Shown: one piece after another, positions 1 through 64,000 of the stretch
Layout of the letters: the number at the start of each line of letters is the position of its first letter
Numbering within the stretch: the first letter of the stretch is position 1
From: Deltaproteobacteria bacterium
GTDB taxonomy: Bacteria > Myxococcota_A > UBA9042 > PHBI01 > JACKFB01
DNA: 64,000 bases
Assembly: GCA_020632695.1 (NCBI GenBank)
Contig: JACKFB010000015.1
Coordinates: 1,291 to 65,290, forward strand
Direction: 5' to 3'
The notes under the pieces: generated by a model
Database searches by the model: none
Told to the model about the DNA's origin: nothing
What the model saw: only the letters and a program-made list of their open reading frames with translations
Position numbers and translations under genes: made by a program

Positions 1-471
1 GGCCTGGACGCCTCGGCGCCCGCCCGCGCGCGCCTGCTGGACCTCTACGCCGGCACCGGCACCATCGGACTCGCCCTGGCGCCGCTCTGCCGCGAGGTCA
101 TCGGCATCGAGCTGGTCGCCGACGCCGTCGAGAACGCCCGCGCCAACGCCCGCGCCAACGGCATCACCAACGCGCGCTTCGTCTGCGGCGACGTCTCGGA
201 GGCGCTCGGCGCCGAGGGCCTCGACCAGCCGGGCGCCGCCGACCTGGTGGTGGTGGACCCGCCCCGAGCCGGGCTGATGGGCGGCGCCGTCGAGGCGCTC
301 ACCCGCATCGCCGCCCCGCGCCTGGTCTACGTCTCCTGCAACCCCGCGTCGCTGGCGCGCGACCTGGGCCCCCTGCGGGCCGCCGGCTTCCGCCTGCGCT
401 CGGTGCAGCCCGTCGACATGTTCCCGCAGACCGCCCACGTCGAGAACGTGGCGCTGCTCGAGCGCGACTGA
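1..471 (+). CDS. SAM-dependent RNA (uracil-5)-methyltransferase, TrmA/RlmD (RumA) family; C-terminal part, 5' end outside window
   Basis: Frame 1 is open from nt 1; the track only shows the internal Met at 247. The translation reads ...LLDLYAGTGTIGLALAPLCREVIGIELV...DLVVVDPPRAGLMG...LVYVSCNPASLARDL...VDMFPQTAHVENVALLERD. It has the SAM-binding G-x-G motif, DPPR-x-G and the catalytic SCNP motif of m5U methyltransferases. Stop TGA at 469-471. Confidence 0.8.
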   Translation, partial: GLDASAPARARLLDLYAGTGTIGLALAPLCREVIGIELVADAVENARANARANGITNARFVCGDVSEALGAEGLDQPGAADLVVVDPPRAGLMGGAVEALTRIAAPRLVYVSCNPASLARDLGPLRAAGFRLRSVQPVDMFPQTAHVENVALLERD

Positions 472-520
472 ACCCACGCTCCGCTCGCCTCGAGCCGCCG
501 CGCTGCGCTATGAGGACGCG

Positions 521-1582
521 ATGCGCCCGCCAACCATCCGTCCGCTGCTCGTCGCGCTGCTGCTCTCGCTGCCCTGCTGCGCCGAGCGCTCCCCCCTGGT
601 CACCGACGGCGGCGAGGCCGACGGGCGCCCCGACACCTCGCGCCCCGACATCGGCGAGTTGGGCGGGCCCCAAGGCTTCGGGGACGCCGAGCGCCCGCGG
701 ATCGATGTGCCGTCGGGCGACGCCGGGGCCGACCCGGGCCCCGAGCTGCCCACCGGCCCGGCACCGCCCGTGACCGTCGCCACCTGGAACCTGCGGGACT
801 TCTCGCCCTACGGCGCGCAGGAGTCGCGCCTGGACCACATCGCCCAGCAGCTCGCCGCGCTCGACGCCGACATCATCGGGGTGCAGGAGCTGGAGGCCCG
901 CGAGGGATCCGACGGCTCGCCGCCTCAGGCCTGGGATGCGCTGCTCGACCGGCTCCCGGCGTACGAGGGGGTGCATGCGCCGTGGAACCTGCAGGACTCG
1001 GTGGTGGGGCTGCTCGTGCGGCGCGACACCGTGCGCGTCCTCGCCGCCAAGCCGATCTTCGTCGGCGACTGGTGGCCCTTCCCGCGCGCGCCGCTGGACG
1101 CCACCTTGTCGGTCGAGAAGCCGGAAGGCACGGTGCTGCTCCACGTCGTGGTGATCCACCTGAAGGCCTTCGGCGACTCGGAGAGCCTGAGCCGCCGCCG
1201 GGAGGCCTGCACCAAGCTGGCGGGCGCGCTGGGCGGCCGCGGCGACGCGCGCTACGTGCTCGTCGGAGACTTCAACGACTCGCCGCACGACCCGGCGCCG
1301 GAGAGCGCCTTCGTGGGCACTCTGTTGGGGGTCGAGCCGGTCTGGACCTTCGTGACCGCCGCGCTGCCGCCGACCACCGTGAGCAGCACCGGCGGCTCCC
1401 ACGAGGTGGACGGCCAGGTGATCGAGGGCGGGCTGCTCGATCAGATCGTCGTCGACGAGACGGTGACCGACCTCTACCCGGCGCCGGTGGCCGAGGTGAT
1501 CGCACGCCCGGTCGCCGAGTACGACGCCTGGCGGGCGGGCTGGTCGGACCACTTCCCGGTGATCCTGCACCTCACGCCCTGA
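521..1582 (+). CDS. secreted/lipid-anchored endonuclease/exonuclease/phosphatase (EEP, DNase I-like fold) family protein
   Basis: 353-aa ORF with the signal-like N-terminus MRPPTIRPLLVALLLSLPCC. EEP motifs present: TVATWNLRDF, IIGVQELE, YVLVGDFND, WSDHFPVILHL. Confidence 0.75.
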   Translation: MRPPTIRPLLVALLLSLPCCAERSPLVTDGGEADGRPDTSRPDIGELGGPQGFGDAERPRIDVPSGDAGADPGPELPTGPAPPVTVATWNLRDFSPYGAQESRLDHIAQQLAALDADIIGVQELEAREGSDGSPPQAWDALLDRLPAYEGVHAPWNLQDSVVGLLVRRDTVRVLAAKPIFVGDWWPFPRAPLDATLSVEKPEGTVLLHVVVIHLKAFGDSESLSRRREACTKLAGALGGRGDARYVLVGDFNDSPHDPAPESAFVGTLLGVEPVWTFVTAALPPTTVSSTGGSHEVDGQVIEGGLLDQIVVDETVTDLYPAPVAEVIARPVAEYDAWRAGWSDHFPVILHLTP

Positions 1583-1685
1583 GGCGGCGCGGGGCGTCCC
1601 AGCCCGGCGCGGGCCGGATGACCGGTCTCCCTGCGCGGCACGCCCTCAGGCAGCGCGGGAGGCCAGGGCCCCACCGCGCCTCGGC

Positions 1686-2849
1686 TCAGGGGAGGATCGG
1701 CTCGAGGGCGCTCTGGCAGGTCCAGTACTCGGCGGCCTCCATCGCGCCCGTGCCGTACGAGCTGACGGCGTCGAGCTCGACGTCCTTGCCTCGCACCGCG
1801 TGCTGGAGCGAGCCGGCCAGCTCGAACTGGCCGAGATAGGTGAGGTCGTCGGAGCGCGTGGTCATCGAGAGGCCGCGATACTCGGCCACCGCGCCCGTCA
1901 GGCTCAGCTCCAGCGCCTGGCCGGAGGCGAGGGCGCCCACGGTCGCCCGGGCGACCTCCACGTCGTAGGCCACGTGGACGCCGTTTCGGAACTCGTCGAG
2001 GGCCGCGCGGGCCGAGAGCTGCATGCGAGTCAGCGAGGCGAAGGGGCCCAGGCGGGCGTCGGCCGCCGCGCCGTAGGTGGTGTCGGCGACGAGATCGGAG
2101 AGCGAGACGGTGATCGAGAAGACGTGGGGCAGCGGCTGCCCGTCGGCCAGCAGGCCGGCCAGCGGGCCCTCGGACTGCCACTGGAAGGTGAAGGTGGAGC
2201 GGAGGCTCCAGTTCTGGAGCATGTCGTCCAGCGGCTTCGACGAGCGGACCTGCACCCCGCCCAGATAGCTCTGCAGCGTGAAGGGGTCGGCGTGGATGGT
2301 CTGGCCGCTCAGGCCATCGTGGAAGAGCACGGTCATCGCGGGCGCGGCCGCGGCGCTGAGGTTGCGCTGCAGCCGCCAGGCGCCGCCGGTGCCGGCCGTG
2401 AAGTCGAAGCGGGCGGTCATGCCGGCGAAGCGGCCGAAGTCGACCAGGTTCTCGAAGGCCCCGTCGTCCGGGTGCAGCAGCGAGACGTTCTCGAGGATCA
2501 GGCCGGCGATGAGGCCGCGCCCCAGCTCGCTGGTGGCGTGGGCGTAGGCGGCGATGTCCCGCTGGGCGGCGCGGGTCACGGTGTGCAGGGCGACGGCGTC
2601 GGCCCACACCTCCCCGTCGGCGGGGGCGCACCCGGCGGGCGGGGGCGTCTCGGGAGCCCACAGGGTGCTGACCTCACGCGCGCTGAGCGAGGGGTCGATG
2701 ATCGGCTGGGCGCCCGGGTCCTCGTGCTGTGCGCAGAGATCCGACAGGGCGTCGCCGAAGAGCACGTCGCCCGCGTCGGCGATGCAGCCGACGCCCAGGA
2801 GCGCCGGGACCGAGAGCGCGCAGAGCAGCGCGAGAGCAGGGGCTCGCAT
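1686..2849 (-). CDS. hypothetical lipoprotein
   Basis: The track ORF is 1686-2921. I start it at the internal ATG 2849 because GAAGGTG lies about 6 nt upstream and it gives the lipoprotein signal MRAPALALLCALSVPALLGVGC. GC3 is high throughout. No catalytic motif recognised. Confidence 0.6.
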   Translation of the reverse strand: MRAPALALLCALSVPALLGVGCIADAGDVLFGDALSDLCAQHEDPGAQPIIDPSLSAREVSTLWAPETPPPAGCAPADGEVWADAVALHTVTRAAQRDIAAYAHATSELGRGLIAGLILENVSLLHPDDGAFENLVDFGRFAGMTARFDFTAGTGGAWRLQRNLSAAAAPAMTVLFHDGLSGQTIHADPFTLQSYLGGVQVRSSKPLDDMLQNWSLRSTFTFQWQSEGPLAGLLADGQPLPHVFSITVSLSDLVADTTYGAAADARLGPFASLTRMQLSARAALDEFRNGVHVAYDVEVARATVGALASGQALELSLTGAVAEYRGLSMTTRSDDLTYLGQFELAGSLQHAVRGKDVELDAVSSYGTGAMEAAEYWTCQSALEPILP

Positions 2850-3100
2850 GGGAACACCTTCGTGCCGTGGGTTCGCCAGACTCGGATCGGCGCCGGTGGG
2901 TCGATCGCAAATCCCTTCCATGATAGCCCGAACAGGCTTGTGAACGAAAGGACGGCGCGCTCGTGGCGGCGCCCGGGCGGAGTGGGAGGCGGCGCCCGAC
3001 AGCGGGGCGCAGGCCGGTGCAGAGGACGCGCGGGAGCTGCAGCCGCGCCCGGGCGGGTCTGGCGCAGGGCCGGGTCCGCGAGCCGACGAAGGAGCCCATC

Positions 3101-3538
3101 GTGCTGGACGTGAACACGACGATGCTGATCAGCGCGCCCCCCGCCGAGGTGTGGCGCGCGATCACGGACCTGGGCGGGCACGACGCGTGGAACCCGCTGA
3201 TGCGACGCTTCTCGGGCGGCCTCGAGCCCGGCGGGCGTATCCGGTTCTCCATCCGCCTCGGGCCGGTGTGGTTGCCGGTGTCGGCCCGGGTGATGACGGT
3301 CGACGCGGAGCGCGAGCTGCGCTGGGCGGGGCCGGCGCTCTCGGCGGCGCACCCGCTGGCGCGCGGCGAGCACTGGTTCCGGCTGAGCGCCGACGCCGAC
3401 GGGGGCACGCGCTTCGATCACGGCGAGCGCTGGTCGGGGCTGGTGCCGCGGGCGCTGTGGCGGGTCATCGGGCCGCCGCTTCACGAGGGCTACGAGGCGA
3501 TGAACCGGGCGCTGGCGCGGCGGGTCCAGGCGGGCTGA
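3101..3538 (+). CDS. SRPBCC (START/polyketide-cyclase-like) domain protein
   Basis: The track ORF is 2963-3538. GTG 3101 is preceded by GAAGGAG (3087-3093). VLDVNTTMLISAPPAEVWRAITDLGGHDAWNPLM... is the typical N-terminal strand-helix of SRPBCC proteins. Length about 145 aa. Confidence 0.6.
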   Translation: MLDVNTTMLISAPPAEVWRAITDLGGHDAWNPLMRRFSGGLEPGGRIRFSIRLGPVWLPVSARVMTVDAERELRWAGPALSAAHPLARGEHWFRLSADADGGTRFDHGERWSGLVPRALWRVIGPPLHEGYEAMNRALARRVQAG

Positions 3539-3587
3539 GCCGCCTGGCGGGTGCTCCGGACCGAGCGAGGCGCCGGCGATGACCTCG

Positions 3588-4448
3588 TCAGCTCGGCGGC
3601 TCGAGCAGCGGGCGGAGCTGCTCGGGACCCACCTCGTACTGGCGGCCGCAGAAGTCGCAGGCGACGTCCAGGACCTCGCCCTTGGCGACGATGGTGCTCA
3701 GCTCGTCGCGTCCCAGGGTGGCCATGGCGCCGACCAGGCGCTCGGGGCTGCACACGCAGCCGAAGTGCACCGGGGAGTCGTCGAGGAGCGCGTGGGGGAA
3801 GCCGTAGAGCAGCTCGGACATGAGCAGGGCCGGGTCGCCGCCGGTGTGGCGCAGCACGGCGCCGAAGGAGCGGAAGTCCTCCAGGCGCTCGGTCATCACG
3901 GCCAGCGGCGGCTCGGTGAGCTCCGGCAGCAGCTGCACGATGTAGCCGCCGGCCGCCACGACGTGGGCGCCCTCGATGACGGCGCCGACGGCCACCATGG
4001 AGGTCACCTGCTCGGAGGCCTGGAAGTAGTGCATCAGCACGCCGGAGAGGCCGTCCTCGTGCTCGGCGGAGATGATGCCCTGGTGCAGCGAGCCGTTGGG
4101 CATCACGCGCATGGCCTTGAAGATGGCCTTGTCGTCGAAGGTGATGGCGCCGTCGTCGGGCGGATGCTGCACCAGCCCGCGGGTGAGGCCCTCGGGCCGC
4201 GCGTCGGCCACCAGGGCGCCGCCCGCGCCCCCTTGGAGGACGAGCTGGACGCGCAGGCCCGGCGACATGGTCTCGCGCACCAGCACCGAGGCCGTGAGCA
4301 GCTCGCCGAAGGGCACGGCGATGTGGCCCCGCACCTTCTGGGCCTCGATGGCCGCCTGCACGGTGTCGGTCGTGCGCAGGGTGATCACGCGAAAGGCGCC
4401 ATCGTTGGTGATGGCGCGCAGCACGCGGTCGCTGGGGTCGGCGCTCAT
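3588..4448 (-). CDS. hslO: Hsp33 redox-regulated chaperone
   Basis: This is the last 286 codons of track ORF 3588-5516, starting at ATG 4448 (MSADPSDRVLRAITNDGAFRVITLRTTD...). The C-terminal zinc redox switch is present: C-x-C (HFGCVCSPERL) followed by C-x-x-C (ACDFCGRQYEV). The length is typical of Hsp33. Confidence 0.85.
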   Translation of the reverse strand: MSADPSDRVLRAITNDGAFRVITLRTTDTVQAAIEAQKVRGHIAVPFGELLTASVLVRETMSPGLRVQLVLQGGAGGALVADARPEGLTRGLVQHPPDDGAITFDDKAIFKAMRVMPNGSLHQGIISAEHEDGLSGVLMHYFQASEQVTSMVAVGAVIEGAHVVAAGGYIVQLLPELTEPPLAVMTERLEDFRSFGAVLRHTGGDPALLMSELLYGFPHALLDDSPVHFGCVCSPERLVGAMATLGRDELSTIVAKGEVLDVACDFCGRQYEVGPEQLRPLLEPPS

Positions 4449-4655
4449 GCCGTGGCTCCTCGGCGGGCAGGGGCCAGCGAGGTTGCCCGAGCCGCGAGCC
4501 CCGCGCAACGACGAGGGCGCAGGGCGGGCGGGTCGGAGGCCCGGGGCCCGACGGTTACCGCTGGCGGGCCGACCGGAACGGGATCGGAAGCGGCGCCTCC
4601 GGTAGGGTACTGCACCGCTCCACGAACCCCGGGGCCTCCAAGGAGCCGCCGCCTC

Positions 4656-6437
4656 ATGCGCTCGCGCTGCAGCCACCTGTCCATGGTCCTCCTCCTCGCC
4701 TGCTCGCTGGCGGGGTGCGCGTCCTCCTCCGAAGCGGGCGCTGCCGGTGACGAGGGCGCGGATCTCGCCGATGTCGCCGTCGACACGACGACCGACGCGC
4801 CCGCCGCGCCCTCGGACGCGATCCCGGGCGAGCTGGACGACACCGGCGCCTGCGTGTGCCCCAAGCGGATGCACTGCGACGAGCGGGGCCTGTGCCAGCC
4901 CGACGTCTGCACCAAGGGAGAGGCGACCTGCGCGTCGTTGACCGCGGCCAAGCTGTGCTCGGCCGACGGCGGCAGCTTCACCGAGGTCCCCTGCCAGGGC
5001 GACGGCGTCTGTTTCGGCGGCATCTGCTGGGACCCCGTCTGCACGCCGGGCGAGGTCGCCGGCTGCGACGGCCCGCGCGTGCTGCGCTGCAACTCGCTGG
5101 GCATCGACTGGATCGGGCTGCCCTGCGCCGCCGGGCAGGCCTGCCAGGGTGGATCCTGCCGCGACGTGGTGCCCAACGTGCTGATCCTCCTGGACACCTC
5201 CGGGTCGATGAACTGGCGCACCGACATCAGCGCCGCCCCCACGGCCTGCTCGGGCCCCTCCTGCGACCCGCCCTGGTCCTTCCCCAACTGCGACAGCGGC
5301 ACCCTGCCGCGCACCGGCCTCGGCAAGGCCAAGCGCGCCCTGGCCGACCTGCTGGTGAGCCCGACGGCCGCCAACCTGCGCCTGGCCCTGCAGCGCTTCC
5401 CGCAGCAGCCCTTCAGCGCCGACCTCTTCCTGGGCAGCGCGCCCACCTGCGACGGCGGCGGGCTGTGGGCGGCGCCGACCAACGGCGCCCTGGTCAGCGG
5501 CGACAACGGCGCGCACGTCACCAACGAGGCCGGCTGGTTCGGGCAGGCCATCGGCGAGATCCTGCCGGTCCCCTTCGCCGCCGACGCCCAGTCGAACCTG
5601 GGTGAGATGGCCCGCTGGGTGGACTTCATCGAGGCGAGCACGCCCACCGGCGCCTCTTGCGCCATCAGCCCGCAGTGCGGCGCGGGCGGCGTGTGCATCA
5701 ACGGCGCCTGCCAGACGATGTCGAACCCGGAGCTGCGGGCCGTGGGCGCCACGCCGCTGGGCAAGAGCCTGTTCTACGCCGGCGAGATCTTCCGGCAGCG
5801 GGTGCTGGTCGAGGGCAAGCCGTGCACGGACACGGCGTCGTGCGGCTCACCGCACCACGTATGCATCGGCGGGGCCTGCCACGACCCGCTGGCCGACTGC
5901 CGCAGCAACGTCATCATCGTGTTCACCGACGGCGAGGAGACCGAGAACGTCCACGTCACCGACTTCTTCCACCCGCGGGTGCAGGCCAAGCGGCTGCACT
6001 ACGGTCTGGGCTGCGGGAGCGACACGGACTGCGTCGGGGGGGCGCGCTGCAAGGACGGCGTGTGCCGGCCGCCGGAGGGTGCAGTCGACGAGACGCAGAA
6101 GGTCTGCGAGACGGGCGAGCTGCCCTGCAACAGCGTGGCCGACTGTCCCGACCCGTGCGCGACGTGGACGGGCTGTCAGGGGCTGTGCACCAAGGCGGGC
6201 GTGGATCTGGTGGAGGGCGCCGGCGCAGACGTGCTGAGGGACGCACGCGGCGAGCCCTTCTCCCTGACCATCCACGTGGTGGACGCGTCGGGGATCCCGG
6301 GCGCCAACAAGCTCATCGGGGCCTACGGCGGCGGGAGCCAGTTCAGCATCGACCTGAGCGACTCGCAGGCCATCCTCGACGTGCTGACCACCATCCTGGG
6401 CGACACCAAGGCCGAGGTGGGCTGCGGCGCGCCCTGA
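4656..6437 (+). CDS. lipoprotein with von Willebrand factor A (VWA) domain interrupted and flanked by Cys-rich modules
   Basis: ATG 4656 lies in frame within track ORF 3579-6437 and is preceded by AAGGAG (4640-4645). Lipobox MVLLLACSLAGC. MIDAS motif LILLDTSGSMNW (around nt 5195) and distal strand VIIVFTDGEETE (around nt 5925). There are many C-x(n)-C modules. Confidence 0.75.
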   Translation: MRSRCSHLSMVLLLACSLAGCASSSEAGAAGDEGADLADVAVDTTTDAPAAPSDAIPGELDDTGACVCPKRMHCDERGLCQPDVCTKGEATCASLTAAKLCSADGGSFTEVPCQGDGVCFGGICWDPVCTPGEVAGCDGPRVLRCNSLGIDWIGLPCAAGQACQGGSCRDVVPNVLILLDTSGSMNWRTDISAAPTACSGPSCDPPWSFPNCDSGTLPRTGLGKAKRALADLLVSPTAANLRLALQRFPQQPFSADLFLGSAPTCDGGGLWAAPTNGALVSGDNGAHVTNEAGWFGQAIGEILPVPFAADAQSNLGEMARWVDFIEASTPTGASCAISPQCGAGGVCINGACQTMSNPELRAVGATPLGKSLFYAGEIFRQRVLVEGKPCTDTASCGSPHHVCIGGACHDPLADCRSNVIIVFTDGEETENVHVTDFFHPRVQAKRLHYGLGCGSDTDCVGGARCKDGVCRPPEGAVDETQKVCETGELPCNSVADCPDPCATWTGCQGLCTKAGVDLVEGAGADVLRDARGEPFSLTIHVVDASGIPGANKLIGAYGGGSQFSIDLSDSQAILDVLTTILGDTKAEVGCGAP

Positions 6438-6447
6438 CTGGGAGCGC

Positions 6448-7956
6448 TCACCCTTCGGCGTCGCTCTCGTCCTCGAGCACGTGGTGGCGCCGCCCGATGG
6501 CGATGGCGGTGATCAGCCAGCACACCGCCAGCACCATCGCGACGATGACGAAGTGGCGGATGCCGAAGGCCAGCGAGGTGCCCACCCAGACCACCAGCGC
6601 CTGGAGCACGTCGCCCGCGCGCTTCATCACCGTGTCGATGAAGGCCTTGGCCTTGTACTTGGCGGCGCGGCTCGTCACCAAGAAGAGCGCCTGCTGGGCG
6701 GTGTTCTGCAGCGAGTAGTCGATGGAGTTCTCGGCGATCTTGGCGACGCGCGCGACCGCCAGCACCGGCAGCACCAGGATGGCGCCGTAGCCGATGAGCG
6801 CGATGGTCGGCAGCACCATGATGGCGACGCGCACGCCGACGTAGCGGAGGATGCGGCTGACCAGGAAGAGCTGGATGCCGGCGCCGAGCGCGTTCACCCA
6901 GGTGAAGAAGGTCGCGTAGAAGTCGCCGATGTAGGTCTTCTCGAAGCCCTCGCGGAAGGCGGACTCGGCCATGGTGGCGGCGGCACGTCCGGCCTCCCAC
7001 GCTGCGGCCGAGGCCTCGTGGGCGGCGCCCTCGACCATGCGGCTGAGGATGTACTCGCCGGTGGAGTTGACCCAGTTCAGCAGCAGGACCAGCAGGGCGA
7101 TGAGCAGGAGATAGCGGTCGCGACGGATGAGGGTGAGGGCGGTGGGGCCGCCGATGCGGTCGGGGACGGGCTGCTCGGCGCTGGCCTCGCGTGGCTCGAC
7201 GTCGCCCGCGCGCTTGTCGGCGAAGGCGGTGAGCGCCAGGGCCACCAGGAGGATGCCGGCGGCGTAGAGCATGAGGCGGTAGAGCGAGCGGTCGGCGCCG
7301 TCGGCCGTGGCGGAGGGGTCGATGAGCAGGTCGGCGAGCTTGGAGCCGAAGACGGCGCCCGCGCTGGCGCCGATGCCGACGATGGCGAAGAGGCGCTTGC
7401 CCTGGGCGGGGGTGTAGAGGTCGTTGGCGAAGCTCCAGAACTGCGCCAGGACGCTGACGCTGAACACCCCCACCCAGAGGAAGAACACGAAGCCGATGGG
7501 GACGTCCCAGAGCGCCAGGAAGTAGAAGAGGACCAGGTTGGAGGCGAAGAAGAGCCAGGAGGTGGCCATCAGGCGCAGCCTGCCGAAGCGGCGCGCCATC
7601 ACGTCGATGGCCTTGACGACGCCGATGAGCAGCACGGCCTGGCCCGCGGCCGCGTAGCTCTTGAGCTCGGCGCCGCCGCCGACCAGGATCAGCGGCTCGC
7701 GGACGACCTTCACCAGATAGTAGGCGACCAGGACGAGGAACACGTCGAGGGCGAGCACGGTGACCAGCAGGCCCTCGCCCGCGCGCACCTCGGCGAAGAG
7801 GGCGAGGAAGCGCTCGAAGAGGGACTTCTTGCCATTGGGGGACGCGGCCAGGGGACGGACTCGTTTCGGCGCGAGGGCCGGGCAGGGCGCGAGCAGCGAT
7901 GGAAGCACGGGGTATGGTGATTGGCCAGCCCTTGATCCGCGGCGCCGGGTGGGCAA
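6448..7956 (-). CDS. TLC / Npt-type (ATP:ADP antiporter-like) MFS membrane transporter
   Basis: 502-aa polytopic ORF. FFLWVGVFSVSVLAQFWSFANDLYTPAQGKRLFAIVGIGASAGAVFGS matches the FW-x-FAN...(A/G)KR(F/L)(Y/F)...G-x-GA signature region of the TLC nucleotide-transporter family. The start is uncertain: ATG 7956 has no SD, and the conserved part begins near KKSLFERFLALF. Confidence 0.6.
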   Translation of the reverse strand: MPTRRRGSRAGQSPYPVLPSLLAPCPALAPKRVRPLAASPNGKKSLFERFLALFAEVRAGEGLLVTVLALDVFLVLVAYYLVKVVREPLILVGGGAELKSYAAAGQAVLLIGVVKAIDVMARRFGRLRLMATSWLFFASNLVLFYFLALWDVPIGFVFFLWVGVFSVSVLAQFWSFANDLYTPAQGKRLFAIVGIGASAGAVFGSKLADLLIDPSATADGADRSLYRLMLYAAGILLVALALTAFADKRAGDVEPREASAEQPVPDRIGGPTALTLIRRDRYLLLIALLVLLLNWVNSTGEYILSRMVEGAAHEASAAAWEAGRAAATMAESAFREGFEKTYIGDFYATFFTWVNALGAGIQLFLVSRILRYVGVRVAIMVLPTIALIGYGAILVLPVLAVARVAKIAENSIDYSLQNTAQQALFLVTSRAAKYKAKAFIDTVMKRAGDVLQALVVWVGTSLAFGIRHFVIVAMVLAVCWLITAIAIGRRHHVLEDESDAEG

Positions 7957-7985
7957 CCGTGGGGAGACGGACGAGGGAGCGGACG

Positions 7986-9140
7986 ATGGCCTGGCTGATC
8001 GCGGGCGGAGGGATCGGAGGGCTCGCGGCGGCGATCGCGCTCCGGCGCGCGGGGCGCGAGGTGCAGATCTTCGAGCGGGCCGACGACGTGCGGGCGTCGG
8101 GGCAGGGGATCACGGTCTCGGTCAACGCGATGGTGGCGCTGGGCGAGCTGGGGCTGGCCGACGCGGTGCTGGCGGCGGGCGTGCGGCTGAGCGGGGCGGA
8201 GCTGCGACGCGCCGACGGCAGGGCGCTGATGCCGCTGCACATGGACGCGATGGAGGCGGCGCACGGGATGCCCTCGGTGGGCATCCTGCGGGGCGCGCTG
8301 CTGGGGGTGATGCTGGAGGCGATCGGCGCGGAGCGGGTGCGGACATCGGCGCGCTGCGTGGGCTACCGGATGGACGGCGAGGGCGTGGCGATGCGGCTGG
8401 CCGGCGGCGAGGAGGTGCGGGGCGAGGCGCTCATCGGCGCCGACGGCGCGGGGTCGGCGGTGCGGGCACAGCTTCTGGGCGAGGCGGCGCCGCGCTACGC
8501 GGGCTACACCTGCTGGCGCGGCCTGGCGGACGTGGCCGGTGAGGAGCTGGGCGAGGGCGGCTTCTTCGAGATGTGGGGCCGGGGGGCGCGTTTCGGCGGC
8601 ATCCCGGTGTCGGCCGACCGGTTCTTCTGGTACGCGGCGGCCAACGCACCGCGCCGCGGCCGCGACGAGGCAGGCGAGGTGATCCCGAGGCTGCGGGCGC
8701 GCTTCGCCGGCTTCGCCGAGCCGGTGGCCACGCTGCTCGCCCGCACGGCGCCCGAGGGGGTGTTGCGCACCGATATCGAGGACCGCCCGCCCACGGCGCG
8801 GTGGGGCGAGGGGCCGGTCACCCTGCTGGGGGACGCGGCGCACGCGATGACGCCGAACATGGGCCAGGGCGCCAGCCAGGCGCTGGAGGACGCCGTGACG
8901 CTGGGCCGCTGCGCCGAGGGCGCGGTGGCCGTGGCGCCGGCGCTCCGCGACTACGAGCGCGCGCGGCGGGCACGCGCGGCGGGCTTCGTCCACGCGTCGT
9001 GGTGGGCCGGGCGGGTGGCCCAGTGGGAGGGCGGTCTGGCGTGTGCCGCTCGGGACGCGGCGATGCGGGTGGTGCCGCGCGCGCTGATGCGCGAGCTGAC
9101 GGTGCGGGCCGCGGCCATGACGCGGGTGGGGCCCAGGTGA
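7986..9140 (+). CDS. FAD-dependent aromatic-ring monooxygenase (UbiH/salicylate hydroxylase-like, FAD_binding_3)
   Basis: ATG 7986 lies within track ORF 7899-9140. MAWLIAGGGIGGLAAAIALRRAGREVQIFER is a GxGxxG dinucleotide fold. VTLLGDAAHAMTPNMGQGASQALEDA is the conserved FAD/substrate motif. Confidence 0.8.
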   Translation: MAWLIAGGGIGGLAAAIALRRAGREVQIFERADDVRASGQGITVSVNAMVALGELGLADAVLAAGVRLSGAELRRADGRALMPLHMDAMEAAHGMPSVGILRGALLGVMLEAIGAERVRTSARCVGYRMDGEGVAMRLAGGEEVRGEALIGADGAGSAVRAQLLGEAAPRYAGYTCWRGLADVAGEELGEGGFFEMWGRGARFGGIPVSADRFFWYAAANAPRRGRDEAGEVIPRLRARFAGFAEPVATLLARTAPEGVLRTDIEDRPPTARWGEGPVTLLGDAAHAMTPNMGQGASQALEDAVTLGRCAEGAVAVAPALRDYERARRARAAGFVHASWWAGRVAQWEGGLACAARDAAMRVVPRALMRELTVRAAAMTRVGPR

Positions 9141-10225
9141 GCGTGCGAGGGATCCCAGCGGAGGTGCGGCGCCTGGTCGAGGCGGGCATGACCGCGCCGA
9201 CGGGCGAGAACTGTCAGCCCTTCCGCTTCGTCTGGGACGGGCGCGTCCTGGCCGTGACCCATGACCCGGCGCGGGCCCGCCACCGCCTCGACGCCGGCGA
9301 CCACGCGTCGCTCATCGCGTTGGGCTGCATGTGGGAGGCCATGGATCTCGAGGCCAGCGCCCTGGACTTGGGCCTCATCGCGACCCTGGCCGGCTCCGGG
9401 GTGTCGCCGGGCAAGCCCTGGCTCACCCTGGAGCCGACGCCCGCGACCCGCACCGCCGATCCGCTGCGCGCCGCGCTGCCCATCCGCACCACCGATCGCC
9501 GCCCCTTCCAGGGCGGCACCCTGGAGGACGCCCGTGACGCCCTCAGCGCCGGCGGTGTGAAGCGGGAGGGAGAGCCGTATCTGCGCCTGGCCGAGCCGGA
9601 CGACCCGGCGCTGCGCGCCTTCGTGCTGGCCAGCGACGCCGTGCTGTGGCGCGACCCGTGGACCATCCGCGACGCCCTGCGCTGGGTGCGCTACACCGAC
9701 GCCGAGGTGCGGCGCACGCGCGACGGCCTGTCCTGGCGCAACCTCGGCTATCCGCCGGTGGCCTCGCTGGCCACCGCGCTGGTGCGCCGCCTGCCGCCGC
9801 TGCTGGCGCTGGGCCGCCTGGCCGGCGGCCCGCTGGAGACGCGGCGCCTGCTCGCCCGGCAGCTCCGCTCCTCGGCCGCCATCGGCTGCATCGCCCTGCG
9901 CACGCCCGGGCAGGCGGGGCTGGTGGCCGCCGGTCGCCGGGCCATGCGTGCCTGGCTGGCCTTCGCCCGCGCCGGGATGGCCTTCCAGCCACTCTCGCTG
10001 CCCTCGCTCTGCGTCTACAACAGCGTCACCGGGGTGCTGCCCCGCGACCTGCCCGCCGATCTCCGCGCCCACTTCGCCAGCGGCCCCGCGCTGCTCGGCC
10101 GCGCCTTCGACCTGCCCGCGGACGCGGTCCCGGTGTGGATGTTCCGGGCGGGTCACAACGGTCCGCTGCCCCATGAGGCCCGCTCGCTGCGCCTGCCGCT
10201 CGAGGACGTGCTCAGCGCCACCTGA
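9137..10225 (+). CDS. nitroreductase-fold protein, Acg-like (double nitroreductase domain, about 360 aa)
   Basis: GTG 9137 overlaps the upstream TGA (GTGA), so the two genes are translationally coupled. An alternative ATG is at 9188. MTAPTGENCQPFRFVWDG resembles the AP-S-x-N-x-QPW-RF motif of nitroreductases. Size and layout fit Acg-type proteins. Confidence 0.55.
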   Translation: MSVRGIPAEVRRLVEAGMTAPTGENCQPFRFVWDGRVLAVTHDPARARHRLDAGDHASLIALGCMWEAMDLEASALDLGLIATLAGSGVSPGKPWLTLEPTPATRTADPLRAALPIRTTDRRPFQGGTLEDARDALSAGGVKREGEPYLRLAEPDDPALRAFVLASDAVLWRDPWTIRDALRWVRYTDAEVRRTRDGLSWRNLGYPPVASLATALVRRLPPLLALGRLAGGPLETRRLLARQLRSSAAIGCIALRTPGQAGLVAAGRRAMRAWLAFARAGMAFQPLSLPSLCVYNSVTGVLPRDLPADLRAHFASGPALLGRAFDLPADAVPVWMFRAGHNGPLPHEARSLRLPLEDVLSAT

Positions 10226-10922
10226 AGAGCCGCACCGCGCCGGGTCTGAAGCGACAGGCCAGGGCGGCCCGGAACCCCGGGCCCGGGTCCAGATCCTCGA
10301 GCGACCATGGCCCCTCGGCCCCCGGTGCCCCCGGCTCGAAGATGGGGCCATCGAGCGCGCTGGCGAGCCCGACGGTGACCCGGCGCAGCGGGTAGCCCAG
10401 GCCCTGACCCACGGCCTTGATCACGGCCTCCTTGCGGGTCCAGAGCCGCAAGAAGCAGTCTGCGCCGCGGCCCTCCGCGTCTTCGGCCTCCAGCAGCGCG
10501 ACCTCGGCGTCGGAGAAGTGCGAGCGGGCGATGCCGGCCCGTTCGGGGACCTCGCGACGCGCCTCCACGTCGACGCCCAGCGCGCCCCCGCGCCCGATGG
10601 CCAGCAGGGCGAGCCCCTCGGTGTGGCTGAGGTTGAAGTCCGGAGCGCCCGAGCCCTCGAGCGCGGGCTTGCCGTGGGGGCCGAGCGTGAAGCGGAGCGC
10701 CTGGGGGCTCCCGCCCGCGTAGCGCCCGAGCAGCTCGCGCAGCCCGCCCCGCGCGGCCTCCCAGGCCCGGGCGTGACGGGCGAAGCGGAAGCGCGCCGCC
10801 CGCTCGGCCTCGTCGGCGGAGAGCAGCCCGCGCCAGGCGTCCATGCGCTCGGGCGAGCCCGGGGTCGCCCAGGCGATGAGGTGGACCTCCTCGTGGCCGA
10901 GCCGCGCCTCGGACGACAGCAT
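10212..10922 (-). CDS. 4'-phosphopantetheinyl transferase, Sfp type
   Basis: The track ORF is 10212-10961; ATG 10922 (MLSSEARLGHEEVHLIAW) is the more likely start. Motifs: LSADEAERAARFRF, GKPAL...FNLSHTEG, GVDVE, WTRKEAVIKA (W-x-x-KE-A-x-x-K). Confidence 0.8.
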   Translation of the reverse strand: MLSSEARLGHEEVHLIAWATPGSPERMDAWRGLLSADEAERAARFRFARHARAWEAARGGLRELLGRYAGGSPQALRFTLGPHGKPALEGSGAPDFNLSHTEGLALLAIGRGGALGVDVEARREVPERAGIARSHFSDAEVALLEAEDAEGRGADCFLRLWTRKEAVIKAVGQGLGYPLRRVTVGLASALDGPIFEPGAPGAEGPWSLEDLDPGPGFRAALACRFRPGAVRLFRWR

Positions 10923-11128
10923 GGGCCAGGCCGCCCAGCCGCTCGGTCCGGCCGGGCTCAACGCCGGCGCCGCGCTCGTACGCGCCGCGGTTCGCGGTGG
11001 CCGGCGCCGGTCCTTGACGCGGTCCGTGGGGCCGTGCGAAAGCTCGGAGGGTTACACATTTGGGACCATGACCTCTCGGAGGGAGGCAGCGCACCTCTGG
11101 CAAGGAGCGCCGTTTTCGCTCGGCCGCG

Positions 11129-14100
11129 TTGGACGGCCGCCCATACGAGGACGCTCGCGCCATGAGCGAACGTGGCATGAGCATGCGGCTGAGCCCTATG
11201 ATGCACAACCCGCCGAGCGCCGCCGCCTCCGCCGGCCTCCCGCCCGCGGCCTGGAACGCGACCGACCGCCCGCGGCCCGCGGGTCTGCGTCTGCACGACC
11301 TGGTCCAGGCCCAGGTGGACGCCCGCCCCGACGCGGTCGCGGTCGTCAGCGGGCACGGGGAAGCGCTGAGCTACGCTGCGCTCGGCCAGCGCGCCGCCGC
11401 GGTCCAGGCGGCGCTGACGGCGCGTGGGGTGGGGCGCGGCGACCGGGTGGGGCTGGCCGTCGACCGCGGCGCCGAGCTGGTGCCGGCGCTGCTGGGGATC
11501 CTGCAGGCGGGCGCGGCGTGGGTGCCGCTGGATCCCAGCCTTCCCGCGGCGCGCCTGGCCTGGCTGGTCGACGACGCGCAGCTCGCCGCGCTGGTCACCG
11601 ACCCGGCCGGCGACGCCGCGCTGACGGACGTCGAGGTGCCCCGGGTGCGACTCGGCGAGCTGTCCTCGACCCCGGCCGCAGGCCCGGCGCCGGCGCCGGA
11701 GCCGGCCGAGCCCGACGACGTGGCCGTCCTGATGTACACGTCGGGCTCCACCGGCCGGCCCAAGGGCGCGTTGCTCACCCACCGCGGGCTGGTCAACCTG
11801 GTCCTCGGCTGGGCCGAGGAGCCGGGCCTGGGGCCGGAGGACACGATGCTGGGCCTCTCCAGCATCAGCTTCGACATGTCGATCCTCGACGTGTTCCTCC
11901 CGCTCTCGGTCGGGGCGAGGCTGCGGCTGGTGGACCGGGCGACGGCGCCCGACGGGCTGGCCCTGGCGCGGCTGGCCGAGCAGGCGCAGGCCTCCTTCAT
12001 CCTGGCGACCCCCTCGACCTGGCGCCTGCTGCTGGCGGGCGGCTATCGGCCGCCGCGCCCGGTGACCGGCGTGGCGGGCGGCGAGGCGCTGACCCAGGAC
12101 CTGGTGGCGGCGTTGTTGGAGCTGGGCGTCCGGCTCTACAACGGCTACGGCGTGACCGAGGCCTGCGCCTGTACCTGCCTGTGGCGTGTCACCGACGCGG
12201 CCGCGCCCATGCGCATCGGCGCGCCCTCGCCCAACACGAGGGCGTGGGTGCTGGGGCCGGAGGACGAGGTGCTGCCGGTCGGGGTCGAGGGCGAGCTGGT
12301 CCTCGGCGGCGTGGGCGTGGGCTTGGGGTACCACCGTCGCGCCGAGCTGACGGCCGAGCGCTTCACCCCGGACCCGGAGCGACCCGGTCAGCGCCGCTAC
12401 CGCACGGGGGACCGCGCCCGCTGGGAGCCGGAGGGCGTGCTGAGCTTCGTGGGGCGCGACGACGACCAGGTGAAGGTGCGCGGCGTGCGGGTGGAGCTGG
12501 GCGAGGTGGAGGCCGTGCTGCTCGAGGCGCCGGCCGTGGTGGAGGCGTGCGTCGTGCTGAGCGACCGCGGCCCGGGCGACCCCCAGCTCGTCGCGTTCGC
12601 GGTGCTGGCGGACGCGGCCGACGACGCGCTGGAGACGGCGCGGCGTCACCTGGCCGAGCGGCTCCCGGCTGCCTTCGTGCCCGCGCGCATCCACGCCGCC
12701 GACGAGCTGCCGCGCACCGCGAGCGGGAAGCTCGACAGGCGAGCGCTGGTCGAGCGCGAGGGCAGGGGGCTCGCCCCGGTGCGCTCCCGGGTGAGCCCGG
12801 CCCCGGGGCTGGAGGCCCGCATCGCCGCGCTGGTGGCCGAGGTGCTCGGGCTCGGTGACGTGGGCGCGACCGACCCCTTCGTCGCGCTCGGCGGTGCGTC
12901 CCTGGCGGCCACGCGCCTGCGCCAGCGGCTGCGCGACGAACTCGGCATGGAGATCCCCCTGGCGCGGATCCTCGCTGGCGGCTCGCCCCGCGAGCTGGCG
13001 GCCGAGGCCGGCGGCGCCGAGGCCGAGCCCGGGCCGGCGCCCCTGCCGCGCGACCGCCCGCTGCCGCTGAGCGCCGAGCAGGCCCAGCTCTGGTTCATCC
13101 AGGCGCTGGACCCGGCGAGCGTGGCGTATCACACGCCGCTCTCCGTCGCCCTGGAGGGGCGGCTGGATGAAGCCGCGCTGGTCACCGCCTGGGCGGCGCT
13201 GCTGGAGCGGCACGAGGTGCTGCGCAGCCGCTGGCGCCTGGTGGACGGCGTCCCGTCGCAGGAGGTGGCGCCCGGCGCGCCCGAGCCCCTGCCGGTGTGG
13301 GCGCTGGACGCGCTGCCCGAGCCCGAGCGGGGCGCCCGCGAGGCCGAGCTCGAGCGGGCGGTCCACCTCGAGCCCTTCGACCTCGAGCGGGGGCCGGTCG
13401 TCCGGGCGGCGCTCTTGCGCTACGGGCCAGAGCGTCACCGGCTGGTCGCCTGCCTGCACCACATCGCCTCCGACGGGGCGAGCCTGGCCGTCCTGCAGGC
13501 CGATCTGGGCGCGCTCTACGCCGCGGCGACGGGGCAGGCGCCGCCGCCTGCGCCCCTGGCCGTGCAGATCGCCGACGTGGCGGCCTGGCAGGCGGGTCGT
13601 GACCACGGCGCGGACGAGGACCTCCGCGCCTGGCGCCGCCGGCTCGACGGGGCCCCCGAGCGCCTCGCCTTGCCGGGCGCCCGCGTGCCGCCGCCCCGCC
13701 GCGACGAGCGCGCGATGGCGTGGCCGGTGGAGCTCGGCGGCGAGGGGGTCGACGCGGCGAGCCGCGCGCTGGGAGCGACGCCCTTCGCGGTGCTGCTGGC
13801 GGCCTTCGGCGCGCTGCTGCGGGTGGAGACGGGGCAGGGCGACCTTGTGCTCGGCACCCTGGTGGCCGAGCGCGATCGACCCGAGACGGCCGCGCTGATC
13901 GGGCACCTGGCCAGGACGGTGGTGCTGCGTCTGGATGTCTCGGGCGAGCCGAGCTTCGGCGCGCTGGTCGAGCGCACACGCTCGACATTGCTGGAGACCT
14001 TGAGCGCGGCCCCCGTCCCCTTCGATCGGCTGGTGGCCGCCCTGAGCCCGGAGCGCGGCCAGGGTCAGCAGCCCCTCTTCCAGACGGTGTTCGCCTGGCA

Positions 14101-17100
14101 GGACCCACCGCTGGAGCCCACGCGTCAGGGCTCGCTCGCCATGCAGGCCCTGGAGGCGTTCCACGGCGCCGCCCCCTTCGACCTGCTGGTCCAGTGCTGG
14201 CGGTCCGAGGCGGGCTACGTCGGCAGCGTCATCCACCGCACCGACCGCCTGCCGGCCGAGGCGGGCCGCGCGCTGGCGCTGCGGCTGCAGGCGCTGGTCT
14301 CGGCGCTGACTGCGGACGTGGAGGCGCCGGCCTTCGCGCCGCGGGCGGCGGACCTGGCGCTGCAGGCGCGGATCCTGGCGCGCCCGGGCGTCCTGGACGC
14401 GCACGTGGGGCCGCGGCCGCGCCGGGACGGGGGCGTGGACAGGGTGGCCTGGGTGGTCCAGGAGTCGCCCGCCCCGCTGGAGCCCGAGCACGACGTCCGC
14501 CTGCTGCCGGTGGCGCGCCTGCCGCTACGCGAGGACGGCCGCGTCGACCGCGACGCGCTGCGCGATGAGCCGCTGCTCGACGACCGGGCGCTCGCCGCGC
14601 TGGCGGGCGACCCGGAGACCGCGCGGGCGTTGGTGGTGTCCTTTTCCCGCCGCCGGCCGGCGCTGCACCTCGAGACGCTGCTCGACGACGCCCCACTCAC
14701 ACCCGCCACCGCAGAGGCGCCCCCCGGGCAGAGCCCCGAGCCCGAGCGGGCCGCGCCTCGGGCTTCCGCCCCGCTGGCGCTGCGCGAGGGGCCGCCGCTG
14801 GTCATGCCGGCCGACGCGCCCACCGACCTGCCCGCCGCGCTGCGGCGCGCCGCTCGGCAGGCGCCCCAGCGCGGAGTGACGCACCTGGAGACCGACGGCA
14901 GCGAGCGCTTCGTCTCGTGGCCCGAGCTGCTGGCCACCGCCGAGCGTGTGGCCGCGGCGCTGCAGGCCGACGGGCTGCGTCCCGGCGACGCGGCGCTGCT
15001 GGTGTCGGACCGCTCGGCCGACTTCCTGGCCGGCCTGTGGGGCGCGCTGCTGGCCGGCGTGGTGCCGGTGCCGATGGCCCCCACCGCGCGCTGGGAGCCC
15101 GAGGTCGGCCAGGCTCAGCGCCTGGTCGGCGTCTACCGCATGCTCGGCGACCCGCCCATCCTGGCCGGCGGCGGCGTCGGGCAGGGGCTCGACGCCGCCC
15201 GCGACGCGCTGGGGATCCCCGACGCCCGCGTCCGCGACATCGAGGCGCTGGCCCGGACGCCGGGCCGGCCCGCGCCGGTGGCCCTCGAGCCCGACTCGCC
15301 CGCCATCTTCCTCCTCACCTCGGGCAGCACCGGCGTCCCCAAGGCGGTCACCCACGTCCAGTCCACGGTGCTGACCATGCTGGAGGCCTACGGGCGGCGG
15401 CACGGGTTCGGCGAGGACGAGGTCTTCCTCAACTGGCTGGGGCTCGACCATGTGGCGCCGCTCTTCATGGTCCACCTCAGCGCCGTCTGGCAGCGCGCCA
15501 GCCACGTCAACGCGCCCACCGCCCGCTTCTCGGCGGACCCGGCCCTGGCGCTGGACTGGGCGACCCGCTTCGGCGCCACCTCGACCTTCATCGCGAACTT
15601 CGCCTTCGGCCTCATCGCGGACGCCGCCCAGGGCGCGCCCGCCGGCCGCTGGGACCTGAGTCGCTTCCGGGTGCTGTCCAACGGGGGCGAGTGCATCGTC
15701 GCGCGGACGGCCCGCCGCTTCCTGCAGGTCCTGGCGCCGCACGGGCTGCCCCCGGAGGCGATGGTCCCCATCTGGGGGATGTCCGAGACCGGCTCGGCCA
15801 CCATCACCGCCCTGGACTTCCGGCTCGAGACCTCGTCGGACGACGACCCCTTCGTCCCCATCGGCGACCCGGTCGAGGGCTTCGCCATGCGGGTGGTCGA
15901 CGGCGAGGGGACGCTGCTGCCCGAGGGCAGCATCGGGCGCCTGCAGGTGCGCGGTGACCAGCTGCAGCGCGGCTATCACCTCCGGCCCGAGGCCAACCGC
16001 GAGAGCTTCACCGAGGACGGCTGGTTCGACACCGGCGACCTGGCCTTCATCGACGCCCGCGGCATGAGCATCGCCGGGCGTGCCAAGGACGTCATCATCA
16101 TCCACGGCGTCAACTTCTACAGCCACGACATCGAGGCGGTGGTCGAGGGGGTGCCGGGCGTCTCGCGCTCGTTCGTGGCGGCGTGCCCGGTGCGTCCGGC
16201 CGGCGCCGACACCGATCAGGTCGCCATCTTCTTCGCGCCCGAGGACGCCGACGACGAGGCGCTGCCCGAGCTGTGCGCGCGGATCCGCGGGGCGGTGGCG
16301 CGCGAGGCCGAGGTGGCCGTGTCCTACCTGCTGCCGGTGGCCCGCGAGAGCATCCCCAAGACCGAGATCGGCAAGATCCAGCGCCCGCGGCTGCGAAAGG
16401 CCTTCGAGGCCGGCGAGTTCGACGCGCTGAGGCTGCGGGTCGACGCCCTGTGTCACGGGCCCAGGACCGTGCCCGACTGGTTCTTCGCGCCGGTGTGGCG
16501 GCCGCGAGAGGCGGCGCCCGACGCGGAGCCGCCCACCGCGCTGCTGGTGGTCGGCGGCGCGCCCGCGGTGGCCGGGGCGCTGGGCCGCGCGTCGTCCGAC
16601 GCGGGGGCGGGCGCCGTCGAGCGGGTCTCGGTGGAGGCGCTGGCCGACCGCCTCGAGCCGTGGCGCTCGGGGGCGGGCGAGCGCCCGGCGGTGGTGCTGC
16701 TGGCGCCGGAGCCCGGAGAGGCCCCCCGCGATCCCGAGGCGCTGCTGGAGGCGGCCCTGGATCGGTGTGAGGGCCTCATCGCCCTGGCGCGCGCGCTCGA
16801 GCCGGCCGGCGAGCGGCCGCTGCGGCTGGTGGTCGAGACGCGCCTCGCCGAGCTGGCCGCGCCGGGCGACCCGGGCTCGGTGGCCGACGCGCCGCTGCTC
16901 GGCCTCTGCGCCAGCCTCGGGCACGAGGTCCCGGCCCTGGACCTTCGGCACGTGGACCACGACCTGCAGCACCCCGACGCGGTGGCCGCGTTGATGCTCG
17001 ACGAGCTCCGGCTGGCCACGCGCGGCGAGGTGGACGTGGCCTGGCGCGGAGGGCGCCGGCTGGTGCGCCGGCTCGACCGGGTGCGCTTCGAGCCGGGGGC

Positions 17101-18319
17101 CCGCCTGCCCGCGCCGCCCGCGCGCTGGGTGCTCACCGGGGGGCTCGGCGGCGTGGGGCGGGTGCTCGCCGAGCGCCTGCTGGAGCGTCCGGGCACCCGG
17201 CTCTTGCTCGTGGGGCGGCTCTCCGAGGCCGAGCTGCCGCCGGAGCGACGCGACGCCCTGGCGGCGCTGCGCGCGCGGGGCGCCGTCGACCATGCCGCGG
17301 CCGACGTGGCCTGCGCCGGGGCACTGGCCGAGGTCGTCGCGGCCCAGGAGCGCCTCTGGGGCGCTCCGGTCGACGCCGTGGCGCATCTGGCGGCGGTGAT
17401 GCCGAGCGGCCTCGTCTCCCGGCTGGCCCGCCCCGAGCTGGCGGCGGCGCTGCGCCCGCGGCTGCTCGGCACCGTCCGGGCGGCCGCGCTGCTGGACGAT
17501 CGCCCGGGGGCCCGATTCTTCGACCACAGCTCGGTGAACGCGCTCTTCGGCGGCTTCGGCGCAGGCGCCTACAGCGCCGGCTCCCGCGTCGGCGAGTCGG
17601 TGGTAGCGGGCCTGCGCGCCCGCGGGGTCCGGGCGAGCTGGCTGTGCTGGTCGCTGTGGGCCGATCGGGGCCTCACCCGTGGTCTGGCCACCCAGGATCT
17701 GGCAGCCCGCCGCGGCTTCCTGCCCCTCGACGCCCGCCGCGGCGCCGACTCCCATGCGCTGCTGCTCGCGTACGACACGCCCCAGGTGCTCATCGGGCTC
17801 GACGACGGCGCGCCGCCGGTGCGACGCCTGCTGAGCGCGGGCCCCCTCACGACCCGCGCGCTGCGGGCCGACGCGCTCCCGCCCGGCGCCGACCTCCACG
17901 ACAGCGCCGGCCTGCCGCTGCCGCTGAGCCGCGGCTCGCGCGGGGAGCGGGCCGAGGGGGCGCGCCCCGCGCGGGGTGCCGGCGGCGAAGCCCGCGACGA
18001 GGTGCAGCGCCGCGTCGCCGCGATCTGGCGCGACCTCTTGGAGGTCTCCGACCTCGGCATCGACGACAACTTCTTCGACCTGGGGGGGCACTCGATGCTG
18101 CTGGCCCGCCTCATGGCGCGGGTGGAGCGCGAGTTCGGCCGCGCCACGCCCATGGTGGTGCTCTTCGAGAACCCGACGGTCCGGTCGCTGGCGGCGTGGC
18201 TCGCCTCCGGCGACGGCGCCCCCCCACCGCCCGTCGGCGGCGCCGGGGCTCGTGATCGCGCCGCCCAGCAACGGCGTGCGCTGAACCGCCCCCGCCCGCC
18301 GCGCCCGTCCCGGAGTTAG
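11129..18319 (+). CDS. NRPS-like megasynthase: A - PCP - C - (orphan A C-subdomain) - acyl-AMP-ligase-type A - KR - carrier protein
   Basis: Motifs in order:
- A3 motif LMYTSGSTGRPKG, 11729-11767.
- A10 motif PRTASGKLDRRAL.
- PCP motif LGGAS, Ser codon 12899-12901.
- C-domain motif HHIASDG, 13457-13477.
- Second ANL domain: FLLTSGSTGVPKA (15308-15343), WGMSETGS, GRAKDVIIIHGVNFYSHDIE, PKTEIGKIQR.
- KR Rossmann motif TGGLGGVG, 17135-17158.
- Carrier motif LGGHS, Ser codon 18092-18094. Confidence 0.9.
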   Translation: MDGRPYEDARAMSERGMSMRLSPMMHNPPSAAASAGLPPAAWNATDRPRPAGLRLHDLVQAQVDARPDAVAVVSGHGEALSYAALGQRAAAVQAALTARGVGRGDRVGLAVDRGAELVPALLGILQAGAAWVPLDPSLPAARLAWLVDDAQLAALVTDPAGDAALTDVEVPRVRLGELSSTPAAGPAPAPEPAEPDDVAVLMYTSGSTGRPKGALLTHRGLVNLVLGWAEEPGLGPEDTMLGLSSISFDMSILDVFLPLSVGARLRLVDRATAPDGLALARLAEQAQASFILATPSTWRLLLAGGYRPPRPVTGVAGGEALTQDLVAALLELGVRLYNGYGVTEACACTCLWRVTDAAAPMRIGAPSPNTRAWVLGPEDEVLPVGVEGELVLGGVGVGLGYHRRAELTAERFTPDPERPGQRRYRTGDRARWEPEGVLSFVGRDDDQVKVRGVRVELGEVEAVLLEAPAVVEACVVLSDRGPGDPQLVAFAVLADAADDALETARRHLAERLPAAFVPARIHAADELPRTASGKLDRRALVEREGRGLAPVRSRVSPAPGLEARIAALVAEVLGLGDVGATDPFVALGGASLAATRLRQRLRDELGMEIPLARILAGGSPRELAAEAGGAEAEPGPAPLPRDRPLPLSAEQAQLWFIQALDPASVAYHTPLSVALEGRLDEAALVTAWAALLERHEVLRSRWRLVDGVPSQEVAPGAPEPLPVWALDALPEPERGAREAELERAVHLEPFDLERGPVVRAALLRYGPERHRLVACLHHIASDGASLAVLQADLGALYAAATGQAPPPAPLAVQIADVAAWQAGRDHGADEDLRAWRRRLDGAPERLALPGARVPPPRRDERAMAWPVELGGEGVDAASRALGATPFAVLLAAFGALLRVETGQGDLVLGTLVAERDRPETAALIGHLARTVVLRLDVSGEPSFGALVERTRSTLLETLSAAPVPFDRLVAALSPERGQGQQPLFQTVFAWQDPPLEPTRQGSLAMQALEAFHGAAPFDLLVQCWRSEAGYVGSVIHRTDRLPAEAGRALALRLQALVSALTADVEAPAFAPRAADLALQARILARPGVLDAHVGPRPRRDGGVDRVAWVVQESPAPLEPEHDVRLLPVARLPLREDGRVDRDALRDEPLLDDRALAALAGDPETARALVVSFSRRRPALHLETLLDDAPLTPATAEAPPGQSPEPERAAPRASAPLALREGPPLVMPADAPTDLPAALRRAARQAPQRGVTHLETDGSERFVSWPELLATAERVAAALQADGLRPGDAALLVSDRSADFLAGLWGALLAGVVPVPMAPTARWEPEVGQAQRLVGVYRMLGDPPILAGGGVGQGLDAARDALGIPDARVRDIEALARTPGRPAPVALEPDSPAIFLLTSGSTGVPKAVTHVQSTVLTMLEAYGRRHGFGEDEVFLNWLGLDHVAPLFMVHLSAVWQRASHVNAPTARFSADPALALDWATRFGATSTFIANFAFGLIADAAQGAPAGRWDLSRFRVLSNGGECIVARTARRFLQVLAPHGLPPEAMVPIWGMSETGSATITALDFRLETSSDDDPFVPIGDPVEGFAMRVVDGEGTLLPEGSIGRLQVRGDQLQRGYHLRPEANRESFTEDGWFDTGDLAFIDARGMSIAGRAKDVIIIHGVNFYSHDIEAVVEGVPGVSRSFVAACPVRPAGADTDQVAIFFAPEDADDEALPELCARIRGAVAREAEVAVSYLLPVARESIPKTEIGKIQRPRLRKAFEAGEFDALRLRVDALCHGPRTVPDWFFAPVWRPREAAPDAEPPTALLVVGGAPAVAGALGRASSDAGAGAVERVSVEALADRLEPWRSGAGERPAVVLLAPEPGEAPRDPEALLEAALDRCEGLIALARALEPAGERPLRLVVETRLAELAAPGDPGSVADAPLLGLCASLGHEVPALDLRHVDHDLQHPDAVAALMLDELRLATRGEVDVAWRGGRRLVRRLDRVRFEPGARLPAPPARWVLTGGLGGVGRVLAERLLERPGTRLLLVGRLSEAELPPERRDALAALRARGAVDHAAADVACAGALAEVVAAQERLWGAPVDAVAHLAAVMPSGLVSRLARPELAAALRPRLLGTVRAAALLDDRPGARFFDHSSVNALFGGFGAGAYSAGSRVGESVVAGLRARGVRASWLCWSLWADRGLTRGLATQDLAARRGFLPLDARRGADSHALLLAYDTPQVLIGLDDGAPPVRRLLSAGPLTTRALRADALPPGADLHDSAGLPLPLSRGSRGERAEGARPARGAGGEARDEVQRRVAAIWRDLLEVSDLGIDDNFFDLGGHSMLLARLMARVEREFGRATPMVVLFENPTVRSLAAWLASGDGAPPPPVGGAGARDRAAQQRRALNRPRPPRPSRS

Positions 18320-18323
18320 CGCC

Positions 18324-21300
18324 TTGTCGACCCCCAACGACTCGCCCGCCGACGACGTCTTCGACGACGGCGCCCAGCTCGTCGCCGTCATCGGCATGGC
18401 CGGGCGCTTCCCGGGCGCTCCCGACCTCGAGGCCTACTGGGAGCTCATCGCCTCCGGGCGCGAAGGCACCACCCGCTTCGACGCCGCCACGCTGCGCCGC
18501 GCCGGCGTGCCCGATGCGCTCATCGCCGACCCGGCCTTCGTCCCCGTCCGCGGCGTCATCGAGGACGCGGACGCCTTCGACGCCGCCTGCTTCCGCATGA
18601 GCCCACGAGAGGCCGAGCTGACCGATCCCCAGCATCGGCTCTTCCTCGAGACCTGCGCCGCGGCGATGGAGGCCGCCGGGGTGGTCTCGACCCCGGACGG
18701 GCCCCGTGTGGGGGTCTACGCCGGCTGCTCGACCGACACCTACCTCACCGAGGTGCTGCTGCGCGACCGCGCGCTGCTGGACAGCCTCGGCGGGATGCAG
18801 GCGGTGGTCGGGAACGACAAGGACCACCTCGCCACCCGCGTCGCCTACAAGCTGGACCTGCGAGGGCCGGCGCTCACCGTCCAGACGGCGTGCTCGACCT
18901 CGCTGGTGGCCATCCAGCTCGCCTGGCAGGCGCTGACGACCTGGCAGTGCGACATCGCCCTGGCAGGCGGCGCCTCGGTGACCGTGCCGATGATCGACGG
19001 TCACCGACCCCAAGAGGGCGGCATCGTCTCCCACGACGGCCACACGCGCACCTTCGACGCGCGGGCCACGGGCGCCGTGGGCGGCGATGGCGTCGGGGTG
19101 GTGGTGCTCAAGCGGCTCGACGACGCGCTGGCGGACGGCGATCCCATCCGGGCCGTGCTCCGGGCCGTGGCGACCAACAACGACGGCGCGGCGAAGGTCG
19201 GCTACACGGCGCCCGGAGTCACCGGCCAGGCCGCGGTCATCGCCGACGCGCTGCTGGTCGCGGGCGTCGAGGTCGAGAGCATCGGCTACGTCGAGGCCCA
19301 CGGCACCGCGACGCCGCTCGGCGACCCCATCGAGGTGCGCGCGCTCACCCGCGCCTTCCGCGAGCACACGCAGCGCCGCGCCTTCTGCGCGCTGGGCTCC
19401 GCGAAGAGCGCCATCGGCCACCTCAACGCGGCCGCCGGCGTGGCCTCGTTCATCAAGACCGTGCTGGCGCTGGAGCACGCCACCCTGCCGCCGGTGGTGG
19501 GCTTCGAGACCCCGAATCCCCAGCTCGAGCTGGACACCTCGCCCTTCCGCGTGCCCCGGGTGGCCGAGCCGTGGCGCGCCGAGGGCGGGCCCCGGCGGGC
19601 GGGGGTGAGCTCCTTCGGCGTGGGCGGCACCAACGCACACGCGATCCTCGAGGAGGCGCCGCCCGAGGCGCGCCCGGTGGCGGACGACGAGCCCGACCGG
19701 CCGCGTCTGCTGATGCTCAGCGCCCGCTCGGAGCCCTCGCTCGACGCCCTCGCCGACAAGCTCGCCGGCTGGGTCGACGGCCACCCCGAGACCTCCTTCG
19801 CGGCGCTCACCGCCACCCTGGCCGCGCGCCGCCCCTTCGCCCACCGCCGCGCCTGGGTGGCCTCGTCGCTGGGCGAGGCCCGCCAGCAGCTCGCCGGGCC
19901 GCCTGCAGCGGCGGGCGTGGCGCGCCAGGAGCAGCCTTCGCGCATCGCGCTGCTCTTCCCCGGCCAGGGCTCCCAGCGACCCGGCATGGGCGACGGGCTG
20001 TACCGCGGCGACCCGCGCTTCCGCGGCCACATCGACCGCGTGGCCGAACTCTTCGAGCCCCTCATCGGCCGTGACCTGCGCCAGCTCCTCTATCCGGCGC
20101 CCGAGGCCCTGGCGGAGGCCACCGAGCTGCTGGAGGATCAGCTCCACGCGGGGCCCGTGCTCTTCGCCATCTCCTACGCATGCGCCATGCTCTGGATCGA
20201 CCGCGGCGTGGCGCCCGACCTGCTCCTGGGCCAGTCCACCGGCGAGTACGTGGCGGCTGCCATCGGGGGTGTGCTCGAGCTCGAGGACGCCGCGCGCCTG
20301 TTCACGGCGCGAGCCCGCCTCATGGACTCCGTCCCCCGCGGCTCGGTGCTGCACGTCGCCCTGCCGCCCGACGAGCTGACCCCGCTGCTCGCCGACGGCA
20401 CCTGGCTGGCGCTGGTCAACGGCCCGCGCGCCTGCGTGGTCACCGGCCTGCCCGAGCCCGTCGCCGAGCTGGCCGCGCGGCTCGAGGCGCGCGAGGTGCC
20501 CAACCGCCGCGTCCGGGTCTCGGTGCCGGCCCACAGCCCGCTGCTGGCGCCCATCGCCGACGCCCTCGCCGCCGAGGCTCGGACGGTGAGGCTGTCGCCG
20601 CCTCGCATCCCCATGATCTCCGGCACCACGGGCCGTCCGCTCACCGACGCCGAGGCCACCGATCCCGATTACTGGGTGCGGCACCTGCTCGAGCCGGTGG
20701 CCCTGGCCCGCGCCATGGAAACCCTGGGCCAGGACGAGGGCGTCGTGCTGGTGGAGGCCGGCCCCCACCGCTCGATGAGCGCCCTGGCCAGCTACAACCT
20801 CCCCGGCCACGCCGTCCTGGCCAGCCTGCCGGCCGAGGACGATCCGGCGGCCCGCGACCCGGAGCTGGCCGCCCGTCACGAGCTCAGCGGCCTCGCCGCC
20901 TTGTGGGTCGCCGGCGCCGCGCTCCCCGCGGAGGCCCTCGTCGGTCCCGGGGCGCCGCGCCGCGTGGCCCTGCCGCCGACGCCCTTCGAGCGCACCCGCT
21001 ACTGGCCCGAGGCGCGCGACGCTGCCACCGCCACTCGGTCCGCGGCGTCCGCGGCGTCCGCGGCGACCGTCGCCCCGCGCCGGCACCCGCGCCCCGCCAT
21101 CTCCACGCCCCACGTCCCGCCGCGCACCGACGCCGAGCGCCTCGTGGCCGAGATCGTCTCCGACCTGCTCGGCATCGACGGGGTGGGCGCCGAGGACGAC
21201 TTCTTCTCGCTCGGCGGCAGCTCGCTCATCACCCTGCAGCTCATCCAGCAGATCAAGAGCCGCCTCGGCGCCGACCTCCCGCCCGCCGCGGCCTTCCAGG

Positions 21301-22319
21301 GCCTCGATGTCGCGCGCATGGCCGCCTTCCTCGACGACACCCGGATCACGCCGGCCTCGGGCGTGCGCGCCGCCGGCCCCAGCTCGCGCCTGGGCCCCAA
21401 CATCGTCCCGATCCGGCCGGAGGGCAGCCTGCCTCCGCTCTTCTTCGCCCACCCGGCCGCCGGCATCGTGTTCCCCTACTTCGAGCTGGCGCGCCGCCTG
21501 GGCCCCGACCAGCCCTTCTACGGCCTCCAGGCCGCGGGCCTCGACGGCGACGAGGAGCCGGACGCCCGGGTCGAGGAGATGGCCGCGCGCTACCTGCCGC
21601 AGATCCGCGCGATCCAGCCCGAGGGCCCCTACTACCTGGGCGGCTACTCCTTCGGCTGCTACGTCGCCTACGAGATGGCCATGCGCCTGCAGGCGGCTGG
21701 CGCCGAGGTGGCGTTGCTGGCCCTGGTGGACGAAGGCGCCCCGGTGGACGGCCACCGCCCGACCGTGTCGGAGATAAGCCGCCTGTGGCTGGGCAGCGCG
21801 GGGCGCAGCTTCCTCGGGCACCTGCGCGACTACCTGTACCTGCGCTCGCGACAGGGCGGCGGCGACCCCTCCGAGCCGAGGCGGAGCGCCGCCCGGAAGC
21901 TGCTCGGCGGCCGCCGCGCCGGGCTGCGACAGACCACCCTGCGCGCCATGCTCGAGCGCTCGGCCATGGCGGCGCTCCTGCCCACCGACGCGCACGCCAC
22001 CGCCCTGGGCCAGCCAGCCATGCGCCCGCTCTTCGAGCTGCTGCTGCTGCACCTCAAGGAGACCTTCCGCTATGCGCCGCCGGGGGGCTTCCGCGGCCCG
22101 GCGACGCTCTTCAAGTCGGACTGGTCGGTGGAGCGCCCCTTCTGGGAGCGCGTCGACTCCGATCCCACCCTGGGCTGGGCGCGGCTCATCGCGAGCCCGA
22201 TCTCCATCCGCAGGATCTCCGGCGATCACCTCGCCGTGCTGCGCGTCCCCCACGTCGCGCGGTTGGTCGAGGAGCTGGTCCAGGCCCTGGCCGAGGCTCG
22301 CGAGGCGCCCCCCGGATAA
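18324..22319 (+). CDS. type I PKS module KS-AT-ACP-TE
   Basis: TTG start lies 4 nt after the upstream TAG, with GGAG at 18312-18315. Motifs in order:
- KS: TACSTS (Cys codon 18891-18893), EAHGTATPLGDPIE, GSAKSAIGHL.
- AT: GQSTGE, 20229-20246.
- ACP: LGGSSL, Ser codon 21222-21224.
- TE: GGYSFG, Ser codon 21648-21650. Confidence 0.9.
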   Translation: MSTPNDSPADDVFDDGAQLVAVIGMAGRFPGAPDLEAYWELIASGREGTTRFDAATLRRAGVPDALIADPAFVPVRGVIEDADAFDAACFRMSPREAELTDPQHRLFLETCAAAMEAAGVVSTPDGPRVGVYAGCSTDTYLTEVLLRDRALLDSLGGMQAVVGNDKDHLATRVAYKLDLRGPALTVQTACSTSLVAIQLAWQALTTWQCDIALAGGASVTVPMIDGHRPQEGGIVSHDGHTRTFDARATGAVGGDGVGVVVLKRLDDALADGDPIRAVLRAVATNNDGAAKVGYTAPGVTGQAAVIADALLVAGVEVESIGYVEAHGTATPLGDPIEVRALTRAFREHTQRRAFCALGSAKSAIGHLNAAAGVASFIKTVLALEHATLPPVVGFETPNPQLELDTSPFRVPRVAEPWRAEGGPRRAGVSSFGVGGTNAHAILEEAPPEARPVADDEPDRPRLLMLSARSEPSLDALADKLAGWVDGHPETSFAALTATLAARRPFAHRRAWVASSLGEARQQLAGPPAAAGVARQEQPSRIALLFPGQGSQRPGMGDGLYRGDPRFRGHIDRVAELFEPLIGRDLRQLLYPAPEALAEATELLEDQLHAGPVLFAISYACAMLWIDRGVAPDLLLGQSTGEYVAAAIGGVLELEDAARLFTARARLMDSVPRGSVLHVALPPDELTPLLADGTWLALVNGPRACVVTGLPEPVAELAARLEAREVPNRRVRVSVPAHSPLLAPIADALAAEARTVRLSPPRIPMISGTTGRPLTDAEATDPDYWVRHLLEPVALARAMETLGQDEGVVLVEAGPHRSMSALASYNLPGHAVLASLPAEDDPAARDPELAARHELSGLAALWVAGAALPAEALVGPGAPRRVALPPTPFERTRYWPEARDAATATRSAASAASAATVAPRRHPRPAISTPHVPPRTDAERLVAEIVSDLLGIDGVGAEDDFFSLGGSSLITLQLIQQIKSRLGADLPPAAAFQGLDVARMAAFLDDTRITPASGVRAAGPSSRLGPNIVPIRPEGSLPPLFFAHPAAGIVFPYFELARRLGPDQPFYGLQAAGLDGDEEPDARVEEMAARYLPQIRAIQPEGPYYLGGYSFGCYVAYEMAMRLQAAGAEVALLALVDEGAPVDGHRPTVSEISRLWLGSAGRSFLGHLRDYLYLRSRQGGGDPSEPRRSAARKLLGGRRAGLRQTTLRAMLERSAMAALLPTDAHATALGQPAMRPLFELLLLHLKETFRYAPPGGFRGPATLFKSDWSVERPFWERVDSDPTLGWARLIASPISIRRISGDHLAVLRVPHVARLVEELVQALAEAREAPPG

Positions 22320-22391
22320 CGGCGCCGCCGAGGAAGGCCTTTTCATCTCGCGGCAATGCGGCGAACCTGGGCCTCCGGAGGGACTGTCACC

Positions 22392-25300
22392 GTGCCTCGC
22401 TTCAAGGGATACCGGGTCGCCGGTGTCGTCCACGTCGGCGGCATCTCCACGATCTATCGAGCCATTCGCGAGTCCGACGGCTTGCCCGTGGTGCTCAAGT
22501 GGCTCTCCGCGCCCGCGCCGGGCCTCAGCGACCTGGCGCGCTTCCGCGGCGCCTGGGAGATCACCAGGGACCTGGACACGCCCGGCGTCTGCGAGGTGCT
22601 GGGGCTGGAGGAGCACGAGCGGCGGCCGCTGCTGGTCATGCGGGACCACGGCGGGATGAGCGTGGCCGAGCGCATGAGGCTCGGTTCCCTGTCCCTGGTC
22701 GAGGCCCTCACCATCGCGACCGGCGTGGCCGAGACCCTCGCCCGGGTCCATCACGCCGGCGTCGTGCACCGCGACGTCAACCCCGGCAACATCCTCCTCT
22801 CCGCCGACGGGGCGAGCACCGAGCTCATCGACTTCGACCTGGCCTCCCGCCTGCGGGTGGAGCGCGTCGAGGCCCAGAGCGTGCGCAACCTCAGCGGGAC
22901 GCTCCCCTACATCTCGCCCGAGCAGACGGGCCGGATGAACCGCACCGTCGACCACCGCACCGACCTCTACTCGCTGGGCGCCTCGCTCTACGAGATGCTG
23001 ACCGGCGCGCTGCCCTTCACCGACAACGACCCGGCGGCGCTCATCCACGCGCACCTGGCGGTGGCCCCGCGCCCGCCGCACGCGCTGGACCCGCGCGTGC
23101 CCGAGGCGGTGTCGGCCATCGTGATGAAGCTGATGGCGAAGGCGCCGGAGGACCGCTACCAGGGGGCCGCGGGGCTGCGCGCGGATCTCTCGCGCTGCCT
23201 GGAGGCCGTGCGCAGCGGCGCGCCGCTTCCGCCCTTCGAGCTGGGCGAGGGGGACGTGTCGCCGCGCCTGCGCGTGTCCCAGCGTCTGTACGGCCGGGAG
23301 GCCGAGGCGGACACCTTGCTCGGGGCGTTCGGCCGCGCGGCCCGCGACCGCGCCGAGCTGGTGGCGGTCGAGGGCCCCTCGGGCGTCGGCAAGTCCTCGC
23401 TGGTGCGCGAGCTCTACCGCCCCATCGCCGCGCGCCGCGGTCGCTTCGTCTGGGGCAAGTACGACCAGCTCAACGAGGTGCCCTACGCCGGCCTGGCCGA
23501 CGCGCTGGCCGAGCTGGTGCGCGACGTGCTGGCCGAGCCCGAGCACGAGATCGCGCGCTGGCGGGGGCGGCTCGAGGAGGCCCTCGAGGGGGCCGGGTCG
23601 GTGGTCGCTGAGCTGTGCCCCGAGCTGGAGCTGGTCATCGGCCCGCAGGCGCCCGCGCCGGCGCTGGGTCCGGCCGAAGCCCAGAACCGCTTCCAGCGCG
23701 CCCTGGTGCGCTTCATCCAGGCCTTCGCGCGCCCCGAGCACCCGCTGGCCATCTTCCTCGACGACCTCCAGTGGGCCGACCCGCCCACCCTGGAGATCCT
23801 CAGCCGACTGCTGGGCGAGCGGCGCTCGCGCCACCTGCTGGTCATCGGGGCGTGGCGTCCGCAGGAGGTGGGCGCCGCCCACCCGCTGCATCAGACGCTG
23901 GACGCGGTCGCCGCCGGGGGCACCGCCATCACCCGCCTCTGCCTCGAACCGCTGGGACGGCCCGGCGTCGCTGCCCTGCTCGCCGACACCTTGGGACTGG
24001 AGCCGGATCAGGTGGGCGAGCTGGCGGCCGTCGTCTTCGCCAAGACCGCCGGCAACCCCTTCTTCCTCGAGCGCTTCGTCACCGCGCTGGCCGACGACGG
24101 CGGCCTCTACTTCGACGCGGCGTCGGGGCGATGGGCCTGGGATCTCGAGCGGGTGCGCGGCGGCGGCGTCGCCGACAACGTGGCCGCGCTGATGGCGCGC
24201 CGCCTCCAGTCGCTCGACCCGTCGGTCTGCGAGCTGCTCCGGCTGGCGGCCTGCATCGGCGCCCACTTCGATCTGCGCACCCTGAGCGTCATCGCCGGGC
24301 AGTCGCCGGGCGCGGTGGCCGAGCTGCTGTGGCCGGCCATCCAGGAGGACCTGGTCGATCCGCTGGGCGACACCTGGCGGATGGTGCCGCTGCTCGGCAC
24401 GCCCGAGGCCGCCGAGCTCCGCGACGGCGCGGCGGTCATCTACCGCTTCATCCACGACCGGGTCCACGAGGCGGCCTACGCGCTGGTCGCCGAGAGCGAG
24501 CGCGCCGGCGTGCACCTGCGGATCGGGCGGCTCTTGCGCGGCGAGCTCCGCGACGGCGACTCGAGCGACCGCCTCTTCGACCTGGTCAACCAGCTCGACC
24601 GCGGCCGCGCGCTCCTGGACTCCGCCGAGGAGCGGCTCGCGCTGGCGCGGCTCAACCTGGAGGCGGGCGAGCGGGCCATGGGCTCGGCGGCCTACAGCGC
24701 GGCCCGGCGCTACTTCCGCATGGGGCGGGCGCTCCTGCCCGGCGACGCCTGGGCCACGCGACACGCGCTGAGCTGGGCGCTGGTGCGGCTGGACGCCGAG
24801 GTCGCCCTGGTGCTGGGCGAGTTCGAGGAGGCGGCGGCGCACCACGAGCTGCTGGCGGAGCACGCCGCGAGCCGGGCGCAGGAGGTGGACGTCCACCTGA
24901 TGCGGATGGACCGCCTGATGCGCGCGAGCGACAGCGAGGGCACCATCGCCGAGGGGATACGCGCGCTGGCGAAGTTCGGCTTCGAGGCGCCGACCAGCGA
25001 GGCCGGGTGGGGGGACGCCATCGGCCGGGAGGCCATGGCCGTGGCCCAGCGGCTCGACGGCGTGGAGGTCGCCGGCCTGGCGGCGCTGCCGGCGGCCACC
25101 GAGGAGGCGGTGATCCTGGAGATGCGCGTGCTGAGCCGCATGGGGACGCCGGCCTACAACTTCCCGCACGTGCTGGCCTTCGTGACCCATCGGTTGGTGC
25201 GCCTGGCGCTCGAGCACGGCAGCACCCCCGAGACGCCGATGGCGTACATGCTCTTCGGGTTCCTGGCCTGCATGCAGGGGGACTTCGTCCGCGGCGACGC

Positions 25301-27722
25301 CTTCGGCCGGCTCGGGCTGGACCTGCACGCGCGGCAGGGGGCCGGCCCCGGCGCCGAGGCGCCGCTGCAGCACCTCTACGCGACCTTCGTGCACCACTGG
25401 CGCAACCCCTGGACGGACACCCTGACGCGCATGGAGCGTGCGCGAACGCTGGCGCTCCAGACCGGCAACTACGAGACGGCGGGCTGGACCGCGATGAACG
25501 TGCCGTGGCTGGCCTTCGCCTGCGGGCGGCCGCTGCACGAGGCCCGAGCGGCCGCGCGGCGCAACCTGGAGATCGCGCGGGACACCGTCAAGCACGTCGA
25601 CATCGTGCAGGCGCTCACGTGGACCGGCTTGCAGATCGCGAAGTTGACGGGGCACAGCGGCGACGACGACGTGGTAGCCGCTGACGGCGCGAGCGAGGAG
25701 GTGCTGCTCGAGCGCCTGCAGCACTTCGTGCCGATGCTGGCGGCCAACCGGGTCCAGCGCCTGGGCGTGTCCTGCATCCTGGGCGACTGGGAGCAGGCGC
25801 GGGCGGATCTGGAGGCGTTGGAGCAGATCCTCCCGGCCGCGGCCGGGTCGATCTGGGTGGTGGAGGGGACCTTCTACGGCGCGCTGGTGCGCGCGGCGCT
25901 GCTGGCACGGGGTGCCGGTGAGGGGCGAGAGGCCTCCCTGGCGCGGATCGCCGAGGCCGAGGGAGCGCTGGCGGGCTTCGCCGGGCACAGCGCGCACAAC
26001 GTGGCGGCCAAGCACCGGCTGGTGCTCGCCGAGCTGCGCGCCCTCGAGGGCCGCGGCGAGGAGGCGGCGCCGATCTATGAGGAGGCGGTGAGCCTGGCGC
26101 GCGAGCACGGACAGCTCGCCGTGGAGGCGCTGGCCTGCGAGCGCGCGGCGGCCTTCCACGAGGCCGCCGGGCGCGAGCGCATGGCGCGCACCTATCACCA
26201 GGACGCCCACTACGCCTGGGTGCGTTGGGGCGCACGGGCGCGGGTCGAGGCGCTGGAGAAGCGGCGGCCGGAGCTGCGCGGGCGCGACATGGGCACCTCG
26301 ATGCGCGGGACGGTCACGACCCACCAGGGCGACCTGGACATCGCCGCGGTGCTGGCGGCGACGCGCGCCATCTCGGGTGAGATCGTGCTCGAGGATCTGC
26401 TGGCGCGCGTGATGACCACGGTGATCGCCAACGCCGGCGCCGAGCGGGGCAGCCTCATCCTGCGTCGCGGCGGCGAGCTGCTCATCGAGGCGCACGTCGC
26501 GGCGGCCGGGGAGGCGCCCGCGGTGCTGCGCTCGGTCCCCCTGGACGAGGGCATGCTGCCGGCCTCGGTCGTCCGCTACGTCGCCCGCTCGGCGGAGCGG
26601 CTGGTGCTCGACGACGCCTCCTCGAGCGCGCGCTTCGCCAACGACCCCTACATCGTGTCGCGCGGGCCGCGCTCGGTGCTGTGTACGCCGATCACCGAGC
26701 AGAACCGCCTGGTCGGCGTGCTCTACCTCGAGAACCGGCTGGTCTCGAACTGCTTCACCGCCGACCGCTGCGCGCTGCTGGACGTGCTCAGCGCCCAGGC
26801 CGCCATCTCGATCTCGAACGCGCTGCTCTTCCGCCACCAGGAGGAGATGGCCGAGTCCATGCGCCGCTTCGTGCCCCAGCGCCTGCTGCACCTGCTGGGC
26901 AAGGAGAGCATCCTCGACGTGCGGCTGGGAGACGCGGTCGAGCGCCCGATGACCGTGCTCTTCGCCGACATCCGGGGCTTCACGCCGCTCTCGGCCCAGA
27001 TGGAGCCGCAGGCGGTCTTCGACTTCCTGAACGCCTACCTGGCCGAGGTGGGGCCCGTCATCCGCGCCCACGGCGGGTTCATCGACAAGTACATCGGCGA
27101 CGCGGTGATGGCGCTCTTCCCCGACTCGCCCGAGCACGCGGTGGGCGCGGCGCTCGCGCTCACCGAGGTGGTCGCCCGCCACAACCAGCGCCACGCCGCG
27201 CGGGATGCGCCGCCGCTGCGGGTGGGGCTGGGCGTGCACCACGGCCTCACGATGGTCGGGACCATCGGCGAGCGCATGCGCCTGGAGGGCACCGTCATCT
27301 CCGACACCGTCAACACCGCGTCGCGCCTGGAGGGCATGACCAAGGTGCTCGGGGCCGACGTGCTCTGCAGCGCGTCGGCCTTCGCCGCGGTCGCCGAGCC
27401 GAGCCGGTTCCCCCACCGCTACGTGGGCGCGCTGCACCTCAGAGGTCGCGAGGAGACCCTGCCCGTGGTGGAGCTGTTGTCCACCGCGGACAGCGGCACC
27501 GTGGACCGACGCATGGCCACCCGCGAACGCTTCGAGGCGGCCGCGCGTGCCCTGGACGCTGGCGACGCGGCGGCGGCGCGACGGGGCTTCACGGAGGTCC
27601 TGGACGAGACCCCCCGAGGACCGGGTCGCCGAGGCGCTGCGCGACCTGGCCCCGGGCGCCTGAGCCGGGGGCCGCGCGCGGCGAACGGGAGCAGTGGCGA
27701 CGGCCGATGGGCGATCGTATAG
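22392..27722 (+). CDS. multidomain signalling protein: Ser/Thr kinase - P-loop STAND/AAA_16 NTPase - TPR-like region - GAF - class III adenylate/guanylate cyclase
   Basis: The track ORF starts at ATG 22356. GTG 22392 has GGAGG about 10 nt upstream. Motifs in order:
- Kinase: HRDVNPGNIL (22767-), GTLPYISPEQ.
- P-loop: GPSGVGKS, 23373-23396.
- GAF: around nt 26330-26800.
- Cyclase: FADIRGFT (26961-26984), FIDKYIGDAVMALF, DTVNTASRLEG.
The true 3' end may be 27663 (see finding). Confidence 0.85.
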   Translation: MPRFKGYRVAGVVHVGGISTIYRAIRESDGLPVVLKWLSAPAPGLSDLARFRGAWEITRDLDTPGVCEVLGLEEHERRPLLVMRDHGGMSVAERMRLGSLSLVEALTIATGVAETLARVHHAGVVHRDVNPGNILLSADGASTELIDFDLASRLRVERVEAQSVRNLSGTLPYISPEQTGRMNRTVDHRTDLYSLGASLYEMLTGALPFTDNDPAALIHAHLAVAPRPPHALDPRVPEAVSAIVMKLMAKAPEDRYQGAAGLRADLSRCLEAVRSGAPLPPFELGEGDVSPRLRVSQRLYGREAEADTLLGAFGRAARDRAELVAVEGPSGVGKSSLVRELYRPIAARRGRFVWGKYDQLNEVPYAGLADALAELVRDVLAEPEHEIARWRGRLEEALEGAGSVVAELCPELELVIGPQAPAPALGPAEAQNRFQRALVRFIQAFARPEHPLAIFLDDLQWADPPTLEILSRLLGERRSRHLLVIGAWRPQEVGAAHPLHQTLDAVAAGGTAITRLCLEPLGRPGVAALLADTLGLEPDQVGELAAVVFAKTAGNPFFLERFVTALADDGGLYFDAASGRWAWDLERVRGGGVADNVAALMARRLQSLDPSVCELLRLAACIGAHFDLRTLSVIAGQSPGAVAELLWPAIQEDLVDPLGDTWRMVPLLGTPEAAELRDGAAVIYRFIHDRVHEAAYALVAESERAGVHLRIGRLLRGELRDGDSSDRLFDLVNQLDRGRALLDSAEERLALARLNLEAGERAMGSAAYSAARRYFRMGRALLPGDAWATRHALSWALVRLDAEVALVLGEFEEAAAHHELLAEHAASRAQEVDVHLMRMDRLMRASDSEGTIAEGIRALAKFGFEAPTSEAGWGDAIGREAMAVAQRLDGVEVAGLAALPAATEEAVILEMRVLSRMGTPAYNFPHVLAFVTHRLVRLALEHGSTPETPMAYMLFGFLACMQGDFVRGDAFGRLGLDLHARQGAGPGAEAPLQHLYATFVHHWRNPWTDTLTRMERARTLALQTGNYETAGWTAMNVPWLAFACGRPLHEARAAARRNLEIARDTVKHVDIVQALTWTGLQIAKLTGHSGDDDVVAADGASEEVLLERLQHFVPMLAANRVQRLGVSCILGDWEQARADLEALEQILPAAAGSIWVVEGTFYGALVRAALLARGAGEGREASLARIAEAEGALAGFAGHSAHNVAAKHRLVLAELRALEGRGEEAAPIYEEAVSLAREHGQLAVEALACERAAAFHEAAGRERMARTYHQDAHYAWVRWGARARVEALEKRRPELRGRDMGTSMRGTVTTHQGDLDIAAVLAATRAISGEIVLEDLLARVMTTVIANAGAERGSLILRRGGELLIEAHVAAAGEAPAVLRSVPLDEGMLPASVVRYVARSAERLVLDDASSSARFANDPYIVSRGPRSVLCTPITEQNRLVGVLYLENRLVSNCFTADRCALLDVLSAQAAISISNALLFRHQEEMAESMRRFVPQRLLHLLGKESILDVRLGDAVERPMTVLFADIRGFTPLSAQMEPQAVFDFLNAYLAEVGPVIRAHGGFIDKYIGDAVMALFPDSPEHAVGAALALTEVVARHNQRHAARDAPPLRVGLGVHHGLTMVGTIGERMRLEGTVISDTVNTASRLEGMTKVLGADVLCSASAFAAVAEPSRFPHRYVGALHLRGREETLPVVELLSTADSGTVDRRMATRERFEAAARALDAGDAAAARRGFTEVLDETPRGPGRRGAARPGPGRLSRGPRAANGSSGDGRWAIV

Positions 27723-27729
27723 TCGCGCC

Positions 27730-29091
27730 ATGCGTACCACCCGACTCATCCTCGTCGCCTCCGCCGCCCTCGCGGCGCTCACTCGTCCCCTGGTCGGCTG
27801 CACCGACGACGCGCCCGAGTGCGGTGACCCTCAGATGGAGGACGTCACCGAGCCACCGGACGTCGCGCTGGCGGTGGGCGCCACCACCTCGGTGGCCGTC
27901 CACGTCTTCGACGCGTGCGGCGACATGCCGGGCGTGTCGGTGGACTTCCAGGTCACCCTGGGCGGAGGCGCGGTGAGCGCCGCGTCCGTCACCACCGGCG
28001 CCGACGGGAGGGCCACGACGAGCTGGACCCTGAGCGCGTCGCCGGTGCGCCAGGAGCTGAGCGCCTCCGCTTCGGGGCTGGCCGAGGCGCCCGCGACCGA
28101 CCCGACGCTGGACTGGTTCGTGCTGGCCGCCCCGCTGCCCACCGCCGACCTGCAGACCTTCGGCGACGTGGAGGGCTTCCTCCAGGCCGAGGGGTTCGGC
28201 GGCTCCACCGAGGATCTCGCCTTCGTCGGCGAGGGCGACTCCGCCCGCCTGGTGATGGGCGCGCCCGAGGGGTTGCTCGAGGTCGCTCCCGACGGCACCG
28301 TCACCCGACGCACGCTCAGCGGAGAGCCGGTGGGCCGCGCCTGGGGCATCGCCGCGGGCGCCGACGGGGCGCTCTGGGCCGTCGACGCCGGCGCCTCGAC
28401 CATCGTCCACATCGACAAGGACGGTGCGGTCACCACCCGGCTCACCGACGACGGGACGGTACCGCTGGTCGGCCCGAACTACATCGCGGTGGGCCCCGAC
28501 GGCGACGTCTACATCACCGACCCCTGCCTGGGTGAGCTCATCCGCTTCGACCCGGACACCGACACGGTCGTGGACGTGGAGGTCTTCGATCGCTCCACCG
28601 ACGGTGGCCCCAACGGGCTGGCCTTCGGGCGGGACGGGCGCCTCTACGGCATGACCGAGAACACGGTCGCCCTGTGCTCCCAGGCGGGCGTCGCCGAGCC
28701 GGACGACCCGCTGGCGCAGCTCTTCGTCATCGAGGTGACGGCCACCGGCTTCGGCGCTCGCGAGGCGCTGGCCACCGGGCTCGGCGTCTTCGGCGACGGG
28801 CTGGCCTTCGACGCCGAGGACAACCTCTACATGGTGGTCGACACCGTGGATCTGGAGAACTTCGCGCTGGAGGCCAGCTACGTCCTGGTGCGCCGCGCCC
28901 AGAGCGGCGAGGTGGTGCGGCTGCTCGACTCGTCGCCCAACGTCATCGCCAACGTCGCCTTCGGCCGCGGACCCTACGGCGAGACCACGCTCTACGCCTC
29001 CCTCTTGCAGATCCCGTTCCTGACGCCGGACGCGAAGCGTGGCCTGCGCCGCATCGAGCTCGGCATCCCGGGGCTGCCCCTGTCCCACTGA
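27730..29091 (+). CDS. lipoprotein with Ig-like (Big_1-type) domain and SMP-30/gluconolactonase/LRE-like beta-propeller
   Basis: ATG 27730 lies within track ORF 27694-29091. Lipobox ALTRPLVGC. The VGATTSVAVHVFDACGDMPGVSVDFQVTLGGG...ADGRATTSWTL segment is Ig-like. Propeller-type repeats: GPNYIAVGPDGDVYITD, GGPNGLAFGRDGRLYG, GDGLAFDAEDNLYMV. Confidence 0.6.
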   Translation: MRTTRLILVASAALAALTRPLVGCTDDAPECGDPQMEDVTEPPDVALAVGATTSVAVHVFDACGDMPGVSVDFQVTLGGGAVSAASVTTGADGRATTSWTLSASPVRQELSASASGLAEAPATDPTLDWFVLAAPLPTADLQTFGDVEGFLQAEGFGGSTEDLAFVGEGDSARLVMGAPEGLLEVAPDGTVTRRTLSGEPVGRAWGIAAGADGALWAVDAGASTIVHIDKDGAVTTRLTDDGTVPLVGPNYIAVGPDGDVYITDPCLGELIRFDPDTDTVVDVEVFDRSTDGGPNGLAFGRDGRLYGMTENTVALCSQAGVAEPDDPLAQLFVIEVTATGFGAREALATGLGVFGDGLAFDAEDNLYMVVDTVDLENFALEASYVLVRRAQSGEVVRLLDSSPNVIANVAFGRGPYGETTLYASLLQIPFLTPDAKRGLRRIELGIPGLPLSH

Positions 29092-29113
29092 TTGCTCGCC
29101 CGGCCGCTCGCTC

Positions 29114-29848
29114 TCAGAGCGTGAAGCGCCAGCGCCGGTCTTCGGCCCGCCCGGGCTCCCAGTGGCTGATCTCCCAGGTCTCGCCTGCGTCGGAGCTCCG
29201 GCGCACGGCGAAGACCACCTGGGTGCGGCCGTAGGGCTCGCCCAGCCCGCCGGCGTTCACGCACACCGTGTGGCCGAGCCGCTCGCAGCCGGGCGCCTCG
29301 TGGATGTGGCCCGAGACCATCAGCCCGCGGCCCCCCTCGGCCAGCTCGCGGATGGCGGCGCTGCCGGCGCTGTCTCCGTGGCGCGTGCGGTCCAGGCAGG
29401 TGCCGAGCGGCGGCGTGTGGCTGATCAGCACGTCCCAGGTCGGCAGCCGCCGCCGCCGCACCTCGTCCTCGCTCCACTCGTAGGGGAAGCCGAAGCGCGC
29501 CGGACCCGCGCCGCCCACGCCGGTCACGCGCAGCCCGGCGACCGTCGCCTCGCCACCGTCGACGTTGCCGGGCAGCGGCAGGTGCTCGGGGTCGTGGTTT
29601 CCGGGCACCCACAGCACCGGCAGGCCGAGCCCTCGCACGTGCTCGACGACGCGAGCCACCGAGGCCGCGCGGAAGGCCAGGCTGGCCGCCGCATCGACCC
29701 GCAGGGCCAGCGGCGGCTCGGCGCCGATGTCGCCCACGAGCAGGACGGCGTCGAGCCCGGCCTCGGCGCGCACCCGCTCCAGCACGGGGTCCAGTCGGTC
29801 GAAGCGCGCGTGGATATCGCCGATGACGGCCAGCGCCGCGGTGGTCAC
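29114..29848 (-). CDS. calcineurin-like metallophosphoesterase (about 244 aa)
   Basis: GTG 29848 lies 8 nt after the stop of the upstream ATPase gene. All metallophosphoesterase motifs are present: LAVIGDIHARF (D-x-H), LLVGDIG (GD), VPGNHDPE (GNHD), LISHTPP (H), MVSGHIHE (GH-x-H). Confidence 0.85.
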   Translation of the reverse strand: MTTAALAVIGDIHARFDRLDPVLERVRAEAGLDAVLLVGDIGAEPPLALRVDAAASLAFRAASVARVVEHVRGLGLPVLWVPGNHDPEHLPLPGNVDGGEATVAGLRVTGVGGAGPARFGFPYEWSEDEVRRRRLPTWDVLISHTPPLGTCLDRTRHGDSAGSAAIRELAEGGRGLMVSGHIHEAPGCERLGHTVCVNAGGLGEPYGRTQVVFAVRRSSDAGETWEISHWEPGRAEDRRWRFTL

Positions 29849-29856
29849 CTGGCCGG

Positions 29857-32274
29857 TCAATGGCTGGGTATCCAGAGGATGCCGAACCAGCTCACTCGGG
29901 TGCGGTCGCGGTCCAGGGTCAGCAGCTCCATGCGGCAGGACGCCAGGTGGTCGATGTCGGCGAACTCGGTGTCGGCCAGGCTGCGCTCGCGTTCGGCGGC
30001 GGCTGCGTCCCTGGCCGCCTCCATCTCGCGATAGCTCTGCATCCGCAGGCGCGCGCCGTCCTTGGCCCGCGAGAGCTTGTCGGTCTCGCCCCGCTCGCTC
30101 AGCCAGCGGATCTCCCGCGCCGACATCTCCAGCTCCTCGCGCAGGCCGTCCAGGCGGCGCTGCCAGATGGCGGCCTCCACGCTGCGAGGGCCCGCGTCCG
30201 CGTCGCGCAGCCGCTCGGCCGCCAGGCGCAGCCGCGTGGCCAACCGCTCGCGGAACGCCTCCAGAGGCTCGCCCGGTTCGCCGTGCAGGCTGAGGGGCGG
30301 GCACACCGGCACCGAGACGCGCCCGGTGGCCGCCAGCTCGTCGGCGAAGCGTTCGCGCAACCGCTCGACCTTGGCCCGGCGGTCGAGCCATGCCGGAAGC
30401 AGGTCGAAGGCGGTGCCCGGCTCGGCGGCCGGCTCGAGCCAGGCCTCGGGGACCTCGACCCCCGGCCCCGGGAAGCGCACCGCGCTGGGCAGGTAGGGCA
30501 GGGGGTACACGACGCGGGTGAGCAGGTCTCCGCCCACCGACTTGCCGGCGTCGTTGCGCCACATCAGGCGCGCCCGACATAGAAGCGCCGGTTGGTAGGT
30601 GACCGTCCCGGTGCTGGCGGCGATGGGGCCGAGCCCGACGGCCTCCCGCGCGGCCGGGTCGCGCAGCCACTCGCGGCCCAGGAAGCGGGCGTCCACGCCC
30701 TCGGGGGTGCCGCCCACCAGGGCGCTGGCCAGCTCGGGCCGGGGATCGGGCGGCCGGGTGCGGGGCGAGGCCGCGCTCAGCTCGGTGCCGCGTCCGGGGG
30801 GCCGCGGCGTCGCGCGCCGGTCGCTCATGGGCCCGGAGCGGCCCAGCGGTCCGAGCCGCGGGTCGGTGGTGAGGTTGTAGAAGCCGGCGCTCTCGGCCCG
30901 CTCGATCTCGTGGCGGGTCAGCGGCCCCCGCAGGTTCGACATGCAGAAGCGCGTCTTCAGGACGGGCTGCTCGTCGGTGTGGGCGTTGCTCAGCACGAAC
31001 TGGCGCCCCTCGAGGCCCGCGACCCGGCGGCTCAGCGCGCCGCGGTCCAGCGCCTTCCCGTGTCCCGACGCCGCGGCGGTGAGCCCGTCGAGGATGCGCT
31101 CCAGGTCCTGCTCGGTCTGGAGCTTGCCGACGAACCAGGTGCCGGCGTTGGTCAGCGCCTTGTAGTCGACGTCCACCGGGTTCTGGGTGGCCAGCAGCGT
31201 GCCCAGGCCGAAGGCGCGGGCCTGCTTGAGCAGCGTCAACAACGGACGCTTCGAGGGCGGGTTGAGCGGGTGCGGCGGCAGATAGCCGGTGACCTCGTCC
31301 ATGTAGACCAGCGCGCGCAGCTCGCCGCTGCCGGGCTGGGTGCGCATCCAGGCGACGATGCGCTCGAGCAGCAGCGTGACGAAGCTCATGCGCTCCGAGT
31401 CCGACAGGTGCGCGATGGTGAAGATGGAGGTGCGGCTGCCGGCGTCGTTGCGCGCGAAGAGCTGGTCGATGTCCAGGGGCGCGCCGGTGAGCCACTGGGC
31501 GAAGGCGGGGCTGGCGATGAGCCCGTTGAGGCGCATCGCGAGCTGCTGGCGGGCCTTCTTGGGGAAGAACTGCTCGAGCTCGAAGACCCCCAGGCGGTCG
31601 AAGGGCGGGTCGCTCACCGCGCGGATGAGATCGGCCAGCTCGATGGCGTGGCCGCGCTCCCAGGCGTGGGTGAGGATGTTCGCGATGAGGATGGACTCGC
31701 GCGAGCGCAGCGGGTCGGCGTCCACGTCGATGAGGCCCAGCAGCGCGGCGACCAAGCCGCTGACCAGCTCGGCGCGCTCCTCGCCGGGCATCTGGGCGTA
31801 GTCCCCCGGCGGGTCGAAGCGGTCCAGCAGGCTCACCGGCACGCCGGCCGACGAACCCGGCGTGTAGATCGTGATGTTGGTGCGTTCGCGCAGCCGGCGG
31901 ATGTCCGCCTCTCCCAGGCCCGACCCCTCGAGGCCTCGGCGCCACAGCGCCGCGCGCGCGGCGCCCGCCTTCGACGCGTCGCCCCCCGCGGCCTCGGCGG
32001 CCGACGGGTCCAACCACTCGGTGAAGTGCGAGGCGTCCAGGTCCGGCCACGAGAGCGCCAGGTTGGTGAGGTCGCCCTTGGGATCGATGGCGATGGTGGG
32101 GATGTCGTGTAGCGCGGCCTCCTCGAGCAGCCCGACGCAGAGCCCCGTCTTGCCGCTGCCGGTCATCCCGAACACCAACCCGTGGGTGGTCAGGTGCTTC
32201 GGCTCGTAGAGCACGCGCTCGTCGGTGGTCCCACCGGCCTCGGTGTCCACGGCCTTGCCCAGATAGAAAGCCAC
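29857..32274 (-). CDS. HerA/FtsK-superfamily P-loop ATPase (DUF87-like) with about 320-aa uncharacterised, partly coiled-coil C-terminal region
   Basis: GTG start 32274 with GAGG about 8 nt upstream. Walker A GMTGSGKT (32146-32169). Walker B LVYMDEV (31291-31308). The LLATQNPVDVD sensor-like motif is typical of HerA/VirB4/FtsK-type ATPases. The C-terminal 130 aa are rich in R/E heptad-like sequence. Confidence 0.75.
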   Translation of the reverse strand: MAFYLGKAVDTEAGGTTDERVLYEPKHLTTHGLVFGMTGSGKTGLCVGLLEEAALHDIPTIAIDPKGDLTNLALSWPDLDASHFTEWLDPSAAEAAGGDASKAGAARAALWRRGLEGSGLGEADIRRLRERTNITIYTPGSSAGVPVSLLDRFDPPGDYAQMPGEERAELVSGLVAALLGLIDVDADPLRSRESILIANILTHAWERGHAIELADLIRAVSDPPFDRLGVFELEQFFPKKARQQLAMRLNGLIASPAFAQWLTGAPLDIDQLFARNDAGSRTSIFTIAHLSDSERMSFVTLLLERIVAWMRTQPGSGELRALVYMDEVTGYLPPHPLNPPSKRPLLTLLKQARAFGLGTLLATQNPVDVDYKALTNAGTWFVGKLQTEQDLERILDGLTAAASGHGKALDRGALSRRVAGLEGRQFVLSNAHTDEQPVLKTRFCMSNLRGPLTRHEIERAESAGFYNLTTDPRLGPLGRSGPMSDRRATPRPPGRGTELSAASPRTRPPDPRPELASALVGGTPEGVDARFLGREWLRDPAAREAVGLGPIAASTGTVTYQPALLCRARLMWRNDAGKSVGGDLLTRVVYPLPYLPSAVRFPGPGVEVPEAWLEPAAEPGTAFDLLPAWLDRRAKVERLRERFADELAATGRVSVPVCPPLSLHGEPGEPLEAFRERLATRLRLAAERLRDADAGPRSVEAAIWQRRLDGLREELEMSAREIRWLSERGETDKLSRAKDGARLRMQSYREMEAARDAAAAERERSLADTEFADIDHLASCRMELLTLDRDRTRVSWFGILWIPSH

Positions 32275-32313
32275 GCGTCGTACCTCGTCGGTCGGTCAGG
32301 AGCCCGTAGGCCC

Positions 32314-32703
32314 TCAGTTCAGCATCCGGCGATCGGCGACGGTCTTCTTGCCCCAGATGGCGTCCCAGCCCTCGCGGAAATGCGGTGTCGACACGCGCGC
32401 CGGGCCGGCGTGGGTGCGCTGGGCCGTGCGCGCTTCGGAGGGCGGAGCCGTGGCCTCACCCGCGTCGGGGGGGCGGGCGCCCGGCGCGGCGACCTCGACC
32501 TTCACGTCGAAGAGCGCCGGCAGCTCGGGCCGCGGGCTCAGCCTCACCAGCTCACCGGTGAGCGCCTGGCCCGACACCACCGGCCGGATGCAGCCGATCT
32601 CCAGCCGCCCCTCGCGCTGCCTGAGCACGCGCGTCCCCTGCCCGTCGGGCGCAGGGCCCTGCACCAGGAGCACATCGCGAGGTCCTTCGGCGTCGTCGCT
32701 CAT
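32314..32703 (-). CDS. small hypothetical protein (129 aa), first gene of the ATPase operon
   Basis: ATG 32703. GC3 is very high throughout (checked codon by codon). It ends 39 nt before the ATPase start. No motif recognised. The conserved-looking tail is HFREGWDAIWGKK. Confidence 0.55.
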   Translation of the reverse strand: MSDDAEGPRDVLLVQGPAPDGQGTRVLRQREGRLEIGCIRPVVSGQALTGELVRLSPRPELPALFDVKVEVAAPGARPPDAGEATAPPSEARTAQRTHAGPARVSTPHFREGWDAIWGKKTVADRRMLN

Positions 32704-32788
32704 GCCCGCATACTAGCCGCCCCCTGGCGCCGTCGCCAGGAGCCGCCGGGCGCGGCCGCTCCGAAGGGGGGGCGCGCGGCTGCGGCCG

Positions 32789-34708
32789 TCAGTTCCCGGC
32801 CGCGGCGGCCGTGGGCCAGACCCCTCTCGCCTGATCGACGAGGACCCCACACGTCACGAACTGACCGGCGCGGTCGAGCACGACCTCGCCCGAGGCATCC
32901 GCTCCGGAGGGCGTCTGGAGCTGCCGCGCCGGGGAGCCGCCGAAGCTGAGCGTCGAGAAGCGCACGGGGACCTGGACCGCCGTCTCAGTGACCCGCGGGA
33001 CGCCGAGCTGGCCGCCCGACATCTGGGCCACCCATCGGGGCGCGCCGGTGGAGAGGCGGAGCTCCGCCACGTACTCGCCCGGGTCGACCAAAAAAGGCGC
33101 GGCGTCATCCCGGGGGAAGCTCGCCTGGCCCGAGGCGTGACCGCTGAGGAACACCGCGTCCGTCGCCTCGTCCAGCACCAGAGCCCCGGGCAGGCTGTCG
33201 GTCAGCCGCAGGTCCACGCGGCGGGTCCAGTCGATGGCGCCCGTGGCGGAGTAGCGGATCACCACCGCGTCGTCGGGCTCGAGGGAGATGATCAGCGGCG
33301 CGCCTCCGGTGTCCAGCGACCAGTCGACCAGGCCGGTCGCGCTGGAGTTCGAGTAGAGCGCGAGCACCACCGAGCCGTCCTCGGCCAGCGCGAGCCCGCG
33401 CGCCTGGTGCCGCGCATTGGAGCCCACCCGCTCGATGAACCGGCCCCACGTGCCCGCGGTCGGAGAGGACTTGAAGACGTAGGCCGACGGCTGGGTGGCG
33501 GTGATCGTGGCTCCGCCGTAGCTGAGCTCGCCGAACTCGGGCCCGAAGTGCGAGCCGGCGATGACCCGTTCGCCCGCGGCGTTCGTCTGGCCCTGGGCGC
33601 CACGCAAGGAGGTGAGGAACTGCCCGTCGCCCTCGAGGGTGACGAGCGAATCCGCGCGGTACTCGCCGGTGGCGCGGTCGAAGTCCGCCGCGTAGCCGAG
33701 CCCGTCGGCGCGGAACAGGGTCAGGGCGTCCGGCTGATCGAGGCCGAGCACCAGCTCGCCGGGGTCGATGGGGAAGACCACCGGGCCGGAGAAACCGCCG
33801 GTGACACGAAGCACGTCGCCGACCAGCTGGATGTTCTCGATGCTGGCGTCGCGGCGGCCGTCGGCGTCGTTGGGCCCGAAGCGGTGTACCCAGGTGATGG
33901 CCCCGGTGGCGTCGTAGCGGGCGATGAAGAGGTTGGTCTGGTCCAGGCCGGCGAGGTCGCTTCCCGCGGTTCCGCCGGGACTGAATTCGCGGAAGAGCTC
34001 GCCGTTGGCGTCGTAGAACCGGATCGTGCGGTCGCCGCGGCTCGCCTCGAAGCCGACGTAGACGGCGTCTTCGGCGGGGGCGTAGCGGGCCTGGATCACG
34101 TTGACCAGCAGGGTCGGCGACTCGGCCACGACCTGAGCGGACCAGGCGAGCCCGGCTGCGGTCATGCGTGCGACGTAGAGGTGCAGGCGGTCCGCTTCCT
34201 GCTCCAGCGCCGGGACGACGACGGCGTCGTCGCCGCCGGGCAGGAAGGTCACGGGGGCCGAGGGCCAGCTGAGCGTCCCGTCCACCACCGTGAGCGGGTG
34301 GGTGCCGAAGAGGATCGCGTCGCGGGGCGTCGGCGGGCAGATCTGCGCCGAGGGCCCCGTGGTCTCCGCGTCGGCCGCGTCGGTGGTGGCGTCCGCTGGC
34401 CCGCCGTCGGCGTCGGGCAGGGCCACATCCGGAGCGTCGTGGCTCCCGTCTCCTCCGTCCGGGGCGTCTGGAAGCCCAGGTGTCTCGGCGTCCAGCGCCG
34501 CCGCGTCGCGGTCGGCGTCGGACTCGACATCGCTCGTGGCGGCGTCGACGCGCGCGGGGTCGACGCATACGAGGCTCGAACAGAGCCCCGATGCGCATTG
34601 GGCCGAGCGGTCGCAGCTCTCGCCGTTGCTGCGTCGCCCCTCCTCGCCGCAGCCCGGCGCCATCGCCGACGCGGCGATGACGAGCATGAGGCGCACCGAG
34701 TGCTCCAT
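32789..34708 (-). CDS. hypothetical lipoprotein, probable beta-propeller
   Basis: The track ORF is 32789-34918. ATG 34708 gives MEHSVRLMLVIAASAMAPGC followed by a Cys-rich stretch and an acidic linker. It then has repeated ...Y(D/S)ATGAI(T/D)W(V/T)(H/R)R... beta-propeller-like units. Confidence 0.6.
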   Translation of the reverse strand: MEHSVRLMLVIAASAMAPGCGEEGRRSNGESCDRSAQCASGLCSSLVCVDPARVDAATSDVESDADRDAAALDAETPGLPDAPDGGDGSHDAPDVALPDADGGPADATTDAADAETTGPSAQICPPTPRDAILFGTHPLTVVDGTLSWPSAPVTFLPGGDDAVVVPALEQEADRLHLYVARMTAAGLAWSAQVVAESPTLLVNVIQARYAPAEDAVYVGFEASRGDRTIRFYDANGELFREFSPGGTAGSDLAGLDQTNLFIARYDATGAITWVHRFGPNDADGRRDASIENIQLVGDVLRVTGGFSGPVVFPIDPGELVLGLDQPDALTLFRADGLGYAADFDRATGEYRADSLVTLEGDGQFLTSLRGAQGQTNAAGERVIAGSHFGPEFGELSYGGATITATQPSAYVFKSSPTAGTWGRFIERVGSNARHQARGLALAEDGSVVLALYSNSSATGLVDWSLDTGGAPLIISLEPDDAVVIRYSATGAIDWTRRVDLRLTDSLPGALVLDEATDAVFLSGHASGQASFPRDDAAPFLVDPGEYVAELRLSTGAPRWVAQMSGGQLGVPRVTETAVQVPVRFSTLSFGGSPARQLQTPSGADASGEVVLDRAGQFVTCGVLVDQARGVWPTAAAAGN

Positions 34709-35083
34709 GAGCCCACCCCCATCCTTGTTGCGAGTGGCCAGCATAGTGCGGCAGGCCGGATACGCGAAGCCCGGGCGCGGGCGTTCGGCCGGGCAGGGCG
34801 TGGGGCCCCGGTTCCTCGGGCGCATGCACTCGGAGGGCTGCGGGCACGCTCGCGCGGTGATGTTCGACGCCAGCGGCCAGTGCCGGCACTCTGGCGGTGT
34901 GTCCGACAGGCTACACATCGAGCCGCGACGGTCCGCTCACCCCCCTGTGGCCCCGCGCCTCCGAGACGCGGTTGGTCGGCCGCGCGGGGAGCGCGCGCGG
35001 CGCGCCGGCGGATGCCGCGCCGTCTCGGGAGGGGCCGGCGCGCCGTCCAGACGCGCGCCGGCTCATGACGCCGTCCCTCCGCC

Positions 35084-36385
35084 ATGGTGAGCGCGGCCAT
35101 CATCATCGGCGCGCTGCTGGTCGCGGCGCTCCTCGCGCTGACGCCGCGCATACGCCGGTCCAGCGCCTGGAAGGCCACGGTGACGCCGCTGTCCTCGATC
35201 ATGGGCAGCGGGTTCCTGGTCTCGGCGCCGCTGGTCGCGGCCGAGGCAGGCCTCTACGCGCCCCTCGCGATGGCCGGCCTGCTGGTGGTGGCCTTCGCCA
35301 TCGGCGGCATGATCCGCTTCAACATCCGCTACGCCGAACCCGAAGCGGAGGGCGGCGGCGAGCCCTCCGACGCCGGCTCCGACGCGCACCGCGCCCACCG
35401 CGGCCATCATCAGCGCAGCCGCGGTCACTGGAGCGGCGCCCAGCCGCGCCTCACCGGGACGCTCGAGAAGGCCTCCCACGTCGTGCTCGCCGTCGCCTAC
35501 GTCGTGTCGGTCACCTACTACCTGCAGCTCCTGTCCGCGTTCGCGCTGGATCGCTTCGGCGTCGCCGACCTGCTCTGGAGCCGCGTCCTGTGCACCGCGG
35601 TGCTGGGCGGCATCACGGCGGTGGGGGCGGTCTGGGGCCTGAAGGCCCTCGAGGGGCTGGAGACCTGGGCGGTCAGCCTGAACCTGGGCATGATCGCCGC
35701 GCTGCTGGTCGCGCTCGCCGTGCACGACGGCACGCTGCTGGCCTCGGGAGACCTGGCGCTGCCGGAGCTGCAGCCCGACCCCGACCTGCCCCACGCGGCC
35801 CGCATCGTCATGGGGCTGCTCATCGTGGTCCAGGGCTTCGAGACCTCGCGTTTCCTCGGCGACGAGCACTCGGCCGACGAGCGCATCCGCACCATGCGCA
35901 CCGCCCAGATCCTGGCCAGCGTCATCTATCTTGCTTTCGTGACGCTGACGCTCCCGCTCTTCGACGCCAGCCACCTGGACGCGGACGTCACGGCGATCGT
36001 CCGTCTGGTGGCGCCGGTGGCCGTCGCGCTGCCGACGCTCATCGTGGTGACCGCCGTCGGCAGCCAGCTCTCGGCGGCCGTCGCCGACGACGCGGCCTGC
36101 GCGGGGCTTCTGCGCACCTTCTTCCGGGGCCGCGTCCGCGCGCGCTGGAGCTACCTGGGCATCGGCGCGCTGACCATCGGGCTGACCTGGCTGACCGACG
36201 TCCTGGAGATCATCAGCCTGGCGTCGCGAGCCTTCGCGCTCTTCTACGCGCTGCAGTGCGCGGTCGCGCTGCTGACGGCCCGCGGCCGGGAGGACGCGCC
36301 GCATCGGCGGTGGGTGATGGGGCTGGCGGGCGCGCTGGCCCTGCTCAGCCTGGCGATCGCGGTGCTCGGCATCCCCGCCGAGTGA
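35084..36385 (+). CDS. polytopic integral membrane protein, possible transporter (family not recognised)
   Basis: 433-aa ORF with about 10-12 hydrophobic segments. A His/Arg-rich loop (DAHRAHRGHHQRSRGH) follows TM3. Confidence 0.6.
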   Translation: MVSAAIIIGALLVAALLALTPRIRRSSAWKATVTPLSSIMGSGFLVSAPLVAAEAGLYAPLAMAGLLVVAFAIGGMIRFNIRYAEPEAEGGGEPSDAGSDAHRAHRGHHQRSRGHWSGAQPRLTGTLEKASHVVLAVAYVVSVTYYLQLLSAFALDRFGVADLLWSRVLCTAVLGGITAVGAVWGLKALEGLETWAVSLNLGMIAALLVALAVHDGTLLASGDLALPELQPDPDLPHAARIVMGLLIVVQGFETSRFLGDEHSADERIRTMRTAQILASVIYLAFVTLTLPLFDASHLDADVTAIVRLVAPVAVALPTLIVVTAVGSQLSAAVADDAACAGLLRTFFRGRVRARWSYLGIGALTIGLTWLTDVLEIISLASRAFALFYALQCAVALLTARGREDAPHRRWVMGLAGALALLSLAIAVLGIPAE

Positions 36386-36437
36386 GGCCGGGCGAGGTCA
36401 CGAGGCAGCCGCCAGCGGAGCGGCCGAGGAGGTGGGC

Positions 36438-37142
36438 GTGACGGGCGAGCATTGGCTGGAAGATGGGGACGAGCGCTTCGCGGTCAGCGTCGCCCGTGGA
36501 GACGCGCCCGCATGCGCCGTCCTCTTCGCCGTGGGTGGCGGCGGCAGCCCCGAGCGCCACCGCCCGCTCCTCAGCGCCCTGGTCCGCTCGGGGTGCGTGG
36601 TGGTCGCGCCTCACTTCGACCGCCTGGTCTCCCCCGAGCCCTCCGACGGCGCCCTCTCGCTGCGCGCGCGCCGGCTGGCGATGGCCCTGGAAGCGTTCGC
36701 GCCCGCGGGCCTCCCGGTGGCCGGCGTGGGGCACTCCATCGGCGCGACGATGCTGCTGGCCCTGGCCGGCGGCCAGCTCTGGACGCGGGCGGGGCGCCGG
36801 CTCCCCATCGCTCCCGCCCCGCGGCTCGAGCGCCTGGCACTCCTGGCGCCGGCGACCGGCTTCTTCCAGGCGCCCGAGGCCCTGGACGCGGTGACCACCC
36901 CCATCCTCGCCTGGGCGGGCACCCGGGACGAGGTCACCCCGCCCGCACAAGCCGCAGCCCTGGCCCGGGCCATGGGGCACCGCGTGCCGGTCGACATCCG
37001 CATCATCGAGGGCGCCGGACACTTCTCGTTCATGGACGTGCCGCCGCCCCACATCACCGACCCCCTGGCCGACCGCGAGCGTCTCCTCGCCGACCTGGCC
37101 GTCGAGATCGGCCGCTTTGTCGTCCCCCAGCAGAGCGCGTAG
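36438..37142 (+). CDS. alpha/beta hydrolase (dienelactone-hydrolase-like)
   Basis: The track start is GTG 36432, but GAGGAGG (36426-36432) favours GTG 36438. Nucleophile elbow GVGHSIGA. C-terminal GAGHFSF carries the catalytic His. Confidence 0.7.
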   Translation: MTGEHWLEDGDERFAVSVARGDAPACAVLFAVGGGGSPERHRPLLSALVRSGCVVVAPHFDRLVSPEPSDGALSLRARRLAMALEAFAPAGLPVAGVGHSIGATMLLALAGGQLWTRAGRRLPIAPAPRLERLALLAPATGFFQAPEALDAVTTPILAWAGTRDEVTPPAQAAALARAMGHRVPVDIRIIEGAGHFSFMDVPPPHITDPLADRERLLADLAVEIGRFVVPQQSA

Positions 37143-37195
37143 GCTGCAAGTCTCGCAGCGCCCCGACGATGCAGCCGCGCGTCAAGTGGCGTGCG

Positions 37196-37248
37196 CCTCC
37201 CTCCCTCCCTCCCTCCCTCCTTGCCGCACCGCACCACGGAGCCCCCCC
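37196..37248. promoter_or_regulatory. (CCCT)n tract plus C7 spacer in the leader of the Cys-rich lipoprotein gene; G-quadruplex-capable on the minus strand
   Basis: 37196-37220 reads CCTCCCTCCCTCCCTCCCTCCCTCC, which is five G3 runs with 1-nt loops on the complementary strand. GGAG (37238-37241) is followed by seven consecutive C (37242-37248) that directly abut ATG 37249. Confidence 0.5.
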
Positions 37249-39312
37249 ATGGACCAGCGCCAAGCTCGGTTCTGCGCGATCCTCCTCGCCCCGCTGCTCC
37301 TCCTCACCGCCGCCTGCGGTGGCTCGTCGGCCAACGGCAGCAACGACCTGGACGCCACCGACGTGACAGGCGGCGACACATCGGGAGAGGTCCGAGACAC
37401 GGGCTCGGACACGGGCTCGGACACGGGCTCGGACGCGGGCTCGGACACGGACACGGGCTCGGACACGGCCTCGGACACGGCCTCGGACACGGGCTCGGAC
37501 ACGGGCTCGGACATGGCCTCGGACACGGCCTCGGACACGGCCTCGGACACGGCCTCGGACACGGCCTCGGACACGGCCTCGGACACGGGCTCGGACACGG
37601 GCTCGGACACGGCCACGGACACGGACACGGCCTCGGACACGGCCTCGGACACGGCCTCGGACACGGGCTCGGACACTGGCTCGGACGCCGCGGCCGACAC
37701 CGAGACCGCAGCCGACACCGAGACCGAGACCGCGGCCGACACCGAGACCGGGGCCGAGACCGACACCGAGACCGACACCGAGACCGAGACCGGGGCCGAG
37801 ACCGAGACCGAGACCGCGGCCGACACCGAGACCGACACCGAGACCGAGACCGGGGCCGAGACCGACACCGACACCGGGGCCGAGACCGACACCGAGACCG
37901 AGACCGACACCGCCGCCGACATCGAGACCGACACCGCCTGCGTCCCGGACTGCTCGGACAAGGTGTGCGGCAGCGACCTGTGCGGCGGAAGCTGCGGCAG
38001 TTGCGGCACTGGCGAGATCTGCGATACCGACGGCGGGAGCTGCATCGCCATGTGCTCGACGCTCGTGGCCGCTTGCGTGCCGGATCTGCTCGACCTCGCC
38101 GAGACGTTCTACTGCGACGACCCGGCCTCCGCGCCATGCGTCGAGCTCTTGTACGCGGACTTCCTCGAGGTGGGCTGTGCCCCTTCCTGCCCGGACCTCG
38201 CGCTGCCGGGTCTCGACTCCATCTGCTCGGCACCGGAGTGCGCGTCGCTCAATGGCATCCTGGACTCCGCGGGCCTGCTGGGCCAGGTGTGTGACACCTG
38301 CGCCTGCGTACCGGATTGCACCGGCAAGGTCTGTGGAGACGACGGCTGCGGCGGATCTTGCGGCGCCTGCTCGGCGGGCGCGCTCTGCAGCGCGGCGGGA
38401 CAGTGCGAGGTGGGCATCTGCACGGAGATGGTGGGCGCCTGCGCCCCCGAGCTCGGGAGCGTGGCGGAGGCCTACTGCAACGATCCCGCCTTCCAGCCCT
38501 GCGCCGAGCTGATCTACGCCGACTTCCAGTTGAACGGCTGCTTCGAGGCCTGCTCGAGCCTGGCACTGCCCGGCCTCACCGAGGTCTGCTCGGCGCCGGC
38601 GTGCGCTGACCTGCGCTCGCTCCTCTCGCTGGTGGGCGTCCTGACCGACGAGTGCTCGTCCTGCGCGTGCGTGCCCGAGTGCGCGGGCGCGGTGTGCGGA
38701 GACGACGGCTGCGGCGGGAGCTGTGGCCAGTGTGCGGCCGGATCCGCGTGTGACCCCGAAGGGCAGTGCCAGCCGATCGGCAACCAGACCTGCACGCTCC
38801 AGGTGGAGTGTCCGGCGCCATCGGCCGAGGCGTGCCAGTGCGCGGGGTGTCTCGTCGATGGGAGCTGCACGGCCGACGACGACTGCGTGTGTCCCGAGTG
38901 CGCCTCGGACAGCTTCTGCGGTGACCCGAACAGCTGCAACGCGGACGGCAAGTGCGATCCCTACAACGAAGGCTGCGCCTGCGCGGACTGCGCGAAGCAC
39001 CCGCTCTGCTGCGTGCCGGATTGCAGCGGCAAGGCCTGTGGCGACGACGGCTGCGGCGGGTCCTGCGGTACCTGCGGCGCCGACCAGACCTGCGAGGCGG
39101 GACAGTGCGTGCCAAAGGGCGGCTGCGGCGCCATCACCTTCGAGGGCTGCTGCGAGGGGGACACCCTCTCGTACTGTGAGAACGGCCAGCTCACGACGGG
39201 CGCATGCCCGAATCCCGGGACTTGCGGCTGGGACGCCTCGGGGGGCTACTACAACTGCGACACCGATGGCGGCGGAGACCCCTCGGGCACGCACCCCAAG
39301 GCGTGCCCCTGA
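37249..39312 (+). CDS. modular Cys-rich lipoprotein with about 180-aa acidic repeat tether
   Basis: ATG 37249 lies within track ORF 37117-39312. Lipobox [21 protein letters not shown] repeat region follows. There are four C-V-P-(D/E)-C-x-G-K/A-x-C-G-x-D-x-C-G-G-S-C-G-x-C units starting at nt 37939, 38305, 38668 and 39010. Confidence 0.8.
37396..37935 (+). repeat. in-frame 6/12-nt periodic acidic repeats: (GACACGGGCTCG/GACACGGCCTCG)n then (ACCGAGACC...)n
   Basis: Direct reading. Block A, about 37396-37686, encodes (DTGS/DTAS)n. Block B, about 37687-37935, encodes ([12 protein letters not shown])n. Confidence 0.9.
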
Positions 39313-39362
39313 ACGGGCGCAGCCCCTGACGGCACTGCAGGCGGCTGGGCGCCGACCTGGGG

Positions 39363-42300
39363 TCAGCGGCGCTGCCAGGTCACCAGGGCGCGCAGACCGC
39401 GACTCTCGTCTTCGCCTTCGAAGGCGAGACCGAAGCTCGCCTGGTCCAACTCGTCGGCGAGTCGGGCCAGCGGCGAGCCGGGGACGGGGAGGGCGGGGAA
39501 GCGGGGAGACGCTTCGGTCCCGTACAGGCTGTGGGTGAGGCGTCCCTCCGCGTCGACGCTGAAGCTCGCGCCAGGGCCGGCCACGGGCTCGTACCCGAAG
39601 AAGCCCAGCGCAGCCTGGCGGCGCGGCTCGCCCTCGGCGGGAAGCGCGCCCAGACCGGCGGCCAGGACCTCGATGTCGCGCCATGCGCGCCAGGAGGCCC
39701 GACGCAGCTCGCGCTCCACCAGCAGCGCAGCCGTGCGCGCGAGCCAGGGCGCGTCGGGGCTGAGACCCACCCGCAGGTCGGCCTGCCGCGGAGCCTCGGC
39801 GGAGTCCCCGTCGGGCGCCGTCGGCCGGTCGAGGGTCTCGTCGATGAGCGTCTGCAGCGTGCCCAGGTCCAGGGTCGCGTAGAAGGCGTCGCCGACCGTG
39901 GCGTAGTAGAGGCGCACGTCCCGCAGCTCGGGGTCGCCTGCGCCGGGGCCGGGGCTCACGGTCACGATGGGCACCTCGCGGTAGGGGTCGGCCGCGCCCC
40001 ACACGGCCAGGCCCGGGGCGGTGGTCTCGGCCAGGGTGCGCAGCGCCGTCAGGGTGGCGGCGAGGCCCAGCGGGTTGGCTATCCGGGCGCCGACGTAGAC
40101 CGGCAGGTGGGCGATGGCCTCCATCTCGCGCTTTCGCCGGTCGCCGTCCTGGGCGTCGGGCTCGGCCGGGAGCTGGGGCCAGCGGTCGGGCTCGAGCTGC
40201 AGCGCCGCGTCCCACAGGCCGCTGCGGCTGGCCGCGCCCAGCATCACCGTGTCGCCGAGCCAGCTCAGCCCGCCGAGCTTCATGCTGCGCCCCACGCCGT
40301 CCAGCTCGCGGCGGAGCGGCGCGTCGGCGGCGATGCCCAGGGTCCAGCGCACCCCGCCCACCCGCGCGGGCGGCGGAAACGAGGTGGTCCCGACCTTGTC
40401 GACCAGCTCGTCGTACTCGGTCCCGCTGACCAGCGGCATCATCCGCGCGTCCAGCGACAGGCGCTTGCCGTCAGCCGAGCGGCGCAGGCGCACGGCGATG
40501 GGGTCGATGTAGCCTCGCCAGTACTGCTGGTAGGTGTCGCGGAAGCGGGCGTAGGCGTCGCGCTCCTCGGCGCTGACCTCGGTGAGGGTCAGGTCGGCCA
40601 GGGGCGTCAGCGCGTCGGCGCGACCCCAGCGCTCCGAGCGCGCGCCGCGGGTGGGTTCGAGGACGATGGGCGCGCCGTCCGGGTGCCTCAGCTCGCGCGC
40701 GTCGAGCAGCCCCGACGCGACCAGCGCTTCGGCCGTCGGGGCGGGGGCGCCCTCGAGCATGCCGTGGAGGAGCTGGGCGAAGCCGACGGCCAGCAGGTCG
40801 GCCTGGGCTGCCATGCGTCGCCCCTGGAGGATCTTCGTGCGCGGGGAGACGGCGCGGGCGACGAAGGCGTCGCCCATGAAGAGGAAGGCGTCCTCGGCGG
40901 CCGGGTCGTAGGGGTAGACCGCGCGCATCCAGCGGAAGTCGCCGCTGGCCGACAGCGGTGGTGACCTCCCGTCGGCCACGGCGGCGAAGCGCTCGATGGC
41001 GGCGCGGCTGTTGGACAGGATCAGCAGGTCGCCCAGCTCGAGACGGTGCTGGCGCACGCTGCCGTCGGCGGAGCTGACCAGGCGCACGGGGTGCTCGCCA
41101 GCGCTCCACCGGGTCTCGGTCAGCGCCGGGTCGCGGACGCGGGCCTGCGCCTCGTAGGTCGCCAGCGCCGTCATGAGCAGCGAGCGCTTGCGCACCTCGA
41201 TGACCAGGCTCAGGTCGGTGCCCTCGCGCACGAAGGGGTCGCCCAGGACCAGCGCGATGCCGTGCGCCGCCAGCGGGCCCAGCGTCTCGGCCAGGCCGGT
41301 GCGCTCGAGCATCAGCTCGCGCTCGTAGCGGGCCACCAGATGCGAGGTCGCCGGGCGCGCCTCCACCGCCTGGAGCAGCGACTCGAGCCAGTCATCGGCG
41401 TCGGCGGCCAGCCGCACCGCCGTGCGCAGGTCCCCCATGTGGATGTAGAGCACGTCCTGCGGGATGTACGACGCCAGCGGCTCGATGACCGGCGCCTTCC
41501 CGGTCGCGGCCAGCATGGCGTCCCACGGGTGCTGGGCCATGGGCACGCCCTCGATCGAGGCGAGGGGGACCGGCGGCCCGGTGGTCGTGCGCCCGGAGCC
41601 CCAGGTCATCAGCCCGCGATCGGTCTGCAGCGCTTCGGCGACCGAGGTGAGGCCGGTGTACAGGCTCATCGTCTCGGCCAGCTCGGTCTTGGGGGCGCGG
41701 GTGGGGCGGGCCGCGGCGTCGGGCGATGTGTCTCCGGCCAGGCGCTGGGCGCGGGCCGACGCGAAGGCGAAGAAGGGGGGCGTGGCGCTGCCGGGGCGGG
41801 TTCCCCAGGCGCCGAGATCGCGCGCCAGCCCGCGGAAGAATGCGGCGGGGAGGGCGCGGTCGTCGGGCAGCCCGGCGGGGACGCTGAGGTCGACGCGCTG
41901 CAGGACCCAGGGCGCGAAGGGGTCGCCCCAGCGGGTCGCGGGGTCGCGCTCGACGAGCAGCTCGATGGGGCCCGGCGGCGGAGCGCCGACCAACCGCACG
42001 ACGAGCTCGTCGCGGGCGGGTGTGGGGCCGGGGACGCGCACCGCGTAGCCGTGGGCCCCGCCGCGGAGGCGGATCCGGACGGGTTGGAGCTCGGTGGCCG
42101 TCGCAGACTCGGCGCCGCTGGGCATGGGGCAGGAGAGCCATGTGTGCCCCGAGGCTTCGTGGCGGCGCGTGGCGGTGAGCGGCTGGGGGGCGAGGGTGGT
42201 GGCGGGGCGTTCGCCGGTACGCAGGGCTCGCTGGCTGCCAGGGTCGGCGACGGGGTGCGGGGTTGGGGGCTCGGCGGGCGCGGCGGGCGCGGCGTCGGCG

Positions 42301-42398
42301 GTCCTGGGGTCGGGCGCCTCGGCTGGAGCCGGCTCCGAGCCCTTGCAGGCCACGACCGACAGGGCGCAGGCGAAGAGCGTGAGGGTGCGGCGGGCCAT
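39363..42398 (-). CDS. large hypothetical lipoprotein (1011 aa)
   Basis: ATG 42398 lies within track ORF 39363-44057, with GGAG about 6 nt upstream. Lipobox LFACALSVVAC. The sequence is Pro-rich and then globular with no recognisable motif. The part of the track ORF upstream of 42398 is antisense to the next gene. Confidence 0.7.
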   Translation of the reverse strand: MARRTLTLFACALSVVACKGSEPAPAEAPDPRTADAAPAAPAEPPTPHPVADPGSQRALRTGERPATTLAPQPLTATRRHEASGHTWLSCPMPSGAESATATELQPVRIRLRGGAHGYAVRVPGPTPARDELVVRLVGAPPPGPIELLVERDPATRWGDPFAPWVLQRVDLSVPAGLPDDRALPAAFFRGLARDLGAWGTRPGSATPPFFAFASARAQRLAGDTSPDAAARPTRAPKTELAETMSLYTGLTSVAEALQTDRGLMTWGSGRTTTGPPVPLASIEGVPMAQHPWDAMLAATGKAPVIEPLASYIPQDVLYIHMGDLRTAVRLAADADDWLESLLQAVEARPATSHLVARYERELMLERTGLAETLGPLAAHGIALVLGDPFVREGTDLSLVIEVRKRSLLMTALATYEAQARVRDPALTETRWSAGEHPVRLVSSADGSVRQHRLELGDLLILSNSRAAIERFAAVADGRSPPLSASGDFRWMRAVYPYDPAAEDAFLFMGDAFVARAVSPRTKILQGRRMAAQADLLAVGFAQLLHGMLEGAPAPTAEALVASGLLDARELRHPDGAPIVLEPTRGARSERWGRADALTPLADLTLTEVSAEERDAYARFRDTYQQYWRGYIDPIAVRLRRSADGKRLSLDARMMPLVSGTEYDELVDKVGTTSFPPPARVGGVRWTLGIAADAPLRRELDGVGRSMKLGGLSWLGDTVMLGAASRSGLWDAALQLEPDRWPQLPAEPDAQDGDRRKREMEAIAHLPVYVGARIANPLGLAATLTALRTLAETTAPGLAVWGAADPYREVPIVTVSPGPGAGDPELRDVRLYYATVGDAFYATLDLGTLQTLIDETLDRPTAPDGDSAEAPRQADLRVGLSPDAPWLARTAALLVERELRRASWRAWRDIEVLAAGLGALPAEGEPRRQAALGFFGYEPVAGPGASFSVDAEGRLTHSLYGTEASPRFPALPVPGSPLARLADELDQASFGLAFEGEDESRGLRALVTWQRR

Positions 42399-42581
42399 GG
42401 GCGACTCCGGGGGGCGAGGCGGGGGCGGCAACGTAGACGCACCATCGCTGATTCCGCGACTCTCCGATAGATGTGTGCCCGCGCGAGATCCCTGGACTCG
42501 GCAGGGCCGCGCGGCCACACTTTCGGAGCGCGTGCGCCGGAGAGCCCGGGCGTTCGAGGGGCCAGCGGCAAGGAGCCCAGC

Positions 42582-44285
42582 ATGGGGCGGTCGGGGCGGT
42601 CGGGGCGAGCGGGGCGGATGGCCGGAGGGCTCCTGTTCGCTTGGGTGGCGGCGTGTGGAGGCGCGGGCGGAGCGGATGTCCGGGGCGGGGCGGATGCGGG
42701 GGCCGAGGCCGGGGCGGAGACCGGGGCCGGGGCCGAGACCGGGGCCGAGACCGGGGCCGAGACCGGGGCCGAGACCGATGCCGGGGCCGAGACCGGGGCC
42801 GAGACCGGGGCCGAGACCGGGACCGAGGCCGGGGCCGGGGCCGAGACCGAGACCGGGGCCGAGACCGGGGCCGAGACCGGGGCCGAGACCGGGGCCGAGA
42901 CCGGGGCCGAGACCGGGGCCGAGACCGAGACCGATGCGGGGCCGGAGCTGGGGGCGGTGGTGATCAATGAGGCGGAGTCGGTGGGGGATGACCGGATCGA
43001 GCTGGTGAATCGGGGGGCGGGGGCGCGGGATGTCTCGGGGTGGCGGGTGTTCGACGGGGAGCACCTGGCCGCGAAGTCGTACGTCGTGGCGCCGGGCACG
43101 GTGCTCGCGGCGGGGGAGCGGTTGGTGCTGACCAAGGGGCAGCAGCATGGGTTCGGATTGGGCGACGCCGACGGGGTGATCCTGGAGGACGCGGCGGGCG
43201 CGCTGGTCGACGCGACGAGCTGGGCCAAGGGGATGGCGGCGGTGAGCTGGTGCCGGTTCCCGGACGGGGTCGGGGCGTTCACGGCGTGCTCGGAGGCCAC
43301 CTTTGGGGCGGTGAACGTCGACGTCCAGGACGCGGTGATTGTCGAGCCCCTGTGGATCGGCGGGGGGCCCAGCGCGACGGTGGAGGGGCCGGACTACGAG
43401 ACGCTCGACGAGCTGAGCTTCGACGCGGCGGGGCGGCTGTGGGTGGCCGACGTGCCGCCGGCCTTGATCCACGTCTACGACCCCAGCGGCGGGTGGTTGG
43501 GCAGCGTGGGCGGCCTGGGCACGATGAAGGGCGAGTTCCTGGGGCTGGAGTCCATCCGGGCCACCCCGGACGGGCGGGTGGGGGCGCTGGACCGCGCGCA
43601 GAAGCGGATCCAGTTCTTCGACGCGGACTCGCGGGAGGCGCTGGGGTCCATCCCCTGCACCGGCTGCAAGGACCCGGTGGGGCTGGCGTTCCTGGCGGGC
43701 GGCGAGATCCTCGTCGTCGACCAGTCGCCCAACCGGGTGCTGACGCTCGACGCGCAGGGGGCGGCGGTCGGCGGCTATCAGTTCAGCAGCGGCGGGGGAG
43801 CCATCCTGTCGAAGCCGGAGACGCTGGCGGTGGACGCGGCGACGGACCGGCTGCTGGTGACCTCCGAGAACGCCGCGCGGGTCGAGATCTACGACCTGAG
43901 CGAGGGCACCTGGCGCGGCGAACACATCGGCGACCATCAGCAGGGAGGGACCCCCGAGCCCGGGCGCTTCGCGGGCGCCGTCGAGGGCATCGCCGTCGAC
44001 CTCACCCGGGGGTTGCTCTTCATGAGCGACGAGGACAACGGCCGCATCCTGGTGCACGCGCTGGCCGACGTGGCCGACCTCTACGACCCCGAAGCGAACT
44101 TCGGCTTCCTGGGCGCCTTCGGGCGCACCGGCTCGAAGCCCGGTGAGATGAGCTCGGTCGACGGGCTCATCGTCGACGAGGCCAGCGGCCGCCTGGCGGT
44201 CGCCGACGAGGGCAACGCCCGGGTGCAGGTGTTCGCGATCGAGGCGATCATGGAGGCCCTGGGGCTCGCGGGGCCGACGCCATGA
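42582..44285 (+). CDS. lipoprotein: acidic tether - lamin-tail domain (LTD) - NHL-repeat beta-propeller
   Basis: ATG 42582 is preceded by AAGGAG (42570-42575). Lipobox LLFAWVAAC. LTD motif: VVINEAESVGDDRIELVNRGAGARDVSGWRVFD. At least five NHL-like repeats, e.g. PVGLAFLAGGEILVVDQSPNRVLTLD and VDGLIVDEASGRLAVADEGNARVQVFA. Confidence 0.75.
   Translation: MGRSGRSGRAGRMAGGLLFAWVAACGGAGGADVRGGADAGAEAGAETGAGAETGAETGAETGAETDAGAETGAETGAETGTEAGAGAETETGAETGAETGAETGAETGAETGAETETDAGPELGAVVINEAESVGDDRIELVNRGAGARDVSGWRVFDGEHLAAKSYVVAPGTVLAAGERLVLTKGQQHGFGLGDADGVILEDAAGALVDATSWAKGMAAVSWCRFPDGVGAFTACSEATFGAVNVDVQDAVIVEPLWIGGGPSATVEGPDYETLDELSFDAAGRLWVADVPPALIHVYDPSGGWLGSVGGLGTMKGEFLGLESIRATPDGRVGALDRAQKRIQFFDADSREALGSIPCTGCKDPVGLAFLAGGEILVVDQSPNRVLTLDAQGAAVGGYQFSSGGGAILSKPETLAVDAATDRLLVTSENAARVEIYDLSEGTWRGEHIGDHQQGGTPEPGRFAGAVEGIAVDLTRGLLFMSDEDNGRILVHALADVADLYDPEANFGFLGAFGRTGSKPGEMSSVDGLIVDEASGRLAVADEGNARVQVFAIEAIMEALGLAGPTP
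42695..42945 (+). repeat. in-frame (GAGACCGGGGCC)n acidic tether repeat (ETGA)n
   Basis: Direct reading of near-perfect 12-nt units. Confidence 0.9.
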
Positions 44286-46195
44286 CGCGCTGGGGGGCGG
44301 TGGCGGTGGTCGTGGCGGTGGTGGTGGTCGTGGCGGGGTGCGGGGCCGGGGCCGATGCCGGGGCCGAGACCGAGGCCGGGGCCGAGACCGAGGCCGAGGC
44401 CGGGGCCGAGACCGGGGCCGAGACCGAGACCGGGGCCGGGGCCGATGCCGAGACCGAGACCGGGGCCGGGACCGAGACCGAGACCGGGGCCGAGACCGGG
44501 GCCGAGACTGGGGCCGAGACCGGGGCCGAGGCCGGGGCCGGGGCCGAGACCGGGGCCGAGACCGGGGCCGGGGCCGAGACCGAGACCGGGGCCGAGGCCG
44601 ATGCCGAGACCGAGACCGGGGCCGGGGCCGGGGCCGAGGCCGGGGCCGAGACCGGGGCCGAGACTGGGGCCGAGACTGGGGCCGAGACCGGGGCCGAGAC
44701 TGGGGCCGAGGCCGAGGCCGGGGCCGAGACTGGGGCCGAGACTGGGGCCGAGACCGAGACCGGGGCGGAGACCGAGACGGGGGGCGACGCTGAGGTGGAG
44801 GTGGGGCCGGATGTCTGTGGTGGGTTGCCTGCGCTGGATGCGCTGGGGCCTCCGGTGAATTCGGCTCCCTGGTTGGAGACGCTGGTGGCGCTCTACGACT
44901 GCGGGGTGCTGAGTCGGGACGGGCTCCGGGAGCGGCTCGAGCAGGTGCCGGCGCCGGCGGGGTGGCCGGTCGATGGCACCGTGCTCCTCAGCGCGAGCGA
45001 GGTGCCCTGGGAGCTCGATGCGAATCTGGTGGTGCCGGGCGGTGCGGTGCTGCTCATGGCGCCGGGGGCTCGGCTGCGGCTGGGCGAGGGGGTGCGGCTC
45101 GAGGTGCAGGGGCGGCTCGTCGGGTTGGGGCGGGTGGACGCGCCGCTGGTCATCGAGGGCCCGCCGGCCGGCTACGACACGGTGGCGCTGCTGGGCGGCC
45201 CCGACCTGCTGGCGCACGCGTCGCTGCGCTCGGGGCGCGCGCTCATCAGCCTGGGCGCCACGCAGGCGCCGGCGCTTCTGGAGGATCTGCGCTTCGACGC
45301 CTGGACCGACAACGCCTTGCGCCTCGACCACACCCCCGACGCCACCCTGCGGCGGGCCCACTTCGGCGCCGACACGCCGGAGGAGCTGCAGTCGGGGGAG
45401 GCGCTCTCGGGCGACCACAGCTCGATCCTCGTCGAGGGCTGCACCTTCTGGCCCAGCATCACCTTCGACGACGCCATCGACCTGGAGAACTGCCCGGCCA
45501 GCCGCCCGGTGCGCGTGGTCGGCAACGACTTCCTGGGCGGACTGGACGACGCCATCGACCTGGACCTCTGCTACGCGCTGGTCGACGGCAACTTCATCCG
45601 CGGCTACTTCCCCACCGCGGGCGCCGACCAGGGGCTCAACGGCGGCGGGATCACCGGTCAGGCCAGCACGGTGACGCTGGTGGACAACGTCATCGAGGAC
45701 TGCCGCCACGGCATCGGCTTCAAGGACGGCAGCAAGGTGACGCTGCTGCACACCACCATCACCGGCTGCAACATCGGGCTCGCCCTCTACCGCACCTCGC
45801 CCTCGGCCAAGCTGCCCTCGATGCTGGTCACCAACTGCCTGGTCTACGGGAACCCCGATCTGGACACCGGGCTGCCCCACGACATCGAGCTGGACGGCGC
45901 CTGGACCGGCTCGCCCGGCGCGTTGGACCCGCAGCTCCTCTCGGCGCGCTACACGCTCTTCGAGACGCCCTGGCCCGGCGAGCAGAACCTCAGCGCCGAC
46001 CCGCTGCTGGCCGACGAGGGTGGCGTGCCGGTGCCGCAGCCGGGCTCGCCGGCCATCGGGACGGGGCTGGCGCCGGAGCAGGCGGGGCTGGACGCCGCGA
46101 CGCTCGACGCGCTGCGGCTGGATTTCCGCGGGCACTCGCGCCTGGGCGCGGGCGGCAGCTTCGCGCCGGTGACCCGGGGGGCCGTCGAGCCATGA
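44282..46195 (+). CDS. lipoprotein: acidic tether - right-handed parallel beta-helix (pectate-lyase-fold) domain
   Basis: The ATG overlaps the upstream stop (ATGA at 44282-44285). Lipobox VVVVVAGC. The sequence is repetitive, with G-x-x-I/V-x-N/G-C/N turns, e.g. VTLVDNVIEDCRHGIGF, VTLLHTTITGCNIGLAL, MLVTNCLVYGN. Confidence 0.6.
   Translation: MTRWGAVAVVVAVVVVVAGCGAGADAGAETEAGAETEAEAGAETGAETETGAGADAETETGAGTETETGAETGAETGAETGAEAGAGAETGAETGAGAETETGAEADAETETGAGAGAEAGAETGAETGAETGAETGAETGAEAEAGAETGAETGAETETGAETETGGDAEVEVGPDVCGGLPALDALGPPVNSAPWLETLVALYDCGVLSRDGLRERLEQVPAPAGWPVDGTVLLSASEVPWELDANLVVPGGAVLLMAPGARLRLGEGVRLEVQGRLVGLGRVDAPLVIEGPPAGYDTVALLGGPDLLAHASLRSGRALISLGATQAPALLEDLRFDAWTDNALRLDHTPDATLRRAHFGADTPEELQSGEALSGDHSSILVEGCTFWPSITFDDAIDLENCPASRPVRVVGNDFLGGLDDAIDLDLCYALVDGNFIRGYFPTAGADQGLNGGGITGQASTVTLVDNVIEDCRHGIGFKDGSKVTLLHTTITGCNIGLALYRTSPSAKLPSMLVTNCLVYGNPDLDTGLPHDIELDGAWTGSPGALDPQLLSARYTLFETPWPGEQNLSADPLLADEGGVPVPQPGSPAIGTGLAPEQAGLDAATLDALRLDFRGHSRLGAGGSFAPVTRGAVEP
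44340..44785 (+). repeat. in-frame (GAGACCGGGGCC / GAGACTGGGGCC / GAGGCCGGGGCC)n acidic tether repeat
   Basis: Direct reading. It shares the 12-mer GGGGCCGAGACC with 42695-42945. Confidence 0.9.
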
Positions 46196-47766
46196 CGCCG
46201 CGGGCGTCCCGGCGGGTGGCGGCGTGGGGCGCCGCGCTCCTCATGGTGGCGTGCGGGGGCGACGGCGGGGCCTCGGACGCCGCGGGTCCAGGAGCCGACG
46301 GCGGGCCCGACGCCGCGCCCGAGGTCGCCGCTCCCGATGGCGCGGCGGGGGACGACGACTCGAGGCCCGAGGCCGACAGCGGCGTCGAGGCCGGCGGCGA
46401 CGCCGCGCCCGAGCTGGCCGAACCGCCGCCGGAGCTGCCGGAGCTGCCGGAGCTGGCGGACCTGCCCGACCCGGGCCCCGACGCCGAGCCTCCAGCGGAC
46501 ACCGGCCCGGACGACGAGTCAGAGGTCGAGCAGCTCGATGAGTGTCCCGTCGCCACCGACGACGAGCTGGCGCGGCAGGCGGTGATCCTCTCGGGCCAGA
46601 CGGTCGTCGAGATCTCCATCGGCCTCAGCGGCGTGGCGATGGAGCGCCTGCGCAAGCAGCCCTATCAGTACGTCGAGGGCACCGTGTCGGTGGTCGACGC
46701 TGACGGCACCCTCGGCCCCTACCAGGTCACGGTCCGCTTGAAGGGCGGCGGCAACGGCGAGCCGGGCGAGGGGTCCTTCCAGGACATCGACCACAAGCCG
46801 GCCTTCAAGATCGACATGAACCGCATCGTGCCCTGCCAGACCCTGGCCGGGCTGTCGAAGCTGACGCTGAACAACATGGTGCAGGACCCCTCGATGCTGC
46901 ACGAGTGGCTCGCCTACGGGCTGTATCGCGAGCGCGAGCTGCCGGCGGCGCGGGTCGGCTACGCCTGGGTGCGCGTCAACGCCCAGGACTACGGGCTCTA
47001 CGCCAATATCGAGGTCTACGACCAGCGCGGCTTCCGCCACGAGCACTTCGAGTCCACCGACCACCTCTACGAGGGGCAGAGCGGCTCGGATTTCACCCAG
47101 TCCCTGTCAGCCAGCTTCGAGATCGACCACGGCGATCCCAAGGACCGCAGCGACCTGGAGGCGGCCATCGCCGAGCTGGCCGCGGCGCCGCTGGAGGGTC
47201 TGGTCGTCGCGACCCACGAGCGCTTCGACTGGCCCTCGGTGGCCGCCATGCTGGCCGTCGAGCGCTTCGCCGGACAGCACGACGGCTACACGCAGCAGCG
47301 CAACAACTTCTACGCCCACTCCGACGACGACGGGCGCTTCACGCTGCTGCCCTGGGGCCAGGACATGGCCTTCACCCAGACGCTGGTCTTCGGGCTGATC
47401 AAGGGCGTGCTGGCCAAGCGCTGCGTGCGGGATCCCGACTGCAACTGGCTCTTCCAGCAGGCGCTGGCGGCGACCGTCGAGGGCGTCGTGGATGGCAACC
47501 TGGTCGCCCGCGCCGAGGAGCGGGCCGCCACGCTGCAGCCATGGGTGGAGGCGGATCCGCGGCGGCCCTACTCGCTGTCGGAGCATCAGGCCGAGCTGGA
47601 CTCCACCCTGACCTATCTCAGCGAGCAGCCGGCTCGCCTCATGGACGCGGTGCAGTGCGTGGCCGACCCGTCCCGCGACGGTGACGGGGACGGCTACGAC
47701 TGCGTCCACGACTGCGACGACACGCTCAGCCTGGTCTACCCGGGCTCCGTGCCCTTGTGCCCCTGA
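46192..47766 (+). CDS. CotH-family (atypical protein kinase fold) lipoprotein
   Basis: The ATG overlaps the upstream stop (ATGA at 46192-46195). Lipobox ALLMVAC. CotH-type blocks: KPAFKIDMN, LSKLTLNNMVQDPSMLHEWLAYGLY, YGLYANIEVYD, NNFYAHSDDDGRFTLLPWGQDMAF. Confidence 0.75.
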   Translation: MTPRASRRVAAWGAALLMVACGGDGGASDAAGPGADGGPDAAPEVAAPDGAAGDDDSRPEADSGVEAGGDAAPELAEPPPELPELPELADLPDPGPDAEPPADTGPDDESEVEQLDECPVATDDELARQAVILSGQTVVEISIGLSGVAMERLRKQPYQYVEGTVSVVDADGTLGPYQVTVRLKGGGNGEPGEGSFQDIDHKPAFKIDMNRIVPCQTLAGLSKLTLNNMVQDPSMLHEWLAYGLYRERELPAARVGYAWVRVNAQDYGLYANIEVYDQRGFRHEHFESTDHLYEGQSGSDFTQSLSASFEIDHGDPKDRSDLEAAIAELAAAPLEGLVVATHERFDWPSVAAMLAVERFAGQHDGYTQQRNNFYAHSDDDGRFTLLPWGQDMAFTQTLVFGLIKGVLAKRCVRDPDCNWLFQQALAATVEGVVDGNLVARAEERAATLQPWVEADPRRPYSLSEHQAELDSTLTYLSEQPARLMDAVQCVADPSRDGDGDGYDCVHDCDDTLSLVYPGSVPLCP

Positions 47767-49358
47767 CGGCCCGAGCGCGGCGCGGCGACCCCGAGGCCGG
47801 CGAAGAAGGGCAGCAGGAAGGCGCGCTGGTCGGGCGGCAGATAGTCCCAGTTGACCTCGCGGTTCGAGATCTCCCACCACTCCGGGTCGACCAGGGCGTA
47901 GAGCTCGTCCCGCACGGCCCGCAGCCGGTGGGTGCGGTCGCCGCGCATGTCGTCGGCGATGCGCTCGGCGCACTCCTGCTCGCCGCGGGCGAGGTAGTAG
48001 GTGGCCAGCTTCACCTGGGCGCGGCGCACGCCCTGCTCGACCAGCGCCGCCTCCTCGTCCTCGGGCTCGCGGTCGAGATCGAGGAAGATGTCCAGCACGG
48101 CGTCGTGGGCCGCCGAGCCGGTGGCGTGCATGTGCTGGAGCAGGTCGCACAGGTCGTGGGCCGCCGTCTCCAACACGAACCCGCCCTTGCTGGCGAGCGC
48201 CAGGCGTCCGTAGAAGCGGAGGCGGCTGGCGACCTCGATCACCTCGGAGTCCAGGCGCAGGTCCACCAGCGCGAGGGCCAGCCGCTTGTACTCGAAGAGC
48301 ACGTGGTAGGCGCTGCGGAAGTCGCGGCTGCTGATGCTGTCGCGGGCGAAGGTGTTGAGGAAGCGGTTGCACAGGCGCAGGCACGCCGCGTCGCCGGAGC
48401 GAGCGGCCGACTCGCCGAGCTGCCGGGTGAAGATGGCGATGAGGTGGTTCACGTCGGGGATGCGGTGCAGCGCCTGGTGGTAGGCGGTCTGGTAGGCGCG
48501 GAGGATCTTCGCCTCGACCCAGCCGTGCTGCTCCTCGAGGAGCGCCAGCGTGCGCGGGTCCAGCGTCACGAAGTCGGCGTCCCCGCGGCCCAGCGGGTCG
48601 GTCCGGAACCAGGCGGGGGTCAGCTCGCCCTTGCGCGCGATGTGGGCGGTGGCCATCTCGGCCAGGCCACGCAGCGACATCACCGCGACGGCCTTCTCGT
48701 CGCCCTTGACCGCGTTGAGCACCATGTCGGCGAGCTGATCGATGCCGGTCAGCATCTCGGTGCGGGCGCGGTCCACCGCCGGGGCGCCGCGGCGGCTCAC
48801 CGCGTCCAGCGCGTCGGTGGCGTCGCGCCGGATGCGGGCGATGACCTGGTCGGGGGCCAGGAACCGGAACACGTAGGTGAAGTAAGGCAGCAGGATCAGC
48901 ACGGCCAGGGACATCATGGCGACCGTGGTGGCGACCATGACCCGGGGGTAGGGATCGGCGAAGAGGCTCATGTCGGTCCAGATCACCTGGGTCACCGTGA
49001 GCACCAGGAAGACCGTGGTGAGGATGTTCACCGGGTCGCGGACGAAGAGCTCGGCGATGCGCGACGTGTAGCGGGCGGCGGCGAGCTGGACCACGATGGC
49101 GACGACGGTGAGCGCGACGGCGAGGATGCCGACGGTGATCTCCGCCATGTTGGTCATCGCGTCGCGGGCGTCGCGGTGGGTGATGAGGTCCAGCGGGCCG
49201 TGGGGCGAGCCGGTGGCGGCGAAGTCGAGCCACCACAGCGTCCCGTAGAGGCCGGCGGCCATCGCCAGCAGCACGAAGAAGGTCAGGAGCACCCGCAGCC
49301 AGCCGCGGTCCGACGCCGGCTGGCGGTGCTCGGGGGGCTGGTCGGTCACGGCGCTCAT
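47736..49358 (-). CDS. DUF2254-family membrane protein
   Basis: ATG 49358 lies within track ORF 47736-50447. N-terminal TM helices and VVQLAAARYTSRIAELFVRDPVN resemble the Q-L-x-S-x-Q-(F/Y)-S-P-R-x-x-x-x-F motif of DUF2254. Its 3' end overlaps the CotH 3' end by 31 nt (convergent). Confidence 0.6.
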   Translation of the reverse strand: MSAVTDQPPEHRQPASDRGWLRVLLTFFVLLAMAAGLYGTLWWLDFAATGSPHGPLDLITHRDARDAMTNMAEITVGILAVALTVVAIVVQLAAARYTSRIAELFVRDPVNILTTVFLVLTVTQVIWTDMSLFADPYPRVMVATTVAMMSLAVLILLPYFTYVFRFLAPDQVIARIRRDATDALDAVSRRGAPAVDRARTEMLTGIDQLADMVLNAVKGDEKAVAVMSLRGLAEMATAHIARKGELTPAWFRTDPLGRGDADFVTLDPRTLALLEEQHGWVEAKILRAYQTAYHQALHRIPDVNHLIAIFTRQLGESAARSGDAACLRLCNRFLNTFARDSISSRDFRSAYHVLFEYKRLALALVDLRLDSEVIEVASRLRFYGRLALASKGGFVLETAAHDLCDLLQHMHATGSAAHDAVLDIFLDLDREPEDEEAALVEQGVRRAQVKLATYYLARGEQECAERIADDMRGDRTHRLRAVRDELYALVDPEWWEISNREVNWDYLPPDQRAFLLPFFAGLGVAAPRSGRQGHKGTEPG

Positions 49359-50191
49359 GCCGCCTCGCGCAGGCCGAAGAGCTGGCGCGCGTTGCGCTCG
49401 GTGAGCGCGGCGATGGCGTCCGAGGTCTGGCCGCGCAGCTCGGCGACGCAGGCGACGGTCGCTCCGAGGAAGGCGGGCTCGTTGCGCGTGCCGGCGCGGT
49501 CGGGCGCCGGCTGATCCGGGGCGTCCGTCTCGACCAGCAGGTGATCTGGCGGGACCGCGGCGACGGAGCGGGCGGGGGCTGAGCCGGGGCGCAGGACCGT
49601 GGCCGCGAAGGAGATGCGGAGGCCGAGCCCGGCGAAGCGGGGCACCAGCTCCGGGGAGCCGGACCAGGCGTGGACCTGGCCGCCGGCGCGGGGGAGGCCG
49701 TCGGCGCTGAGGAGCTCGAGGGCGCGGCCGTAGGCGCGGACGATGTGGAGCACCACCGGCAGGTCGCGGTCGCGGGCCATGGCGAGCTGGACGCGGAAGG
49801 CACGCTCCTGGCGCGCGGTGCTCCGCTTGCCGGCGGCGGTGGCGCGGTCCAGGCCGATCTCGCCCAGGGCGACGGGGCGGACGGGCTCCGGGGCGTCCAG
49901 GGCGGCGTCCAGGTCGGCCAGCAGCGCGTCGAGCCGCGCGTCGTCGTGGGCGGCGGTGACGGTCCACGGGTGCAGCCCGTAGCTCACGTGGACGTCGGCG
50001 TGGGCGAGCGCCAGCGCGGCCTGGCGGCTCCAGCCCGGCGGGTCGACGCCGCCCAGGACGAAGCCGCGCACGCCCGCCCGGCGGGCCCGCTCGAGGGCCT
50101 CGGCGCGATCCGCGTCGAAGGCCGGCGCGTCGATGTGGCAGTGAGCATCCAGCACGCAGCGAGCTTGGGCCGCAGCCGGCGGCCACGTCAA
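49355..50191 (-). CDS. TatD-family metal-dependent hydrolase (DNase)
   Basis: VLDAHCHID, GEIGLD, LPVVLHIV, VHAWSGS and LLVETDAP are TatD motifs. The stop overlaps the downstream start (ATGA). TTG 50191 is the longest start; GTG 50155 is an alternative. Confidence 0.75.
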   Translation of the reverse strand: MTWPPAAAQARCVLDAHCHIDAPAFDADRAEALERARRAGVRGFVLGGVDPPGWSRQAALALAHADVHVSYGLHPWTVTAAHDDARLDALLADLDAALDAPEPVRPVALGEIGLDRATAAGKRSTARQERAFRVQLAMARDRDLPVVLHIVRAYGRALELLSADGLPRAGGQVHAWSGSPELVPRFAGLGLRISFAATVLRPGSAPARSVAAVPPDHLLVETDAPDQPAPDRAGTRNEPAFLGATVACVAELRGQTSDAIAALTERNARQLFGLREAA

Positions 50192-50295
50192 TCGGAGCCG
50201 GCGCGTCGGCGCGCGCCGCGGTCGTGGCGAGTCCGACGGCGACCCGGTAGGGTGGCCCGGCGTGGGTTCGGCGCTTCGAGACGCGAGGTGAGCGG

Positions 50296-51636
50296 GTGAG
50301 CGAGTACGACGTGGACTTCTTCGTGCTGGGCGGGGGCTCGGGCGGCGTGCGGGCCGCGCGCATCGCCGGGAAGCTCGGCGCCAGGGTGGCGCTGTGCGAG
50401 TCCCGCAAGCTGGGCGGCACCTGCGTCAACGTCGGCTGCGTGCCCAAGAAGCTGATGGTCTACGCGTCGGCAGCCGGCGGCGCCGTCGAGGAGGCCGCCG
50501 GCTACGGCTGGAGCGTGCCGGGAACGCCGAGCTTCGACTGGCCCACCTTCCGCGCGCGAAAGGACGCGGAGATCGCGCGCCTGAACGGCGTCTACGCGCG
50601 GCTGCTGGACCAGGCGGGCGTGCGCGTGATCCACGGGCACGGGCGCTTCGTCGGCCCCCACGCCGTCTCGGTCGGCGACGAGGTCATCACCGCTCGCTAC
50701 ATCCTCATCGCCACCGGCGCGTGGCCGAGCGTGCCCGAGTTCCCCGGCGCCGATCTCTGCGTGAACTCGAACGCGATGTTCTCGCTGGAGGCGCTGCCCG
50801 CGCGCGCGGTGGTGGTGGGCGGGGGCTACATCGGCCTGGAGTTCGCCGGCATCCTCGAGGGCCTCGGCACCGACGTGACGCTGGTGCACCGCGGCCCGCG
50901 GCTCCTGCGCGAGTTCGACGACGACATCGGGCCCTTCCTGGCCACCGAGCTGCGCCGGCGCGGCGTCGACCTGCGGCTGGAGCGGCAGATCATGCGGGTG
51001 GCTCGCCGCGACGAGGAGCTGGAGGTCGAGCTCGACCACGGCGAGCACCTGCGGACCGACCTGGTGCTCATGGCCACCGGCCGCGCGCCCCTGGTCGCCG
51101 GCCTCGACCTGCCCGCCGCCGGCGTCGCCCTGAACGCCTGGGGAGCGGTCGCCGTGGACGCCTCGCGCCAGACCAGCGTGCCCCACATCTACGCCGTCGG
51201 CGACGTGGCCGGCAGCGCGGCGCTGACCCCGGTCGCCCTGGCCGAGGGCCAGGCCGTGGCCCGGATGCTCTTCGGCGGCGGCGAGGTCCGCTGCGAGCCC
51301 TGGCGAGTCCCCACCGCCGTGTTCAGCCAGCCCCCCGTGGCCACGGTCGGCCTCACCGAGGCCCAGGCCACCGCCGAGGGCCACCGCGTGCGCGTCTTCC
51401 GCTCCGAGTTCACCCCCATGGCCTTCGCCCTGAGCGGCCGCACCGAGCGCGCGCTGCTCAAGCTGGTGGTCGACACCGAAGACGACCGCGTCCTCGGCTT
51501 CCACATGGTGGGCATGGACGCCGCCGAGATCATCCAAGGCCTGGCAGTCGCACTCACCTGCGGCGTCACCAAGGCCCAACTCGACGCCACGCTCGGCATC
51601 CATCCGACGATGGCAGAGGAATGGGTCACGATGTAG
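50296..51636 (+). CDS. gor: glutathione-disulfide reductase (class I pyridine nucleotide-disulfide oxidoreductase)
   Basis: GTG 50296 is preceded by GAGGTGA. Motifs: FFVLGGGSGGVRAAR; redox centre GGTCVNVGCVPKK; second Rossmann VVGGGYIGLEFAG; C-terminal LGIHPTMAEEWVTM (H-P-T-x-x-E). Length 446 aa. Confidence 0.75.
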   Translation: MSEYDVDFFVLGGGSGGVRAARIAGKLGARVALCESRKLGGTCVNVGCVPKKLMVYASAAGGAVEEAAGYGWSVPGTPSFDWPTFRARKDAEIARLNGVYARLLDQAGVRVIHGHGRFVGPHAVSVGDEVITARYILIATGAWPSVPEFPGADLCVNSNAMFSLEALPARAVVVGGGYIGLEFAGILEGLGTDVTLVHRGPRLLREFDDDIGPFLATELRRRGVDLRLERQIMRVARRDEELEVELDHGEHLRTDLVLMATGRAPLVAGLDLPAAGVALNAWGAVAVDASRQTSVPHIYAVGDVAGSAALTPVALAEGQAVARMLFGGGEVRCEPWRVPTAVFSQPPVATVGLTEAQATAEGHRVRVFRSEFTPMAFALSGRTERALLKLVVDTEDDRVLGFHMVGMDAAEIIQGLAVALTCGVTKAQLDATLGIHPTMAEEWVTM

Positions 51637-51978
51637 ATCGAGGTCGATGGCCGGGGCGGCCGCGGGATCGATGTCGATGGCCGGGGCGGCCGCTACGGAC
51701 GCCGCTGAGGGCGTCGCTCCCTCGGGTCAGGCCTGCGACGGGCTGAAGCCCGACTCGGCCTGCCCTCGGTCGCGCCACCCTCAGCGGCGCCCTCGCTGGC
51801 CGCCTTGGCCATCGCACACGGGGGATCGATGTCGATGGCCGGGGCGGCCGCTACGGACGCCGCTGAGGGCGTCGCTCCCTCGGGTCAGGCCTGCGACGGG
51901 CTGAAGCCCGACTCGGCCTGCCCTCGGTCGCGCCACCCTCAGCGGCGCCCTCGCTGGCCGCCTCGGCCATCGGTGGGG
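51637..51978. repeat. tandem duplication, period 158 bp, of a structured GC-rich element starting at the gor stop codon
   Basis: 51664-51814 and 51822-51972 are identical except for one position (T 51806 versus C 51964). A 27-nt partial head copy lies at 51637-51663. Each unit contains the 11-bp inverted repeat GCCGCTGAGGG...CCCTCAGCGGC, which encloses nested CAGGC/GCCTG and CGGGC-TGAA-GCCCG stems. Confidence 0.9.
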
Positions 51979-52059
51979 GCGCAGTCGCTCGGGGTTGGGG
52001 CTGGGGAGGCGGGTCAGGATCGGGCCGCGGCCTCTGGCCGCGGGTGGTGGCGGGATCGG

Positions 52060-52530
52060 GCTCGGTGGCGGTCGCGGTGTCGGTCTCGGTGTCGGCCTCG
52101 GTGCTCGGACTCGGGCGCGGTGTCGGTCTCGGTCTCGGTGTCGGTCTCGGCCTCGGTGTCGGTCTCGGCCTCGGTGTCGGTCTCGGCCTCGGAGCCGGTC
52201 TCGGTCTCGGTCGCGGTCGCGGTGTCGGCCTCGGTCTCGGCCTCGGTGTCGGTCTCGGCCTCGGTGTCGGTCTCGGTCTCGGTGTCGGTCTCGGTCTCGG
52301 TCTCGGTGTCGGTGTCGGTCTCGGTCTCGGTCTCGGTCTCGGTGTCGGTCTCGGTCACGGTCTCGGTCACGGTCTCGGTCACGGTCTCGGTGGCGGACTC
52401 GGTCACGGTCTCGGTCACGGTCTCGGTCTCGGTCACGGTGGCGGACTCGGTCACGGACTCGGTCACGGTCACGGTCTCGGTGCCGGACTCGGTCACGGCC
52501 CCGGTGCCGGCCACGGCCTCGGGCCTCGGT
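52060..52530. repeat. hexamer-periodic low-complexity block (GGTCTC/GGTGTC/GGCCTC/GGTCAC)n
   Basis: Direct reading. It is the reverse complement of the ACCGAGACC-type tether repeats at 37.7 kb. All six frames are low complexity with no signal peptide or globular domain. Confidence 0.85.
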
Positions 52531-52542
52531 CGCGGCTTCAGT

Positions 52543-52573
52543 CCCGGCGGCGGTCACGCTGACCGCCGCCGGG
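52543..52573 (-). terminator. GC-rich hairpin 6 nt downstream of the four-helix-bundle pseudogene; no U-tract
   Basis: CCCGGCGGCGGTCA-CGC-TGACCGCCGCCGGG forms a perfect 14-bp stem with a 3-nt loop. Confidence 0.35.
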
Positions 52574-52579
52574 CCCGGC

Positions 52580-52923
52580 CTACCGCCGCGGATGGATCAT
52601 CCGCCAGGTCATCGCCTTGACCCGGTCCAGCAGCTCCAGCACCTCCGCACCGGCCGCCTCCGGCACCGCCCCCGCGCCGACCATCAGCTCCAGCGCCATC
52701 GACGCCTCCCGCGCGCTCCCGTACGCGATGCGGTAGTGCTGCACCCGGTCGCGTCCGAAGCGCCCCGAGCCCTCGGCCAGGTTCAGCGCCGCCGACGCCC
52801 CCGCCCGGTCGCCTGGTCTCCCAGCGCCCGGAACGACGGCGACAACCCCCGCGCCAACCCGAAGAGCCCCACCGCCGCCCGCGCCGCCACCCGCTCCGCG
52901 TCCATCCCCGACTCGCCAACCAT
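52580..52923 (-). pseudogene. four-helix-bundle protein (23S rRNA intervening-sequence protein family) disrupted by a 1-nt frameshift
   Basis: The frame from ATG 52923 gives MVGESGMDAERVAARAAVGLFGLARGLSPSFRALGDQATGRGRRRR and stops at 52783-52785. The +1-shifted frame continues ...RAGASAALNLAEGSGRFGRDRVQHYRIAYGSAREASMALELMVGAGAV...LELLDRVKAMTWRMIHPRR, with its stop at 52580. Restoring one C near 52807-52809 gives an intact 114-aa protein with the family motif N-(I/L)-AEG-x-GR. Confidence 0.6.
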
Positions 52924-52930
52924 CTCTCAC

Positions 52931-53091
52931 CTCCAGGGCCGCCAGTTGAGCCCCCACCACCAGCCGCTTCGGCGCTGGGCCGTCAGGGACGGCCGCAGGC
53001 CGCCGCGAAGCGGCCGAGGAGCGAAGCGACGCAGGTCCTTGACGGCCCAGCGCCGAAGTGGCGACACCCACCTCAACTGGCGGCCCTGGAG
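52931..53091. repeat. 160-nt near-perfect inverted repeat (long hairpin element)
   Basis: The outer arms, 52931-52950 and 53072-53091, are perfectly complementary over 20 bp. The inner arms, 52967-52989 and 53036-53058, are complementary over 23 bp with a single G-T wobble. The apical stem is GCCGC-GAA-GCGGC. Confidence 0.9.
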
Positions 53092-53108
53092 CGGGGGCGA
53101 TGGCTGAG

Positions 53109-53515
53109 GGTCCGGGTCCGGGTCCGGGCCCGGGTCCGTGGCCGAGTCCGGGTCCGAGTCCGAGTCCGAGTCCGTGGCCGAGTCCGGGTCCGAGTCCGAG
53201 TCCGAGTCCGGGTCCGGGTCCGGGTCCGAGTCCGGTTCCGAGTCCGTGGCCGGTTCCGGGTCCGTGGCCGGTTCCGAGTCCGTGGCCGGGTCCGGGTCCG
53301 TGACCGAGTCCGTGGCCGGTTCCGAGTCCGTGGCCGGTTCCGAGTCCGTGGCCGGTTCCGGGTCCGTGACCGGTTCCGAGTCCGTGGCCGGTTCCGAGTC
53401 CGTGGCCGGTTCCGGGTCCGCGGCCGGTTCCGGGTCCGTGGCCGGTTCCGGGTCCGCGGCGGGGGCCGAGTCCGCGGCCGAGTCCGGGCCTGTGGCCGAG
53501 TCCGTGACCGGCTCC
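53109..53515. repeat. hexamer/18-mer periodic block (GGTCCG/AGTCCG/TGGCCG/GTTCCG)n
   Basis: Direct reading. One minus-strand frame reads (ATDSEP/ATDPEP)n. Confidence 0.85.
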
Positions 53516-53560
53516 GCCGCTGCCTCCGCGGCTCGAGTCCGAGGCGATGGCTGGGCCAGT

Positions 53561-54090
53561 GTCAGCGTCGGTGTCGGTGTCAGCCTCGGTGCCGGTCTCG
53601 GCCTCGGTGCCGGTCTCGGCCTCGGTCTCGGTGCCGGTCTCGGTGTCGGTCTCGGTGTCGGTCTCGGTCTCGGTCTCGGTCGCGGTCTCGGCCTCGGTGT
53701 CGGTGTCGGCCTCGGCCTCGGTGTCGGTCTCGGCCTCGGTGTCGGTCTCGGTCTCGGCCTCGGTGTCGGTCTCGGCCTCGGTCTCGGCCTCGGTCTCGGC
53801 CTCGGCCCCGGTCTCGGTCTCGGCCTCGGTCTCGGCCTCGGCCCCGGCCTCGGTCTCGGCCTCGGTCTCGGCCTCGGCCTCGGCCTCGGCCCCGGCCCCG
53901 GCCCCGGCCACGGCCCCGGCCCCGGTCTCGGCCCCGGTCTCGGTCTCGGCCCCGGCCTCGGCCTCGGCCCCGGGCCCGGCCCCGGTCTCGGTCTCGGCCC
54001 CGGCCCCGGTCTCGGCCCCGGTCTCGGTCTCGGCCCCGGCCTCGGCCCCGCCCCTCGGCCCCGCCCCTCGGCCCCCCCCGGCCTCGGTGT
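53561..54090. repeat. hexamer-periodic block (GGTCTC/GGCCTC/GGCCCC/GGTGCC)n
   Basis: Direct reading. A minus-strand frame reads (ETGAEA)n like the lipoprotein tethers at 42.7 and 44.4 kb. This frame differs from the acidic frame of 53109-53515. Confidence 0.85.
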
Positions 54091-54201
54091 CACTCCCCGC
54101 GCCACCGGCGGTGGCGGGGGTCGACACGGTGCTGGCATCGGCTACGATGGTCGCGCCGGGCGGTTGGTTTGCTGGGGTTGGGGCTGGGGCTGGAGGCTGG
54201 C

Positions 54202-55638
54202 GTGGGCGGAGCGGATTCGCGGGTGGACGCTTCGGTGGCGCGCTGGCGGGGGCATGAGCTCTTCCGCGGCATGGACGATGGTGCGCTGCGGGCATTGATG
54301 GCCGCGATGACGCCGGTCACCTTCGAGGCGGGGGAGACCCTCATCGTGCAGGGGGACCCTGGCGCGGCGGCCGGGGGGCGTGACGACGCGATGTACCTCA
54401 TCGAGGAGGGGCGCGTGCGGGTGCGCATCGTCGACCCCGACGGCGCCACGCGGCTCGAGCGGCCCCTCGATGCGCCGGCCGTCGTCGGCGAGATGGCGCT
54501 GGTCACCCATGAGCCGCGCACCGCCACGGTGGAGGCCGCCACGCAGGTGCGCGCGCTCCGGGCCGGCCGGGCGCCGGTGATGGCGCTGCTGAGGCGCGCT
54601 CCGCAGGCCGCGGCGTTCCTCACCCGCGCGGTCGGGCGACGCCTGATGGAGGCCGGCGGCATCCGACAGGTCGGCAAGTACTCGGTGGTGGGGCCCATCG
54701 GCAGCGGCAGCCTCTGCACCGTCTTCGAGGGCGTGCACCCGACGCTCACCCAGCGCGTGGCGCTCAAGATGCTGTCCCACGACCTGGCGCTGGATCCCGG
54801 CTTCAAGGAGGCCTTCGAGCGGGAGGCGCGCCTGCTGGCCTCGCTGCGCCACGACCACATCGTGCGCGTCATCGACACCGAGCGGGCCTACGGCACGCAC
54901 TTCATCGTCATGGAGCGCATGTCGGGCACCGATCTCCAGGACGTCATCGAGCGCGGTACGCGGCTGGAGCCCGAGATGGTGGCGCGCCTGCTGGCCGAGG
55001 CGGCCGAGGCGCTGGCGTACTGCCACAGCCGGGACCTGCTGCACCGCGACGTCAAGCCCGGCAACATCTTCCTGACCGACGACGGCAAGGCGAAGCTCCT
55101 GGACTTCAACATCGCCGTCACCCTCGAGTCCACCGCCCGGGGCGACGGCCGCGTCTCGGGGACTCCGGCCTTCATGGCGCCCGAGCAGTGTCGCGGCGAG
55201 GTGCTCGACGGGCGCGCCGACCTCTACGCCTTGGGCATCACGGCCTACGCCCTGGTCACGGGCCAGGCCCCCTTCGAGGCGGACACCAACCTCGATCTCA
55301 TGAAGCACCAGGTGGCCACGCCGATGCCCGACCCGCGCAAGGCGGTGCCCGGCCTTCCCCCCTATCTGGCGGAGTTCATCGCCCGCTCCACCCAGAAGCG
55401 GCGCGAGGACCGCTTCGCGAGCTGCGCGGCCGCCGCCGCCTTCCTCCGCACCGCCGTGGAGCTGCCCATCGTCAACAAGCTGGCGCTGACCACGGTCGCC
55501 ATCTCGTACCACCCGTCTCGCGCCGGCTTCGTGACCGCCGCGCTGCGCCGCCTCTACACCGAGCTGCGCGACGAGCCGGGCGTCGCGGTCATCTACGGGC
55601 ACCAGGGCGGCACGGTGGCCTCGCGCGACGACGAGTGA
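54202..55638 (+). CDS. cyclic-nucleotide-binding domain fused to Ser/Thr protein kinase
   Basis: GTG 54202 lies in frame within track ORF 54169-55638, with GGAGG at 54192-54196. cNMP-binding motifs: FRGMDDGALRAL...GETLIVQGDPG...VVGEMALVTHEPRTATVEAAT. Kinase motifs: VALKML, HRDVKPGNIF (55042-), DFNIAV, GTPAFMAPEQ. Confidence 0.8.
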   Translation: MGGADSRVDASVARWRGHELFRGMDDGALRALMAAMTPVTFEAGETLIVQGDPGAAAGGRDDAMYLIEEGRVRVRIVDPDGATRLERPLDAPAVVGEMALVTHEPRTATVEAATQVRALRAGRAPVMALLRRAPQAAAFLTRAVGRRLMEAGGIRQVGKYSVVGPIGSGSLCTVFEGVHPTLTQRVALKMLSHDLALDPGFKEAFEREARLLASLRHDHIVRVIDTERAYGTHFIVMERMSGTDLQDVIERGTRLEPEMVARLLAEAAEALAYCHSRDLLHRDVKPGNIFLTDDGKAKLLDFNIAVTLESTARGDGRVSGTPAFMAPEQCRGEVLDGRADLYALGITAYALVTGQAPFEADTNLDLMKHQVATPMPDPRKAVPGLPPYLAEFIARSTQKRREDRFASCAAAAAFLRTAVELPIVNKLALTTVAISYHPSRAGFVTAALRRLYTELRDEPGVAVIYGHQGGTVASRDDE

Positions 55639-55674
55639 GCCGGCGCGCGGTCCACCGCACAGCCGACGCCCCCA

Positions 55675-56736
55675 TCAGCGCCCGTACTCGGCGCGGATCG
55701 CCTCGGCCTCCTTCAGGTGGCCGGTGCGCTCCAACAGCGACGCCAGGTTGAGCCGCGACTGCTTGACCGAGCGGTCCCGCGGCCCGAACTCCAGCGTGCG
55801 CACCTCGATGGCCCGCTCGTAGGCGGCCTGCGCCTCGTCGAAGCGCTGGAGCTGCTGGTACAGCGTCCCCAGGTTGTTGAGCGTGCGCCCCAGGCTGGGC
55901 CGGTCGACCGGCGTCTGCGCCTCGCTGATGGCGATGGAGCCCTTGTAGGCCCGCTCGGCCTCCTCCGCGCTCTTGGTGCCGGCCAGCGCGTCACCCAGGT
56001 TGTGCAGGATCGACCCCATGATCGGCGAGGTCTCCCCCAGCGGCGCCGCCAGCGTCTTGGCCTCGCGGAGGCGCGGCAGGGCGTCGCTGAACTTGCCCTC
56101 CTCGTTGTAGACCACCCCCAGGTCGTTGAGGCTGGTGGCCAGCGAGGGGTGGGTGGGGCCCAGCGCCTTCGTCTTCATGGCCAGCGCGTCGAGGTAGAGC
56201 TGCTCGGCCTTGTCCAGCCGCTTGCCCCGGCGGAAGGTCTCCCCCAGGTTGTGCCACAGGCTGGCCACCTCCTTGTGGTCCGGGCCCTTGGCCTCCACGC
56301 GGATCTTCAGCGCCCGCGCGAACGCCTCCTCGGCGCCGTCGTACTCGCCCATCTGGAGCCGGTTGGTCCCGAGCCGCGCCAGGCTGTAGCTGACCTCGAG
56401 GTTGTCCTTGCCGAACACGGTCTCGTCCAGCGCCACCAGCTTCTCCAGCCAGGGCTCGGCGGTGGCCCACTCGCGCTCGGCCATCCACAGCTTGACCAGC
56501 CCTTCCAGCACCTGCTTCCGGCGCGGGTCCCGCGCATCGGCCGGCTCGATGAGCTCGAGGGCTTCGAGCAGCTCCTTCTCGGCCTTGCGGTAGTCCTTGG
56601 CGTCGAGGGCCGCCTTGCCCGCCTTGTAGCTCTCCGACCACTTCGCGTCGTCGACGCGCGGCTGCGCGGCCAGCGCGGCGTGGGCGAACAGGCAGCAGGC
56701 ACAGGACAGGGCGACGAGGAGCGGGCGAGCGCGCAT
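55675..56736 (-). CDS. secreted TPR-repeat protein (TPR_12 / kinesin-light-chain-like repeats)
   Basis: Signal peptide MRARPLLVALSCACCLFAHAALA, with GGAGG about 5 nt upstream of the ATG. It has repeated 42-aa units such as ...LNNLGTLYQQLQRFDEAQAAYERAIEV.... Confidence 0.8.
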   Translation of the reverse strand: MRARPLLVALSCACCLFAHAALAAQPRVDDAKWSESYKAGKAALDAKDYRKAEKELLEALELIEPADARDPRRKQVLEGLVKLWMAEREWATAEPWLEKLVALDETVFGKDNLEVSYSLARLGTNRLQMGEYDGAEEAFARALKIRVEAKGPDHKEVASLWHNLGETFRRGKRLDKAEQLYLDALAMKTKALGPTHPSLATSLNDLGVVYNEEGKFSDALPRLREAKTLAAPLGETSPIMGSILHNLGDALAGTKSAEEAERAYKGSIAISEAQTPVDRPSLGRTLNNLGTLYQQLQRFDEAQAAYERAIEVRTLEFGPRDRSVKQSRLNLASLLERTGHLKEAEAIRAEYGR

Positions 56737-56846
56737 GGGACCTCCGAGGAAGGGGCCCCTTCATAGCAGGCGAGCGGGTGGCGGCGAAAGCGGCCCCGCG
56801 GGAGGCTGCCACGCCGCCCGAGGCGCCGCGCCCCGGGAGGGCCGCG

Positions 56847-57629
56847 TCAGAACGCCGGGATGCGCAGCGGCCAGTTCGTGTCCACGGTGCCGCCGTCGAC
56901 CTCGAACACCTTGCCGGTCACCCAGCTCGACGCCGGCGACGCCAGGTAGAGCGCCGCGATCGCGATGTCCTCGGGCTGGCCCAGGCGCCCCATCGGCGTC
57001 TCGGCCACCATCTGCTCCCGCAGGTTCCCCGACCGGAAGAGCAGCCCCAGCGCGTCGGTCTCCACCGCCCCCACCGCCAGCGCGTTGACCCGGATCCGCG
57101 GGGCGAACTCACAGGCCATCAGGCGGGTCATGTGGTTGAGCGCGGCCTTCGCGGTGCCGTAGGCGACGAAGCCCGAGTCCACCAGGTGCGACATGGCCGA
57201 CGAGATGTTCACGATGGAGGCGCCGTCGCTCTCGAGCAGGCTGGGGATGGCCATGCGGGACAGCCGCATCGCCTGGCCGACGTTGAAGCGGAAGGCGTCC
57301 TCGAAGCTGCGGTCGCTGAGCTTGAGCACGGGGCAGGGCGGGTGCCCTCCGGCGTTGTTGACCAGGATGTCGATGCGGCCGAACGCCTCGCGGGTGGCGT
57401 CGACCAGCGCCTGCGAGGCCTCGGCGTCGTTGACGTCGCACCGCAGCGCGAGGGCCTCGTTGCCGTGGGCGCGCGCCGCCTCGGCGGTCTCCTCGATCTG
57501 GGCCACCGTGCGGGCCGCGCACACCACGCGGGCCCCGGCCTCGGCCAGCCCGATCGCGATGGCGCGCCCGATGCCTCGGCCCGCGCCGGTGACGATGGCG
57601 ACGCGGCCGTCCAGCCGGAAGCGCTCCAT
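56847..57629 (-). CDS. short-chain dehydrogenase/reductase (SDR)
   Basis: ATG 57629 is preceded by AGAGGAGGA. Motifs: VAIVTGAGRGIGRAIA (TGxxxGxG), LVNNAGG (NNAG), catalytic Y-x-x-x-K in YGTAKAAL. Confidence 0.85.
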   Translation of the reverse strand: MERFRLDGRVAIVTGAGRGIGRAIAIGLAEAGARVVCAARTVAQIEETAEAARAHGNEALALRCDVNDAEASQALVDATREAFGRIDILVNNAGGHPPCPVLKLSDRSFEDAFRFNVGQAMRLSRMAIPSLLESDGASIVNISSAMSHLVDSGFVAYGTAKAALNHMTRLMACEFAPRIRVNALAVGAVETDALGLLFRSGNLREQMVAETPMGRLGQPEDIAIAALYLASPASSWVTGKVFEVDGGTVDTNWPLRIPAF

Positions 57630-57713
57630 GAGCACGCGATCCTCCTCTGTGCGGGCGCCGCAGCTCGGCGCGCGTGGGCGCCGCGAGGGACCCATGGCGG
57701 CCTGGGCCCGGCG

Positions 57714-58952
57714 TCAGCGCGGCGGCGTCGAAGAGAATGGCGCAGGTTCCACCGGAAGGCGAATGCGGAAGCGGCGGTGGGCCTCGGAGCGGCCGCTGGC
57801 GCGCTGCTCCGGCAGGTCGGGCTCGAGCTCGACCACGACGTTGTCGGCGCCCCGGCGGGTGGTGACGACCAGGCGCCTTCCGCCTCGCCGCGCCACCCCG
57901 TGCGCCGCGCGGCCGATCACCTCGCGCAGAAGCTCCTGCAGATCCTCGACCGGGCAGTGCACCGCCGGGACATCCTGGAGCCTGGCGACGATGTCCACCA
58001 TGCCGGCATCGGACTCGCGCAGGTCCTGGATGGCCGCGCTGATGCTGGCGTTGACGTCGAAGCGCGCTGCACGCGCCTCCGGGTGCGTGGCCAGATGGCG
58101 GAGCGCACGACCCGCGGTGCGCACGTAGTCGACCGCGTCGGCCATGGACTCGACGAAGCTGTCCGAGCTCTGGCGCAGCCAGGGCAGATCGGCGACGGCC
58201 TCCGCCTGCCGTGCCTGCGCGCGCAGGTCGGCGCGATCCTGGCAGGAGTCGGCGACCAGCTTGCGGTAGCAGTCGACCAGCTCCTCGTAGGACTCGAGCG
58301 CGTCCCGCATCAGGTGCACCCCGTCCAGGATGCGCTCGGTCGGTCCGTCGAGGGTGATGTCCAGGTCGGCCAGGCCCGACGCGGCCCGGATGTCTTCGGC
58401 CCGCGGCCGGAACATCTGCAGCGCGGCCTGCACCGCGGAGGACCCACGACCGGCCTCGGTGAGCTGCTGGCGCAGGCTCCAGCGGCCAGCAGCCGAGCCC
58501 ACGGCCAGCACGAGATCCTCAGGCGGCGCCGAGCGCCGCACCACGACGAGCTGCCCCCCCTCATCGGCGTCGCGCACCATGCCGTGGGGCACGTGCGCGT
58601 CGTCCTCGGCGTAGAGGACCACCTCGACGTGGGGGTCGGCGTTCCACAGCGCTCTCAGGCTCTGCTCGACGCCGCCGCTCCCGCGGAAGGAGGAGTCGAG
58701 GACGACCACCGCCACGGGCTGCGAGGTGCTGCGCGCGCTGTGGACCAGCCACACCGGCTCCTCACCGTGGGCGGCCCAGTCCAGCTTGTAGCCGCCTCCG
58801 AGGCGTCCCCGGAACTCGGGCGTCGGCTCGGCCCCCGTGCCCACCAGATAGGGCCGGGAGACCGCGGGCCGCAGGATCGCCGACACCGAGTCCCACAGCG
58901 GGCGCGAATCGGTGGCGCACAGCACGTGCACCAGAGGCGCCAGGCTAACCAT
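57714..58952 (-). CDS. hypothetical signalling protein: divergent receiver-like N-domain, coiled coil, partial HATPase-like C-terminus
   Basis: The ATG overlaps the upstream stop by 8 nt. PVAVVVLDSSFRGSGGVEQSLRALWNADPHVEVVLYAEDD resembles the receiver beta3-alpha3-beta4 region. The C-terminal FDVNASISAAIQDL...LQELLREVIGRAAHG...VVVELE looks like the start of a histidine-kinase ATPase domain, but I could not find the G1/G2 boxes. Confidence 0.45.
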   Translation of the reverse strand: MVSLAPLVHVLCATDSRPLWDSVSAILRPAVSRPYLVGTGAEPTPEFRGRLGGGYKLDWAAHGEEPVWLVHSARSTSQPVAVVVLDSSFRGSGGVEQSLRALWNADPHVEVVLYAEDDAHVPHGMVRDADEGGQLVVVRRSAPPEDLVLAVGSAAGRWSLRQQLTEAGRGSSAVQAALQMFRPRAEDIRAASGLADLDITLDGPTERILDGVHLMRDALESYEELVDCYRKLVADSCQDRADLRAQARQAEAVADLPWLRQSSDSFVESMADAVDYVRTAGRALRHLATHPEARAARFDVNASISAAIQDLRESDAGMVDIVARLQDVPAVHCPVEDLQELLREVIGRAAHGVARRGGRRLVVTTRRGADNVVVELEPDLPEQRASGRSEAHRRFRIRLPVEPAPFSSTPPR

Positions 58953-59898
58953 GGGTGGGCTCGGCCGCTGCGGCGACCATCGCGCCCCAGAGGGCGGTCA
59001 TGGGGACGTTGGGCACCGCGCGGGTTCCACCGGCGGCGCGTCCCGAGGGGGCGTCCTGGACGTCGCGGTCCTCGTGGAGGCGGCACAGCGCGGCGGCCGC
59101 CTCGGCGGGCGAGTCGACGTGGAAGCAGGCGTGTCCGCCCTCGCGGAGCCAGCTCAGCGTCCGCGGGCCGGGGATCCCGTCGATCTCGGCCCAGGACTCG
59201 GCGCCCCGCGGCAGCCGCGCGCCGCGCTCGATGAACACGACGCGGACGTCGGGGGGCAGCGTGCCGAGGTCGGCCTGGGGGTCGGCGGCCCCGATGGTCG
59301 CGAAGCGGGGGATCGTGCGCGCCGGCCGCCGACGCGCCGTCACCAGCGCGGTGGCCGCGGCCAGGGCCGCGCTGTCGGGCAGCGTCCGCGCGGCGGCGTC
59401 GAAGCGGGTGCGGGCGATGCGCAGCTCGCGCTGGCCGCCATCGACCGCGGCCAGCACCTCACGCAGGCGCGTCGCCGGGCCGTCGACCCGGTGGCGGGCG
59501 TCATCGATGACGACCGTGCCCGGCCCGCTCATGGGACCGGGGCAGGGCGCCACGGCCAGGAAGATCGGCTCCCAGCGGTCGCCGCGAGCGTAGACCGACG
59601 CCACACCGTAGCGCTGCCCACCGGCGTGGGCGACCTCGGAGATGAGCCGACGGATCGCGAGCAGCTCGGTGTACTCGTCGGCGGCGTAGCTCTCCGCCTC
59701 CATCTCCAGGCCACCCAGGCGCATCGCGTCCAACAGCGCGCAGGCCAGCGTCGGCGAGAGCAGCTGCCGCAGGCGCTGGGGGCTGATGCGACGGATCATC
59801 TTGAGCGCCAGGATGCGTCGGGCCTCCAGGTGCTCGGGATCCTCTTCGATCAGCAGGTCGAAGACGGCATCTTCGTAGAAGGACGGTTGGCTGGTCAC
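58945..59898 (-). CDS. hypothetical protein (317 aa)
   Basis: GTG 59898 is preceded by GAGGTG. GC3 is high. It is translationally coupled to the downstream gene. No motif recognised. Confidence 0.5.
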   Translation of the reverse strand: MTSQPSFYEDAVFDLLIEEDPEHLEARRILALKMIRRISPQRLRQLLSPTLACALLDAMRLGGLEMEAESYAADEYTELLAIRRLISEVAHAGGQRYGVASVYARGDRWEPIFLAVAPCPGPMSGPGTVVIDDARHRVDGPATRLREVLAAVDGGQRELRIARTRFDAAARTLPDSAALAAATALVTARRRPARTIPRFATIGAADPQADLGTLPPDVRVVFIERGARLPRGAESWAEIDGIPGPRTLSWLREGGHACFHVDSPAEAAAALCRLHEDRDVQDAPSGRAAGGTRAVPNVPMTALWGAMVAAAAEPTHG

Positions 59899-59956
59899 GA
59901 TGCACCTCGCAGGTGGGATGGAGCGAGAGGGAGACGGTGTCGGGGGGGCGCTGGCC

Positions 59957-60754
59957 TCAGTCGCCGGCGTGGGGCGTGTAGGAGAGCGGCGAGTCCAGCA
60001 CGGAGGTGGACGAGGTGTGCGAGCTGGGGAGCGGCGACACGTTCTGGTAGGTCACCGTCGCCCGCGTCCAACGCCACACCTGGTCGTTTCCACTGTTGGC
60101 GGTCAGCGTGGAGCCGTTCACGGCGAGGTTGCTGAGGGTGCTGATGTTGCCCTTCTGCAGCACCAGGGCGTGGGTGTCGCCGTGGAAGGTCCCGACCACC
60201 ATCGTGCCGGTGGTGGAGGAGAGGACCACGCCGTACAGGCCGCCATCGATGTCGCCGCCGACCAGCGCCAGCGCCGTGGTGTCGGTGGCGTCGATGGCGC
60301 GATCCGCGGCGTAGATCGCGGTGCTGCGCACCTGGACGTCGTCGCTCTCGAGGATCTGGATGCCGCTGTCGCCCGAGACGACCTCGCAGGTGAGGAAGTC
60401 GACGTCGGTGCTGTTGTAGACGGCGACCCGCCCGAGCATCGTGACGGTGCTGAGCGTGACGTCCGTCGTCGACTCGACGCGCAGGGTGTAGAGGCTTCCG
60501 GGGGCGCGCTGGATGTAGGAGCCGGAGCCGCCGGCGAGGGTCATCGAGCGCTCGATGAGGAAGTCACCGGTGAAGCCTGCGTTGGCGACCAGCTCGACGC
60601 GGGAGTACGCGGAGTTGTCCAGGGCGTCCTGCAGCGAGGTGGTGCACGGGGTGGGGGCGCCGGCACAGGTGTTGGCGACGTAGATGGTCGCGGCGCTGGC
60701 GGGCACGCTGAGAAGCAGGGCGACCAGCAGGGTCGCGATGCGGATGCTGCGCAT
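59957..60754 (-). CDS. secreted protein, probable small right-handed beta-helix
   Basis: AAGGAG lies about 6 nt upstream of ATG 60754. Signal peptide MRSIRIATLLVALLLSVPASA. The sequence is Ser/Thr/Val-rich with repetitive strands such as DVTLSTVTMLG, DVDFLTCEVVSG and DVQVRSTAIYA. The lines I counted by hand here are 62-65% GC, visibly lower than the neighbours. Confidence 0.6.
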   Translation of the reverse strand: MRSIRIATLLVALLLSVPASAATIYVANTCAGAPTPCTTSLQDALDNSAYSRVELVANAGFTGDFLIERSMTLAGGSGSYIQRAPGSLYTLRVESTTDVTLSTVTMLGRVAVYNSTDVDFLTCEVVSGDSGIQILESDDVQVRSTAIYAADRAIDATDTTALALVGGDIDGGLYGVVLSSTTGTMVVGTFHGDTHALVLQKGNISTLSNLAVNGSTLTANSGNDQVWRWTRATVTYQNVSPLPSSHTSSTSVLDSPLSYTPHAGD

Positions 60755-60849
60755 GAAATGTCTCTCCTTCTGGTGGGGCGAACTCGCGGGGTTCGCGAGC
60801 TTCAGAAGGAGGAAGGGATCAGGCAGCCTCGAGTTTGCGAAAGCGCCTC

Positions 60850-60880
60850 AAAAATCGCGCGACTATCCGCAAAGTCGCGC
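60850..60880 (-). terminator. putative intrinsic terminator of the HTH-TPR regulator gene
   Basis: The minus strand reads GCGCGACT-TTGCGGAT-AGTCGCGC (perfect 8-bp stem, 60857-60880) followed by GATTTTTGA. It lies 135 nt downstream of the stop at 61015. Confidence 0.5.
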
Positions 60881-61014
60881 CCGGGGCGGAGCGGCGAGGC
60901 GGCGGTCCCGCGGGCGGCGGGGGGCTCGGGCGAGCCGGTGCCAGCAGCTCGGGCGCGTGGCGCCGCCCGAGGTCGCGGCCGCCGGCCAGCTCGCTGCGGA
61001 CCAGCGAGCAGGGC

Positions 61015-62886
61015 TCAGGTGGCGACGTGCTCGGGAGGACGCGCGCTGAGCAGACGGTCGAGCGCGTTGACCTCGGACTGGAGGCCGGCGCGGAGGGCCT
61101 GGGCGCGCAGGCGCTCGAGCGAGGCGCGGGCGGTGCGCGTCGCGCCAAGGAGGTGACGGACCTCAGCGATGCGGCGGCGGATGCGGGCGCTGACGGTGTA
61201 GGCCGAGCGGGCTGGCAGGGCGTCGAGGCGCGCCTCGGCGGCGTCGGTCCAGCTCAGCGCCAGGTCCCGCTCCTTCATATGGCAGAGCGCCAGCGCGACC
61301 AGGGCCATCGCCTCGTCGGCGGGCGACTGGCACAGCAGCGCATCCTTATATGCATCCCGCGCGGCGCGGCGCGCGTCGGCCACCTCGCCGAGGGCTGCCA
61401 GGGTCTCGGCCAGCAGCACGCTGCTGCGCGAGCGCAGGAACGGGAAGTCGCCAGCGGTCTCCGATTGCTGGAGCGCGACCTGCAGGTGGCGCCGGGCGGC
61501 GCTGAACCAGCCGTGCTCGAGGGCGAACTCGCCGAAGTTCAGGTTGATGGTCGCGACGCTGAGCGGACCGGCCTCGCCCGAGGCCGCGGAGGCGACGGAT
61601 TGCTCGAAGTAGCTGCGGGCCTGCTCGTCGTGGCCGAGAAGCGCGTGCGCGATCGCGACGTTGATCTGCGCCATCAGCACTTCGCGGAGGTCGGACTCGG
61701 CCATCGCGGCGTCGAGGCCGGCCTGATAGTCGGAGAGGGCGGCGGCGATCTCGCCGCGCTCGAAGGCGGCGCCGGCGCGCTGGCGGTAGAAGCGCGACAC
61801 GCTCACCCGCGGCTCGGCGCGGGCGTAGCGCTCCAGCGCCTCGTGGGCGGCGATGGCGGCGGCCGAGTCGCCTTGCATCTGCAGGGCGTGATGGCGCGCG
61901 AGATGCGCGTCGACCATCGCGTCGACGGTCTCCTGGTTCGACTCGGCGCAGGCGAGCTGGGCGATGGCCTGGTCCAGGTGGGGCAGGGCCGCGCCCGCGC
62001 GCCCCGTGGCGGTGCGTGTACGGCCCAGCTCGATGGCTAGCCGCGCGCTCATCAGCGGGGCGCGGTGGACCAGGGTCATCAAGCTGACGTCGGCCAGCAC
62101 CTCGAGGCCGCGTTCGGGGCGTCCGGCCAGGCGCAGCCCGCGCGCATACGAGAGCCGCACGTCCACCTCGAGAGCGGCGCTGTCCGGCCCCTGCGGGCTC
62201 GGTGAGCGCACGATCCGCTCGCCCACCCAGACGAACTCCGCCTGCACGTTGCGCCGGGACGCCTCGCTCATCCACGCCTTGCCGGCCCTCCACGCGAGCT
62301 CGGCCTCGCCGATCGCCAGGTTGGCGAGGCAGTGGAGCTCAGGCGCCTCTTCGATCGTCAGGCCGTGCTCGTTCGCCCACTCCAGCGCAGCGCGCGCGTA
62401 CTCCGGCGGCAGCCAGGTGTCGTCCTTGAGGATGTCCTCGCAGTGGGTCCACCGCACGAAGCGGTAGGTCTCGACGGCCGCGCCCTCGACGCGCAGCAGG
62501 AAGGCGTCCGAGCCCCGGTCGTCGACGTGGACGCCGTGGAATCCCAGGTGGGCGAGCATCCCGGGGTAGACGCGCGGCCCGAGCGCCGCCGCCAGGCGCA
62601 GCCAACGATCGATCTCGCCGCCTGAAGCCGTCTCCGCGGTGTCCACGAGCTCGAGCGGCGAGACCCCCAGCGCATCGGCGACAGCTGTGACGTAACGCCA
62701 CTCGGTGGTCACCAGCCCGTCGGCGGAACCGGATCCCTGGCGGAGCCACCGGTTGATGCTCCGCTTCGACGGCTCGCCGGCGATCGAGTGGAGGCGCTGG
62801 GGTGACCAGCCACCCTCCTCCATCAACTCGGCGAGACGGTCGGCCCGCAAGCGGACCTTCTTTCCGTCCTCTGGATTCGCGTCCAT
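61015..62886 (-). CDS. transcriptional regulator: N-terminal XRE-type HTH plus large TPR-like / helical-repeat domain
   Basis: ATG 62886 lies within track ORF 61015-63141. VRLRADRLAELMEEGGWSPQRLHSIAGEPSKRSINRWLRQG fits an HTH_XRE pattern. The C-terminal half has repeated A/L-rich helical pairs. Confidence 0.6.
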   Translation of the reverse strand: MDANPEDGKKVRLRADRLAELMEEGGWSPQRLHSIAGEPSKRSINRWLRQGSGSADGLVTTEWRYVTAVADALGVSPLELVDTAETASGGEIDRWLRLAAALGPRVYPGMLAHLGFHGVHVDDRGSDAFLLRVEGAAVETYRFVRWTHCEDILKDDTWLPPEYARAALEWANEHGLTIEEAPELHCLANLAIGEAELAWRAGKAWMSEASRRNVQAEFVWVGERIVRSPSPQGPDSAALEVDVRLSYARGLRLAGRPERGLEVLADVSLMTLVHRAPLMSARLAIELGRTRTATGRAGAALPHLDQAIAQLACAESNQETVDAMVDAHLARHHALQMQGDSAAAIAAHEALERYARAEPRVSVSRFYRQRAGAAFERGEIAAALSDYQAGLDAAMAESDLREVLMAQINVAIAHALLGHDEQARSYFEQSVASAASGEAGPLSVATINLNFGEFALEHGWFSAARRHLQVALQQSETAGDFPFLRSRSSVLLAETLAALGEVADARRAARDAYKDALLCQSPADEAMALVALALCHMKERDLALSWTDAAEARLDALPARSAYTVSARIRRRIAEVRHLLGATRTARASLERLRAQALRAGLQSEVNALDRLLSARPPEHVAT

Positions 62887-62986
62887 CAGCGTGGCGCTCC
62901 GGACTCCACGTCCCGGTCGAAGTTGCGGCGTGCGGTAGGCGCATGCTTCAGGAGACACAGTAGACCAGACGGGGGGATCACAGAAA

Positions 62987-63004
62987 GGTGGGACATGTCC
63001 CACC
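62987..63004. promoter_or_regulatory. perfect 18-bp palindrome GGTGGGACATGTCCCACC in the divergent intergenic region; candidate operator
   Basis: It is self-complementary over all 18 nt. It lies between the HTH-TPR gene (start 62886, minus strand) and the sigma-factor ORF (plus strand). Confidence 0.5.
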
Positions 63005-63035
63005 CCCCGCGGGGAGCGTGGGTGACTCTCGGATC

Positions 63036-64000
63036 GTGACCGACGCACTCCACACCTCCGAGACCTCCCTGACGCGCCTCTTCCTCGCCTGGCAGGCGGG
63101 TTCGCGGCCATCCGGCGACCGCTTCTTCCGAGGTGTGACACGTCGGTTGCAGGGTTACGCCCGAGCGCACGCTCGGGACATCGACGCCGATGACCTGCTC
63201 CAGGACGTGTTCCTCACCTTCGTCGAGCACGCGGATGGCTTCGACGTCAGCGGGGGTGACGGCGCGATCGTGTCCTGGTTCAAGGTCACGCTGCAGCGAC
63301 GGATGTGGGCCATGTCCAAGCGCATGAAGCGCGAGCGCCCCGCGGCCGAGCCGGAGATGGACGCCTCGCCCGCCGTCGAGCCCTGCGGCGACGACGCCAT
63401 CGAGGTGGTCGAGGCCCGGCTCGAGGCCGCCTCTCGCGTCGCCACGCTGCGGGAGGTGTCCACCGACCGCACGGCGATCCGATTCCATCGGGCCACCACG
63501 CGGCGCATCGCTGCCCTCGCCGATCGGCTCGAGGCCGTCCTGGTCGAAGGCGCCGAGCCCGCCGAGACCTCGGGAGCCCTGGCCGCGCAGGTCGGCTGGT
63601 CCCCGTTCCAACTCTGGCAGATGTCCCACCGCCTGGAGGAGGCCCTCGCGCCTCCCCAAGCGCGAGAGACACCTGCAACCGAATCGGTGGCGGCTGCGGC
63701 CGACCCCGAATGCCCGCCCGCTTCCGGCGCTCACGCGACCGGCATCGGGCGGGGTCTGACGCGCGCTCCCGTACCGAGTGCCGCGCATCGCGTCTCTGCT
63801 CCCGAAGCGGTGACATCGGGAAGTTCCAGGGAGTCGATGCGTGTCGAGCTGGGTGCGGGGGCGCGTACCCTTCCATGGTCGCGCCGGCGACCACCGCCGC
63901 GGCATCGCGCGCTCTCGTGCGCGCCCGCCGTGTCGGCCACGCCGGCGCTGGCCTCCGTGCGTGCAAGCGGCTCCCAGCGAGCCGGCTGCCGTGACGGGCC
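63036..64000 (+). CDS. ECF-type sigma-70 family factor (PF07638-like), 3' end not reached within window
   Basis: This ORF is not in the supplied track because it has no stop before nt 64000. I translated it by hand. The frame is open from 62964, and candidate GTG starts are at 62988, 63018 and 63036. SLTRLFLAWQAGSRPSGDRFFRGVTRRLQGYARAHARDIDADDLLQDVFLTFVEH...SWFKVTLQRRMWAMSKR matches region 2. TSGALAAQVGWSPFQLWQMSHRLEEAL is a plausible region-4 HTH. GC3 drops after about 63650, so the distal part may not be coding. Confidence 0.5.
   Translation, partial: MTDALHTSETSLTRLFLAWQAGSRPSGDRFFRGVTRRLQGYARAHARDIDADDLLQDVFLTFVEHADGFDVSGGDGAIVSWFKVTLQRRMWAMSKRMKRERPAAEPEMDASPAVEPCGDDAIEVVEARLEAASRVATLREVSTDRTAIRFHRATTRRIAALADRLEAVLVEGAEPAETSGALAAQVGWSPFQLWQMSHRLEEALAPPQARETPATESVAAAADPECPPASGAHATGIGRGLTRAPVPSAAHRVSAPEAVTSGSSRESMRVELGAGARTLPWSRRRPPPRHRALSCAPAVSATPALASVRASGSQRAGCRDG

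Follow-up and report, generated by a model that had tools for sequence, protein, structure and literature searches.

The closest described relatives of the locus analyzed here are two assembly lines and a family of NRPS modules. In antimycin biosynthesis AntC has the order C1-A1-T1-C2-A2-KR-T2 and AntD the order KS-AT-ACP-TE (PMC3869250). Myxobacterial CorA, the Corallococcus synthetase of the 5-methylpyrazinone coralinone, is arranged as A-T-C-A-T-KS-AT-ACP-TE, and its product arises by spontaneous decarboxylation, cyclization and oxidation (PMC10979478). Four-domain C-KAL-KR-T modules contain a 2-keto-acid AMP ligase (KAL) and retain partial Ax regions with A6-A10 motifs (PMC13643306). The published hallmarks of a KAL are the motif WGMSE and a hydrophobic residue in the place of Asp235 (PMC11253843; PMC13643306); the role of StsA residues I306 and G414-M415 has been described (PMC11253843, section 2.5), and in the Dol15D KAL a Val219Asp substitution abolished activity (PMC13643306).

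The stretch of DNA examined here (the window, 64,000 nucleotides) comes from an uncultured activated-sludge myxobacterium (Myxococcota), and it carries an intact, uncharacterized natural-product gene cluster assembled from known module types. The original prediction held that the module order has no characterized match, which is too strong: AntC/AntD correspond to this order plus one N-terminal C domain, and CorA differs in module 2 alone. Searches made without antiSMASH or MIBiG found no cluster of exactly this composition with an assigned product, and we agree with the prediction that the product cannot be read from the sequence alone.

Organization and conservation of the cluster

Two collinear megasynthase genes form the core of the cluster (Table 1). 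The first ends with TAG at 18317–18319 and the second begins with TTG at 18324, so that they are separated by 4 nt, as first proposed; the same gap is present in two orthologous contigs. The start of gene 1 is uncertain, with candidates at TTG 11129, ATG 11162 (the database call) and ATG 11198/11201, the last pair corresponding to where the orthologues begin. The span originally flagged, 7986–22319, fits the whole cluster and not the two megasynthases by themselves; a GC3 frame plot places three separate accessory genes (7986–10961) ahead of 11129.

Table 1. Features of the cluster and its flanks, with positions in the window.
Feature	Position	Strand	Basis
TLC/MFS-type transporter, 502 aa	6448..7956	-	Pfam TLC E 1.8e-11 and MFS_1; GC3 supports minus strand
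Group A FAD-dependent monooxygenase	7986..9140	+	Pfam FAD_binding_3 E 4e-24; NCBIfam HpxO-like
Acg-family (nitroreductase-fold) FMN oxidoreductase	9137..10225	+	NCBIfam Rv3131_FMN_oxido E 3e-29, under family cut-off
Sfp/HetI-type 4'-phosphopantetheinyl transferase, divergent from NRPS	10212..10961	-	Pfam ACPS E 1.3e-15; GC3 supports minus strand
NRPS gene 1	11162..18319	+	2385 aa counted from ATG 11162
A1, canonical amino-acid adenylation domain, loading module	11306..12730	+	TIGR01733 511 bits
T1 carrier domain, LGGAS, Ser591	12806..13003	+	Pfam PP-binding, two stretches; motif located
Condensation domain, HHIASDG	13061..14215	+	Pfam Condensation E 6e-55; motif located
Ax remnant, degenerate A-subdomain (N-terminal part of pseudo-Asub)	14345..14560	+	hhalign vs A1 Asub
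KAL, 2-keto-acid AMP ligase-type adenylation domain	14858..16420	+	top PDB matches StsA 6ULW/6ULX, McyG
KR domain	17126..17665	+	Pfam KR E 6.6e-24; aligned to StsA and SpnB KRs
T2 carrier domain, LGGHS	18011..18202	+	Pfam PP-binding aa 2295-2358; motif located
PKS gene 2, KS-AT-ACP-TE, 1331 aa	18324..22319	+	Pfam; motifs located
Ser/Thr-kinase-like - STAND (AAA_16) - GAF - class III cyclase protein, 1788 aa	22356..27722	+	Pfam

Profile searches with Pfam and NCBIfam agree with the architecture that had been read from motifs in both genes. In the open reading frame 11129–18319 (2396 aa) they give the order A-T-C-(A-subdomain remnant)-ANL-KR-T, with AMP-binding at aa 60–402, AMP-binding_C at 459–534, PP-binding and Condensation at 645–1029, followed by a second AMP-binding match at 1244–1764 (NCBIfam), KR at 2000–2179 and PP-binding at 2295–2358. 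Gene 2 contains KS at aa 20–394, AT at 544–820, PP-binding at 940–1003 and Thioesterase at 1038–1316. The motifs quoted earlier were all located in gene 1: NGYGVTEACACT at aa 338–349, WGMSETGS at 1549–1556 and GRAKDVIIIHGVNFYSHDIE at 1650–1669.

Full-length, intact orthologues, with 40–73% identity, are present in seven other contigs. The deviant motifs in A1 (A5), in the KR (Lys and Asn) and in the AT (GQSTG) might be taken as marks of a decaying or silent relic that makes no product. We find this highly implausible: both megasynthase genes are free of frameshifts and internal stops with GC3 of about 0.95 throughout, and the orthologues, at this level of divergence, share its deviant motifs, a pattern that speaks for selection over decay.

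Profile calls and the reading of the gene overlap confirm the neighbors originally listed, namely a divergent Sfp-type PPTase, a coupled FAD monooxygenase and Acg-like pair, and a TLC-type transporter. Start of the Acg-family gene and stop of the monooxygenase gene overlap (GTGA, 9137–9140). The Acg-family gene adjoins the NRPS gene in L002 and L010 (74–75% identity) and likewise in L009 (53%), which is more distant, and a PDB sequence search with its product gave no match. The monooxygenase, a putative tailoring hydroxylase, has its best PDB matches in HpxO (3RP6), tropone 2-monooxygenase, NicC and PhzS, and its orthologues in L002 and L010 are 72–74% identical. The PPTase scores 121 bits against NCBIfam HetI, under the cut-off. 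Synteny of the transporter is limited to the close relative L010; this lineage-specific neighbor may act as an exporter. A kinase–STAND–GAF–cyclase gene that had been overlooked starts 36 nt downstream of the PKS gene; its orthologues (40–68% identity) lie directly downstream of the PKS in L001, L002, L007, L009, L010 and L011, such that the NRPS–PKS pair is followed by this gene here and in six of seven related contexts.

A keto-acid module within gene 1

As originally proposed, the second activating domain falls outside the canonical amino-acid adenylation domains. Val occupies the position equivalent to Asp235 (LDHV), and the Gly-Met motif reads WGMSE; in a sequence alignment these correspond to StsA I306 and to FGMSE (G414-M415) respectively, and the motifs are kept in 21 homologues. 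StsA (6ULW) matches across the A, KR and T domains with E 3.6e-143, compared with 1e-105 for McyG and about 1e-24 for FadD32. An AF2 model (pLDDT 84.5) has 6ULW as its top Foldseek match (E 8.7e-81, about 1085 columns), and FAALs follow at about 1e-39; the 6ULW record is entitled 'Adenylation, ketoreductase, and pseudo Asub multidomain structure of a keto acid-selecting NRPS module'. From sequence and model together, we assign the domain as a KAL in a C-KAL-KR-T depsipeptide module. The suggestion that it is FAAL-like does not hold, with FAALs far behind keto-acid A domains in both sequence and fold, and we rejected a FAAL identity on these scores and on the KAL hallmarks.

The "orphan A-subdomain" is real, and it is better described as something other than an orphan. 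Residues 1073–1144 and their orthologues align with the Asub of A1 (hhalign probability 96.9%, E 1.9e-10), Arg stands in place of the A10 Lys (GRVDR), and a full-length A domain occupies this position in the homologue P0129. The AF2 model matches 6ULW, a structure that includes the pseudo-Asub. The segment is the Ax/pseudo-Asub remnant, in degenerate form, that has been reported from C-KAL-KR-T modules (PMC13643306).

Because the KAL is by sequence about equally close to McyG (phenylpropanoid/Phe-activating) and to the StsA A domain taken alone, a substrate other than a keto acid has a small chance. The domain would then load a fatty or aryl/phenylpropanoid acid, in the manner of FAALs or McyG, and the KR would later reduce the β-keto group made by the PKS; the McyG score, the place of FAALs next among structural neighbors and the interpretation of embedded KRs in cor-like clade II clusters as β-ketone reductases (PMC10979478) are consistent with this. 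We nevertheless judge it quite unlikely, since a plain acyl group on T2 offers the upstream C domain no nucleophile, the KR precedes T2 in the NRPS and is not in the PKS, and the Gly-Met motif, the Val, the Ax remnant and the A-KR-pseudoAsub fold all fit a keto-acid module. Of the units suggested earlier, acyl or keto acid, a keto acid loaded mid-line and then reduced is the best reading.

Whether the 2-keto group is reduced is not assured, because the KR clade has substitutions at the catalytic Lys and Asn. The KR in the window keeps the NADPH motif TGGLGGVG, Ser and Tyr, with Lys replaced by Arg (LRPRLLGT) and the Asn of YxxxN by Ser. Among the nine members of the clade the Lys position is R, G or K (Gly in one member), and all nine have Ser, Cys or Gly at the Asn position; wider KAL-KR-T homologues, by contrast, have Lys in 12/12 and Asn in 10/12. 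A crippled or repurposed KR would leave the 2-ketoacyl thioester unreduced and therefore no ester would form; the line would stall or make something else, such as the ketoacyl-malonyl product alone, or the KR and pseudo-Asub would be purely scaffold. We consider this unlikely, as the NADPH-binding Gly motif, the conserved Arg and the catalytic Ser and Tyr are invariant in the clade, Arg can partly stand in for Lys in some SDRs, and A1-T1-C would be left without an acceptor even though it is intact and kept in all orthologues. With a reducing KR, the C domain would be expected to make an ester bond, given the type of its acceptor module.

Loading, extension and release

A1 has LgrA as its best PDB match (E 9e-150) and retains Asp235 (FDMS) and the A10 Lys. 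Its A5 motif is YGVTE, confirming the deviation noted at the outset; the Pro at this position is near-universal, yet every orthologue has Val or Met there (Met in distant ones). The specificity code, read manually, is about D-M-L-L-V-G-G-A-C-K, for which we know of no matching code, and small, hydrophobic residues line the pocket. Threonine-activating domains have the code DFWNIGMVHK.

Orthologues of gene 2 are 46–73% identical. The KS Cys-His-His, the TE Ser/Asp/His region (GYSFG ... GDH) and the carrier serines of the line are intact and are kept in eight orthologues. The AT matches the NCBIfam fabD and mdcH models, and has GQSTG (in GQSTGE) in place of GHSxG together with VSVPAHS, resembling the VSVPSHC of E. 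coli FabD; its extender is probably malonyl. The best PDB match of the TE is the skyllamycin TE (7CRN). This is a depsipeptide-cyclizing NRPS TE, and the domain order equals that of AntC/AntD after C1 (PMC3869250), which would accord with an antimycin-like macrolactone, with Thr or Ser loaded by A1 and its side-chain hydroxyl used by the TE to close a nine-membered dilactone. Such a product is very unlikely: the cluster has no starter C domain, AntE-like CCR, AntM-like KR and starter-unit genes are absent among the annotated neighbors, and the A1 code is unlike that for Thr.

We favor a three-module hybrid line that probably links an amino acid to a reduced 2-keto acid and a single malonate unit. 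The Sfp-type PPTase would prime the three carrier domains, and A1 would place an α-amino acid, probably hydrophobic, on T1, its amine staying free because there is no starter C domain. The KAL would load a 2-keto acid onto T2 for reduction by the embedded KR to a 2-hydroxyacyl thioester, with the preceding Ax/pseudo-Asub a structural remnant and presumably not a catalyst, and the C domain would join the aminoacyl group on T1 to the new hydroxyl. The KS would then add one malonyl unit to the depsi-dipeptide, with no β-processing domain after it, and the TE would free an aminoacyl-O-hydroxyacyl β-keto acid. By analogy with CorA, this acid may decarboxylate to a methyl ketone. Closure by the free amine to a 3,6-dihydro-2H-1,4-oxazin-2-one is a tentative suggestion; candidates for oxidizing or hydroxylating such a ring are the Acg-like FMN oxidoreductase and the FAD monooxygenase. 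We know of no natural 1,4-oxazin-2-one.

Comparison with known systems

C-KAL-KR-T modules, of which 6ULW is closest by sequence and fold, include StsA (cereulide), CrpD-M2 (cryptophycin), Dol15D-M2 (dolastatin 15) and PyrG (pyridomycin). As here, they have a hydrophobic residue at Asp235 and Gly-Met in a KAL-clade ANL domain, a KR inserted ahead of the carrier domain and an Ax/pseudo-Asub remnant behind C (PMC13643306). The present module differs in feeding a PKS directly and not another NRPS module or a TE, in its KAL pocket stretch (LDHVAPLFM, the common form being LDHVGGIVM), and in its clade's KR, where the catalytic Lys is changed to Arg and Asn to Ser or Cys. FAALs such as FadD32 and the olefin synthase FAAL share the ANL fold and a similar GRxKD..I..G.N.Y..DIE stretch, and are the next structural neighbors behind KAL and McyG in the fold search, but the Gly-Met motif and the KR/pseudo-Asub context belong to KALs.

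The likeness to AntC/AntD is one of domain order: A1 to TE is identical, with the same split into an NRPS and a PKS gene, and the AT of each carries a specificity motif that is not canonical (PMC3869250; PMC6117356). Unlike AntC/AntD, this line lacks the N-terminal C1 and with it an acyl starter; genes for 3-aminosalicylate, a CCR or a discrete KR are absent from its vicinity, A1 does not look Thr-specific, and the host belongs to Myxococcota and not Streptomyces.

Relative to CorA, the line is split over two genes, no corB-like peptidase was seen, and the cluster carries Acg-like and FAD oxidoreductases and the STAND kinase. Compared by published domain order, CorA and cor-like clusters share with it a loading A-T without a starter C domain and a myxobacterial host, and CorA likewise passes from a single elongation module to a minimal KS-AT-ACP-TE without β-processing. 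The released β-keto acid could similarly decarboxylate and cyclize through the free amine (PMC10979478); as module 2 here is a keto-acid KAL-KR, an ester link would be formed and the ring would be an oxazinone, not the pyrazinone of CorA.

Gene organization of the NRPS-PKS cluster

Genes in the 7986–22319 region were resolved using a GC3 frame plot together with HMM scans (Pfam and NCBIfam), which show a real and intact cluster with a nonribosomal peptide synthetase gene (NRPS, gene 1) followed by a polyketide synthase gene (PKS, gene 2). Because four forward-strand ORFs in different frames cover 7899–12858, a frameshift in gene 1 was suspected at first, but the frame plot and Pfam matches rule this out: the region holds three distinct accessory genes, of which one is on the minus strand, and the NRPS is encoded by one uninterrupted ORF. 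The span originally predicted does hold the cluster, but its first 3 kb consist of accessory genes, and the predicted gene set was incomplete, as a very large gene follows the PKS. Numbered from the ORF opening, the gene 1 domains called by Pfam and NCBIfam are A(60–534)-T-C(645–1029)-ANL(1244–1764)-KR(2000–2179)-T(2295–2358); the HMM calls agree with the motif-based architecture of the original prediction, and the motifs that it quoted are all located in gene 1. A gap of 4 nt lies between the gene 1 stop codon (TAG, 18317–18319) and the gene 2 TTG, and two orthologous contigs have a gap of the same length.

Genes and repeats located in the window
Feature	Position	Strand	Remarks
TLC/MFS transporter	6448–7956	-	Upstream of the predicted span
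FAD monooxygenase	7986–9140	+	GC3 frame plot and HMM
Acg-family FMN oxidoreductase	9137–10225	+	GTG start overlaps preceding TGA
Sfp/HetI-type PPTase	10212–10961	-	GC3 frame plot and HMM
Gene 1, NRPS	11129–18319	+	ORF opens at 11129; database start is ATG at 11162
Gene 2, PKS	18324–22319	+	KS-AT-ACP-TE (Pfam, NCBIfam)
Pkinase–AAA_16 (STAND)–GAF–class III cyclase	22356–27722	+	1788 aa; 36 nt after the PKS
HerA/DUF87-like NTPase	29857–32274	-	805 aa
Repeat arrays	37396–37936, 42680–42927, 44341–44774, 52056–52535, 53108–54045		6/12/18-nt, GAGACC/GACACC-type and complements
Tandem duplication	51664–51972		158-nt unit, 2.0 copies, 99% identical

The window has a G+C content of about 75%, and an Rfam scan of it returned zero matches. 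The GAGACC/GACACC-type repeat arrays are long and lie inside coding regions; their translations should be low-complexity stretches rich in Asp, Glu, Thr, Gly and Pro, and the bin at 52–54 kb has an AT skew of -0.46, which the arrays there may explain. The tandem duplication appears exact and is located just past a gene ending at 51636.

The second activating domain and the rest of the assembly line

When the C-terminal half of gene 1 is compared with all PDB sequences, the top match is StsA (6ULW; E 3.6e-143), the keto-acid module (A-KR-T) from a cereulide-type synthetase, to which the adenylation, KR and carrier regions all align. The second match is McyG (1e-105), whereas fatty acyl-AMP ligases (FAALs) score about 1e-24. 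An AlphaFold2 model of the A-subdomain remnant in front of the ANL domain, the ANL domain itself and the KR (mean pLDDT 84.5) also has 6ULW as its first Foldseek match (E 8.7e-81, ~1085 columns), with McyG next and FAALs after McyG. The 6ULW entry is titled 'Adenylation, ketoreductase, and pseudo Asub multidomain structure of a keto acid-selecting NRPS module', and the gene 1 KR is situated between the adenylating domain and the PP-binding domain. The original prediction had noted a FAAL-like sequence in the second activating domain, but a FAAL (FadD32-type) identity was rejected, since FAALs come far behind StsA and McyG in the sequence search and in the fold search.

The Val of an LDHV motif in this domain aligns to StsA I306, the equivalent of Asp235, with pocket residues mapped reliably at this stretch only, and WGMSE aligns to FGMSE of StsA (G414-M415), giving Gly-Met in place of Gly-Pro in A5. 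A hydrophobic residue at Asp235 and the Gly-Met pair are determinants of 2-keto-acid selection (PMC11253843 section 2.5; PMC13643306); the name 2-keto-acid AMP ligase (KAL) and an inactive Val-to-Asp mutant are described in PMC13643306. Both features are kept across 21 aligned homologues, which argues that the second activating domain is a KAL and not a FAAL, with predicted adenylation of a 2-keto acid. Loading of a keto acid mid-line followed by its reduction, which the original prediction had also raised, is the reading best supported by the StsA alignment, the Gly-Met and Val residues and the 6ULW fold.

An orphan A-subdomain had been noted between the C domain and the KAL, and it does exist: residues 1073–1144, taken with their orthologues, match the Asub of the first adenylation domain of gene 1 (A1) with an hhalign probability of 96.9% (E 1.9e-10). 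The Lys of its A10 motif is replaced by Arg, as in the window, or by other residues. Four-domain modules such as CrpD-M2 keep a partial A domain (Ax) with A6–A10 motifs that completes the StsA pseudo-Asub fold (PMC13643306), and the degenerate Ax in gene 1 is a known remnant of this same type. The homologous protein P0129 instead has a complete extra A domain at this position, corresponding to the five-domain C-Ax-KAL-KR-T form of PyrG and Dol15D.

The KR keeps the NADPH motif TGGLGGVG and the catalytic Ser and Tyr, but the catalytic Lys is replaced by Arg (LRPRLLGT compared with YEAKVYGT in StsA) and the Asn of YxxxN by Ser (17450–17584). Among nine members of the myxobacterial NRPS-PKS clade the Lys position is Arg in six, Gly in one and Lys in two, and the Asn position is Ser, Cys or Gly in all nine; among the wider KAL-KR-T homologues, including the PyrG type, Lys is present in 12/12 and Asn in 10/12. 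As judged from these alignments the loss of two canonical residues is a clade-specific pattern, and it bears on how such KRs work. Because the domain is otherwise well conserved we assume that the KR is functional in the predicted line, although this is the weakest link of the mechanism; that the KR does not work as assumed, to which its two replaced residues would point, is counted among the rival explanations.

The loading domain A1 is of the canonical amino-acid type: its best PDB match is LgrA (E 9e-150), and it retains Asp235 (FDMS) and the A10 Lys. Its A5 motif is YGVTE (12140–12175), with the near-universal Pro replaced by Val in close orthologues and by Met in distant ones; a Pro-to-Met change at A5 in LgrA gives a modest rise in keto-acid activation (PMC11253843). 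The A1 specificity code, derived by hand as approximately D-M-L-L-V-G-G-A-C-K, suggests a hydrophobic substrate. Pfam identifies no Condensation domain before A1, which starts ~45 residues from the gene 1 N-terminus, so the first residue should retain a free amine. The C domain that follows has the motif HHIASDG.

In gene 2 the KS has its Cys-His-His residues, and no beta-processing domain was found with Pfam. The AT has GQSTGE (20229–20246; GHSTGE in distant orthologues) and matches the NCBIfam fabD and mdcH models. Its specificity motif VSVPAHS (20517–20537) is FabD-like rather than HAFH or YASH and resembles VSVPSHC of E. coli FabD; this likeness makes malonyl-CoA the probable extender. GYSFG and GDH are present in the TE, and its nearest PDB match is the TE of the skyllamycin NRPS.

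Related clusters and their conserved neighborhood

A search of 5.8 billion proteins identified only two near-full-length orthologues of gene 1 (~60% identity). Using the C-terminal half, A-T-C-KAL-KR-T was also found in further metagenomic proteins, and stand-alone or PyrG-type KAL-KR-T is widespread in actinomycetes. Through the KAL-KR-T homologue P0154 we reached a locus in Streptomyces sp. 5-6(2022) (L006, JALXFU010000004.1) with a pyridomycin-like trio of C-A-T, a KS-AT-methyltransferase PKS and C-A-A-KR-T. No named characterised PKS was among the homologue matches to gene 2; the homologue P0341 (C-A-T-KS-AT-ACP-TE) aligns with gene 2 at 47% identity, covering 84% of its length.

Scanning species-representative genomes, a set that lacks the genome of the window, gave 66 loci, the best match (63% identity) being in a Myxococcota MAG. 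The closest loci are in MAGs labelled Myxococcota, except for one Alphaproteobacteria (HK-STAS-MYXO-46) and one Enterobacterales, and the five loci checked for composition (L001–L005) have G+C contents of 72–76%. The window sequence is present in activated-sludge metagenomes. The cluster of the Myxococcota MAGs is also present in the Alphaproteobacteria locus L007 (JACKEY010000006.1; same region as L003, ~75% G+C) and the Enterobacterales locus L011 (CAZSAT010000012.1); the taxonomic labels of these two records look doubtful.

Neighborhoods were compared by tblastn of window proteins against the loci together with called genes. The NRPS adjoins the PKS in all seven contexts that reach past the NRPS (L001, L002, L007 = L003, L009, L010, L011 and L004/L005). 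The Acg-like gene adjoins the NRPS in L002 and L010, and also in L009, which is more distant. The FAD monooxygenase is present in L002 and L010, the PPTase in L001, L002 and L010, and the transporter in L010 only. PDB matches identify the FAD monooxygenase as HpxO/NicC/PhzS-like; no PDB sequence relative was found for the Acg-like protein. The HerA/DUF87-like NTPase is 80% identical in L010, and shared synteny extends beyond the cluster.

Orthologues of the Pkinase-AAA_16-GAF protein (40–68% identical over >1400 aa) are encoded directly downstream of the NRPS-PKS pair in 6/7 contexts. Their output domains differ, with a cyclase in the window and, in L007 and L011, HisKA/HATPase together with a cyclase-like segment, and the kinase motifs of the window protein deviate (HRDVNPGN, and DFD for DFG). 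In the seventh context (L004/L005) a patatin-like phospholipase gene (20870–23974) is located where the other contexts have the kinase gene. Patatin-like genes flank these distant members of the family: in L011 they lie at 26522–29110 and 2135–3340, one coming after the kinase gene.

Predicted product and comparison with characterised pathways

Antimycin is assembled by AntC (C1-A1-T1-C2-A2-KR-T2) and AntD (KS-AT-ACP-TE) (PMC3869250). Genes 1 and 2 follow this order, a C-A-KR-T module and then a KS-AT-ACP-TE protein, but lack the starter domain C1 that in AntC serves the aryl starter, and A1 of the window does not look Thr-specific. Counterparts of the AntE CCR, the AntM KR and the AntF-L starter pathway were absent from the Pfam-scanned ORFs at 1686–36385.

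In the myxobacterial coralinone synthetase CorA, a dipeptidyl beta-keto acid undergoes spontaneous decarboxylation, cyclisation through the free amine and oxidation to give 5-methylpyrazinones, which are morphogens (PMC10979478). There are 110 cor-like clusters known, some with embedded KR domains (PMC10979478); KR-containing architectures are not listed in the supplements of that paper. The KR pattern of the myxobacterial clade also bears on a possible misreading of embedded cor-like KRs as beta-ketoreductases.

By analogy with CorA, the window line would release an aminoacyl-O-hydroxyacyl beta-keto acid, and its decarboxylation would leave an alpha-hydroxy methyl ketone as the aminoacyl ester; amine-ketone condensation would then close a 3,6-dihydro-2H-1,4-oxazin-2-one ring. 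This ring could be dehydrogenated by the nitroreductase-fold FMN protein, much as Ox domains act on azolines, and hydroxylated by the FAD monooxygenase. Taken as a whole, we consider the following reading improbable, and put it forward as a conjecture: the NRPS-PKS and kinase-STAND-GAF genes would form one conserved unit whose product is a small heterocycle containing an ester, a 5-methyl-1,4-oxazin-2-one, or its open-chain aminoacyl acyloin ester, and thus the 'oxa' equivalent of the myxobacterial coralinone morphogens; the GAF-containing STAND kinase/cyclase would be co-transcribed and would either sense this product or control its synthesis; and the clade would have acquired its odd KR (Arg for Lys) and A1 (Val/Met for Pro) as adaptations. 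To our knowledge such a scaffold has no natural example.

The original prediction could not match the module order to a characterised pathway. The odd features (the KAL, the Ax/pseudo-Asub remnant and the embedded KR) each belong to a described module type, so the cluster is interpretable rather than exotic, but no characterised counterpart was found for the exact combination, and a full-text literature search yielded nothing on the domain string A-T-C-A-KR-T or 'pseudoAsub'. What is new is the combination: a loading module that leaves the amine free is joined to a keto-acid module and a minimal PKS-TE, in a Myxococcota lineage of activated sludge that is uncultured. The product predicted from it is a depsi analogue of the coralinone signals, and the interest of the cluster rests on this predicted analogue of a myxobacterial signal, on the clade-specific KR site and on the conserved kinase-STAND-GAF partner. 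CorA itself is A-T-C-A-T-KS-AT-ACP-TE (PMC10979478). The window line shares with it the lack of a starter C domain and the terminal minimal KS-AT-ACP-TE without beta-processing (as specified in PMC10979478), whereas CorA has two amino-acid modules (A-T-C-A-T) and module 2 of the window is KAL-KR-T; by domain order, the window line is CorA with module 2 swapped for a keto-acid module.
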